Notes: generated from the letters alone by a model not told the origin. Shown: positions 1 to 64,000, counted from the stretch's first letter. The stretch is DNA of 64,000 nucleotides from Euglena gracilis (GCA_039621445.1 CP154954.1:27144123-27208122); one strand, 5' to 3'. Translations and numbers: made by a program.

Positions 1-738
1 TATCTGCAATGCCACGCCACTTTGCATTTCACCAAATTCCGGCGATCACGAGGGTATTTCTGGCTGTGTCAATCGTCCAAGTACAAACTCACCCCTCAAT
101 CGAAAGCTCTTTTCATCAGACGACTGGCGATCACCACCAAATTCAGCCACGCTGCCTGGATCTCTTATTTTCTGTCACTGGGAAATCCTAATTTCACAAC
201 TCTGGTGCCCCTTGGACCCCTCAGGTGTTCGATTCGAAGAGAAAAAACGTTTCTGTAAGGTTTATTCAGCATCTCAAACCAAAAATAACTGAAAATTACC
301 ACAAATTTCGACTAAGATTCTGGCCGATCCGACGATCGCGAGCGTATCTCGGGCTGCGTGCAATGTTAGGGTACCAAGTTACCCCTCGATCGAAAGCTCT
401 TTTCAACAGACGACCAGAGGTGCTCATCAGATCTTTCCACGCTGCACGGTACTCTATATCCAAATCTGAGCCAATTTTCACCAAATTTGGATATCCACCC
501 CAGTGGTCCCTAGATGGAAAAATTCATTGTCCTAGATGGTTGAAACAGTCATACCAGCACCTTAGGGCCACTTTTGGGCACTTTTGGTGACATTTTTAGG
601 AATGTAAACCGGACGCCGGGCTTTGGACAAAACCGGCGTTCCTAACGCCGGGCTTTAGGACAGAACCGGCGTCCGGAAAACCCGTGGGGGGGACGCCGGT
701 TCTGTCCTGAACCCGGCGTCTCAAACGCCGGTTTAAAG
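1..738 (-). mobile_element. Partial non-autonomous repeat, inverted homolog of ~13665-14356 and ~28810-29500
   Basis: Reverse-complement similarity, internal duplicated gaaagctcttttca module, gacgccgg subterminal repeats. Confidence 0.75.
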
Positions 739-1779
739 CTTTTCTCAGCACAGGCCAGAGTGCAGAAGCCCCCCCCCCCTTCCAACACCATTTTTACAAC
801 CCTGGCCTGCCAGCACCCTTAATCCCAGATGTGGCACTGGCATCACCATCATTCCTCCACTGTGCTTTTATGCTTGCATTCTCTTTTGACTCACAAAATC
901 CCCCCCAAAGAGGGGAAAATTCAGCAAAAAACCCCCACCCACTAACACATGAGGATCATGAATCCCAGCCAGAGACAGCTACAAATGAAAAGAAGCCAGA
1001 TGCAGCCCAACAAAGGTCAACACCACTCCCCAACATCCCCCTGGAAGAGGGGGGGGCAGGCCACATTTCGAATTTTTAAAACTCCAACAAGCCCACCATG
1101 TTTGATGGCACACAGTGGGCAAAACTGGGCACAGTGATCCTGCAGGAAGAACCTTCCCCCTGTCATTGGGAAGACGCCCCACAGACAACATACTTCCCAG
1201 CCTCCTCAACCAACACCCCCCTGGAAGGGGTCCCAGTTAGGGGTAAGGTAACGGACCTGAAAATTCACACAAATTCACCCTTTTTGCGTAAGATTTCAGA
1301 GGCCATTTTCCAGCAAGTTTCAGTAAGGATTCAGAGTTTTTTGTCTGGGTGGGTTCCGGCTCACTTCTGAGCCTGGCGCCCTCACGGTGGTTAATATTCT
1401 ACACCCCAGAATCGTGATGACCCTTATCCCGGTATTAATGCTAAAGGCTAATGGGTTTGCGGCCTACAATTTTTTCAAAAACCGCCTCACGAAGGGGGTG
1501 GAGCTTATTCAAAACCCCAAAATGCCCAACACCCAAAACGCAGGGGGTGTCGTCCCCGTGACCCCCCCTGTGACCCCCCCCCGTGACCCCCCCGTGACCC
1601 GGATTTGAACACCCCCCGATTTTGGGGTCCGCAAACGCACGTGCTTCAATCACAACTGCTTTCAGTATTTTTTTTTCAAATGTCGCGGAAGCCGGAAACA
1701 CTGAAGAGGAGGCCACTCCCCCCCCGTGCCCCCCCCCCCCCGTGACCCCCCCCGTGACCCCCCCGTGACCCGGCCCACC

Positions 1780-2870
1780 CCCGCAGAACACAACCCAAAA
1801 AAAAACCAGAACAGTCCAAAGCCCCAAAACACAGCCCAAAACCCAGATCACAACCAAACCAAAAACCCAAAACCCCAGAACACACCCAAACTAAAAATCC
1901 AGCCGAAAAACCCAGAAAACGGGCCAAAAACCTGGATGACAGCCCAGAAACCCAGAACACAGCCCAAAAACCCAGAACACAGCCCAAAAACCCACCCACA
2001 GCCTGAAAACCCAAAACACAACCAAAAACCCAGGTGGAAGCCAAAAAACCATCACGCCCCCCAGAAAACCCAGCACAACCCAAAACAGCCAAAAAGCCAG
2101 AACACACCCAAAAAACCAAAAACACAGCCCCAAAACCCAGAACACAGGCCTAAAACCTGGATGACAGCCCAGAAGCCAACAACACCAGCTCAAACTGGCC
2201 CAACATGCGGAAATTGGCCCCAAGATGTGGCACCAAACTGGTTTTTAAAACTGCCACCCACTCCTCTCGATTCTCAGAATACACTGTACAGAATTCACTT
2301 AAACCAGTTTCAAAAACCAATCACTGCAAAATCAATCCACAGGACAGGAAAAAAATGGCTTTTAAATCTAATCTTGAGTCAAATGACATGGCATGATACA
2401 AAGCAAACAAACACAAACCAGGTGTTCACAGCTTAATCCGGAACCTGAACACAGGGTTTTTCCACAGGGTAACCCAGAACCTGCTTTAAAAATATTGGGA
2501 CCTGCTTTAAAGACATTGGGATGGACATGATGAACATCTGTACACCACAGGGGGATGAGGTGTCCAGGTCATCCAACAGCCGCGTAGACCTCATCCATGT
2601 ACCAAAAACCTGTGAAGAGAACGAGGTGAAAAACCACTCGCAGAATGCCACAGACCTTTGGACGGAGGTGACAACCAGACATGTCGAAACTCTGTGTTCC
2701 AGTACGTCAGTAATATCTTGAGACACTAAACATAATGAGAACCTTGAGTTTCGCACAGGCAACTCACTTTGAAGTGTTCCTGTAAGGGGAAATAGAACAA
2801 CAACAACACAATCAATTGGTGTGTTGAGTCATACCAGAAAGGAGGTTTTTTTTTGAGGGAAGATGGGCAC
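1780..2870 (+). repeat. Dispersed repeat with aaaacccagaacacagccc minisatellite; second copy ~7430-8830 carries an insertion
   Basis: Direct similarity 2187-2850 vs 8158-8830. Confidence 0.8.
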
Positions 2871-2948
2871 CCAGCAACAACGGTGGTGGGGCGTCCACCG
2901 ACCAGTGGCACAGCCTACTGGATTTTTGTGTTCGGGGGTGTGAGGCTA

Positions 2949-3327
2949 CCCTCACCCCCCCCTAATTGCCCCCCCCCCCTAATTGGCCAATTGGGGGGTC
3001 CTTAAGGGAGGTCCATTAGCCAATTAGGGGGGGGGGTAGCCCAATTGGCCAATGGACGTTCCCTTGGCCAACTTTGGCCAATTTCGGCAAGGGCTCAGAA
3101 AACCTCCAAAAACGTCCGTTTCGAAAATGTTAAAAATTGCCGGATAAGAAAAAGTCATGACAAATCCAAAAATGCACAAAAAATCGACCAATTTTGCACA
3201 CGTCAAAAATTATGGGGTCGGGGTCCTCGAGCCCCCCCCCCCCCCCCTAATTGCCCCCCCCCCCTAATTGGCTAATTGGGGGTCTGAAGGAGCCCGGCCA
3301 TTAGCCAAATAGGGGGGGGGGTGAGGG
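2949..3327. mobile_element. MITE, TA TSD (Tc1/mariner type); relatives at ~14788-15107 and ~17490-17720
   Basis: TA|ccctcaccccccccta ... tagggggggggtgaggg|TA. Confidence 0.75.
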
Positions 3328-3419
3328 TATATACAGAGGATCAGACAATCTTTTTTGGGGGGGGCAAGGAGGGGCGGCGGAATGGCGGAGGTTTGGAGAA
3401 GTGCGGAGAAACAAGGATC

Positions 3420-4535
3420 AGCGGTGCTGGTGCGCGTGTCCGGGGTCAGGAGAGTTAGGGATGGTGAGTGGCGCCAATTCATGGTCGGCATTGTTATGCA
3501 ATACGGGTTTGCTGATGCACATGGGGAATAAAGGGAAATTCCCCCGTGATGTGTGCTGTTGTCGTGGCGTAGTTAAGACCACGGAGTGGTTCTTGGTTGT
3601 TCCAAGGGGCATTCTTTGGACATCATGACATGGTCCCGATTCGCTGCCCCCTTGGTTGTGCGTGGCGGGCCGTTTCCGGGCCTCCGCTAGTTCAGGAAGT
3701 ACCGCCGGAGGCGGAGGGGTTGCTTCGGGACAGTGGAGCCCGAAGGGGTAGCTCATGTGCTGACTGCACCGCCCCGTGTCGCCGAACAATGTTGTTCCGG
3801 TGGCAACAAACGAGGTGATGGCCTCTTGCGTCCAAGGGGTTGTGGCACCGAGGGCACCCGGGACAGGCATTTGAAGGCGAAACAACCGGAGCACCCATGG
3901 ACCATTGCATCAGGGCCTGGAATTCGCTTGTTGGTATGAGCGTCCTTGTGGAGGCTGACGGCGTAACGGAGGCTCAAGCCATAGCATATGGCTTCATCTG
4001 ACATGCCATTTTCAGTTTATCGCTACCCGTGAGTGAGTTGTACAGAGCTTGCTGTCGGGCCTTTGCACACTGTTGCCCCCAGAATTTCTGTGCCGTCATT
4101 TCTCGGTCCTCAACAGAGGCCTTTGCAATCGGTGGGAGCTCACATAGGCCCTTGATGGCCTCCACCTGGACGGTAAATTCCGAAGGTAGGGGGTTCATCC
4201 CACAGATGGGTGGTAAGTCGAGGACGCGGTCGCCGCGAACAAGAAAGTCGCCCACCTGGCGGTCGGGCACTCCGTGGTAGGGCCCCGGATGCCCAACCCA
4301 CCCAACTGGACAGGCAAGGTGGCCTGGCGCCACTGGTCCTCTTCCAGCGGCCGACCGACAATGATGCTGGCGGTATTCCGCAGGGTTTTGCTTAGCAGCG
4401 TGCACTGCATGGTTGCAAGGCCAATTGGAGTAGTCCAATTGGCCAATTGGAGTAGTCCTCAACAGGTCGTTAACCTTGCGTGCGTCCAGACACAGCCTTA
4501 AAATAGTGAACTGGATTGGCAAGAGAATTGGCTCG
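3420..4535 (-). pseudogene. Post-RT region, zinc finger and restriction-like endonuclease remnant (frameshifted)
   Basis: QFTILRLC..KVNDLLRT, QATLPVQLGGLGIR, CPRC....ARGHHLVCC.....RRH, KRPA across several frames. Confidence 0.8.
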
Positions 4536-4989
4536 CCAGCTGGCTTGGGGGGCAGTGGCGGAGCCATCAAGCGACGTGGATCTCACTACCCACACCCCAT
4601 ATGCCACGGAGTCAAATAGGGTCAGGGCGAACACCATGTAAACACCTGTGGCCGCTTATGCCAAGCCAAGGCAGCATACACCGGCCACCAAGGGCCGGTA
4701 TTATCGGCTCTGTCCCGTAGAGACAACATGGTAAACACACCTGAGAGAACGCCGAAAGGTCGGACGAACCCGAAACCTCCATTGAGCACACCGGGGAACA
4801 GCCTGCCCCCATCAATGCCACGCCTGCTCCCTGCCACCTCACCCCCCCGGACCCTGGCCCCTACATGTCCGATTCCGGGTTCACCTGACCACCTTACCCC
4901 TGAACCATGGGCACAGCCCATCTGTACATCACCTCACCTCGGAACCTGTCAAATCCAGTAGGCTGTGCCACTGGTCGGTGGATTCGGCT

Positions 4990-5720
4990 CGCCCCACCAC
5001 CGGGTCGATTGTTACCTCCTTGCCGTGCCTTGCCTGCCGTGCGAAAGTTTACCCAAGATGGGATGCCCGGGAAGTTTGGGGTGGGTTGTCCTGACGCCTG
5101 TGGCCTGATCGGAATGCGCCTCCAACACCTCGTGACCAGCCTCCATCATGGAGGCTATGGTGACTGGGGAGTCTTGCAATTGGACTTCAGGAACGCATTC
5201 AACCGGATCCGGAGGGATAACCTTCTCGAAGCAGCACGGGAACGATGTCCAGAAATGGTGACGTGGTTGGAGACCTGTTATGCAGAACACTCGAGCCTCT
5301 TCTTGAGCGACACATCCCTCCGAAGCCAGTCGGGGGTTCAGCAAGGCGATCCTTGTGGACCGGCTGCCTTTGCCATGGCAATTCAAAGTCTGGTGGAGGA
5401 AATCCATGGCGTTTGCGGATGGCAGGCCTGGTACCTGGACGATGCCCACATCATGGGGACTACACGCCAGCTGGAGGAGGTTGTACATTTGGTCCTTGAA
5501 AAGGGACCACCCATTGGTGTTGACCTGAATATCAACAAATGCACCCTTTGGGGGCCCTTCCAACCCGACCGTTTTCTCTTCCTGGAGGGGACAAGTGTAT
5601 TGCAACGCATCCCTGTAACTCCATACATTCCTGGTTCCGGAATCAAGTCCCTCGGGGTTCCAATTTGCCATCCGGAGGACGGGACATTTGCCGAACGTGG
5701 GTTTGGGCGGTGCGAAGAAG
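4990..5720 (+). pseudogene. Reverse transcriptase core (CRE-like)
   Basis: FGVG, LQLDFRNAFN, GVQQGDP, AWYLDD (5432-5443), GVDLNINKC, LGVPI motifs. Confidence 0.9.
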
Positions 5721-6509
5721 CCCGGGTGGGGTTGGCGTGGCGAAAGGGTCCTGGAGGGGGGGGGGTGCGCGAAGGTCTTCCGAATTTTTTTTTTCCCGGT
5801 TTGGAGGCTAGGCACGCCGCTCGGAGGGTCCGGGACCCCCCCCCCCCGCGCCGCGCGGCCCCGCGTCCGCTCGCCCCCCCCTCTCTCCCCTCTCCACCCC
5901 CCTCCCCCCAATTGTGCCTAGCATGCCCAAGAAAAAGCATTTTTTGAGCAAAAATGGCCCGAAAATGGCCAAAAATGACCACTTTTTTGACCCGAAAATA
6001 GGCCGCGTGCCGCCCGCGCGGCCGCCCTCGGACCCCCCCCACCCCCCGCGGCGCCCAGTCTCCAAGTTTGTCTCGCCTCCTGTTAAAAATTTACTAGTGC
6101 TAGGGACATTTTTGCCAGTGGCAAAAGCTTTGAAAAAAAATTGACTGCACATTCTTGGTCATTTTTACGGTCTTTTTGGTCATCTTTGCCAAAAAAAAGA
6201 TGACAAAATATGTTTGCAGTCCCGATCATAGTCCCGATCCCCATTCAGTGAATTCTTGCCCATTGTCCAGCAATCTCATTTCATTCATAAGGGCATCGGC
6301 GTTTTGTGTATCGTGGTCCATTTTTAACATGAGCGTCAAAAAATGAAACAACACCAACAACTTTTCTTCGGCGCCTTCGGCGCCAAATTCCTTTGGTTTT
6401 CCTTGTTCAGGTTATTTCAAAAAAACATTTTTAATTTTTTCTGTCTTTCAGGGGTGAAACCCGAAAAGGTGGGAAGTGTACGAATACAGGGGGGGGGGCT
6501 CCCTACAGG

Positions 6510-7170
6510 ACTCTGTGAAGAGTGCTGCAAACAAAGAGCCGTTACAATAGCCAGTGTACCTGGTAGTTCGTCCAGGTAATAAAGGTGCTCACTGCGCCCC
6601 ACCTCGAAGTGGGAGGGGGCATTGTCGGCCACAAGAATGACAGACACAGGGTGCCGCACACTTTACGTTTTCGGGTGGCTGGAAAAAGGCTGGCTGGACC
6701 CCCCACAACTTTTTTTGTCTTTTTTGTCTGTCCAGGGGTCTTAAAACGAAGCCCGCACATGGTTTTTTGAAGGAAACCACCATTTTTCACAAAAAAAATC
6801 TCTTTTCCCTGAAGCCCAAAATGCTCGATTGAAAGTTTACGGTTTGGGACACCCTGATTGGGACTGGGAGGCTCAGTTCTGTGACGTCTTTCTTTTATCA
6901 CGTCCATCACCTTCCTTAGTGACCTCATCCAAGATAGGGCCGGCGGGTAAGGTAACAGACCTGAAAATTCACGAAAATTCACCCTTTTTGCGTAAGATTT
7001 CAGAGCCTATTTTTCGGCCACTTTCATTAAGTTTTCTGATGGTGCCGCTGATGTCAATCCTGCTTGGCGAAAGGTCGTTCAGGCTGTATTGCAGAAGTAA
7101 GGTGAACGTCCCTCTATTCTTGTCCGAAAACACATTGGTTCTTCAGGAAGAACTGCTTTTCTCAGGCCTG
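6510..7170 (-). pseudogene. Tc1/mariner-pogo DDE transposase remnant broken by insertions
   Basis: VILVADNAPSH (second catalytic Asp motif, Asp at 6624-6626) and upstream SDKNRGTFTLLL. Confidence 0.6.
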
Positions 7171-9614
7171 AATTTGGGCTGCCTAACCCGCCCCACTGCC
7201 CCAAGGGGGGGGGGGTGGCTTGCCCCGAGCTGGGGCCGGCTGGATTGAAATCAAAAAATTGACCAAAAATGACTTGAAGAACACAGTTTGGTTTAAATAA
7301 AATTGTCTGAAACCGCTGTAAAAAACATGCCCCAAACACCCCCAAAACACCATTTTTGGCCCTTTTCGGACCCTTTTTTCCGGTGTCCCCCTTTTTAAGG
7401 GTCTTGTTTTTAAAAAAAAGTTCAGGAGAAAAACCCAGAACAGTCAAAAACCCTAGGACAGCTCAAAACCCCAGAACACACCCAAACCAAAAACCCAGAA
7501 CACACCAAAAAACCAAAAACCCAGCCCAAAAAACCAGAATACGGGCCGAAACCTAGATGACAGCCGAGAAACCCAGAAAACAGCCCAAAAACCCAAACCA
7601 CAGCCCGAAAACCCAAAACACAACCTAAACCCCAGATGGAAGCCAAAAAACCATCACGCCCCCCAGAAAACTCAACCCAACCCAAAACCCCAGAACACAG
7701 CCCAAAAAGCCATAATTCACCCAAAAACCCCAAAACACAGCCCAAAAACCCAGAACATTTGCCAAAAACCTGGATGACAGCCCAAAAGCCCACAACACAG
7801 GAGCGTTGGCAGGGGGGGGAGGGGGGTCCCGAGGTCAGTTTTTTTTGCAATTTTGGCACTTTTTGCTTTTGCATTTTTGGCACTTTTTGCTGTACTGTCT
7901 CAACATAGGGGGGGTCCTGGGGGCCCAACTATACTGCCAACCCCCCCTCAGAAATCGGCCAAAAACCCGGCGCCAAAGGCGCCAGAAAAAAATTTTAGGG
8001 CCTTTTTTTGGTCTAAAAAGGCCATTTTTGGTGTCAAAATTTTCATCTGTCTCGGGGGGGGGGTCGGCACTAGGGGGGGGGTCCCGAAAATCCCAACTGT
8101 ACAGGGGGGGAGGGGGGAGGGTCCCCAAAAAACCCCAACTGTACTGCCGTCGCCACACAGCTCAAACTGGTCCAAGATGGGAAAATTGGCCCAAGGTGTG
8201 GCCCCCTCCTGAACACGTTTTCAGGCTGAAATCTGGGCTCAGCCACAATTTGTGTGTAAAAACTGCCACTCACCCCGCTCGATTCTCAGACTACACTGTG
8301 CAGATTTCACTTAAAACCAGTTTCAGAAACCAAGGACTGAAAATGAATCCACAGGAAAATGGTTTTTTCCAATCTGATCTTGAGTCAAGACATGGCATTA
8401 TACAAAACAAACAAACACAAACTAGGTGTTCACAGCTTAATTCGGAACCTGAAGACAGGGTTTTTCCACAGGGTAACCCAGAACCTGCTTCAAAAATAGA
8501 CATTGGGATGGACATGATGAACATCTGTACACCTGTGGAGAAGGTGTCCAGGTCATCCAGCAGACCTCATTCATGAGCCACAAACCTGTGAAGAGAACGA
8601 GGTGAAAAACCGTTTGCAGAATGTCACAGACCTTTGGACGGTGGTGACAGCCAGACATGTTGACTCTGTGTGGCTGTTCTTGTACATTAGTAATATCTTG
8701 AGACACTAAACATAATGAAATCCTTGAGTTTCACACAGCCAACTCACTTGAAGTGTTCGTGTAAGGTGGGGAATAGAACAACACACATCAATTGGTGCGC
8801 TGAGTCATACCAGAAAGGAGGTGGCCTACTTTTTTTTTTTGATGCTCAACATACAACAGTGGCGGCCTGGGAGGATCACTCCGAGCCGAAGTGCTGTAGG
8901 GTGAGAGTAATGTACATCGCGGCGAGAGGGGAGTCTTGGTGTGCGTACGGGGTAAGGGATGCGCCCCATGGGGAGCGTGTGAAGCGTGAGATGCATAGGG
9001 TACGGAGTGAGCAAGAGAACAAGGAGTACAGCGGAAAGGAATGTTCAATGGTGCGGCTGCAGGGACAGAAGAGAGTTGTGGAAGTGGTGGCGAGTTTAGG
9101 GATAAGAGAGTTGGTCCGGGGGAAGGCTTTGCTTTTGGTGAGGTAAGGACTTTGGTGTCTTTGTGGGCTTGGTCTGTTCGTTGCGGGGTGTGATTTGCTT
9201 CTGTTGTTTGGTTTATTTGGTCATGTTGTTGGCTATGTGTATGGTTGGTGAGTTGTGGTGTCTTCTGCCCTCTGTCGTTTCTTTGTTGGCGTCATTGCTT
9301 GCCAGGCCATGGGCAATGCATTGCCCATCCGATCAGTCGCTTGTTCCTTCGGAGCTCCACCCTCCCAGAGGGCTGGTTGCACTCCTGGGCTGGAACCTTT
9401 CCGTGACACTCGGTTCAGGGCCGGGCTATTCAAGGCCCGAAGGCACCCAGAGTAGTCAGGTCGGGCTAGTCAAGGCCCCATGGGCACCCGAACGCGTGGT
9501 GTGAGGTTTGCTCGGCCCCCAGGGCGCCCCACACCACACGACGCTCCTGACTGCTGCTCCTGCCGACCCCTCACCGTGGTGGTGTGGAGATGGGCTCGTC
9601 GAGGCCGAGGATTG

Positions 9615-9991
9615 CCATGCCCCCCCCTTTGCTGTTCCCCCCCCCTGCTGTTCCCATTGGGGTGACGGGAACAGTACAGTGTCATAGCACTTTTTGTAAA
9701 GGATTCTTGGAACACAAGGTTAAAAAGGGATTTTTTTGGTCGGTTTTGGGTGCTTTCCATCCCACCAAATCCAACCTAATGCCAAAATGGATGTTGTGAA
9801 ACCAAAAAAGCTTCATTTTGGCATTTTAGGTCGCCTTTTGGGTCTAACTTGGTTGGTTGGTTCATGGCCCATGGGAACAGTAAGAGGGGGGGGAGCTTGT
9901 CCCCCCCCCCCTTACTGTCCCCCCCCCCCTTACTGTTCCCATGGACCCAAAAGGCGTCCACGTGACGGGAACAGTAAGGGGGGGGACATGG
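9615..9991. mobile_element. MITE, TA TSD (copy 24703-25080)
   Basis: ccatg-Cn-..ctgttccc / gggaacagtaa-Gn-acatgg; TA on both sides in copy 2. Confidence 0.75.
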
Positions 9992-10339
9992 TACACCCGC
10001 GCGGTGCTGGCATCCATCCTCCTCCTGCCATGTCACCCTCGGGATTCGGAGCTCACCACTTTTCATGGATCGCCTTTGTCCCGAGGCCATGCTCGCCCCA
10101 AGGCGCTCCGACTGCTTCCACAGGGGCTTACATGGGCCTGACTGTACATTGAGCCACCATGCGCAGGTGCCTCCACGGCGACCGCCCTGTGTTTAGGTGA
10201 CCGGCCGGTGACCCAGTCGATAGCGATCCCCGACACCGGTGCGCCACACTCCGGTGCTACCCAAAAGGGGCCAGAGCCCCCGCTGGGCCACCCAGGTTTC
10301 CCCGGGGAGGAACCGACGGTCTGATCCACAGCCCCCCGC

Positions 10340-12210
10340 CGGGGGCTCCCGGATCTGGCCTCGGGGGGGGGGTTGTGGGCCGACCCTAGGGTCGGCCCAC
10401 GGTCGCCAAAGGGGGGTTGGTACACCCCTCCCCCCCCCCCTCTCTGAGGGGCTCGTCACGCCCTTTGCCCCCCCCCCCCCCCCCCCCCCTAGCCGCTAGC
10501 CGGACCCCCTCGCCACGCCACCCAACACATTTTTCATTGTGCAACCATGGTGCACCCTCCCCCCCCACATCCGAGACCCCCTCGCCACACCATTTTCCGG
10601 CCATTCCCCCCCCCTCCCCCCCCCCCTATTCGGACCCCCTCGCCACGGCGTACCAACCCCCCAAAGGTCGCCAAAGGTCGCTATGGTCGACCCCCCCCAG
10701 GCTGTGGAGTGGGTGGCGACCCTAGAAATCCTTGTGGGCCGACCTTAGGGTCGACTTAGGGTCGGCCCACCCCACGACCTCCCCCCCCTGCCACCGCAGG
10801 GTCAGTCGACTTAGGGTCGGCCCACCCAAGGTTGACGGCTTGTTTTTTTTGAAACAAAAAAAACATGTTTTTTTAAAAAAATATGTTTTTTTTAAAAAAA
10901 AACGTCATGGAGGGTTTGGGGGAAAATTTTTTGCAATGTTTTTTTTTGAAAAAAACTTGGCCGGTGATACCTAATTTGACAAAGTATTCAGGTAGATTCC
11001 TAATTTTCAGGCAAAAATTTTGCAAAATTTAGACTGGTGATGCCTAATTTGGTGTCAAAATACTAATTTTAGGTTGGGGGATTCCTAATTTGGAGCCAAA
11101 AAGGATTTCCCCCCCAAAATTCGTTTTCGGTGATTCCTAATTTGCCCACCGAAAATGTGGTGTTCCCCCGTGCCCCCCCCTCCCCCCTGACCCCCCCCCC
11201 CCGTGACCCGAACCACACCCGAAAAATTTTCCTCAAAAAATGGCGATTTCGCAAGGAAAAAGGTCAATTTTTGCTTTTCAAAAAAAAACATGTTTTTTTT
11301 GCGTTTTTTTAAAAAAAACATGTTTTTTTTGTTTTTTTTAAAAAAACAAAAAAACGTCAACCCTGGGCCCACCCCACGACCTCCCCCCCCTCCAAAGAAA
11401 AAAAAGAAAATTTTGGGAACATTGACTTGGGACGCTAGGAATTTGGCAGGTCTGAATTGCTGCCTGCCCAACCGTTTTGGATGGCAAACCCCTTTTGTTG
11501 CCCAACTGTTCGAGGGCCCCTAAATAACAAAATCCCTTGTGTTACCCACCCGTTTTGGGGGGCAAATCCCTTGTGTAACCCAACTGATTTGGGGGGCAAA
11601 TCCCTTTTGTTGCCCAACTATTTGAGGGCCCCAAAATAACAAAATCCCTTGTGTTAGCCATCCGTTTTGGGGGGCAAATCCCTTTTGTTGCCCAACTGTT
11701 CGAGGGCCCCTAAATAGCAAAATCCCTTGTGTTACCCACCCGTTTTGGGGGGCAAATACCTTGTGTAACCCAACTGATTTGGGGGGCAAATCCCTTTTGT
11801 TGCCCAACTGTTCGAGGGCCCCAAAATAACAAAATCCCTTGTGTTACCCACCCAGGGCCCCGAAAGAACAAATTCCCTTCTATGTTGGCAACATACTTGG
11901 GGGCTAAGTTGTTTTTGTGGTTCACTTTGGCGACGTTTGGCGACCGTGGGCCGACCCTAGGGTTGGCCCACTACCCCCCCCCCCCCCAGGCCAGATCCTG
12001 GAATGGGGGGGGGAGGTCGTGGGGTGGGCCGACCCTAAGTCGACCCTAGGGTCGGCCCACGACCCTAAGGCGACCCTAGGGTCGGCCCACTAGGGGGGTT
12101 TCCCAGACGGCTCCTTGGGCGACCTTTGACGACCTTTGGCGACCGTGGGCCGACCCTAGGGTCGGCCCACCACCCCCCCCCCCAGGCCAGATCTACCCCC
12201 CCCCCGCCGG
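10340..12210. mobile_element. Foldback element with long terminal inverted repeats and internal minisatellite (copy ~25430-27355)
   Basis: gatctggcct-Gn-gtgggccgaccctagggtcggcccacggtcgccaaagg mirrored at the right end. Confidence 0.75.
11480..11865 (+). repeat. Composite minisatellite (aaatccctt... units)
   Basis: Alternating 30-45 bp units; ~80 bp longer in copy 2 (~26540-27000). Confidence 0.85.
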
Positions 12211-12654
12211 GTGCATACGAACTTTGACCGTTTTCACCGGCCTTGCCTGTTCACCTTGGGTGCAGCCCCAGTGATCTGGTGCCCAAGGCTAGGCGAGGGC
12301 CGTCGCCCCCATACCACCACCAGGCCACGTACCCCCAGGGTGTAGCGAACGCTGCTGCAAGTGCGCCGCACCCCGAAGGCCGCCCGACCTGATGGCCGAC
12401 TAGCGAGTCCCACGGCACCAGGTTGATTCCTGTTTGCTATCGGGTGCTGCCGTTCCGAAGGCCTCCCATCTTCCGCGCAGCACCCTGAGGACCCTTGCGG
12501 GCCCGCCGCTCGCTGTTACGCCCTTGGTATTGGGCTGCCCAAGCCCTACTCTACGGCTGGGCTACCTACGGTGAAATCGTGATAGATGTTTGAACTTTCA
12601 TCAGCAGGCATCCTGAGGAAACAGAGATCACAACATGGATAAAGAATGTTTAAG

Positions 12655-13135
12655 CACCTTGGCAGACACTGTGATTTTTTTACGCGCCAGATAATCTGTA
12701 CCAACACCACAGACCCTGCCCGGTTGGTAACGGGACAGGCAGTCACTTGCCTCTTGTCACTTTCATCTGTGACATAACGGAGACAGTTTCATGATATTAA
12801 AAAAACTGGCATACTGATGATGTACGTGGCATGAGGTTGCCCTTCCTCCAAGGTGCCACGTGCCTTTACAGCCCTGCCAATGCTCACAGAGGAGGTGGAC
12901 AGATTAAAAAGCATTCCGCCATTGCATTTTGGTGCATTCCTCTTGGGACTGCCCCCCCCCATTGTGTACCTCCCCCCAGGGGTACATAATGGGGGGGGGT
13001 ACATAATGGGGGGGGGATGGTACCTTGGTCTGGACCCATTGAAGAGGAGTTCCAACTCGGTGCCGATGAAACACCCCTTCAGTATGTGCCAGCCCCACCA
13101 GTGCTTAATCTTGCTGCCCCTTGCAAAAAGAATTC
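12655..13135. pseudogene. pogo/Tigger-like DDE transposase remnant, two pieces in opposite orientation
   Basis: - strand DKRQVTACPVTNRAG..VQIIWR(G/V)KKSQCLP (12655-12790); + strand GADETPLQYVP (13040-13135). Confidence 0.65.
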
Positions 13136-15533
13136 TTTATTGAGTCATTTTCCTTTGGTTTTGACATAGAGGTGACATGGAGGGATAGAGGAGCTTTGGA
13201 CACTTTTGTACTGCTGGATGTAGGTTGTTGCCACCCGACGTTGCACGGCCACAGGTCAGAAGCTCATATTACTTGCCGTGGCACGTCCGCAGTCCGCAAG
13301 CAGGGAACTACGCGCAAGATCCGGCCAATCAACGTCTACGTCCTCGCGAGCAGTTGCGTGCACCGGTCGATCCCCGCGTTATGCCCTCTGCCGGTACGGG
13401 ATCGACCAGGACTCACATTGCAGGACCTGGGTCTCGAATAAGCTACTCGAGCGATACTCAGCTTGGTACTACGCGCCAGCTACCTACCGCTGTAGGCTCG
13501 TCCGCGGCACACACTCCCCTCCCAAGAGCCTTACCACAGGAGCCCAGGTACATGGGGGGGGGTCCTCGACCCCCCATGTTCACTTCCGAACTGAACTGGA
13601 CATGTTGACTTCACAGAGGGGGGGGAGAGGGGGTCCGTCGCTGAAGGCGCCGATTTTTTTATTTAAACCGGCGTTTGAGACGCCGGGTTCAGCACAGAAC
13701 CGGCGTCCCCCCCACGGGTTTTCCGGACGCCGGTTCTGTCCTAAAACCCGGCGTCCGGTTTTCATTCCTAAAAATGTCACCAAAACTGCCCAAAAGTGGC
13801 CCTAAGGCCCTAGTATGACTGTTTCAACCATCTAGGACAATGAATTTTGGCATTTGGGGACCACTAAGGTGGATATCCAAATTTGGTGAAAATTGCCCCA
13901 GATTTGGAAATAGAGTACTGTGCAGCGTGGAAAGATCTGATGGGCACTGCTGGTCGTCTGTTGAAAAGAGCTTTCGATCGAGGTGGTACCCTAACGTTGC
14001 ACGCAGCCCGAGATACGCTCGCGATCGTTGGATCGTCCAGAATCTTCGTCGAAATTTGTGGTGATTTTTGATCCAGTTTCGATCAAGAGGCAGTCTGAAC
14101 CATACAGAAACGATTTGTGTCTTCAAATTGATGATCTGAGGGATCCAGGGGGTACCAGGATTGTGAAATTAGGATTTCCCAGCGACAGGAAATAAGAGCT
14201 CCAGGCGGCGTGGCTAAATTTGGTGGTCATCACTAGTCGTCTGATGAAAAGAGCTTTCGATCGAGGGGTGAGTTTGTACCTGATGACTGACACAGCCAGA
14301 GATAGCTCGCGATCGTCGGAAAATGGTGAAATCCAAAGTAGCGTAACATTGCAGATTAGTGGTCGGAGATTGGTCCTGGGAGTGTCCTTTGACCGAAGGT
14401 TGGGGACGCGGTGTCAAAGGGGGGTAGGACGCCTGTTCAGGACCGGGTTCGGGACGCGTCACGTCCGGGACGCCGGGTTCAGGACAGAACCGGTGTCCGA
14501 CCCCTCTTTTCTGATATAGAAAAAAAGAGCCCTTTTCGGTGTTCACCCGTCGTTCCGGTTTTCGGTTTTTTTCCTGAAGTGAACAGGTACATCCAGGTAC
14601 ACGGGGGGGGGTCTCGGGACCCCCTGTTCACTTCCGAAGTGAACTGAACAAGGGGGGGGGGAGGGGGGTCCCGGGGTCCCGAAGTGGACTACCTAGCCTC
14701 CACACCAGCCCGCTGCGTCACCGAGGCCGTGGGCCCTGCTCGGGGTGTGCCTCGCACGGCCGTAGTTTGCTAGTGCCTCTCACGAGGACCCTCACCCCCG
14801 CCTATTTGGCTAATGGCCGGGCTCCTTCAGACCCCCAATCAGCCAATTAGGGGGGGGGGACAATTAGGGGGGGGGGCTCGAGGACCCCTACCCCCAATTT
14901 TTTTTCCCCTGTGCAAAATTTATCGATTTTTTGAGCATAGTTGGATTGGTCATGACTTTTTCTTATCCGGCGAATTTTAAAATTTTGGAAACGGACATTT
15001 TTGGAGGTTTTCTGAGCCCTTTTTGCGGCCTTGCCAAAATTGGCCGGTCTTGTCCCGGAGGCCAGTTAGCCAATTAGGGGGGGGGGGAAATAGGGGGGGG
15101 GTGAGGCCTGTGGCATCATTGCAAATCATGACGGAATCTGTGGCAGAAATCAATTTTGAGGCTGAAACTTTCTCGCCTTCAGATTTTTTAGAAACAACAG
15201 AATCTGATTCTGACTCAGAGAGGAGGTCAATTACATGCATAAGGCCCATCACAGTGGCAGGGCCAGAAAATTTACAGCTGGTTCCACTGCACAGCATTGA
15301 TGATGAACCAGACCCCTCAGTTTACAAAAGTGAAACAGAGGGAGAAAAAAATGCTGAAAACGCAATAATTAAGGAAATAGTCATGCGAAGAATGAAAGCT
15401 GCTAGCATATGGCCAGTAAATTTTTCAGGGTTTCAGCAAATTTATGTGTCGTCAGACAGCAGCCCAGGGCCAGAACAAAAAGTTTTGCGTTAACAGCCCA
15501 GCCAGAACCATTGTTGTTAACGCAGGGTTCTTA

Positions 15534-18188
15534 CACCTAACGCTCACAGTTTTTGGGATGTTTTGCCATAATTTTTGGACATTTTTGCCAAAATTTTTGG
15601 AACTTTTTGCAAAATATTTGTGTACGTTTTGCCATAATTTTGGACAGTTTTGCCAAATTTTTGGAATTTTTTTGCAAATGAAAAGAGTACTCTTTTCAGA
15701 GATTTGGGACTCCGCCGTCTGACAGTTTTGGGACTTTTTTTGCAAGTTTTTGGGACTTGCCATTTTTTTGTTCCCCTTTGCCCCTAGTGTGTGTTTTTGG
15801 AATGCCTGTCCATCCAAACCCCGGCATGGCTGGCAGCTCGTTCAAAACGAAGCCAAAAAATGTTATTTTTTCAAAAAAAATCCAAAAAGCATTTTTTTCT
15901 CCAAACAAAAAACTCCAGCTTTGCCAGATTGGATGCTGCACATGCAGCCCGTCGACCAAGAAGGTGTTGTCGCCATCTGACCGAGGATGAACTGGAGGAC
16001 GTCTTCTGTGGCAAAAAATGCGTCTTAGACGCATACTCCGTCCTGAGTCCTGTGTGGTAGGGGTGTTCCGGGCTTTGGCTAAGGTCTTTTTTGGCCCATC
16101 GAGTTGGTTGTTTGACGGGTTTATTTTCTCTTTTTTTTTTGATTTTTTATATTTTTTTGTCGTTTTGTCGATTTTTTGCAGTTTTCTTTTTTGTAAGTTT
16201 TTTTCCCTGGTTTTTTTTGGTTTTTTTGCTTTGTGTTTATTCATTTCTTTTCAGTTATTATACTTGTTGGAGTGCGCTTTTGTTTTTTCTATTTTTGTGC
16301 CAGTTTTTGTTTTTTTTTTTGTTGGTTTTCATTTTTTTGTTTTTTTTTGTTTTTTTTTCTTTTTTTTACGTTGTTTTTGTCATTAGTGGGTTTTGTTTGT
16401 TTTTGGCCATTTTTTGATTTTTGTTTTTTTTTTTTTGTTTGTCTTATTTTTTTGTTTTATTATTTGGTTTTTTTTTTTTTTTTTTTTTTGTTCAGTTGTT
16501 TTTTTTTTTTTTTTTTTTTTTTTCTGTTTTTTATTTTTTGTTGTGTTTTTTTTTTCATTCTTGTTTGTTTTTGTCAAATTTTTGTTTTTTTTTTCTATTT
16601 TTTTGTCTTTTTTTCTTTTGTTTTTTTTTTGTTTTTTTTTTTTTTGGCAGCCATTTTTTTTTCGTTGGCCGGCATGTGGGGCACTTCTGGGTTGCGTCCT
16701 TAGACGGTCCTGTTTCTTTTGGTTTTACCGGGATCGCTGTTCTTTGCTGGAGAAGTTTTTGTTGTTGGGCACCTTTTTCCCTAGGGGCTTGTCATAGGAC
16801 TCAAACTTTGTGCGTGGGCCAATTTGTCCCAATTTATTTTTGCCCATTTTGGTCCAGGGTCGGTGTTTTTTCTTTTGGCAGGGATCATCAGAGAGGAGGA
16901 TGGGATTTGTATTTTGGGGGTTCAAATAGATTTTGTTTTGTGGTCGTGGATGGTCTGCACCGTGCCAGTGCAGGGTTTTCAAAGACGTTTGGGGCCAGGC
17001 AGGAGGGACAGTTTTTGGGGGGGGGTGAACAAAGGTTTAGTTTGGGTTGATTGGGATTTCAAATTTAATAATGATGAGAAATGGAGGTCATTTATTAAAG
17101 GCTTTTGCCAAATAATATTGACGACAGTTATCTCGAATACGGTATGGGGTGGCGTTTTGGTTTCCCGTTTGGAAAAGTGGTTTTTTGGCCTCTGAAATTG
17201 TGAGTGTTAGGTGTATCGCGGTCCAACGGGCCATGTGAATGGTTAGCAGGGGCCCTGTTGTTGGGAGTGGTTTTGGTTTTTTGTGTTTGAAGGCAGTTTT
17301 TCGTGGTGATTTTTGTCAGATGGTTGTACAGGGTTTTCAGGAAAGCTGTTCAAAATGGGGAAGTATTTTTTGAAAAACACACCCACGGTGCTGTCATGGG
17401 TTGGCCAGTTCCGAAACATTTGGTACCCATTACACCTAAAGTGCCCATTTTGGCACAAAATCAGCCAGAAAACATATTTCCCTCCCTCCCTCACCCCCCA
17501 ATTGGCCAATTGGTCTCCAGGACAAGACGGACCAAATTCGGTAAGGTTGCAAAAGGGCTTGGAAAGCCTCCAATAAAGTCCGTTTTGATATTTTTGATAT
17601 TTTCCGAATAAGAAACGTTGTGGCAAATCCCACGAATCCCACTGTGCACAAAAAATTGACCAATTTTGCACAGTTAAAAAATTAGGGGGATCCTTGAGCC
17701 CCCCTAATTGTCCCCCCCCCCCCCAATATCTCACCCCCCCTCCACCCTTCCGGCGGAAAAAAAAGGCCGGTTCAGGGAAGGGGAGATGTTGGGGGGGGGG
17801 TCAAATTTGCTTTTGGCACCTTTGGCGTCGAAGGCAAATGCCTACTTGCTTTGAGGGAGGAAAAATTGGCAAAACGCTTTGGTCACTTCGGGGAAGGGGG
17901 GGACACTGGGGGGGGGTGAGGCATTTTTACTGGGTATGATCTGATTTACATCAGCTGTGTTGCTCTGAAGAGCCGTGGGGTTGCTGGTTTGTTTAGAGAG
18001 TTGTTTGTTGGATTTGGAGAGCTTTTGCAAAAAGTCCCAAAAATTTTGACCGCCGAGTCCCAAAGTCTCTGCAACGGAATCCCAAAAATGTGGCAATGGT
18101 CCCAGGCGTTTTGGCAAAAGAGCCCAAAATTATGGCAAAAGTGGTCAACAATTTTGGCGGGACGTCCCAAAATTGTGAGTGTTAGGTG
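15534..18188. mobile_element. Non-autonomous TIR element, TA TSD (clean copy 30684-32029)
   Basis: TA|cacctaacgctcaca ... tgtgagtgttaggtg|TA with inverted subterminal ttttgcca/tggcaaaa repeats. Confidence 0.75.
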
Positions 18189-19134
18189 TAATCGCGGTCA
18201 ACACAGCCAGCTGCCCAACTGCAGGTTTTTCAGCCAGCCCAGCCGTTTTCGGCTGAGATAGCTGTCCCAGCCCAGATGCCTGGGCAGTTTTTTTCACCCA
18301 GCCCAGCAGTTTTTGGCTGAGTCATCTGTCCCACCAATCATGGGGCCAGCCCAGATGACTTTACAGGGTTTTCAGCCAGCCCAGCAGTTTTCGGCCAAGA
18401 CATCTGTCCCAGCAACCATGGGGCTGTTGGGGGTGTGGGCCTCACAACCCCCACAACCCCCTGGTGGCTGGCCCCTGGCGCCTGCAGGCCCTGCCACTGG
18501 CTGGGAGCCATCAATTCACCCAGGGGGCCTGGCACCCACCTGGGATTTTCCTTGGCACTTTTCATGGTAATCCCACTTCCCAATTCCCAGCGCTGGCACA
18601 AATCAAGACACTTTCCAGAACTGAACCACCAAAGTCAAACTGAACATGCTGCGCGCCACTACAAGCAAAAACACAGACAGAATTTTACGTAAATCCTAAT
18701 TCTTCTGCTGGAATCCTAATTTTCTTCCCAGCGCCCACACTCCCCTCCTTAAAAAGCTGCCCAGGGCAGCCAAACCCGCCTTCGGCAAAAGGGCGCTGGG
18801 TATTTTTTTTTGGCAAACACAATCTCGACTCCATCTTTCTGTCTGTCCGTTTTTTTTTTCTTCGTTGGGGGCGGGGCGGGGTTCGAAGGCTGACCCTTAG
18901 GGGGGTCGGTCTCCTACAGCAGCACGGGGGAGCAGCAGGCACCCGCACCACCTTGGGCTGTTCTGGCAGGCGTTCCCCCCCAGAACAGTCCAAAGATACC
19001 CCTTGGGCGTCATCTCTGGAATTTTTTTCCTCCCGTTTTTTTTCCCGTCTCTCTTTTTTGCCCGTCCAGAGATGGGGGTCCAGGGGCTGGTGAGGGTCCT
19101 GGGAAGGGGGCTCGCAGGTGCAGGGGGTTACGAG

Positions 19135-19370
19135 TGGGAGGGTTTCGGCCACAGGCCCGGGAGGAGGACCCAGCCCACACCGCCCCGGCGGGCTTCGGCC
19201 ACAGCGCCTGAGGGCTTCGAGTCGTCGACTGCCGGCCACAGCTTGGGAGGGCTTCAGCCACAGCACACGGGAGGGGACCCAGCTCCACCGTCCCGGGAGG
19301 GCTTCGGCCACAACCCATGAGGGCTTCGAATGGGCGGCTTCCAGCCACAGCTGGTGAGAGCTTCGGCCCA
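19135..19370 (+). repeat. GC-rich higher-order minisatellite (ggagggcttcggccaca)
   Basis: Core repeated about 7 times with ~110-bp super-period; copy at 32973-33210. Confidence 0.8.
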
Positions 19371-19984
19371 GGCTTGCAAGGGGGTACATCAGGGCTGCAT
19401 AGAGGTAGAGGTAGAGTTCAAAGGTCTCCACCTCTATGTCAACCACCTCTACCTCTACCTCCACCTCTATGTCACCTCTATGTCTATAAAATGTACCAAA
19501 AGTGCAACAAAAAGAGTCATAAAACACCCCATATGCTCGGAAAATGGCAATTTTGCATGAAAACCCATGCAAAACGGCGAGGGGATGACAGGACAAGAGC
19601 ACTTTTTTTGGCCAAAAATGGTCAAAATTAACCGAAAATGGCATTTTTGGATTAGTTTTCAGAAATTTTGATGGAAATACATGAGCCATCAACCTCAAAA
19701 TGACTATTTTGAGAGGAGAAACAGCAAAATTTCTTCCATCAAAATTTCACCCCTAACCGCTTTGATGATGATGATCAAAGTGGTGAAGTTCACTGGTGAA
19801 CTTCACCGGTGAAAAATAGCCAAGGGTGCCCCCCCCTCCCCCCTCCGGTGAATATTCGGTGAACTTCACTGGGGGTCCGAGACCCCCAAGAGCATAATCA
19901 CCCACCAACCCACCCCCTGGGGGGGACAGGGGTGGGGGCAGCTCGGGGGGACCCTCTTTTGGGGGGTCAATTTTGGGGTCAAAA

Positions 19985-20037
19985 AATTGAATTGAATTGA
20001 ATTGAATTGAATTGAATTGAATTGAATTGAATTGAAT
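19985..20037 (+). repeat. (AATTG)n microsatellite (copy 33821-33874)
   Basis: Direct reading. Confidence 0.95.
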
Positions 20038-20211
20038 AGAAAAAAAACCTGCCTCTGGCGGGGTCAGGGGATTTCTTAAGGACCCCCTGCGGGGGGGGGG
20101 GGTCCAGCCTCCGGCTGGAGAAAAGGCTGGTGGCTGGAAACGAACTGCTGCTGGACCCCCCCCCCCGGGTCAGACTTGGGGCACCAAATGAAGGTCAGCA
20201 TGAGGTTCTAC

Positions 20212-20666
20212 CAGGCATTTGCTTAAGGGATTGCAGTACCCCCCCCGGGGGGGGGGCTGGACTACAGCTAGTCCAAATTTGGCGAGGGGGTGTTCTAGCA
20301 GACCCCCCCCCCCCGGGGGGGGTCTGCTAGCAGGGCTAGCTAGTGGGAAAACTGTTTCCAGTGACCGGCGCGAAGCGCCGAAAATTTTTTTTGGGACCCC
20401 CAAAAATGGCCAAAAATGCCCGTTTTTGGCCATTTTTGGAAATTTTTGGAACAAAATCAGCCAAAAACCTATTAAAAACCTCATTTTTCCTCCGGCGCGC
20501 AGCGCCGGAGGAAAATTTTTTTTCCAGTCCGGGGGACCCCCGGACCCCCCCCCCCCCCCCCCCGGGGGGGGGGAGGGGGGGGTCTAGCTAGTCCACTTTT
20601 TCCAGTGTCTAGCCGATTGGCTAGCCAGTACCCCCCCCCCCCCGGGGGTCCTTAAGCAAAAGCCTG
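20212..20666. mobile_element. hAT-like MITE, 8-bp TSD ggttctac (copy 34050-34504)
   Basis: caggcatttgcttaagg / ccttaagcaaaagcctg. Confidence 0.85.
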
Positions 20667-23358
20667 GGTTCTACACATGGCCACACACTGCTGCACACAT
20701 GCCGACGTTGCTACCACCACCACCGGCAGCAGCAATGATGCTATGGAGTGAATATATTTCTCATCAACATTATTCATTTCATTCCCGAGGAAATAAATAA
20801 AGCTCTGCCTGCCACTTCTTCACTTTAAAACAAACCGTGGAGGGTGAATGCCTGGAAACAATCTGCAAGACGGTTGGGATGCCACAGGACATTGGCTTGA
20901 CGGTGTGTACATAGGTATATACAGGCGATGGTGTCGCGGCCGGCATGCCGGCAGCCCGTTTAGACAGTGGGGGGAGGCAAGCCATAGCCACGTCCACTGT
21001 TGAGCTTGTAGGCATCGGGATGAAAAAGTCAACCATATGCCACCAAATAAGGCTTTAGAAGTGTCACACCCGGTGAAATTTCAAACGGTGAATTTCACCA
21101 TAGGGGGGAGGGGAGGGTCCAAAATGACCAAAGTCTACTGCCTGATCTCCCTTGGTCTCTATGTTGAGAAGACCTTCTCCAGCCTTGGGCGGTGATGGCA
21201 AGGGACTGGACAGAAAAAGTTTAAAAATTAATCATGAAATTTCAAGTTTTGCGTATTGTTTCAGAGCATGCCTTTCAACAATGTTTTGGGGACAAACCAA
21301 TCAGAGGTTTTGGACCCGGGGGGAGGGGGTGGTCCGAAGGCTTACCCCCCTACCCCCTCAAAAGCAATGGTTTCAAATTAGGCAGGCCTTCCTGTGCACC
21401 ACTGCCTTTTCTTTTTCTCCCGCGTCCTCTTTTCAGGTTCACAACCATGCAGGTTCTCACACCCATGACGTTGTACTCCAACGGGCGCAGCATCACTGTG
21501 TACGCCCCCTCCACCCTCTCCCCCACCCCTCCGGCAGGTGGAGGCTTCCCACCCAGTGGTCCACCGCTTCCGCCGTCTATTGGGATTCCAAATGCCCCTG
21601 CAGCCGCCGCAGAAGGTTGGAATCCAGGTGCCGGCCCTTTGGGCTCTCCTGGCACTTTTCATTTGAGTCCGCTTGGCATTTGTCTCAGCTTCAGGTTCCC
21701 GATGATGTCATGCATTACCTTATCTAGTAATCCATCCATGCATTTCTTTTTGTGTTTTGAAAAAATGGATTATTTCGCAGGTTTGCACGGGTATGGGATC
21801 TCACCAGTTTTTTTTTAAAAAAACTCCGAACGGTTTTTTCTTCTTCAAAAAATGGGTCAAAATGCTTTTGTTTTGAATCACAGCTTTTTAATCTTCAAAA
21901 ATCCCTCCTCGTTGAGTCAGATTTGCTATGCCGATGCCCCCAGGTGGACAAATAGCTGGCCAGCCTGCTCAGTTTACCTTAACTCCCCCATACATGGATT
22001 GTCATCACCAAATTCACTAACATACATTCATTCCCTCCATTCCCTGATTCTCGTGGTGATCGCCAATACGGGCAGTCGGTTTGAGCTTTTGATGCCTGGA
22101 AGGAGCCGAAATGGGTGAAGTGCTCTTTGGTCTCCAGCAAAACCATGCTGCGAATTGCAAGGTGTTTTGTTCACCCAGCATACCAATGCTGAATGATACC
22201 AAAAAGATAACCAAACACTCACCCCACCGGTCCGTCTTGTTCCTTAAAAATTCGTTTGAAGCCTTCTGAAATCAGGATACCTTAAAAACTTCAGCTCGAA
22301 AATGTTTTAATTATTGTGAAATCTGCAAGCCAAGGTTGAATTGTAAATGGGACCAGTTGAACCCAGCAGCGAAGGAGTATCATTGCCTGCTTTTCTTTTC
22401 ATTGTCCTCGGGGTTTGTAGGGTTCATATGGGGCTCATACCAACCCCGCCTTGGCGTATTGGATGTGGGGGGCAGTTGACCCAAGAGCCCTGTTCCTTGC
22501 GTGGGGGATCCCGAGGGTGGGTCAAAAATGCTTTAACTGACCCACCCAGTGGATGACGTTCATGAGTGGAAGCCAGTTTTTTGTTTCTAGTGTTTATCAG
22601 GCCTGTGTTGTGGTTTTTTGATCTTTCAATACTCACACTCCAGAACTTTTGGACCACATCTTCACGGTTGCAAGCCAGTCCTTGACCCCATTACCTCCGG
22701 CAGTGGGCTTGTCAGGACCGCTCCACCTTGCACCCCCCAGCCTGCTGCCCGCCAGCCCGCCTCTCTTTGGGCCCGGCCCCGTGGCCCCCACTGTGGTCCC
22801 TCCCATCCCTGCAACGCCTGGGCCGATGGGAACCCTGTTCAGCGGGGTCCCCCCCCAGCCCCAGCCCCCTCCCATCGTTCCCGAGTGGACGTTCATTTAC
22901 CCATTTCCCCATTCCGGAAAAATTGACTCCAAAACAACGTTTTCTGCTCTTTTCTTTTTGTATCAGTTCATTTGGGCTTTCTCCGCGACTGTGAAACGCT
23001 TCCCTCCGATGAAGTCATTATCCGTGTGCGTTTGATGGTCAATCAATGCCCAGCCCCAATCTTTTCTCCATCCCAGCTCCGACAGTGCCTGTCCTTCCAA
23101 CCACAGAGTGACTCATATTTCCAAGCAAGTTAACTTCCAGGCGCTCCCCACCGCCCCCTTTGGTTGGGAGCCCTTCAGGAAGAGCATGTTGCTCCTGGGA
23201 GGGACGACGAGTCTCTTGACTACATGTTTGCCCCAGCAGGCTTTATCCCAAGCTGTGGTTGCAACAGCATTTTTTTTTTAAAAAACAAAAGTTGTTCCCG
23301 GTGTTCAGAGAATTTTGCCTGGCTGACAGAAATTAAATTATTAATATTATTAACATTG

Positions 23359-24052
23359 CAGGGGGGGAAATGCGTTGCGCATTTTTCCGCATTTTTGCGC
23401 ATTTTTTTTTGCGCATTTTTGCCAATTTTTCACAACTGCGCGCGCATTTTTTTGCGCATTTTTTTGCACATTTCCCCCCGTTTTTTTGCACATTTTCCAT
23501 TTTTTGCGCATTTTTTGCGCATTTTTTTGCCCAATTTTGCATATTTTGCCATTTTTGCACATTTTCCACCCAAATCATATTGCTCACCGAATTTTGCCCA
23601 CGTTCAACTGACCCATTTCTGTAACCAACGAACCCATTGTCGCACTTTTTTTTCCACCCAAGGGACCCGCCTCAAGAGAAAACCCATGGGTGATGAGGTG
23701 TGAGTACTCATCCAATGACAATGAGGACACTAGGGGTTTCAGAGACCCCACATTGACACGTAACCAAGGCGGGACTCCCACTCCCCTGGTCACAAGTAAG
23801 GGGCAACCATGGCTGACATTGTTGGTTATGGTGAACGGAGAGTGACGCCTTGGTCATGCATTTTTTGGCCAAAATGCCTTCATTTCAGCTCTTTTTGGTG
23901 ATTTTGGTTTAATTTTGGGTTTACTGTTGGAAATTTTTCTAAGTCCTTTTTCCTTAGGAATGTCACAAACTCAGCGCATTTTTTGCGCATTTCTTTGTGC
24001 ATTTTTGCGCATTTTTTTCCGAGGGCCGTCCAGCGCATTCCCCCCCCCCCTG
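23359..24052. mobile_element. MITE, CAG(G)n ends, 7-bp TSD aacattg (copy 37175-37949)
   Basis: cag-Gn-aaatgcgttg / cagcgcatt-Cn-tg; ttttgcgca arrays. Confidence 0.85.
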
Positions 24053-24438
24053 AACATTGTTAATTTAGCCATTATTGATGGTGGAAAGAAATTAAACCGC
24101 CTCATGGGTGGTCCACAGTGAAAAAAAAAGAGACTTCCGACTTGGTGTTTGAGAAGGACCATTCACAACTGATTGTTAGAAAATACATGGTACGCTTCCT
24201 TCAATAATAATCGGAAAAACTTTCAGAAACGGGTCCCAAATGGCATTAATGTGGTAAAGAGCGGTGGCGCAATGCGGAGCTATCCCGAGGATCCTTAAGT
24301 TCTGTTGAATTATTAAAATAATAAATAAATAATGAACGGAGGGAGTTTATCAAGGTGGGTTCAGTTGTATTCTGGCAGAAAATATTTCTATGTTGTTGTT
24401 CCTGTTGCTGTATTACCTACCTCCGATAATTTGCTTCT

Positions 24439-27400
24439 GGAGCTCCACCCTCCCAGAGGGCTGGTTGCACTCCTGGGCTGGAACCTTTCCGTGACACTCG
24501 GTTCAGGGCCGGGCTATTCAAGGCCCGAAGGCACCCAGAGTAGTCAGGTCGGGCTAGTCAAGGCCCCATGGGCACCCGAACGCGTGGTGTGAGGTTTGCT
24601 CGGCCCCCAGGGCGCCCCACACCACACGACGCTCCTGACTGCTGCTCCTGCCGACCCCTCACCGTGGTGGTGTGGAGATGGGCTCGTCGAGGCCGAGGAT
24701 TACCATGCCCCCCCCTTTGCTGTCCCCCCCCCCCTGCTGTTCCCATTGGGGTGACGGGAACAGTACAGTGTCATAGCACTTTTTGTAAAGGATTCTTGGA
24801 ACACAAGGTTAAAAAGGGATTTTTTTGGTCGGTTTTAGGTGCTTTCCATCCCACCAAATCCAACCTAATGCCAAAATGGATGTTGTGAAACCAAAAAAGC
24901 TTCATTTTGGCATTTTAGGTCGCCTTTTGGGTCTAACTTGGTTGGTTGGTTCATGGCCCATGGGAACAGTAAGAGGGGGGGGAGCTTGTCCCCCCCCCCC
25001 TTACTGTCCCCCCCCCCCTTACTGTTCCCATGGACCCAAAAGGCGTCCACGTGACGGGAACAGTAAGGGGGGGGACATGGTACACCCGCGCGGTGCTGGC
25101 ATCCATCCTCCTCCTGCCATGTCACCCTCGGGATTCGGGGCTCACCACTTTTCATGGATCGCCTTTGTCCCGAGGCCATGCTCGCCCCAAGGCGCTCCGA
25201 CTGCTTCCACAGGGGCTTACATGGGCCTGACTGTACATTGAGCCACCATGCGCAGGTGCCTCCACGGCGACCGCCCTGTGTTTAGGTGACCGGCCGGTGA
25301 CCCGGTCGATAGCGATCCCCGACACCGGTGCGCCACACTCCGGTGCTACCCAAAAGGGGCCAGAGCCCCCGCTGGGCCACCCAGGTTTCCCCGGGGAGGA
25401 ACCGACGGTCTGATCCATAGCCCCCCGCCGGGGGCTCCCGGATCTGGCCTGGGGGGGGGGGTTGTGGGCCGACCCTAGGGTCGGCCCACGGTCGCCAAAG
25501 GGGGGTTGGTACACCCCTCCCCCCCCCTCTCCGAGGGGCTCGTCACGCCATTTACCCCCCCTCCCCCCCCTAGCCGCTAGCCGGACCCCCTCGCCACACC
25601 ACCCAACACATTTTTCATTGTGCAACCATGGTGCACCCCCCCCCCCACATCCGAGACCCCCTCGCCACACCATTTTCCGGCCATTTCCCCCCCCCCCCCC
25701 TCCCCCTATTCGGACCCCCTCGCCACGGCGTACCAACCCCCCAAAGGTCGCCAAAGGTCGCTATGGTCGACCCCCCCCAGGCTGTGGAGTGGGTGGCGAC
25801 CCTAGAAATCCTTGTGGGCCGACCCTAGGGTCGACTTAGGGTCGGCCCACCCCACGACCTCCCCCCCCTGCCACCGCAGGGTCAGTCGACTTAGGGTCGG
25901 CCCACCCAAGGTTGACGGCTTGTTTTTTTTGAAACAAAAAAAACATGTTTTTTTAAAAAAATATGTTTTTTTTAAAAAAAACGTCATGGAGGGTTTGGGG
26001 GAAAATTTTTTGCAATGTTTTTTTTTGAATACCTAATTTGACAAAGTATTCAGGTAGATTCCTAATTTTCAGGCAAAAATTTTGCAAAATTTAGACTGGT
26101 GATGCCTAATTTGGTGTCAAAATACTAATTTTCGGTTGGGGGATTCCTAATTTGGAGCCAAAAAGGATTTCCCCCCCAAAATTCGTTTTCGGTGATTCCT
26201 AATTTGCCCACCGAAAATGTGGTGTTTCCCCGTGTCCCCCGCTCCCCCCTGTTCCCCCCCCCCCCCGACCCGAACCACACCCAAAAAATTTTCCTAAAAA
26301 AATGGCGATTTCGCAAGGAAAAAGGTCAATTTTTGCTTTTCAAAAAAAACATGTTTTTTTTGCGTTTTTTTAAAAAAACATGTTTTTTTGTTTTTTAAAA
26401 AAACAAAAAAACGTCAACCCTGGGCCCACCCCACGACCTCCCCCCCCTCCAAAGAAAAAAAAGAAAATTTTGGGAACATTGACTTGGGACGCTAGGAATT
26501 TGGCAGGTCTGAATTGCTGCCTGCCCAACCGTTTTGGATGGCAAACCCCTTTTGTTGCCCAACTGTTCGAGGGCCCCTAAATAACAAAATCCCTTGTGTT
26601 ACCCACCCGTTTTGGGGGGCAAATCCCTTGTGTAACCCAACTGATTTGGGGGGCAAATCCCTTTTGTTGCCCAACTATTCGAGGGCCCCAAAATAACAAA
26701 ATCCCTTGTGTTAGCCATCCGTTTTGGGGGGCAAATACCTTTTGTTGCAAAACTGTTCGAGGGCCCCTAAATAGCAACATACCTTGTGTTACCCACCCGT
26801 GTTTGTATGCAAATCCCTTTTTGTTGCCCAACTGTTCGAGGGCCCTAAATAACAAAATCCCTTGTGTTACCCACCCGTTTTGGGGGGCAAATACCTTGTG
26901 TAACCCAACTGATTTGGGGGGCAAATCCCTTTTGTTGCCCAACTGTTCGAGGGCCCCAAAATAACAAAATCCCTTGTGTTACCCACCCAGGGCCCCGAAA
27001 GAACAAATTCCCTTCTATGTTGGCAACATACTTGGTGGCTAAGTTGTTTTGTGGTTCACTTTGGCGACGTTTGGCGACCGTGGGCCGACCCTAGGGTTGG
27101 CCCACTACCCCCCCCCCCCCCCCAGGCCAGTTCCTGGAATGGGGGGGGGGTGGTGGTGGGGGTGGGCCGACCCTAAGTCGTCCCTAGGGTCGGCCCACGA
27201 CCCTAAGGCGACCCTAGGGTCGGCCCACTAGGGGGGTTTCCCAGACGGCTCCTTGGGCGACTTTTGACGACCTTTGGCGACCGTGGGCCGACCCTAGGGT
27301 CGGCCCACAACCCCCCCCCCCGCGCCACAACCCCCCCCCCCCCCCCCCCGCCGGGTGCATACGAACTTTGACCGTTTTCACCGGCCTTGCCTGTTCACCT

Positions 27401-30400
27401 TGGGTGCAGCCCCAGTGATCTGGTGCCCAAGGCTAGGCGAGGGCCGTCGCCCCCATACCACCACCAGGCCACGTACCCCCAGGGTGTAGCGAACGCTGCT
27501 GCAAGTGCGCCGCACCCCGAAGGCCGCCCGACCTGATGGCCGACTAGCGAGTCCCACGGCACCAGGTTGATTCCTGTTTGCTATCGGGTGCTGCCGTTCC
27601 GAAGGCCTCCCATCTTCCGCGCAGCACCCTGAGGACCCTTGCGGGCCCGCCGCTCGCTGTTACGCCCTTGGTATTGGGCTGCCCAAGCCCTACTCTACGG
27701 CTGGGCTACCTACGGTGAAATCGTGATAGATGTTTGAACTTTCATCAGCAGGCATCCTGAGGAAACAGAGATCACAACATGGATAAAGAATGTTTAAGCA
27801 CCTTGGCAGACACTGTGATTTTTTTCCGCGCCAGATAATCTGTACCAACACCACAGACCCTGCCCGGTTGGTAACGGGACAGGCAGTCACTTGCCTCTTG
27901 TCACTTTCATCTGTGACATAACGGAGACAGTTTCATGATATTAAAAAAACTGGCATACTGATGATGTACGTGGCATGAGGTTGCCCTTCAAGGTGCCACG
28001 TGCCTTTACAGCCCTGCCAATGCTCACAGAGGAGGTGGACAGATTAAAAAGCATTCCGCCATTGCATTTTGGTGCATTCCTCTTGGGACTGCCCCCCCCC
28101 CCCCCATTGTGTACCTCCCCCCAGGGGTACATAATGGGGGGGGGTACATAATGGGGGGGGGATGGTACCTTGGTCTGGACCCATTGAAGAGGAGTTCCAA
28201 CTCGGTGCCGATGAAACACCCCTTCAGTATGTGCCAGCCCTACCAGTGCTTAATCTTGCTGCCCCTTGCAAAAAGAATTCTTTATTGAGTCATTTTCCTT
28301 TAGTTTTGACATAGAGGTGACATGGAGGGATAGAGGAGCTTTGGACACTTTTGTACTGCTGGATGTAGGTTGTTGCCACCCGACGTTGCACGGCCACAGG
28401 TCAGAAGCTCATATTACTTGCCGTGGCACGTCCGCAGTCCGCAAGCAGGGAACTACGCGCAAGATCCGGCCAATCAACGTCTACGTCTTCGCGAGCAGTT
28501 GCGTGCACCGGTCGATCCCCGCGTTATGCCCTCTGCCGGTACGGGATCGACCAGGACTCACATTGCAGGACCTGGGTCTCGAATAAGCTACTCGAGCGAT
28601 ACTCAGCTTGGTACTACGCGCCAGCTACCTACCGCTGTAGGCTCGTCCGCGGCACACACTCCCCTCCCAAGAGCCTTACCACAGGAGCCCAGGTACATGG
28701 GGGGGGGTCCTCGACCCCCCATGTTCACTTCCGAACTGAACTGGACATGTTGACTTCACAGAGGGGGGGGAGAGGGGGTCCGTCGCTGAAGGCGCCGATT
28801 TTTTTATTTAAACCGGCGTTTGAGACGCCGGGTTCAGCACAGAACCGGCGTCCCCCCCACGGGTTTTCCGGACGCCGGTTCTGTCCTAAAACCCGGCGTC
28901 CGGTTTTCATTCCTAAAAATGTCACCAAAACTGCCCAAAAGTGGCCCTAAGGCCCTGGTATGACTGTTTCAACCATCTAGGACAATGAATTTTGGCATTT
29001 GGGGACCACTAAGGTGGATATCCAAATTTGGTGAAAATTGCCCCAGATTTGGAAATAGAGTACTGTGCAGCGTGGAAAGATCTGATGGGCACTGCTGGTC
29101 GTCTGTTGAAAAGAGCTTTCGATCGAGGTGGTACCCTAACGTTGCACGCAGCCCGAGATACGCTCGCGATCGTTGGATCGTCCAGAATCTTCGTCGAAAT
29201 TTGTGGTGATTTTTGATCCAGTTTCGATCAAGAGGCAGTCTGAACCATACAGAAACGATTTGTGTCTTCAAATTGATGATCTGAGGGATCCAGGGGGTAC
29301 CAGGATTGTGAAATTAGGATTTCCCAGCGACAGGAAATAAGAGCTCCAGGCGGCGTGGCTAAATTTGGTGGTCATCACTAGTCGTCTGATGAAAAGAGCT
29401 TTCGATCGAGGGGTGAGTTTGTACCTGATGACTGACACAGCCAGAGATAGCTCGCGATCGTCGGAAAATGGTGAAATCCAAAGTAGCGTAACATTGCAGA
29501 TTAGTGGTCGGAGATTGGTCCTGGGAGTGTCCTTTGACCGAAGGTTGGGGACGCGGTGTCAAAGGGGGGTAGGACGCCTGTTCAGGACCGGGTTCGGGAC
29601 GCGTCACGTCCGGGACGCCGGGTTCAGGACAGAACCGGTGTCCGACCCCTCTTTTCTGATATAGAAAAAAAGAGCCCTTTTCGGTGTTCGCCCGTCGTTC
29701 CGGTTTTCGGTTTTTTTCCTGAAGTGAACAGGTACATCCAGGTACACGGGGGGGGGGTCTCGGGACCCCCTGTTCACTTCCGAAGTGAACTGAACAAGGG
29801 GGGGGGGGGAGGGGGGTCCCGGGGTCCCGAAGTGGACTACCTAGCCTCCACACCAGCCCGCTGCGTCACCGAGGCCGTGGGCCCTGCTCGGGGTGTGCCT
29901 CGCACGGCCGTAGTTTGCTAGTGCCTCTCACGAGGACCCTCACCCCCGCCTATTTGGCTAATGGCCGGGCTCCTTCAGACCCCCAATCAGCCAATTAGGG
30001 GGGGGGGACAATTAGGGGGGGGGGGGCTCGAGGACCCCTACCCCCAATTTTTTTTCCCCTGTGCAAAATTTATCGATTTTTTGAGCATAGTTGGATTGGT
30101 CATGACTTTTTCTTATCCGGCGAATTTTAAAATTTTGGAAACGGACATTTTTGGAGGTTTTCTGAGCCCTTTTTGCGGCCTTGCCAAAATTGGCCGGTCT
30201 TGTCCCGGAGGCCAGTTAGCCAATTAGGGGGGGGGGAAATAGGGGGGGGGGTGAGGCCTGTGGCATCATTGCAAATCATGACGGAATCTGTGGCAGAAAT
30301 CAATTTTGAGGCTGAAACTTTCTCGCCTTCAGATTTTTTAGAAACAACAGAATCTGATTCTGACTCAGAGAGGAGGTCAATTACATGCATAAGGCCCATC

Positions 30401-33400
30401 ACAGTGGCAGGGCCAGAAAATTTACAGCTGGTTCCACTGCACAGCATTGATGATGAACCAGACCCCTCAGTTTACAAAAGTGAAACAGAGGGAGAAAAAA
30501 ATGCTGAAAACGCAATAATTAAGGAAATAGTCATGCGAAGAATGAAAGCTGCTAGCATATGGCCAGTAAATTTTTCAGGGTTTCAGCAAATTTATGTGTC
30601 GTCAGACAGCAGCCCAGGGCCAGAACAAAAAGTTTTGCGTTAACAGCCCAGCCAGAACCATTGTTGTTAACGCAGGGTTCTTACACCTAACGCTCACAGT
30701 TTTTGGGATGTTTTGCCATAATTTTTGGCATTTTTGCCAAAATTTTTGGAACCTTTTGCAAAATATTTGTGTACGTTTTGCCATAATTTTGGACAGTTTT
30801 GCCAAATTTTTGGAATTTTTTTGCAAATGAAAAGAGTACTCTTTTCAGAGATTTGGGACTCCGCCGTCTGACAGTTTTGGGACTTTTTTTGCAAGTTTTT
30901 GGGACTTGCCATTTTTTTGTTCCCCTTTGCCCCTAGTGTGTGTTTTTGGAATGCCTGTCCATCCAAACCCCGGCATGGCTGGCAGCTCGTTCAAAACGAA
31001 GCCAAAAAATGTTTTTTTTCAAAAAAAATCCAAAAAGCATTTTTTTCTCCAAACAAAAAACTCCAGCTTTGCCAGATTGGATGCTGCACATGCAGCCCGT
31101 CGACCAAGAAGGTGTTGTCGCCATCTGACCGAGGATGAACTGGAGGACGTCTTCTGTGGCAAAAAATGCGTCTTAGACGCATACTCCGTCCTGAGTCCTG
31201 TGTTTTAAACACAGGACTCAGGACGGAGGGTTTGCTGGCAGGGCTGGCCAGTCGAAAAAAAATTTGTACCCATTTACCTAAAGTGCCCATTTTGGCACAA
31301 AATCAGCCAGAAAACATATTTCCCTCCCTCCCTCACCCCCCAATTGGCCAATTGGTCTCCAGGACAAGACGGACCAAATTCGGTAAGGTTGCAAAAGGGC
31401 TTGGAAAGCCTCCAATAAAGTCCGTTTTGATATTTTTGATATTTTCCGAATAAGAAACGTTGTGGCAAATCCCACGAATCCCACTGTGCACAAAAAATTG
31501 ACCAATTTTGCACAGTTAAAAAATTAGGGGGATCCTTGAGCCCCCCTAATTGTCCCCCCCCCCCCAATAACAACACACCCCTCCACCCTTCAGGCGGAAA
31601 AAAAAGGCCAGTTCAGGGAAGTGGACATTTTGGGGGGGGGTCAAATTTGCTTTTGGCACCTTTGGCGTCGAAGGCAAATGGCTACTTTCTTTGAGGGGGG
31701 CAAAATTGGCAAAACGCTTTGGTCACTTCGGGGCAGGGGGGGACACTGGGGGGGGGGTGAGGCATTTTTACTGGGTATGATCTGATTTACATCAGCTGTG
31801 TTGCTCTGAAGAGCCGTGGGGTTGCTGGTTTGTTTAGAGAGTTGTTTGTTGGATTTGGAGAGCTTTTGCAAAAAGTCCCAAAAATTTTGACCGCCGAGTC
31901 CCAAAGTCTCTGCAACGGAATCCCAAAAATGTGGCAACGGTCCCAGGCGTTTTGGCAAAAGAGCCCAAAATTATGGCAAAAGTGGTCAACAATTTTGGCG
32001 GGACGTCCCAAAATTGTGAGTGTTAGGTGTAATCGCGGTCAACACAGCCAGCTGCCCAACTGCAGGTTTTTCAGCCAGCCCAGCCGTTTTCGGCTGAGAT
32101 AGCTGTCCCAGCCCAGATGCCTGGGCAGTTTTTTTCACCCAGCCCAGCAGTTTTTGGCTGAGTCATCTGTCCCACCAATCATGGGGCCAGCCCAGATGAC
32201 TTTACAGGGTTTTCAGCCAGCCCAGCAGTTTTCGGCCAAGACATCTGTCCCAGCAACCATGGGGCTGTTGGGGGTGTGGGCCTCACAACCCCCACAACCC
32301 CCTGGTGGCTGGCCCCTGGCGCCTGCAGGCCCTGCCACTGGCTGGGAGCCATCAATTCACCCAGGGGGCCTGGCACCCACCTGGGACTTTCCTTGGCACT
32401 TTTCATGGTAATCCCACTTCCCAATTCCCAGCGCTGGCACAAATCAAGACACTTTCCAGAACTGAACCACCAAAGTCAAACTGAACATGCTGCGTGCCAC
32501 TACAAGCAAAAACACAGACATAATTTTACGTAAATCCTAATTCTTCTGCTGGAATCCTAATTTTCTTCTCAGCGCCCACACTTCCCTCCTTAAAAAGCTT
32601 CCCAAGGCAGCCAAACCCGCCTTCGGCAAAAGGGCGCTGGGTATTTTTTTGGCAAACACAATCTCGACTCCGTCTTTCTGTCTGTCCGTTTTTTTTTCTT
32701 CGTTGGGGGCGGGGCGGGGTTCGAAGGCTGACCCTTAGGGGGGTCGGTCTCCTACAGCAGCACGGGGGAGCAGCAGGCACCCGCACCACCTTGGGCCGTT
32801 CTGGCAGGGGTTCCCCCCCGGAACAGTCCAAAGATACCCCTTGGGCGTCATCTCTGGAATTTTTTTCCTCCCGTTTTTTTTCCCGTCTCTCTTTTTTGCC
32901 CGTCCAGAGATGGGGGTCCAGGGGCTGGTGAGGGTCCTGGGAAGGGGGCTCGCAGGTGCAGGGGGTTACGAGTGGGAGGGTTTCGGCCACAGGCCCGGGA
33001 GGAGGACCCAGCCCACACCGCCCCGGCGGGCTTCGGCCACAGCGCCTGAGGGCTTCGAGTCGTCGACTGCCGGCCACGGCTTGGGAGGGCTTCAGCCACA
33101 GCACACGGGAGGGGACCCAGCTCCACCGTCCCGGGAGGGCTTCGGCCACAACCCATGAGGGCTTCGAATGGGCGGCTTCCAGCCACAGCTGGTGAGGGCT
33201 TCGGCCCAGGCTTGCAAGGGGGTACATCAGGGCTGCATAGAGGTAGAGGTAGAGTTCAAAGGTCTCCACCTCTATGTCAACCACCTCTACCTCTACCTCC
33301 ACCTCTATGTCACCTCTATGTCTATAAAATGTACCAAAAGTGCCACAAAAAGAGTCATAAAACACCCCATATGCTCGGAAAATGGCAATTTTGCATGAAA

Positions 33401-36400
33401 ACCCATGCAAAACGGCGAGGGGATGACAGGACAAGAGCACTTTTTTTGGCCAAAAATGGTCAAAATTAACCGAAAATGGCATTTTTGGATTAGTTTTCAG
33501 AAATTTTGATGGAAATACATGAGCCATCAACCTCAAAATGACTATTTTGAGAGGAGAAACAGCAAAATTTCTTCCATCAAAATTTCACCCCTAACCGCTT
33601 TGATGATGATGATCAAAGTGGTGAAGTTCACTGGTGAACTTCACCGGTGAAAAATAGCCAAGGGTGCCCCCCCCTCCCCCCCCGGTGAGAATATTCGGTG
33701 AACTTCACTGGGGGTCCGAGACCCCAAGAGCATAATCACCCACCAACCCACCCCCTGGGGGGACAGGGGTGGGGGCAGCTCGGGGGGACCCTCTTTTGGG
33801 GGGTCAATTTTGGGGTCAAAAAATTGAATTGAATTGAATTGAATTGAATTGAATTGAATTGAATTGAATTGAATAGAAAAAAAACCTGCCTCTGGCGGGG
33901 TCAGGGGATTTCTTAAGGACCCCCTGCGGGGGGGGGGGGTCCAGCCTCCGGCTGGAGAAAAGGCTGGTGGCTGGAAACGAACTGCTGCTGGACCCCCCCC
34001 CCCCGGGGCACCCTTAGGGCAACACATGACAGTCAGCATGAGGTCCTACCAGGCGTTTCCTTAAGGGATTGCAGTACCCCCCCGGGGGGGGGGCTGGACT
34101 GCAGCTAGTCCAAATTTGGCTAGTGGGTTTTCTAGCAGACCCCCCCCCCCCCCGGGGGGGGCTGCTAGCAGGGCTAGTCAGTGGGAAAACCCACTCCAGC
34201 GACCCGCCCGACGCGCCCACAAATTCTTTTGGGCCCCCCAAAAATGGCCAAAAATGCCCGTTTTTGGCCATTTTTGGAAATTTTTGGAACAAAATCAGCC
34301 AAAAACCTATTAAAAACCTCATTTTTCCTCCGGCGCGCAGCGCCGGAGGAAAATTTTTTTTCCAGTCCGGGGGACCCCCGGACCCCCCCCCCCCCCCCCC
34401 CCGGGGGGGGGAGGGGGGGGTCTAGCTAGTCCACTTTTTCCAGTGTCTAGCCGATTGGCTAGCCAGTACCCCCCCCCCCCCGGGGGGCCTTAAGCAAAAG
34501 CCTGGGTTCTACACATGGCCACACACTGCTGCACACATGCCGACGTTGCTACCACCACCACCGGCAGCAGCAATGATGCTATGGAGTGAATATATTTCTC
34601 ATCAACATTATTCATTTCATTCCCGAGGAATAAATAAAGCTCTGCCTGCCACTTCTTCACTTTAAAACAAACCGTGGAGGGTGAATGCCTGGAAACAATC
34701 TGCAAGACGGTTGGGATGCCACAGGACATTGGCTTGACGGTGTGTACATAGGTATATACAGGCGATGGTGTCGCGGCCGGCATGCCGGCAGCCCGTTTAG
34801 ACAGTGGGGGGAGGCAAGCCATAGCCACGTCCACTGTTGAGCTTGTAGGCATCGGGATGAAAAAGTCAACCATATGCCACCAAATAAGGCTTTAGAAGTG
34901 TCACACCCGGTGAAATTTCAAACGGTGAATTTCACCATAGGGGGGAGGGGAGGGTCCAAAATGACCAAAGTCTACTGCCTGATCTCCCTTGGTCTCTATG
35001 TTGAGAAGACCTTCTCCAGCCTTGGGCGGTGATGGCAAGGGACTGGACAGAAAAAGTTTAAAAATTAATCATGAAATTTCAAGTTTTGCGTATTGTTTCA
35101 GAGCATGCCTTTCAACAATGTTTTGGGGACAAACCAATCAGAGGTTTTGGACCCGGGGGGAGGGGGTGGTCCGAAGGCTTACCCCCCTACCCCCTCAAAA
35201 GCAATGGTTTCAAATTAGGCAGGCCTTCCTGTACACCACTGCCTTTTCTTTTTCTCCCGCGTCCTCTTTTCAGGTTCACAACCATGCAGGTTCTCACACC
35301 CATGACGTTGTACTCCAACGGGCGCAGCATCACTGTGTACGCCCCCCCTCCACCCTCTCCCCACCCCTCCGGCAGGTGGAGGCTTCCCACCCAGTGGTCC
35401 ACCGCTTCCGCCGTCTATTGGGATTCCAAATGCCCCTGCAGCCGCCGCGGAAGGTTGGAATCCAGGTGCCGGCCCTTTGGGCTCTCCTGGCACTTTTCAT
35501 TTGAGTCCGCTTGGCATTTGTCTCAGCTTCAGGTTCCCGATGATGTCATGCATTACCTTATCTAGTAATCCATCCGTGCATTTCTTTTTGTGTTTTGAAA
35601 AAATGGATTATTTCGCAGGTTTGCACGGGTATGGGATCTCACCAGTTTTTTTTTAAAAAAACTCCGAACGGTTTTTTCTTCTTCAAAAAATGGGTCAAAA
35701 TGCTTTTGTTTTGAATCACAGCCTTTTAATCTTCAAAAATCCCTCCTCATTGAGTCAGATTTGCTATGCCGATGCCCCCAGGTGGACAAATAGCTGGCCA
35801 GCCTGCTCAGTTTACCTTAACTCCCCCATACATGGATTGTCATCACCAAATTCACATACCTACATTCATTCCCGCCATTCCCTGATTCTCGTGGTGATTG
35901 CCAATACGGGCAGTCGGTTTGAGCTTTTGATGCCTGGAAGAAGCCGAAATGGGTGAAGTGCTCTTTGGTCTCCAGCAAAACCATGCTGCGAATTGCAAGG
36001 TGTTTTGTTCACCCAGCATACCAATGCTGAATGATACCAAAAAGATAACCAAACACTCACCCCACCGGTCCCTCTTGTTCCTTAAAAATTCGTTTGAAGC
36101 CTTCTGAAATCAGGACACCTTAAAAACTTCAGCCCGAAAATGTTTTAATTATTGTGAATTCTGCAAGCCAAGGTTGAATTGTAAATGGGACGAATTGAAC
36201 CCAGCAGCGAAGGAGTATCATTGCCTGCTTTTCTTTTCATTGTCCTCGGGGTTTGTAGGGTTCATATGGGGCTCATACCAACCCCGCCTTGGCGTATTGG
36301 ATGTGGGGGGCAGTTGACCCAAGAGCCCTGTTCCTTGCGTGGGGGATCCCGAGGGTGGGTCAAAAATGTTTTAACTGACCCACCCAGTGGATGACGTTCA

Positions 36401-38347
36401 TGAGTGGAAAAATGCCAGTTTCTAGCGTTTATCAGGCCTGTGTTGTGGTTTTTTGATCTTTCAATACTCACACTCCAGAACTTTTGGACCACATCTTCAC
36501 GGTTGCAAGCCAGTCCTTGACCCCATTACCTCCGGCAGTGGGCTTGTCAGGACCGCTCCACCTTGCACCCCCCAGCCTGCTGCCCGCCAGCCCGCCTCTC
36601 TTTGGGCCCGGCCCCGTGGCCCCCACTGTGGTCCCTCCCATCCCTGCAACGCCTGGGCCGATGGGAACCCTGTTCAGCGGGGTCCCCCCCCAGCCCCAGC
36701 CCCCTCCCATCGTTCCCGAGTGGACGTTCATTTACCCATTTCCCCATTCCGGAAAAATTCACTCCAAAACAACGTTTTCTGCTCTTTTATTTTTGTATCA
36801 GTTCACTTGGACTTTCTCCGCGACTGTGAAACGCTTCCCTCCGATGAAGTCATTATCCGTGTGCGGTTGATGGTCAATCAATGCCCAGCCCCAATCTTTT
36901 CTCCATCCCAGCTCCGACAGTGCCTGTCCTTCCAACCACAGAGTGACTCATATTTCCAAGCAAGTTAACTTCCAGGCGCTCCCCACCGCCCTTCAGGAAG
37001 AGCATGTTGCTCCTGAGAGGGACGACGAGTCTCTTGGCTACATGTTTGCTCCAGCAGGCTTTATCCCAAGCTGTGGTTGCAACAGCATTTTTTTTTAAAA
37101 AAAACCAAAAGTTGTTCCAGGTGTTCAGAGTTGCCTGGCTGACAGAAATTAAATTATTAATATTATTAACATTGCAGGGGGGGAAATGCGTTGCGCATTT
37201 TTCCGCATTTTTGCGCATTTTTTGCGCATTTTTGCCAATTTTTCAAAATGCGCATTTTTTGCGCATTTTTTGCACTTTTTTTTTGCACATTCCCCCCCGT
37301 TTTTGCACATTTTCCATTTTTTGCGCATTTTTTTTTGCGCATTTTTTTGCCCAATTTTGCACATTTTCCATTTTTTGCGCATTTTTTGCGCATTTTTTGC
37401 CCAATTTTGCACATTTTGCCATTTTTGCACATTTTCCACCCAAATCACATTGCTCACCGAATTTTGCCCACGTTCAACTGACCCATTTCTGTAACCAACG
37501 AACCCATTTTCGCACTTTTTTTCCACCCAAGGGACCCACGTCAAGAGAAAAACCCTTGGGTGATGATGAGGTGTGGGTACTCATCCAATGACGATGACGA
37601 CACTAGGGGTTTCAGAGACCCCACATTGACACGTAACCAAGGCGGGACTCCCACTCCCCTGGTCACAAGTAAGGGGCAACCATGGCTGACATTGTTGGTT
37701 ATGGTGAACGGAGAGTGACGCCTTGGTCATGCATTTTTTGGCCAAAATGCCTTCATTTCAGCTCTTTTTGGTGATTTTGGTTTAATTTTGGGTTTACTGC
37801 TGGAAATTTTTCTAAGTCCTTTTTCCCTCAGGAATGTCACAAACTCAGCGCATTTTTTTGTGCATTTTTTTTGTGCATTTTTGTGCATTTTTTTGCGCAT
37901 TTTTGCGCATTTTTTCCGAGGGCCGTCCAGCGCATCCCCCCCCCCCCTGAACATTGTTAATTAGCCATTATTGATGGTGGAAAGAAATTAAACCGCCTCA
38001 TGGGGTGGTCCACAGTGAAAAAAAAAGAGACTTCCGACTTGGTGTTTGAGAAGGACCATTCACAACTGATTGTTAGAAAATACATGGTACGCTTCCTTCA
38101 ATAATAATCGGAAACTGTAGTGAAAGACTTTCAGAAACGGGTCCCAAAATGGCATTAATGTGGTAAAGAGCGGTGGCGCAATGCGGAGCTATCCCGAGGA
38201 TCCTTAAGTTCTGTTGAATTATTAAAATAATAAATAAACAATGAACGGAGGGAGTTTATCAAGGTGGGTTCAGTTGTATTCTGGCAGAAAATATTTCTAT
38301 GTTGTTGTTCCTGTTGCTGTTTTACCTACCTTGGATAATTTGCTTCT
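24439..38347 (+). repeat. Tandem segmental duplication, copy 2 (~13.9 kb)
   Basis: Ends ataatttgcttct like copy 1; lacks the 16056-17420 block. Confidence 0.95.
27800..28280. pseudogene. Second copy of the pogo-like transposase remnant
   Basis: Near-identical to 12655-13135; has RGKK. Confidence 0.65.
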
Positions 38348-39976
38348 GGAAAACTGTGCTCCAGCTAACTTGTTACATTGTCTTCTGCATGTGGTTTCTG
38401 TGGATTTCTGGAATCTGTCGTTGCGTTGTTTGTGTGGTATTCCCTCCTGCCCATTGTTGCTCACCTGTTTTTTTTCCAGTGCTGCATGTGTGTCTCGCAC
38501 ATTTTTCATGTTCGCGTTGTTTCCCTCTCTGGTGTTATCAGTAACCCCCTCCCCAATAAGTGCACGGATGTGCACTTTTTTTTAGGAACCAAATTTTGAC
38601 CCTCGGCACATTATTGGAATGTGTCAAAATCACAAACCACGCAATCTATTTTAAAATATTTTTTCATGACATCCCCTTGTGAATTTCTTGTGATTTGGCC
38701 AAACGTTCCAATCAAATCAAAAAAGAATGAGGGGAGGAAAATTACGGGGGTGGCATCAAGTTTTCCTTGTTATGCACGTAAAAAAAGGGGGAGATGGGGC
38801 TGCAATGGTCACATCTGTGGGGGGGGGGGCAGTTTGATGGGCTGTCCGGGGGTGATAGGTCTGTTGACAATCATGGGGAATTCAGCAAACTGGTTAATTG
38901 TTTAATGAACTTTGTTTGTTTTTTCTGGGGGCTTTTTTATTTTTTCCGTCGTGTGCTTCCTTTTATTTTTTTGTTTGCTTTTTGCGTTTTCTGTATTGGA
39001 TTTTTCTGCCTTTCCTTTGGGGTCTTGCTCATCTGATCCTCATTGTTATTCGTTCTTTTATTCGGGTCTTCGTTTTCCAGTGTTTTTGTGAGCTTCCCTT
39101 TTATTGTTCTATCCTCACGTTTTTTTCCTTTTCCTATTATTTCCTGTTAAACCAGTTTTCTGGTGTTTTCCGGTTGTCGTTGTGTTTACTTACCTTGTTG
39201 ACTGTATTTCTTTTTGTATTTGTTTCTGGGGACTTTTGGTGGGCCTTCTCGGGTTTCTTCGTCCCTTGGTACATTGTTTCTCATCTTGGTTTGTTGTTTC
39301 TGTTCTGTCGTGTGCGGGTCTTGGCTTCGTTCGGTGTTTGTGTTTTTCCAGTGCCCCCATGTTGCTACTTTTTTGTCGTTTCCGTTTCCTCTTCCTTCTT
39401 TCAATCCCCCCTCCCTCTTTGTAATATTTTTTCAACTTTTCCTCCTACTTTTTGGTTTGCATCCAAATCGTCGCCCGCTAATATTTTTTCAGCACATCCC
39501 CTTTTCAATTGGGTGTTGGGGGCCACTGTGCCCCTTTTAGGCTCTAAGTTTTATAGAGTTGTGGGGGTTTCCTTCAGGTGGCTCAATTGGGTCCTGAGTT
39601 GGGTCGGGTTAGGAATGATCATGGGGGGCAGATGATGGTTCCGGGGGGTCATTGGGTACTTTGATGTTACATGGGAGCAGGTTTATGGGCAGCTTTTTCA
39701 TGACACATAGCTTTATGTGTAATTGTGAATAAAAATAGAATGATAACATGTGTAATAATTAAGAAGTTATAAAAAGTGCACTGGTGATGAACGTTGCAAA
39801 CTTGGAATTTGCCATCCTGATGCCATTTTTCTTTCATGAGACACTCTACTGGCTGCAGCAGCGCCACCTCCCGTCGTAGCAAGTGGCCCGGTTTACAGCC
39901 TGCCTCCACTGCCAGTTGCCCCTGCAGTGCCATACACTGCACCCTGCCCTGTTGGGCTCCCGTTCTGGGCCCTCAG

Positions 39977-40150
39977 GCCCAGATATCAGCGGCCGGGTAC
40001 CGCCTCCAGGAGCTCAACACTGGGACCAACCTCTACATCTCCAACCTGCCCGACCGCATCACGAAGGAGGGGCTGAAGGAACTCTTCTCCGCCCACGGCA
40101 CGGTGATGAGCTGCCGAGTGGCCCGGAAGCAGGGCCAGAGCCCTAGCCAT
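39977..40150 (+). CDS. RRM gene exon (RRM1 RNP2, TNLYISNLP)
   Basis: CAG acceptor ends at 39976; GC3-rich codons; no ATG before the RRM, so an upstream exon is missing. Confidence 0.85.
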
Positions 40151-43100
40151 CCCATTGCTGACCACGGTGACTGCCCCCCCCCCCCCACTCCAAGGTGGGC
40201 TCGGCCAGAAGTGGCCAAAGCGTACACCCGACGAAGCCGGAAATGTCTTTAACAACTTGCCAGAAAAATGCACCACTTTTGCGCCATTTTTTATTTACAT
40301 GGGTGGATAGCAGCCCATTTGAGGGTGGGGGTTTCTGGAGACGTCTGATTTTTTTTTTTTTGAAGTGGAATTCCACCCTGAACTGAGTCAACAATGGCAT
40401 GATGGTATCGGCTTTGTGCAATACACAACATCAGGTCCATTGCGTGTGTGAATGCATGTGTGCGTGTGTGAGTGGTGTGTGTGTGGGTGTGCAATGTGTG
40501 TGTGTGACAGTGCCCAGTCCCGGGGGATACCTCTCTGGACAAGCGACTCAGGGACGAAGGGACTCAAGACTCAGACTCTGACCCCTGAGCAAGGTGAAGG
40601 TGCCAGGCCTTGAAAAGGAGTACCCCCTTTTTTTTTGGACCCGTGGACCCTGTGTGCCGACATTTGCCCCCAGGGGGTGGTGGTTATACCTAGCAGAGCA
40701 TTTCTAAACCCCCTCCTCCGTGGCAGTTGGATCAAGCCTGGTGCAGCGTTTCTCGTCACGTGTGATTTATGTGTTGATTACTGATTCAACCAAGTATGCA
40801 CCACCCTTTCTTGGTGGGAAGAACTGCCACAAAAACGACCAACAAGAATGTGTAATGCCACTGTTTCTTGAGAGTATGGCAAGCACAATCAATCAGAAAT
40901 CGTTGGCAAAGCTAGCAGAGCACCAGCGAGATGAATTCATCAACCAAGCGTCTTTACACCCACTTCTCTGGGTATTTCACAGTGCATTTTCAATTTTGAC
41001 TCTGGAAAGGGGGCACCAAGGACCTTGACAATTAGTTCCTGGGGGGTTTGGAGCAGACACTCTTGTGGGAAACTCCCCTCAAATTGTAATTTCACATGGT
41101 AATAATGAGAACACAGGAAATGTAGTTGGAAGATATCCGGACAAAATTGTTTTGCTGGTGTGCCCCCTCCACTTATTTTGACACCCCCTCCACTTATTTT
41201 TTAATGTTCTTTTTTAAGGCTTCCAAGACTGTTAAAGGTTAATTTTTTTTAAGACGCCTTAAAAAAAAAACCTGGTACCTCCCGTCGACGGGGACATTAT
41301 TAACCCCTTGGTGAAAAAGAAAGTGATGGAAAGACTAACGTGATGACATCGTTGTGTTTCCCCCCTCCGTGTGGTGCAGTGGGATCACGGTTTTTCCCAA
41401 CGTTGTGCAGGGGGGGGGGAAATTGATATCCGCATTTTTCCGCAATTTCCGCAATTTTCCGCAATTTTCCGCAATTTTCCGCAATTTTCCGCAATTTTCC
41501 GCAATTTCCGCAATTTTTCCGCAATTTTTTCCCATTTTTTTTCCGCAGAATTTTTTTCCCACCACCGAAGATGGAAGATGCAATGAGTTCAAGCCATTCT
41601 TCAAATGGATCAACAGGTGTTCTATTGTGTTTTGTTGTTTTTCCCCCCCCAGTTTACCAATTTTTCTCACAGGTGCACCACTGGTTACAGAATTGGGTGC
41701 GTCCCACCTGTGCAAAGAACATCAAGCGTGTTGATTTGTGCTCGCCTGCATCGACGTGGGTGTTGCGGTGTTCTGAACCTCACAATTGAAAATTTTCTAA
41801 GTCCCCTCAGACAGAAATGTGTATACCCGATATCAATTTTTCCGCAATTTTTCCGCAATTTCCGCAATTTTTCCGCAATTTTTCCGCAATTTTTCCGAAG
41901 GCCTCCGATATCAATTTCCCCCCCCCCCTGCGTTGTGATCCTTTGGCCCCCTCCCAGGGATGGCCCAGGCTGCGGTGGTGGCGATGAACGGAATGATGGT
42001 CGATGACAGCCAGGGAGGCCAGAGGTCACTGCGTTTCCCCACATTGTTGTCCCTGGATTGAAGGGGGCAGGACCCGAGGGATGGCGGTCTGCAGATCCAC
42101 CCAGGTCAAGGTTCGATCAACGGCCCAGGGGGAACCCCGTCCCGTGCCTCCTCCCCATTCTGTGCCTGGAATCAGAAATAGATACACCAGTGGTGAACTT
42201 TGCTTCGGACTGCCAAGGTAAATCAATTAGGAATGTCTAATAAATTAAGCAGGAACGTCCCCATTCCTAACCACCCCCCTGCCCTGCCCGACCCCCCCAC
42301 CCTCACCCGGGTTCGCACCATACCAAACCCGCTTCTCGGGGGGGGGGGGCAGTTGTCTGCCCCTCAGCATGGCCCCCGCCACCCTGCGGGCGGCCGGTTC
42401 ATTCGGGTGAAGCTGGCGGACCACGACAAGGACAAAGGGGTGACCAGCCGGCCGTCGTCCGACCTCTACGTCTGCAACCTGCCCGACTCCTGGTCGTACG
42501 CGGAGCTGCACTCCACGTTCGCCCGCTACGGGAAGGTGTACTCCTTGACGATGTTCAAGGACTCTGAGACAGGTGCCTTGCTTGCTTGAAGATTCACGTG
42601 TCTGATCACTCAGCCGAATAAAGAGGCGTTGATTTAAATTCTTCCCATTTCCTGCAATGGGTTGGTGGAAGATTCTCAACCAAGTTTCAGGGATTAAAGA
42701 GTAGGGGTGATTTGTTTGAATTCGGTGAGATCTGGGAGTATTTCGTGGGGAGGGGGGGCAGGGCAGGGGTTTTGGAGATGCGGTAACACCTAAGCGAAAG
42801 TGAAACCAAGAGCCACCGAGCCCATGAGCAGTCTTGCACCAGAGCTGCAGCATTCTCCATTCCTTCCATCTGGTGGTTTTTTTGAATCTCCAATTTGTTT
42901 CCCCTTCCTTCCTCTGCACAGAGTTGTAAATATCATTTCTGACCTGCAATGGCTGGAGATACATTTCCCTGGTCCATGCCATGCGTGCTCAGCTGGAGGA
43001 GGGGTGTTCAAGCTAACAATAGTTGCATATTTTATCATTGTCATTATCATTTATTATTTTCGTATTGGAAAATGCGTGGTTTTGCATTCATTTTGTGTAT

Positions 43101-46100
43101 TTTGACCTCTCATTTTGCATTTTTTTTTTTGCATTTTTGCAATTGCATTAAACGTATGTGCATGTTTTTTTTGCACTGTTTTGCCCCTTTTTGCGTTGCT
43201 TATTTTGAGCTGCCTGGTTTCACCCCCCCCCCCCCCGGTGTTCAGGGGGCAACATCGGCAGCGGCATGGTGCGTTACTCCTCCACCGCGGAGGCCACAGC
43301 AGCCATCCAGGGCCTCAACATGCTGCAGCTGCCCGGCATGGACCGCCCCATCGAGGTGAAGTACGCCGAGAGCCGGGCGGAGAAGGACCGCCGCGTCGCG
43401 AACCGCATGGACAACGAAGAGGAAGATCAGGTCGATCCCTTCAAGTGACTGCCCTAGTCGGAGGTTCCCTTCAGACCCGCCTCCCTCGCGCTTGTCTCGG
43501 CCCGCCCACATTGCTCTCATTTAACCACGAGGTCCAAAGAATGAATCCACTCAGGCATTTCTTGTGTACTTGCCTGGCTCAGTAATCGACCTGACCAGGT
43601 TTGGCATTTTCCCCCACTCTAGCCACTCTTCTAATTCCTCCTTCCCTTCCAGGGCGTAGCTTGAGAAAGTTTGACCCCCCCCCCCGGTCCAGCCAGCAGC
43701 CTTTTTCCAGCCAGCAGCCTGTTTCCAGCCCCGGACCCCCCTCCCCCGCTCAACGAGGTTTATTTGTTTCCAGCCGCCCTCTGCAGCTGGACGGCAACCG
43801 ATTTTTCGCTTTTGGGTGCAAAATGGGCAAAAGTGGGTCAAAAATGGGCAAAAAAAATGGGTCAAAATGGGCGAAAATGGGTCGGAAGAGGGCTGGTCAT
43901 GGCAAATATGGTCAAAAATCGCATTTTTCTTGCATAATTGGCAGTTTTTTTGGACATTTTTTTGCGATTCCGATTTTTTTGGTACCCGGTTCGACCCCAG
44001 GTCGGGCCCAGTTCCCGCCCGGGACCCGGCGGAGGGGGGGATCAGCCAGCAGCCTTTTTCCAGCCAGCCATAATTTTCCAGCCTCTGAGCTTGACCCCCC
44101 TGTGTGCACTGTGGCCGTTTTGAGCTTGCCCCCCCCTCGGGGGGGGGAGTCGATGAAAAACGCCCTGCTCCCTTCCCTGGTATTTTGCTTTAACCAAAAT
44201 TTTATGGTGAGATGGCGCCACTTCCATCTCTTTCAAATGTTCACTCCTTGCAGCCACTCCCTCAGCCGGAGCCCCCTCGGTGGAATGAATACCAATGGCC
44301 TCCAAGGCTGTCCGCCCCCCAGACAAAAAGGTCCGAAGCAGACAATTTTTTAAGCACTGGCCGACCCCCCCCCCCCCCGGGGGGGGGGGACTGGGTTTTT
44401 TGGAGGGGGGGGCGCCTGGGGAGGGGGGGTCGGGAAAAAATTACTAAAGTGACCCGGCGCCGAAGGCGCCGGAAAATTTTTTTGGGCCTTTTTTGCATGT
44501 TTTGGGTCAAATTTCCTTTGGATTCCAGAGTGGCCGACCCCCCCCCCCCGGGGGGGTAGTGTCTGACTGGTTTCCTGAAAAAAGTGACTGACTGGTTTTT
44601 CAAAAAGTGGAGTGACCCCCCTCCCCCCCCGGGGTCGGTAAAAAAATTGTATGGTCCGAAGGTGGGAAAGGCCCATACGATGTCCAATGTGATGCCCATT
44701 GAAGATTCTGAACCCCTCCCTAATGAAGGTTTGGGGAGGGTCTTTGACATCAGCCCCCTGTGATATTTACCCCATTGAAATCAGGGTGTTTGATTTTTTT
44801 TTTTTACAATGGAAATGCCCTCTGTGAATAAGGCGGTAGCTTGTGTCAAATATGCCCAAGTTCGCTCCCCACCCCTACTCGGAACCTAACATTGCATTAC
44901 ATTGCATTACGTTATGTTGCATTGCATTGCATTGCATTGCATTGCATTGCATTGCATTGCATTACATTACATTCATTACATAGCATCATATCACATCATA
45001 TCACATTTCATTACATTACAATACATGGCACTACATTACACGTACATTTCAACCCCCCACACTCGCCAACTTGTCATGCGGACAGTTTCCTGGCTCCCGT
45101 CGTTGCTGCTGGTTTCCGTCATTGTGGCTGAGATACCTGGACCTGGACGAACGGCCTTGAACCCAGCCCACCCAGCGGCCGCCCCCCGCCGAGAGCAGCA
45201 GCAGCGGTGGTGGCAGCAGCGGCCAGCTGGCCACCCCGCCGAACGTACCAGCGCAGGACATGGCGGCGGTGCAGGCGTTTTCCCGCATCATGAACCTGAA
45301 CGCAACAACAGGCAACGCGAAGCAAAGCCTGATGTGCCTGAACAATGGGCTGCAGCTCCGGTGTGCAGATGCCTCGCTTGCAGGTGTTTCTTGACCTTAC
45401 CTTACCTTACCTTACTTTACCTTACCTTACCTTACCTTACCTTACCTTTCCTCACCTTACCTTACCTTACCCCCTCGATGGAGGTCCAGCCAGCCAAAAC
45501 CTTTTTTCCAGCAGCTACCAGCCAGGCTGCGGCCTCGGGGGGGGGGGGGAGCTGAAATGGGCTTTACCTCAAAAATTTTCTGTGCAAAGCTCCAGAAATT
45601 ATTTAAAAAGTTTTTTAAAAAAAATTGTCAAAAATGGCATTTTTGAGAAACTTGTGAAAATGAATTGCAAATTATTTATCAAATCATATGAATTTTGGCT
45701 ATTCTTTTCTGGTGGAAAGCAGAAAAGAAGAAAGTTTTTCTGGCTCCAGAGGGTTGAACCCCCCCCCCCAGCCCGGGGTGGTCGGACCGCCCCCTCCCCT
45801 CCCCCGTGCAAAACCAACGCTCGCTTACGGCCCTGCCCGAGGGTGTCTGGCCAAAATTATACTTTGCCAGAAAAATCGACCCTCAAAAATACTGCCAAAA
45901 TGGGCAGAGAACCTTAGGTAATCTTTCAGCATCCTGTTTACAACAGGTTTTGAAACCACTGGGATTTTCTTTGGCTAATGCCAGAGGAAAAAAATCCCTG
46001 AACACAACAGCAAACTATCAAAGTGGGTACAGCAAACATTTTGCGTAACACAAACGCCTCCGTTATTTGGCCTTCTCTGCCACAGGGGTGAAGTGGACCC

Positions 46101-49100
46101 AGCCGCTGATCATACAGATGACACCAGCCAGGACCTGATGGGCGTGCTTTGCTCTGGTAGGGGGTACCCCACATGTCCAGTAGAAATTTTCACATATTCC
46201 AAAACCTCTGCAGGGGATTTTGCGAACGAAAAAGGAAAGAATATCAGTTTGGGGATGTACATAGGCAGGCCATTGTTTAAGCGGAAGAGAGGACCCCACC
46301 CTGCACCTTGGGAGCGGGGTCCAGCCATCAGCAGTTTTATCTCCAGCCAGCAACTTTTTCCAGCCCCTCCTCCCCTGGACGCTTTTTTTTTCAAGCTGCC
46401 TTTTGGGCGGCTGGCAGCAGGGGGGGGAATATGCAACTTGCATGATTTGCTTTTTTTTACATAATCAGGTTTTCCCGAAATTTGCTTTTTTTGCATTTTT
46501 TTTGCATTTTTTTTTTTGTTTAATATTTTGCCTGGAAATTTTTTTTGTAGTTGGTCGCCATGTCATGTTTTGTCTCTGGTCCCTCTGCAGTTGCCTGGCG
46601 TCTTTGATACTTTCACCCTATTAAAAGGCAGCTTTGCAGAGGAGTGAATGTTTTCCGAGTTTGTTTTTGTCATTTTTATTGATGTTCAATGGTGACCTGG
46701 AGGGACGATTTGCTTAGACTGAACGTGCAGGTGCCATTCATGTTGATTTTCAAAGCTTCAGTGCTTGCCATTGTCTTCCAGGAGGTCTTCTTTGTGAACC
46801 ATTGACAGGTGTTTACGGATTTTAGGCAGAAAAACTCTATTATATTCCAGCCTTTTCTCAGGGGTTTTATGCAAGTTGCATTTTTTTTGCATTTTTTGCA
46901 TTTTTTTGACTTGCATAATTCGAAGGGCCAAGTTGCATACCCCCCCCCCTGCTGGAAGGTAACGGAATCTCTGATTTCGGAGTGCAAAAAAATGGCGAAA
47001 ATATGGGCAAAATAAGTCAGAATTTGGCTGGCCGGGGCATATTTTGGGTCAAAATAGGTTTTTTTTGGAGGGCATTTTTGCAGGTTCGATTTTTTTGTAC
47101 CCAGTTCGACCCTGGTTCAGGTCCAGTTCCAGCTGGGGGAGGGGGGGGTCAGCAGCCTTTTCCCAGCAAGCCCAAACTTTCGGTCTGGACCCCCAGTCAA
47201 GGAAGGGAGGGAGGCACCAGGGGGTATTGCTTTAAGCAGGGCGGTCCATAAGGGACGGGATTTTTTTTTTTTAGTTAAGGACCGCCCCCTTGAGGACCGC
47301 CCCCCCCAGCACCAATTTTTGGACCCGAAAAAATTTTTCCGGCGCTTTTGGCGCCGGGTGTTTTTTTTTTGACCCATTTTGGGAGGTCCCCCCAAAAACC
47401 CCTCAAAACCCCATTTTTTCCCCACCTTCCAAAGATTCAAAATTTTCTCAACAATTCATTTTGAGAGTTTTTAGAAGCAAAAAAAAGCCATTGAAAATCC
47501 AAAAAAACTTCCAAGAGAAAAATTGTCAGTAAAATTCTGACTGTGCCAAAATTTGGTCCACTTTTTTTGACCTTCGTTATTTTCCACCCCCCCTCCTAAA
47601 AAATACCAAATTTAACCCTGAAATTGTTAAAATTTTTTGTGAAAAAATGTGGTTTTCCATCAAAAAATCATGTATTTTGGGCTCATTTTTCAAAAAACAG
47701 GGTCGACCCCCCCACCTCCCGGTTGGGGGGGGGTCGACCCCCCCCACCAGGCCTTCCCGTTCTGCCCTGGCCTGCCCCGAAAAAGACCATACACACCTCT
47801 CCCCTCTTCCCCTGGAAGTTGGCAACGAGCCCAAACAATCACTTAGTCATTGATCAACCCCCTCCCTTGCACATTGTGTAAATTGCCCAAAAATTTTGAC
47901 GCTCTGTAAACGGAAGAGGAAGCGGAAAACCGCTTCCAAAAAAAGGGCTTTTTTTTTTGGTTCCTGGAAGAATTCTGGCCGAAAGTACTGGGTCATTTGG
48001 AGATGATGGGGGAAACCCTGTGAAAAAAAAAAAACAGAAGAATGCAAAGAAGCGGTTTTCTGCTTCCTCAACCCAACAAAATAATTTTTGAACAGATCAC
48101 TACAACAGAAGAAGAATACCACTGAACAATCTGAATAGGAAACTACACTGCATTCACTGAAACATCAAACAGTCAATGTTGTATGTTGGTGAGTTGTACA
48201 TTTTACATGTTGCAACAAAAGACGGTCAAAGTTGGCCAAAATTTGGTCAAACTTCTTTGGCCAAATTTTTGGCAATTTTGGGTCATTTCGGTTAACTCTT
48301 GGCAAAATGGTGGCCAAAAAAGTGACAAACAGTCAGGCCAATTGGCCGAAAGTACCAGCGGATTTTGGATTTTTGGAAGGGGGGTAAGGTGGTAGGGGGG
48401 GGGTCCTCCCACCCCCCCCAGTTTCGGAAGGGTGTCCCCCCCTCCTCCTCTGCGGAGGCAAAAAAAAAATCGCGCTGGGAGTGCACTTTAGGACTTTTTT
48501 TGAGGCTAAACATGAAATTTTGGCAAAATGGCCAAAAATGACCATAAATCGGGACAGGTGGAGAGTTGTCAGAAAATCAATATACTGTTAGATAGTGCTT
48601 TTTAAGGGCTTCAATTTAGGTATTAGTCATTTCTTTTGATTCTCCACCATTTTTGAGAAATTTCAGAAAAATTGACCTTTTGACCCCCCAAAAAGCGGCC
48701 GAAATTTTCGGCGACCGAAAACTGGAGATGGGAGGGGTCCCCCCCCCCCAGTTTCAGAAGGGGTCCCCCCCCCTCGGAGATTCCCATACAACCCTGCCCC
48801 CCCCCCCACCTCTTCCCGTATTTCCGGGAGCACCAATTTTTGTACCCCGAAATTTTTTGACCTATTTTGGGACCCGAAATGGGGATCCCCCCCCAAAACC
48901 CCGCAAACCCCATTTTTTTTTCACACCTTCCAAAATTTCAACATTTCTCAAAATTTTGACTTTGAGAGGTTTTTGAAGCAAAAAAATGCCATTGAAAATC
49001 CAAAAAATTCCCAAAGAGAAAAACTCTCAGTAAAATTCGAATGCTCCAAAATTGGTCCTATTTTTTGACCTGCATTTTTTTGATCCCCCTCCTAATAACT

Positions 49101-52100
49101 AACAATTTTCAACCCTAAAATTTTGGAGTTTTTTTTTTTTGGTGAAAATGTGGTTTTCCATCAAAAAACGATGTATTTTGGGTTCATTTTTCAAAGTAAT
49201 TTTCAAAAAAGTTCCCCGACCAAAATCCTTATTTTTCGGTTGAAGTGTATTGGGACAGAATTTTTTTTGCTTAAGGACCGCCCTGGCTTTAAGGCGTAAA
49301 TTTTCAGATTTTCAAGGTTTTTTAAGGCGGGTTTTAAGGGTTTTAAGGTTCCCAAAGGCATTTTTCAAAATTTTAAGGCGTCTGTTTTCCAAGGGAAGTC
49401 CACCCGGCATCAAACGTCCAAAATCCATCCAAAAACGAAAAATTCGTAAACCTCGTTTTTTCGAGTTTGGGTGGGTAGAGAATGTTCCAGCGATGCCAGA
49501 AATTCTTTTTTTTTCTGTATTTGGCTTGTTTTGCCCAGATTTTGCAAGCTCATTTTCTGCTTGAATTTCAAAAAATTTGCCAAATGATTTTCTTTTAAGG
49601 TTCTTGAACGTTTTTAAGGCGTTTTGGCCAAAAAACTTAAGGCTTTTTTAAAGGTCTTAAAAAAAATAACCCCTGGGAGGCACCCCTCACCTACAGCCAG
49701 GCCCCCTCCTTACATTAAACCGTGTCCTCCACCATTCAGCACACCAGTTGCAACTTTGTGGGAACGTTTTAAAGAATATGAAAACTGCTTTGCACGTTGA
49801 AATGAAAATGCATGCTTTCAAGCGTTCCTTTTTCAGATTTGTCGATTTCATCTGATGCATTTTCCTCTCATGTTTCTTTGTAAATAAGGATTTGGCATTC
49901 AAAGCAAATGAATAAAATATATCACAGAAATAATTGAGCGAAACTGGGGCGTCGCTAGCAGCCTTTGCCCCCCCCTGGGGCCGGGAACTGGGACCCCATT
50001 TTTTTGAAATCTGACAGATTTTTGCCCCAAAAGTACCCAAAATCGCATTTTTTGTGGTCAATATTGGTGGGAGGTAATTTCTCTGTTGACCTTGAAAAGG
50101 CTCACAATACAGAAACTGCAGAAAAATAGGGGAACTGCAAGAAATGCACTCAGGATTACTGCAGGGCCACAGGGGGATAAGAAACGCTTCCAAAATTAAA
50201 TCCAGGCTGGATAAATCAAAATTTGAATAGCATAGTGCTTTTCTACCAGAGTTCAACCCCGGAAGGTGGGAGGGTCCGGACTCCTTCAAATTGTCATTGC
50301 CCCCCCCCCCTTCTGGCTCTGGGGTGTGGCATTGGGGAATGAGGCGGCCTCGGGCCTGCCAGGGAGGTGTCAGCGGCGGAGGACTACTCGAACCCGCCGG
50401 GGTTCCCCAGCCGAAAGCCGGGCAAAGGGGGCGGCTCACTGTGGGACCGAGTGCAGGGTGTGTACCCCTCAGCCTCGCCCTGCTCCTGTCGCTGCTTGAC
50501 GCTGTCCCAATGCCCGCCCTGTCCCAACCCCTGTCGGTCGTGGTGGCTCTCCTCGTTAGGGGCTTCGTCTTTAGACAGGCTGGATTTCAAGTGTGGATAA
50601 CCTGGGTGCCCCAAGGTCAGACCAGGGTGCCCCAAGGCACCCTGACCTGATCCTCCCATCTGGGGGGGGGGTTATGGTCAATCTGGTTCTCTTGGTTCTC
50701 TTGCGCTCTGACACCTCCTGGACTCTTATCTTGTTGCTGTTCTGGCTCTGTCGTTTGATTGTGGCTGGGCCGCATCCACTTTTTTCCAGATTGTTGAACA
50801 TGCCAATTTCGTGTTCCCCCCTCCCTCACCACTAGCGTCAATGCTAGTCCCGCACAGTTTACAATTAGAAGCAATATATTGAAGTGTAACCCTGGGTTTT
50901 GAAAATCTGCTACAACCTCCAATTTCCCCCTCGTTTCAACATTTTCCCCATTGTCATCAGGTCTGGCTCACCCCTATATATGACTAGGCACCAGCAAATA
51001 TTCACAACACATCCTGAACAGCTTCCGACATCGGAGCACAGTTTTTTCCTGCACCGTCCCCTGTAGTACAGCAGCCACCACAGCACACCGTTTCCCATCG
51101 CACCACAATCACATCCCCCATCAAGGCACCACGCAACACATTTTAGTTCAGGGAAAAAGATGCCTCCTCATGATTCTGTTCTGGTGTGCTGCCAGTCCTC
51201 TCTTTGCGCTGAAATTTTTTTGGAATTTTTTTTTACAAATCTTTACCCCAAAAGTTCCAAAGGTCCTGCACAAAAAGCGCCGGGGTGAAAATTTGGCCTT
51301 TTTGGCCGTGGTCCCACCCCACCCATTTGACCAGGGGGGGTTCCAAACCCACCCGTCCCACCCCCTTTTATAAAAAACCCTGGGGAGAGGTCAACGTCCC
51401 CACCAGGCACTCCTGCACAGGGAATGCCCCCACACCGTGCGCACCGCGTGTGACACCGCGTTCACCGTGTGGCGCACCACGTGGCGCATCACGTACACTG
51501 TGTGAGAAGAACCATTCCCATTTGTGAAATTTTCACAAATTTTTACCGAACCCTATTTTCTGGTTCTTTTTTTTTGCTGGTTTCTTACAAATCGGCCACT
51601 TTTGGCTGTTCTGAGCCACTTTTTGGCCATTTTAGGCCACTTTTGGCCACCTTCGGCCATTTTGGGTTGCATTTGGCAATTAAGGTCAACCTTTGGCCCG
51701 TTTTCAGCCACCTTTTTTTTTGGCCCATTTTTCACTGTTTTGGCTGCTTCTGGCGTTTTTGTCCATCTGTGGCTATTTTGGACCACTTTTTTGCTGCATT
51801 TAGCAGCTTTTTTTTTTGTACAGATGATGTGGCCATTGTCATAGACATGTTGAGATGTGGTGGAAACACCACTCAATTTTGGCCAAAAAAAGACAGGTAA
51901 AATGACCAAAGTCACCCCATATTGCAATCATTTTCACGGGTGGTTCTTCTTTCAAAAAGTCATTTTAGTTTTTATAAGATTCTTGTCCCACAGTGCCACA
52001 CAACGTTGATGCTGCAGTGCAGAAACATCACCACGCCCTACCCACAACCCATTGTCGATGGTTGCAGTTCCTACAGACTGTTGCCCAGTATTGCACTCAT

Positions 52101-52392
52101 GTACAATTATAAATATCGGAACATCTCGCAGTTTGTCAAATCATTGGTCGTCGGATGTGCACCCCATCAGCAACAAAATTCCCGGTTGCCAAGACACTCA
52201 TCCCCCTCCCCCCCTCTGCAGGTGTCCTGCCGGGCCCTGCTGATATTGGCAACGAGGGTCCCCAGGCACTGTACAAGGGTAACCCACAACAGGCACAGCC
52301 ACCTACCCAAGGCAACCCAGAGGACTGGGGCGGTCCCCCTATGCCCTCTGGTGTTTTCAATGACATCAACAAGGACAATAATTCGGACAACT

Positions 52393-52430
<38 letters not shown>

Positions 52431-52589
52431 TGGGTGTGGGTGTCCGCACGCCTGTGTGTGTGTGTGTGTGTGTGTGTCTGCATGCATGCGTGCGTGCGTG
52501 TGTGCGTGCGTGCGTGTGCATGTTTGCGTGCATGCATGCATGGATGTGCTTGTGTCTGTATGTGTGTATGTGCTTGTGTTTGCAGGTGA
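39977..52589 (+). CDS. Multi-exon gene, two-RRM RNA-binding protein (ELAV/CELF/RBMS-like), 5'-partial; exons 39977-40150, 40401-40434, 41958-41998, 42368-42572, 43246-43430, 45167-45360, 50363-50457, 52222-52393, 52586-52589
   Basis: Manual splicing gives a continuous 1104-nt frame: AQISAAGYRLQELNTGTNLYISNLPDRITKEGLKELFSAHGTVMSCRVARKQGQSPSH|DGIGFVQYTTSG|MAQAAVVAMNGMM|HGPRHPAGGRFIRVKLADHDKDKGVTSRPSSDLYVCNLPDSWSYAELHSTFARYGKVYSLTMFKDSETG|GNIGSGMVRYSSTAEATAAIQGLNMLQLPGMDRPIEVKYAES...; RNP2 and RNP1 motifs of two RRMs, high GC3, matching intron phases. Some boundaries are ambiguous by a few codons. Confidence 0.85.
40401..40434 (+). CDS. RRM gene 34-nt micro-exon (RRM1 RNP1, DGIGFVQY)
   Basis: GAT GGT ATC GGC TTT GTG CAA TAC ACA ACA TCA G|gtccat supplies the RNP1 otherwise missing; phase 1 matches the next exon. 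Confidence 0.75.
41408..41930. mobile_element. Intronic MITE, CAG(G)n ends, 7-bp TSD cgttgtg
   Basis: cag-Gn-aaattgatatc / gatatcaattt-Cn-tg; ccgcaatttt arrays. Confidence 0.9.
41958..41998 (+). CDS. RRM gene exon (helix 2, MAQAAVVAMNG)
   Basis: ccag|GG ATG GCC CAG GCT GCG GTG GTG GCG ATG AAC GGA; typical AxxAxxxMNG RRM helix. Confidence 0.8.
42368..42572 (+). CDS. RRM gene exon (end of RRM1, start of RRM2)
   Basis: IRVKLA...SDLYVCNLP...FARYGKV; cag acceptor, G|gtgcc donor. Confidence 0.9.
43246..43430 (+). CDS. RRM gene exon (RRM2 RNP1 to end)
   Basis: ttcag|GG GGC AAC ATC GGC AGC GGC ATG GTG CGT TAC...LPGMDRPIEVKYAES; donor position ambiguous (43430-43444). Confidence 0.9.
43650..44167. 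mobile_element. Intronic hAT-like MITE, 8-bp TSD (t/c)tcccttc
   Basis: cagggcgt / acgccctg. Confidence 0.7.
44889..45045 (+). repeat. (CATTG/CATTA)n microsatellite
   Basis: Direct reading. Confidence 0.9.
45167..45360 (+). CDS. RRM gene exon (low-complexity S/G/P/Q region)
   Basis: PTQRPPPAESSSSGGGSSGQLATPPNVPAQDMAAVQAFSRIMNLN...LQL; CG|gtgtgc phase 2 fits the next exon. Confidence 0.7.
45394..45471 (+). repeat. (CTTAC)n microsatellite
   Basis: Direct reading. Confidence 0.95.
46418..46951. mobile_element. Intronic MITE, CAG(G)n ends, 7-bp TSD ctgg(c/a)ag
   Basis: cag-Gn-aatatgcaacttg / caagttgcata-Cn-tg. Confidence 0.8.
47218..49675. mobile_element. hAT-like element (TSD ggaggcac) containing a nested hAT-like element at 47237-49285 (TSD gctttaag)
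   Basis: Both 8-bp TSDs perfect; TIRs cagggggtatt/aataacccctg and cagggcggtcc/ggaccgccctg. Confidence 0.85.
50363..50457 (+). CDS. RRM gene exon
   Basis: ccag|G GAG GTG TCA...EVSAAEDYSNPPGFPSRKPGKGGGSLWDRVQ G|gtgtgt; phases fit both neighbours. Confidence 0.7.
52222..52393 (+). CDS. RRM gene exon
   Basis: ctgcag|GT GTC CTG...GVLPGPADIGNEGPQALYKGNPQQAQPP...DNNSDN TG|gtgtgt; tttgcag|G TGA at 52586-52589 completes Trp-stop. Confidence 0.7.
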
Positions 52590-52690
52590 TTGATGTATGG
52601 GAAGGTCTATCTGTGTGCATGTGTGTGTATGTATTGGCATGCATGACCTCATTTGACACCTAAGCATGTGTCCGTGGGCTTGTGTGTCTG
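52394..52690 (+). repeat. (TG)n/(TGCG)n microsatellite
   Basis: Direct reading. Confidence 0.95.
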
Positions 52691-55600
52691 TGTGCTGGAT
52701 TATTCTTGTTTTTGCCTGAACCCAGCCATTTTCGCCCAGGCGCAGAGAGGCTTCAATGGATCGTATATGTGCCCAACACTGCGCAGTGTGCCAAGGCAAG
52801 TTGACAATTACAAAGCCAGTTGACAGTTTTCCACGCTGCCCTCCACCCCCCCCCCCGCCTACCTACCTGCCTGCCTCCCGCCTCAGGGCTTGGCGGGGCA
52901 AGCGGAGGCCGCGCCGTGCCGCATATTGAGGCCGCGATGGTGGCGCCGCAGTTGCTGGCCACCGCTCTCTGCCACCGCTCCCCCACCGGTGCTTGTCGGA
53001 ATTGGTTGCGCCAGGAAGGCAATATTTCATTTGTTTTTGTGGTTTGCATTTCTTTGGGATGTGAAAAATGGGAGAGATTTTTCGCCTTTTTTTGCTTTTT
53101 TTTGAGATAACCCCCCAAATGATATTCCCCCTGAAACATTATGTGGAGTCCATCCCCAGGGGGGGATATTGTTTGGGGGGATATTATTAAATAATTTTTG
53201 TCTTTTTCTGTGGCAGAATTTGACCTTGAAATCGGTTGTAACCCCCCCCCCTCACTTATAACCCCCCCGGGGGTTATAGGATCCTGTTTAGTGGTTGGCC
53301 CCAAGGGGGGGGTTATAAGTGGGGGGGTTACAGCCTTGGCGGATCTCTTTGCCTTCTCATGTCTTCCCGGGGGGGGGGGGGTTATAAGCCACGGTTTAGT
53401 GGTTGGGCCCGAGGGGGGGGGGTTATAAGTGGAAGGGGGGTTATAGGATGGGGGGGGGTTATAAGTGGGGGGTCGGGTTTATATATTTTTGTCAAATTCC
53501 ATCTTTGGTGCAATTTTTATGTCTCAGAAAGGCGCATTTTTGCTTTCCAACTAGAACGTGGCTGAAATCATGAAAATCTTTTTACAAAAATATTATTATT
53601 CCAACCATCACAAAGCACATGTTTTTCTTGACATCAGTGTGGGGGGGGGGGGGATATCACATTGGGCTACCAAAATCAGGTCCCGTGGTGATATTATTTT
53701 TTTGGGTGCTTTGTTTGAGTAATGTTTAACGACACATGCAATGTTGCTATCTTTCGAAGATCTCTTCCACACATCAAACAACTGGCTGAGTTCGATGGAA
53801 GAAGGTACCCAGTCCCAGTGGGGTTGGACCCCACCAGGATACCCAGGGGAGAAAAAATTGTGCACCAACAATTTTTTCCCATTTTTCGCCAATTTTCCCC
53901 AATTGGTGTGTTGATTTCGGATCCATTCAAAAATGCATCTCGGGCACTGCGCCACCGCCCCCCCCCCCCTCCAGCCTCCCTTCCTCCTCTCTGCCCAGAC
54001 ATCCTCTCTTCTGACCCAAATCCCAACATTCCAGTGCCAGGCCCAGCTTGTTTTGCACCCCAGAAGGCACAGTCAACTGACGTGTGGAAAAATCCATTTG
54101 GGCGACACACAGATTCACTCCCTCGCCCAAATTCAAAGCGTGCACGTTGATTCCCAAGGTAGAAAAAAGCGGGAGGTTTTCATTTTGGGCCATTGAGTGT
54201 TCGTATCAGTGGAGTGTTGAATGAATGGCGTTCCCTCAGAACAAAAAGATTTGGTCTGGAGTCCTGATCAAACGTTTGTGGTCGAATTCCAGTCTCAGTC
54301 ATTTACCACAGCGTCGAAGGATTTATATTATAAAAACAATGGAGGCATACTTTATCCCATCAGCAAGTGAATGGGCTGGTTATAGGGGCATTTATTTGCC
54401 CAGACGTTTTTTATTGCTTATGTCTTTGTCATTTGCTAGACAAGATTACTCTGGTCGGATTTTTTTGGGCAAAACATTTGCCAAAACAATATGAGCCAAT
54501 TTCATGTTTAAGCTGGGCATTGGGAGATGGTAGTTTAGACAGTCTACACCAGGAAATTCCTCTCTCGTCCAATAATTACAAGGAGAATGCACAAGAGTCA
54601 TGTCTGTTGGACCAAGGATGTGTTTTGCTCAACTGGAGAAGGAAACCGAATGTCTTGTAATGGGAAAAGCCCAAAGAAAACATGTTTGGCGTCGTTTCTC
54701 TGCCACTTTTTGTTCGGATATTAAGGTGTGCCAAGGTTGGGGCAGCGTCATATGGACTCATGGCACAAGGTGGACAGAAATTATTGTGCACAAGAATTAC
54801 AGTAAAAGAATATTACGTTGATTCTGGAAAATTGATTTTGGGTTTACTTTATTTCCCCCAAACTGTCTACCGTATTTTTTTGTCTGCCCTGAAAGGTGGT
54901 CAGCAAATTTGTCAATTTTGTATTCGGAAGCCATCCCCCCCACTTCACCGGGCTGCCCCCCCCCACTTTACGTTCGCATGCAGATGCTTTGGGAGGGGGG
55001 GGGGCAGGTCTCAGCTGGGCCAGGACCCCTGCTGGGCTATCCCCCTCGTTGGCTAAACACCCCCCGGGGCCACCAGAAGCGTTGCTGGATGGAGCCTGCC
55101 CGCCCGCATGGTGCTGCCCCTCCCGATGGCCCTGCCACACACGAGGGTGGGTGGGAGCCAGTGGACGGAAAGAGAAAGAGAAAGATGCTCTCACGTGAAC
55201 GTCCCCTCCGTCAACCAGACCCCCCTCTTTTGTCACCCCCTTTCAAATTGCCCCCCCCCCTGCAAGCTAACTGCGTGCAAAAGTGCGCTGCAGAAAGTGA
55301 CAACATAAAGGGGGGAGCAGTAGTAATAGTAACCTCCCAACTGTCGCCCCCCCCGTCACCAACCAAAGGGGTGACAAACAGGGGCATCACATTAAGGTGC
55401 GGTTCAGGTGGACATCTCTCCCATTTGACCATAGGGGGGTCCGAGCCTCCACCCGGCCTCTCTGCAACCCTTATTCAACGTATCCCATGCAATACAGGCT
55501 GGACAGTGCCCACTTTTGTCTCAGAATCCCTCCCAAAACTGATAAGAAACCGCAGGAATTCATAAGGTTTCCTCCCTATGGGTTCTATGAGGACACCCCC

Positions 55601-58600
55601 CAGCGAAGTGAGCCACTTCGGCACAAATTCTACAGAAGCCCAGGAATGCCCCCCTTTTCAGGCAACGTTCTCCCCCCCCCCCTGCCAACGCATGGGGCTG
55701 TCTATATCCAGGGCACCCCTACAATCCCCAACTCCGGGGTCTCCAGCGACAAATCTCGACAAACCCCGACGAATCCCGACAACACTTTTTTTGGCCCTCT
55801 GGAGGGGCGGATTCTGGCAAATCCCGACAAATCCTGACAAATCCTGACAACACCACCAAAGTACCAAGTTTCTGGAGGTTCTTGCCCAGGGTTGGTACAA
55901 AGCAGCCCCCCCAAAAAAACATGCCAGCCCTCTCCAGTTATGGGGCTGGTAGCACCAGTGGGCGACCGAACGGCGGGGGCCAGCCGGCTGCCTGGATGGA
56001 TTTCCCTCTCCCCCTCTGCCGAGTCAATATCCCTCCCAAGGGATCCCCACCCTTGCCTTGCGCGGACCCAAAGAAGGGTTTGCCGCCCGGGCCGATGTTG
56101 GCTGGCTGTCCCTGCCCCCCAATGGCAGTCCCTTCCTTTTGCCCCCCCCCCCTCTGCTGTGCGGAATTGTTTGGGCGGAATGGGTTGAGCTGTGCCAAAC
56201 ATGCTGTTTACCTTCCCGCAGGCTGGTGAGTGGCTCGATTGATTGCAGGACACTGCACAGGGTGAAGGTCGTGAAATTGGGAGCCAGGTGCACAGCGGCG
56301 GATGGGCTGGATTTTCCTCCCTTTTTTTTGCGGTTCCAGGCGAGTTGAGGGATAGTTTCCAACATCAAATTCTCCATCATTTGGACTCAAGGATTCTGGA
56401 TTCTAATGAAAAGAGGTGTTTGTTTGCCGCCCTGTCCCCTCCCTCCCTCTCTTGCTTCTTTGGGGGGGATTGTCCCCGGCACCATCCCTGGGACCCCCAT
56501 GTTTGCTACTTGGGCTGCGCCTCCCTCAACCCAATCCCCACCCTGCGCAGGGCTGCAGCATGGCCTGCGTGCAAAAGGCGCACTCCCTGCGGGTCTATGT
56601 CCTGCCCACTGCCTGTTCCCTGACCGGTCCAAGATTTCTGCCTGGAGAAGTACACGCATGACCCACACCCCGCCTGAAGGCTGCAGTTCTTAATGCTCTC
56701 CCATTCAGCTGTCCCATTACCCCCCCCCCAATACAAGAAACTGGTTGCTTATATTTGGGTTTCCGATAATCGGCTCCAGGGGTTGCTTATATTTTGAATT
56801 CCCTGATTTCGGCCGTTTTATGCCATTGAAAATTCCTTCACATCGTCCAATCAGGGGTTGTTTTTATTTGGCTGTCCGCCGAAAATCGGCCAAAGGGTTG
56901 CTCATATTTTAGGTGTTGATGATAGAGGGGGTCGCTGAGCTCTTATCTCTTCAGAGTCAGAGCAAAGGTTACCGCCGGAGAAAAGTTGGGCAGAACGGTG
57001 TTTTTTAAAAATCGATTTTTTTTTAAAATATTCCGACAATGAAGCAAAATGAAAGGAAATGTCCGGAGACCAAAAATAAAGCCCTTGGAATGCCCTATCC
57101 AACAATGCTTTACTTTTTCACGAACTCCCCACCAAGCCCAAGTTGCGGCCATTTTCCCGCCAATTTTGGCCATTTTGTACTGTTTTGGCTGGCTGTTTTC
57201 GGGCCATTTCAGGTAAAATGAATCGAGATTTTCAAAATATCTCCAAAGTGGATTGGGAACCTAAAATAAAGTCCCTGGGACCCTCAATCGCCCTGTATAG
57301 CCGCCAGGGCCAGTTGGACTCCTGCTCCAAATGCTGCCCGTTTTGGCCATTTTCGGGCCATTTCAGGTTCAAAAAAATCGAAATTCAAAATATCTCCAAA
57401 ATGTTCGGGAATCAAAGGAAATCACCGGGGACGTAAAATAAAGCCCCTTGGGACCCTCCATCGCCCCGCATAAACTGCCAGGGCCAGTTGTGCGCCTGAG
57501 CCGGGCCGGGCTGGGCCACCGGTCGCGCCGGGGCCGGGCCTCCGGCCGCCAGGTCGGGCTGAAGATCCGCCCTGGTAGCCAGAGGCTTCAAACATCTGTT
57601 GCGCCATGGCATCATCAGGCACGCAAAGGGCTCAGCACTACACAAAACCTGGTTTCTTATATTCGGGGAGGTCACTGTCTTTTTCTCAACAACTTGTTTT
57701 GGGGGGCTTTATTCCTTGGCAAATTGCAAACCATTTGCTAGAAATCCTTTTCCATTTCAGGGCATTCCTTTTCTGAAGATTGTTAACCCGACGTGTTCTT
57801 GACCCCAGGGCCCCCTTACATAAAGTTAGGGGCCGCCTGGCAAAGCCCCTGGACCAAAAAAATTTCGGCCCGCCCGCTGTCCCCCCCCCCCCCCCCCGGC
57901 CAACCTCCCCCCAGGGGTTCTAGCCAGCACCTTTTTCCAGCCTGCTGGACCCCCCCCCAGGTTCTTAAGAAACCCCCTGTTTGTTTACAGGTTTTTTTCA
58001 CTGAACATTTCCAAATACATATGCATGCACGCACCCACTCACACGCCCACGCACACACCCATGCCCGCCTGCCCACACACCCACACACACATACACACAT
58101 TTTGCTTCTCACTGGCTTTCAAGGCACCATCCCCGTTCAATATCCTCACTGCGGGGTGTTGCAGTTGCACATATCATAGAACTTATCATGGCTAATCATA
58201 TTGCTGTGGTAAGAGGATTGATGGTTTGCTCTGCTGAGGTGGAGGGCAAGGGATGTCAGGGCTCCTGTCCCCTTCGTGTTTATATTGCTGTTTACATCTT
58301 ACCTCCCCCCTCTGGTGTGTTACGCTGCAGGGATGGACCCAGCCTGTCCATTCTCTCCTGACATTGTTTGAAGGGCGTGACTCTTTCAGGTTTGCCCCTC
58401 CACCATTTGCAACCCCCTGGGCGGTGTGATCTAAGATGGGCATTGGCCAAGGGAGGTATACCTCCTTTGGAAAATTTACCCCCTCCCCCCCGAAATGGTC
58501 CAGTTCGTCCTGTGAGATTTAAATTTTATATGACCCAATCTTTCTTTCAAGTCATTTTTTGTTCTTCTACAAGTGACAGAGGTCACAAGTGTAGAAAAAA

Positions 58601-61600
58601 ACATGGCATAAAATACTGATTTTTTTTGTTCACCGAGGTTTCTTTTGGTCTATTGGTGCAGACGTTTTGTATTTCACCCTCCAGAAAGTTCTAAGTATTA
58701 CGCCTCAAAAAGAGTTTCTGGGCATCGGTTGACTGTATAGGTGTTTGCTGTACACCCCTGCAAATTGTGACGGGGAAGGCACTGGGACGCGGACGCAGTT
58801 TGCCACCAGGGCGGCAACAACACTGCAACCATTCGGGACCCTCCCCCCATTTACAAGCACCTGGGTTAAATTTTAATCAGTGGGACTGCCCCGTGGGGCC
58901 CACCTGCCGTCAAATTAAACCACATACACATAAAGACAATATATCTCCATTGACATGGACATAGATACAGGCCCTTAACGAGAAAAGGGCATTTCTGTTT
59001 GACACACATCGTCGCACAATGGATGGCAGTTAAACTCATATGCTGTTTTGTTCATGCCTGCATTTGCACCATATGGGACCAGCCTTTTTTTTTAATTCCC
59101 CCCCCCAGAGCGCGCATGCCTGGGGGATTGGGTATGGGTTCTCGTGCAAAGCGCCAGAAATATATTTTTGAAAATGCCTTCAGATGGCCCGAACTTTAGA
59201 GGGCAGCCTCCCTTCCCCAGGGATGGATGGGAAGCCCTTCGGTTTTCGGTTTTGAGGCAGGTGGCAGGTCCGGACCCCCCACCCGCCCCCCTTTGCCAGG
59301 TTCCAAAAATAGCGAAAAATTTTCTTCCGGCGCTGTGCGCCGCCAAATGAGCAAAAGATGCCTTTTTCCATTTTTGAGCATGTCCCACGATTTTTTTTTG
59401 GGTTTTCCACATAAAAAGTGTTCAAGAATTTTCAAAAACTTACCATTTTTGGATTTATACGAAAAATCAGGGATTTTTGACCAGTTTTGGCCCGTTTCCA
59501 GCCCAAAAATTTTTTTTGGTCCTTTGCCGTTCCATGAAACCAAAAATTACCCCGGGCCCCTTCAGTTTCGAGGCGGGGGGGTCCAACCCCCCCGTGTCGG
59601 GGGGGGGGGCGGACCCCCCCCAAGGCTTCCCATCCATCCCTGCCCCTCCCCCCGGGTCTTGAAAAGGAGCCTCTTGGCCTGAAGGGTCATCAGCGTGTTG
59701 CTCTGGTGGTGAATTCAAAGTGCTTGATGGTTTGGTGCGAATTTTACTTACTTGACGAAAGCCAAATGTTTTATTGTTGGACTTTGTATTGTTGCCATGA
59801 ACTGTAAATTGTACATTTTATTGTTGCACATGAAAAGGTGTCAGATATCAATTCTCCATTTTGTGCGTGCTGGGCAAGGTCATGGTGCTAAGGGGGAAGT
59901 GGATCCTCCTCCTCTTCACCTTCCAAATCTTGAATGCTTGCATTTCAACGTTGCGAGTTATTCATATTCAACCCAGGGAATCCCAGAATTCCAATGAAAA
60001 GAGCCACGCCACTTTGATGTGCAGAAGCGGATAGGGGCTGCTGGTCCTGTGTCCAACATCATGGGAGCACTGCCCCACTCCCGCTTGGTAGGTATCGAGT
60101 ATATTCCCAGGCGCCCTATTCCCCCCACCCCTACATCAAGGGGAGACACCAAGACATGGAACTCATGCACCGCGCGCCGGGGCCAGTGTTGTTAAATTTG
60201 CATGCAAGGAGGGAGGGTGGAGAGTTGCCAAGCGTACACCCTGTGGTGTACCTGTGATACACCTAAAATGCGCTTTTTTTCGGACATCCAGAAGATGCGA
60301 AACCGTTTGGGATCAGGCTTTTTTTTGCCAACCCGGGGGGGAGGGGGAGGGGGGGGTCCGGAGTGCCTTGCCCAGGCAGGCACTCCACACACTCCAGGCA
60401 CACCCCCCCGGGGGGGGGGTCGGATTTCTGCCTGCGCCCAGGCACATTCCTTTCAAAATAAGCCATTTTTGGCTCCCCGGCGCATTTGGCGCCAGGGTCT
60501 GTGGTAGGTCACTTTTGGTTGTGTGCCCCCGGGGGGGGGGTCGGATCGGGAGTGCCTGCCCAGGGCCAGGCCGTATTTTAGTCGGGTGCCGACCCCACCC
60601 CCGGGGGGGGGGCCTGTCTGGGCAGGCACTCCAAGGCACTCCCGATCCGACCCCTCGGGGGGGGGGGGTAGTGCCTGCCTGGGCAGGCACCCCAAGGCAC
60701 TCCGGACCCCCCCCCCCGGGGTTGGTAAAAAACAGCCTGGCCCAGGCAGGCACCCCCCCCCCCGGGTGGGGTCGGCACCACCTTAAAAAACTGCCTGTTT
60801 GGGATACCTCTGCCCTTTGGCCTGGGTCTTAGGTGGCCAAACTCCCACTTAATGCTTTGATTTTCAGCTTGCACTTATGCGCAAATTTCCAATCTTTTTG
60901 AAACCCGGCGGTAGAACCCACCCTTTTGACCCTCTGGTTCCACGGAGACCCTCCACATTGGCGTGTGCATCGTTTGCCGATGTTGGGACCCTGGGAACAG
61001 GCCCAATCTTGGTGTTTCTCGGCCTGTGCACCATTTTAAAAAAGGTTCAAAACCCTGGGTTTGAACGCCGGGGCACGTGAATTTTCCCAAAAAGGGCCAA
61101 AACCCCCCGTTGCGAGTCCCTCGTTTTTGAAGCCTCAACTGTGTTCCCTAGATGGTGCTGCACAGGCTGGGTGTAATTTGGCCATTTCTGTTGCTTTTTT
61201 TTTTCCGGCTCTGCGACATGTGCCCGAAGAGTTGCCTGCTGAGGCATCCAGAGGGTGGACTCTACACACACGTTGTGAAAAGGTCGAAAAAACGGCGTGT
61301 CATAGAGTTGTGATCCCTGGTTGCTTGAAGTGCAAGGAGTGGTACAGCGGGAACCACCCAGGTGGATGGGTTAGGGGGGATTGAGGGCAAGCCCAGGGTC
61401 TTGTCCCAACGTCCGGTGCTTAGGCGGCCGGATTTGCACTTAAGCTTTTTTATGTTGATTTGCGCATTTGCGCAAATTTCCGATTTTTTTTTGATTCCGG
61501 CTGTGAAGGTCAGGGGGGTTTGAAAACACGGCGACAAGAGAGTGCAAAAAAATGAGCGAAATTCTGTTTTTGGCGGTGTGACCCCTCGGGCTTTGGCCAA

Positions 61601-62054
61601 AAATGGTGTTTTGGGGGGTTCCGGAAATGGGCTCCACACGTCGAAACCCCCGGGACCTTCCCCCCGGGAGTGAAAAAAATCGCAAAAAAGCGGCACAGGA
61701 ACGGGACCTTTACTGCCCTTCTTGCTCCTTTCGGCTGTGTCCTTGGGTGTGCTCAAACTGCCGGCAGTGTGCATCCTGGGTGTTTGTTTGCTGGACTGCT
61801 TTGCGGCACGTCAGCGTGCAGTTTTTGGTGTGTTTGTTAAAGTGCGGGGAGGAAATGCGGGGGGGTGTGGATGTGGTGTGACCTAGTGGGTGGGAAGGGC
61901 ATCAGGTAAGGAAGGTAAGTGCGGGGTGTTTGGCATGGGATGCACAGAGGGGAAGAAATAGGGTCCACAGGGAATGAAGAGGACAAGTGTCTCCCACCCA
62001 ACTTATGCCCGGGATCTGCAAAACCAGTTTTGTTGTAAAGAACCTGGAAGTTAA

Positions 62055-62181
62055 AGCCCATCCCTTGAAGGACAAAGTTCTGTTTATTTTTTTTATGGGC
62101 GCAAATGCGCGCACCAACATAATTTTGTTTGTGCGCGCATTTGCGCCCATAAACGCAAATTTGTCCTACAAGGGATGAGCT
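62055..62181. mobile_element. Foldback MITE, TTAA TSD, AG...CT ends (Kolobok-like)
   Basis: TTAA|agcccatcccttg ... caagggatgagct|TTAA. Confidence 0.7.
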
Positions 62182-62460
62182 TTAACACCCATGAGCTGAC
62201 ACCGTTGATAAACAATGACAATGGGGCTGTGTCTGCGCGAACCAGCAGGCCGTCAAGGAACATAAATCGGTGGGTTTGTCACACTGTTTGTTGACGGTGC
62301 CAGTTCATTGTCACTAAAGCGTGCACAAACAAAAATGTGTTTGTGCGCGCAAATGCGCGCACCAACACAATTTGTTCATGGGTTCTGAATGGTCGATAAA
62401 TGGTGTGACAAAGCACAACCGTCAAACGCCGGTAAATGGTTGATGGTTCACGTGCGTTAA

Positions 62461-62577
62461 AGCACGCGTCATGCTGTTGGTGGGCGCAAATGCGCAAATG
62501 AACTACCTGCAGAAATTGCACAAATTCACAAGTGGTTCATTTGCGCATTTGCGCCCACAAACAACGTGACGCGCGCT
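62461..62577. mobile_element. Foldback MITE, TTAA TSD, AG...CT ends (Kolobok-like)
   Basis: TTAA|agcacgcgtcatg ... cgtgacgcgcgct|TTAA. Confidence 0.7.
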
Positions 62578-62629
62578 TTAAAGCAAATGAACCACCAACG
62601 GAGGATAAACCAACGGAGGAATAAAGAAG

Positions 62630-63480
62630 CGACATCACTTGGCCCTGCAACGCCCACCGGCTCTGGCCTCTGAAGGGGTTCAACCCCAACGACCACACCG
62701 TCTCCTCCAACACCTGGTATTATGGCGCCAGTTCTGGTCTAGTGACGGTCCGAGGAAAGGTTGAGATGGAGGATCTTCTGAAGGTGGTTACGCAGCCACT
62801 CGATTACGGTGCACGTCCGCCAGCACCGATTTTAGGATCCCAAAGGCCCTGCCGCTGGCCCGCAGCTTGGGCTCCACTGCTGCAGCCACATTAGCTACAG
62901 ATTTTCATTTAGTGCGCCGCGGAAATTTTTTTCCTGCGCCGCGTGTGCTGCGGCATCGGAAATTTTGTGACTGCGTGCGCCGCGGAATATTTCCTTCTGT
63001 GCGCCGCGGCAGTGCCGCGTGCACCACAGCAGCGCCGCGTGCGCTGCAGCATGGCCATCCCAATTATCGCCTGTCCGTGCCGCGACCAAAAAAAAATAGC
63101 ATGTGCTGTGGAACATCATTGGCGCGCCGCAGGTGTGTTGTTGGTGCGGTGGCAGCGTTTCAGGTGCGCTGCGGGTGTGCCGCGGCTAAAATTCAATTGC
63201 GCGCCACGTGCGCCGTGGAATTTTTTTTTGCGCCGCTGCAAACTTCGCCGCGGCACACTAAATGAAAGTCTGATTAGCCACTGATGCTTCAGCACCCACC
63301 AGGCCGGCATCGACCTCCCCGGTGCAACAGCACCCACCGAAGCGGCCACGTTATTCCCCACAACCGGGGTATCAGACTGGGGGGACGACGTGGTGCTGGT
63401 GTATGGCAACTGGCATCCGGAGAAAGGTTGCCCTCAAACACCCATCACTTTGGGTGCAAGGACACAGGCTGAATTGGCTG
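62630..63480 (+). pseudogene. Possible highly decayed LINE RT remnant split by a tgcgccgc-repeat insert (~62900-63270)
   Basis: DITWPCNAHRLW..KGF...YYGAS..VTVRG...KVVTQ then HQAGIDLPG...WGDDVVL, in the order of RT domains 3-5. Confidence 0.35.
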
Positions 63481-64000
63481 TGCCGACCCTACCCCAGAGG
63501 GGGGGGTCGCCTGCCTGGGCAGGCGCTCCAGGCACCCAGATCCAACCCCCCCCCGGGGGGAGGGGAGTATGGCACATGGCCAAAAGTGCCTGGGCACTGA
63601 GCCAAGGCACCGAGAAAACACCATGTTTGGGCACTTATTGGTGAAGGCATGACCCCCCCCCCCCGGAGAGGGATCCAACCCGCCCCCAGATTCCCCTGTA
63701 CAGCCATTATTTGAACAACCTCAAATATTCCTTTCTCCCAAGTTTTTTGCATTGCAAATGAGAAAAATTACCGTCCATTTCCCCTGAAATATTGCATTAT
63801 CCCAACTCAAAAAAATGGGTAACAATTTAGGCACAAACAGCCCGAAGGTTTGGAGACTTTGGTAATAAACACCCAGGAAACGCCTCTTTCTGCTCCGCCC
63901 GGCCATCTCGGTCCTCAAAGACGACCAGCCTGGGTCACCGTTTATGGGGCTCCAACCCACCAGCCCACTTGTCCTAATTGTTATGAAGGGCGGCGGGGTG

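Follow-up and report, generated by a model that had tools for sequence, protein, structure and literature searches.

Nonconventional (NC) introns of euglenids have no GT/C-AG borders; according to Milanowski et al. (2014, PMC3935182), a stem joins their splice sites, direct repeats are found at most of their junctions, and their most conserved feature is CA/TG at positions +4,+5/-7,-6. Guminska et al. (2018, PMC6221363) describe a pairing of +4,5,6 with -8,7,6, as well as the removal of NC introns after the conventional ones, and a review (PMC11282704) lists pyrimidine^purine junctions (^ marks a cut or a joint throughout), repeats resembling target-site duplications, and a circular product. 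Gao et al. (2024, PMC11170887) found the pyrimidine tracts of conventional introns of E. gracilis to be C-rich, and describe terminal pairing for NC introns.

NC introns make up 71.8% of the introns of E. agilis, and a comparable proportion is reported for E. gracilis; both intron types are mixed in many E. agilis genes, and 84.4% of all introns of that species are slidable (Nomura et al., 2025, PMC12501133). Knock-ins in the same study define the code 5'-N3-CDG ... CH'G-N5-6^R, with a donor spacer of strictly 3 nt, an acceptor spacer of 5 nt (6 being tolerated), a purine at the start of the exon, and a requirement for pairing beyond the motif. Splicing was lost when CAG or CTG carried a single substitution, and only the middle position was probed with compensatory changes.

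Comparable introns have been described elsewhere. Intermediate euglenid introns (Milanowski et al., 2016, PMC4770533) have a stable terminal helix, slidable borders, and GT/GC-AG ends in at least one register. Introners of Micromonas, dinoflagellates and others, as presented in the review cited above (PMC11282704), carry inverted repeats at their ends and a short direct repeat at their junctions. They come in families of many copies, and the spliceosome removes them at sites that derive from the target-site duplication and the inverted repeats. Noncanonical introns whose ends are not GT-AG are also described for the diplonemids, a sister lineage (PMC12621601).

Here I describe a 262-nt intron located within the first of two RNA recognition motifs (RRMs) encoded by a gene of Euglena gracilis, in a 64-kb stretch of DNA that was analysed as a whole (hereafter the window). 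It is very probably an NC intron of the euglenid kind, at positions 40145-40406, and as such unremarkable, this class being known and very abundant. With the euglenid NC introns (PMC3935182, PMC12501133) it shares non-GT-AG borders, a helix starting from the +4/-6 pair, CA/TG at +4,+5/-7,-6, a 3-nt donor spacer, a 5-nt acceptor spacer, and a downstream exon that opens with a purine, as well as pyrimidine^purine cuts, a junction repeat, the lack of a pyrimidine tract, and the presence of GT-AG introns in the same gene. It departs from them in its third pair, U:A (CAT/ATG) instead of the G:C of the NC code (CDG/CH'G), and in its spacers, which can pair in an alternative, more stable register. 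As in the intermediate introns, the terminal helix is stable and the borders slide, but none of its three registers is GT/GC-AG. As in introners, inverted repeats stand at its ends and a short direct repeat at its junctions; unlike introners, it has no family in the window, and its ends are not spliceosomal. With the diplonemid introns it shares ends that are not GT-AG.

Materials and Methods

Reads and contigs from four public runs of one organism were placed on positions 39500-41420 of the window. Two of the runs, X21 and X24, consist of raw RNA-seq reads, of which ~5% and ~6%, respectively, were read. X1 consists of contigs presumed to derive from RNA, while X20 consists of contigs that hold 0.83 of the words and was taken as DNA. 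A joint was listed when it was supported by 3 reads and 2% of reads. Matches to the Pfam family RRM_1 were judged against its cut-off of 20.7 bits. The features of the locus are collected in Table 1.

Table 1. Coordinates of the intron, its helix and the surrounding gene, counted from the first letter of the window.
Feature	Position	Strand	Evidence
Exon, first half of RRM1; 5' limit slidable by 2 nt	39857..40144	+	X1 piece 39856-40143; RRM_1
TA, 5' copy of the 2-nt direct repeat, which allows the junction to slide	40144..40145	+	RNA joint (both = 2); sequence
Nonconventional intron, 262 nt	40145..40406	+	RNA joint; register in agreement with N3...N5^R, both cuts at T^A
Helix, 5' arm: CAT at +4..+6, then CCATTGCTGAC	40148..40162	+	13/15 Watson-Crick pairs, +4:-6 register
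Helix, 3' arm: GTCAACAATGG, one unpaired C, ATG at -8..-6	40387..40401	+	13/15 pairs; inverted repeat I2
TA, 3' copy of the direct repeat	40406..40407	+	RNA joint (both = 2); sequence
Microexon, 28 nt (29 in the leftmost register), RNP1 core of RRM1	40407..40434	+	X1 piece 40406-40435; X21 depth bin 40410-40474; loose ends at 40435
Conventional GT-AG intron, 1523 nt, C-rich pyrimidine tract	40435..41957	+	Loose-end reads; pyrimidine fraction 0.75
Element of 523 bp within the GT-AG intron, perfect 21-nt inverted repeats, 7-bp flanking repeat	41408-41930		Missing from an X20 DNA contig
Exon 3	41958..42007	+	Start from RNA loose-end consensus; end predicted from N3-CAG...CTG-N5^G
Second nonconventional intron, predicted (AGC-CAG ... 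CTG-CGGGC^G)	42008..42391	+	10/15 Watson-Crick pairs in register; open frame
Exon 4, predicted, first half of RRM2	42392..42572	+	RRM_1 match; open frame
Conventional GT-AG intron, predicted, C-rich tract	42573..43245	+	Pyrimidine fraction 0.79
Last coding exon, predicted, second half of RRM2, to TGA stop	43246..43448	+	RRM_1 match; open frame

An intron excised from RNA and retained in DNA

Over positions 39500-41420, the four runs yielded a sole listed joint, which connects 40143 to 40406, skips 262 nt with ends TA..GG, and can slide by 2 nt, TA flanking the skipped segment on both sides. Of the 50 X21 reads placed here, 24 have it (10+14, from 21 start places), as do one of six X24 reads and one of three X1 contigs (depth 79; RNA presumed). 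A further four X21 reads stop at 40145, and their overhangs extend into the microexon. RNA depth in X21 and X24 over the first RRM1 exon is confined to 39825-40149 and is zero in all bins from 40150 to 40344, and neither reads within the intron nor a backward joint were found in the ~5-6% of the two RNA runs that was read, from libraries that may have been poly(A)-selected. None of the 11 X20 DNA contigs has the joint, and a single X20 contig of 1862 nt covers 39670 to 41266 without a break, through the intron. The 262-nt intron is therefore excised from RNA and retained in DNA. All runs also agree on one T after 39957 that is missing from the window.

A hairpin flanked by short direct repeats is a classic setting for template switching, and both features are present at this locus. 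The joint might accordingly be an artefact, with the reverse transcriptase switching template at the TA repeat and so bypassing the hairpin, or it could reflect an allele or a retrocopy that lacks the 262 nt, given that rare DNA variants can drop out of Logan contigs. Against this, X21 has 24 junction reads and no read inside the intron, with no form other than the joint observed; the joint recurs in X24 and X1, the runs coming from three different studies, and its absence from all 11 DNA contigs argues against a genomic copy. The RNA molecules that carry the joint also lack the next intron, and retention of the 262 nt would meet an in-frame stop at 40250-52 (ORF 39821..40252). I consider an artefact or a deleted copy to be extremely improbable, and excision of an intron is retained as the explanation of the joint.

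Intron boundaries and class

The joint is equally compatible with intron registers 40144-40405, 40145-40406 and 40146-40407, whose ends are TA..GG, AG..GT and GC..TA, respectively; none of these is GT/GC-AG or AT-AC. In register 40145-40406, the intron starts with AGC-CAT and ends with ATG-ATGGT, the downstream exon begins with an A (A40407), and both cuts, 40144^40145 and 40406^40407, fall at T^A.

These boundaries differ from those proposed in the preliminary description, made from the sequence alone, which had removed positions 40151-40400 and given the intron CC..AT ends. That removal indeed takes out 250 nt and keeps the frame, as 39998-40150 ends with ..QSPSH and 40401-40433 translates as DGIGFVQYTTS, but the RNA joins 40143 to 40406, and the ends are those of the three registers above. 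The spliced mRNA codes for ..QSP-IGFVQY.., four residues fewer than in the earlier version. Neither the expected junction 40150^40401 nor a canonical 40194/40388 joint is among the joints listed at the threshold of 3 reads and 2%. The length of the RRM loop was considered as a test of the junction and dropped, as both versions are in frame and the loop is variable.

The intron fits the code in its spacers and its purine (N3, N5 and R), and has a U:A pair where the code puts G (+6) and C (-8). With its CAT/ATG trinucleotides, the intron thus belongs to the 38.8% of NC introns that lie outside the CDG/CH'G pattern. Since the full pattern is found in 61.2% of NC introns (PMC12501133), the strict code does not define the class. 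The earlier assignment to the euglenid nonconventional type is supported, the intron being missing from RNA, present in DNA, and devoid of a GT/GC-AG or AT-AC register.

Removal by the spliceosome at noncanonical sites, as a U2-type intron with degenerate ends or as a U12-type intron, was also considered. Spliceosomal GT-AG introns are present in the same gene, and a role for the spliceosome in NC splicing has not been formally excluded by the field (PMC11170887). On the other hand, no register offers spliceosomal ends, and the last 28 nt of the intron have no pyrimidine tract: their pyrimidine fraction is 0.43 (43%), as against 0.75 and 0.79 for the two GT-AG introns. The tracts of the neighbouring GT-AG introns are C-rich, in agreement with the description of E. 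gracilis in the same source, and, like the intron type, point to a euglenid host. An internal GT...AG pair that would keep the frame does exist (donor after 40194, acceptor AG at 40386-87, exon resuming at 40388), as had been pointed out from the sequence, but it is unused, with no such joint listed and an RNA depth of zero. Spliceosomal removal is thus a very unlikely explanation, and I continue to treat the intron as nonconventional.

The terminal helix

Inward from the +4:-6 pair, 13 of 15 positions form Watson-Crick pairs, arranged as 3 bp, a C.C mismatch, 6 bp, a C.A mismatch, and 4 bp. The outermost pairs are C40148-G40401, A40149-U40400 and U40150-A40399; +4..+6 is accordingly CAT and -8..-6 is ATG, with the CA/TG of +4,+5/-7,-6 present. 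Only 46 of 2,000,000 random position pairs in the 64-kb window reach 13/15, and at equal spacing 6 of 63,726 do so, the observed pair being among these six. The terminal helix exceeds chance, and it joins the ends of the intron, as was anticipated. The fold of the whole 270 nt is mildly better than that of shuffled sequences (z = -2.0; 7 of 200 shuffles are as good).

The arms had been recognized at 40152-40162 and 40387-40397, where 10 of 11 positions pair, and +4 had correctly been placed opposite -6. Both sets of boundaries share this register, the shift between them being symmetrical, 6 nt outward on each side. CAT is indeed found at 40148-50 and at 40398-400, as reported, but it is not a direct duplication at the junction, where the repeat is TA: what was taken for a 3-bp duplication of CAT consists of the three outermost base pairs of the helix (CAU 40148-50 with AUG 40399-401) and is not a target-site duplication.

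The outer part of the helix can also pair in another way. As ATG is tandemly repeated at 40399-40404, GCCAUC at 40146-51 can pair with GAUGGU at 40401-06, leaving a 3-nt bulge. In mini-hairpins, this alternative pairing has an energy of -18.0 kcal/mol, compared to -12.8 kcal/mol for the canonical register, and it is also part of the minimum free energy structure of the 270-nt fold. It is more stable, but incompatible with the published +4/-6 spacing.

Based on what is known of other euglenid introns, excision could proceed as follows. The terminal helix would form with +4..+6 and -6..-8 as its outermost pairs, bringing the intron ends together, and would be read by an NC splicing machinery that is probably not the spliceosome. 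The 5' strand would then be cut 3 nt upstream of the helix and the 3' strand 5 nt downstream of the helix, at T^A in either case, and ligation of the exons would leave one TA, the frame running ..QSP-IGFVQY... By analogy with other Euglena introns, the helix would thus act as the recognition element, with removal independent of the spliceosome and following that of the conventional introns, and the intron may be released as a circle.

The host gene

The gene lies on the + strand, and its exons code for two RRMs, with the intron inside RRM1. The exon ending near 40150 matches RRM_1 with E = 1.9e-08 (34.5 bits). Downstream of the intron, 22 X21 reads and the X1 contig depart at 40435 into letters identical to those from 41959 onward, hence the microexon is used, and a GT-AG intron, 40435-41957, follows it. 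The coexistence of the NC intron with a GT-AG intron in one gene, previously suggested, is thereby confirmed, as is the use of a small exon, although its length is 28-29 nt rather than 34 nt.

Further downstream, the gene structure is predicted. The putative second NC intron (42008-42391) shows a perfect N3-CAG...CTG-N5^G pattern, and 14 GT/GC-AG alternatives with an open frame also exist. Of the two halves of the predicted RRM2, the segment 42392-42571 matches RRM_1 with E = 0.0005 and 20.3 bits, slightly below the 20.7-bit cut-off, and 43248-43445 matches it weakly (E = 0.051).

Upstream of 39856, the X1 contig continues into letters found at 36916-32, and also at 23081-97. This one contig implies an upstream non-GT-AG intron of ~2.9 kb, with CA/TG at +4,+5/-7,-6 in register 36934-39856. 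A search of the protein collection ('longer' lengths) with the exon-A peptide gave eight candidates, none with E <= 0.001, and a search of the whole window against Rfam gave no match.

Possible origin of the intron

The origin of the intron is a separate matter, and a transposon ancestry would be compatible with its being an NC intron. In this scenario, a TA-targeting, MITE-like inverted-repeat element landed in the RRM exon, and its excision from RNA restores the empty site with one TA. A MITE-like or introner origin has already been proposed for NC introns (PMC3935182, PMC11282704, PMC12501133), and the intron has imperfect inverted repeats at its ends (13/15 in one register, with a 3-nt indel in the other) and a TA repeated at both junctions. 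Mobile inverted-repeat elements also exist in this genome, as illustrated by the 523-bp element, which is absent from one X20 DNA contig.

However, no specific support was found for the MITE or introner origin put forward in the preliminary description. Comparing the intron to the window with blastn returned only homopolymer matches (poly-C and poly-T), and no second copy. The 16-nt arm motif matches only itself and its partner in the window (2 matches, against 0.83 expected, with 20 of 100 shuffles giving at least 2). In DNA, the intron lies within one contig of even depth, whereas the repeat-rich region 41237-41420 splits into 7 short pieces; the unbroken contig is weak evidence that the 262-nt intron is single-copy. 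A 2-nt TA repeat is uninformative, since 84.4% of E. agilis introns are slidable, and both DNA sources examined contain the intron, with no insertion polymorphism observed. A transposon origin of this intron therefore appears rather unlikely.

The 523-bp element has ends of the form CAG...CTG, and a link to NC introns was considered on that account. It was rejected, as the flanking repeat of the element is 7 bp, whereas 8-9 nt would be removed under N3+N5-6. CAG/CTG stands beside the runs in none of the eight other G/C-run inverted-repeat pairs listed for the window (3 flankless C-run...G-run pairs being excluded). The CAG...CTG ends of the element are probably a coincidence.

A joint proposal, that the intron is a fossil TA-targeting inverted-repeat element and that its U:A third pair reflects a code requiring pairing rather than identity at that position, is likewise doubtful. 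If true, the cuts 3 nt and 5 nt outside the helix would amount to a 'precise excision' at the RNA level, restoring the empty site.

Significance

The biological weight of this intron is small, since NC introns are the majority class in Euglena and its geometry is textbook. It illustrates that an NC intron can be found from the sequence alone, through its helix, but that correct placement of the cuts needs the N3/N5^R rule applied at the outermost pairs: the preliminary description was 6 nt off on each side, with four codons changed as a result. Two features make the intron of use for the study of NC splicing in Euglena. Its efficient splicing with CAU/AUG represents a natural case of compensatory change, at a position that the published tests had probed by single substitutions only, and the competition between its two outer pairings could help to establish the point from which the splicing machinery measures.

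Candidate nonconventional introns

Two further nonconventional introns are proposed for the RRM gene, a plus-strand gene encoding a two-RRM protein. On the upstream side, one contig of X1, a set of contigs taken by guess as RNA, joins ..GTCCTTC (36932) to CAGCAGC (39856) at a junction slidable by 2 nt, and GT-AG ends are absent from every register of this joint. One register places CA/TG at +4,+5/-7,-6, the most conserved feature of euglenid nonconventional introns, and the loose contig end probably marks an additional intron of this type. On the downstream side, a nonconventional intron is predicted from its termini, AGC-CAG ... CTG-CGGGC|G, which give 10 of 15 pairs in register; 14 open-frame GT/GC-AG introns are available as alternatives to it.

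Candidate introns and inverted-repeat element of the RRM gene
Feature	Position	Length	Basis or location
Predicted nonconventional intron	42008-42391		Exact match to published code
Probable further nonconventional intron	36934-39856	~2.9 kb	Loose end of one X1 contig only
Inverted-repeat element	41408-41930	523 bp	Within GT-AG intron 40435-41957

Allelic variation and upstream duplication

An extra T after 39957, relative to the window, is found in every run covering that place, namely the X1 contigs, the contigs of X20 (taken as DNA), and two sets of raw RNA reads that were read in part, X21 (~5%; 10/13 reads) and X24 (~6%; both reads). X1 and X20 also have four substitutions in common at 39901-39950, of which three (39938, 39946 G>T and 39950) recur in X24 reads, and X21 has all four, at mixed frequency. 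In this exon, then, the window sequence has a frameshifting indel or represents a divergent allele. A second expressed allele is seen in X21, where, for example, 12 of 23 reads have C>T at 40090.

The upstream exon of the gene is present twice (23081-97 and 36916-32), because of a ~15 kb tandem segmental duplication (copies 9344-24441 and 24431-38350, roughly 97% identical) that stops just upstream of the gene body.

Inverted-repeat elements

The terminal inverted repeats of the 523-bp element are perfect over 21 nt, or extend to 24 nt if one extra C is allowed. It starts with CAG and a G-run, finishes with a C-run and CTG, contains tandem arrays of TCCGCAATTT type, and is flanked by a 7-bp direct repeat, CGTTGTG (41401-07 and 41931-37). 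In an X20 DNA contig the site is empty, with 41407 joined directly to sequence from 41938 onward, so that the element is polymorphic for presence/absence and has probably moved recently.

Across the whole 64 kb window there are 179 runs of G or C of at least 8 nt. Many of them form inverted repeats of the G-run ... C-run type whose inner arms also match, as at 10363/11974-12183, 14850/17712 and 60349/60707. The genome looks repeat-rich, with several families of foldback-like elements.
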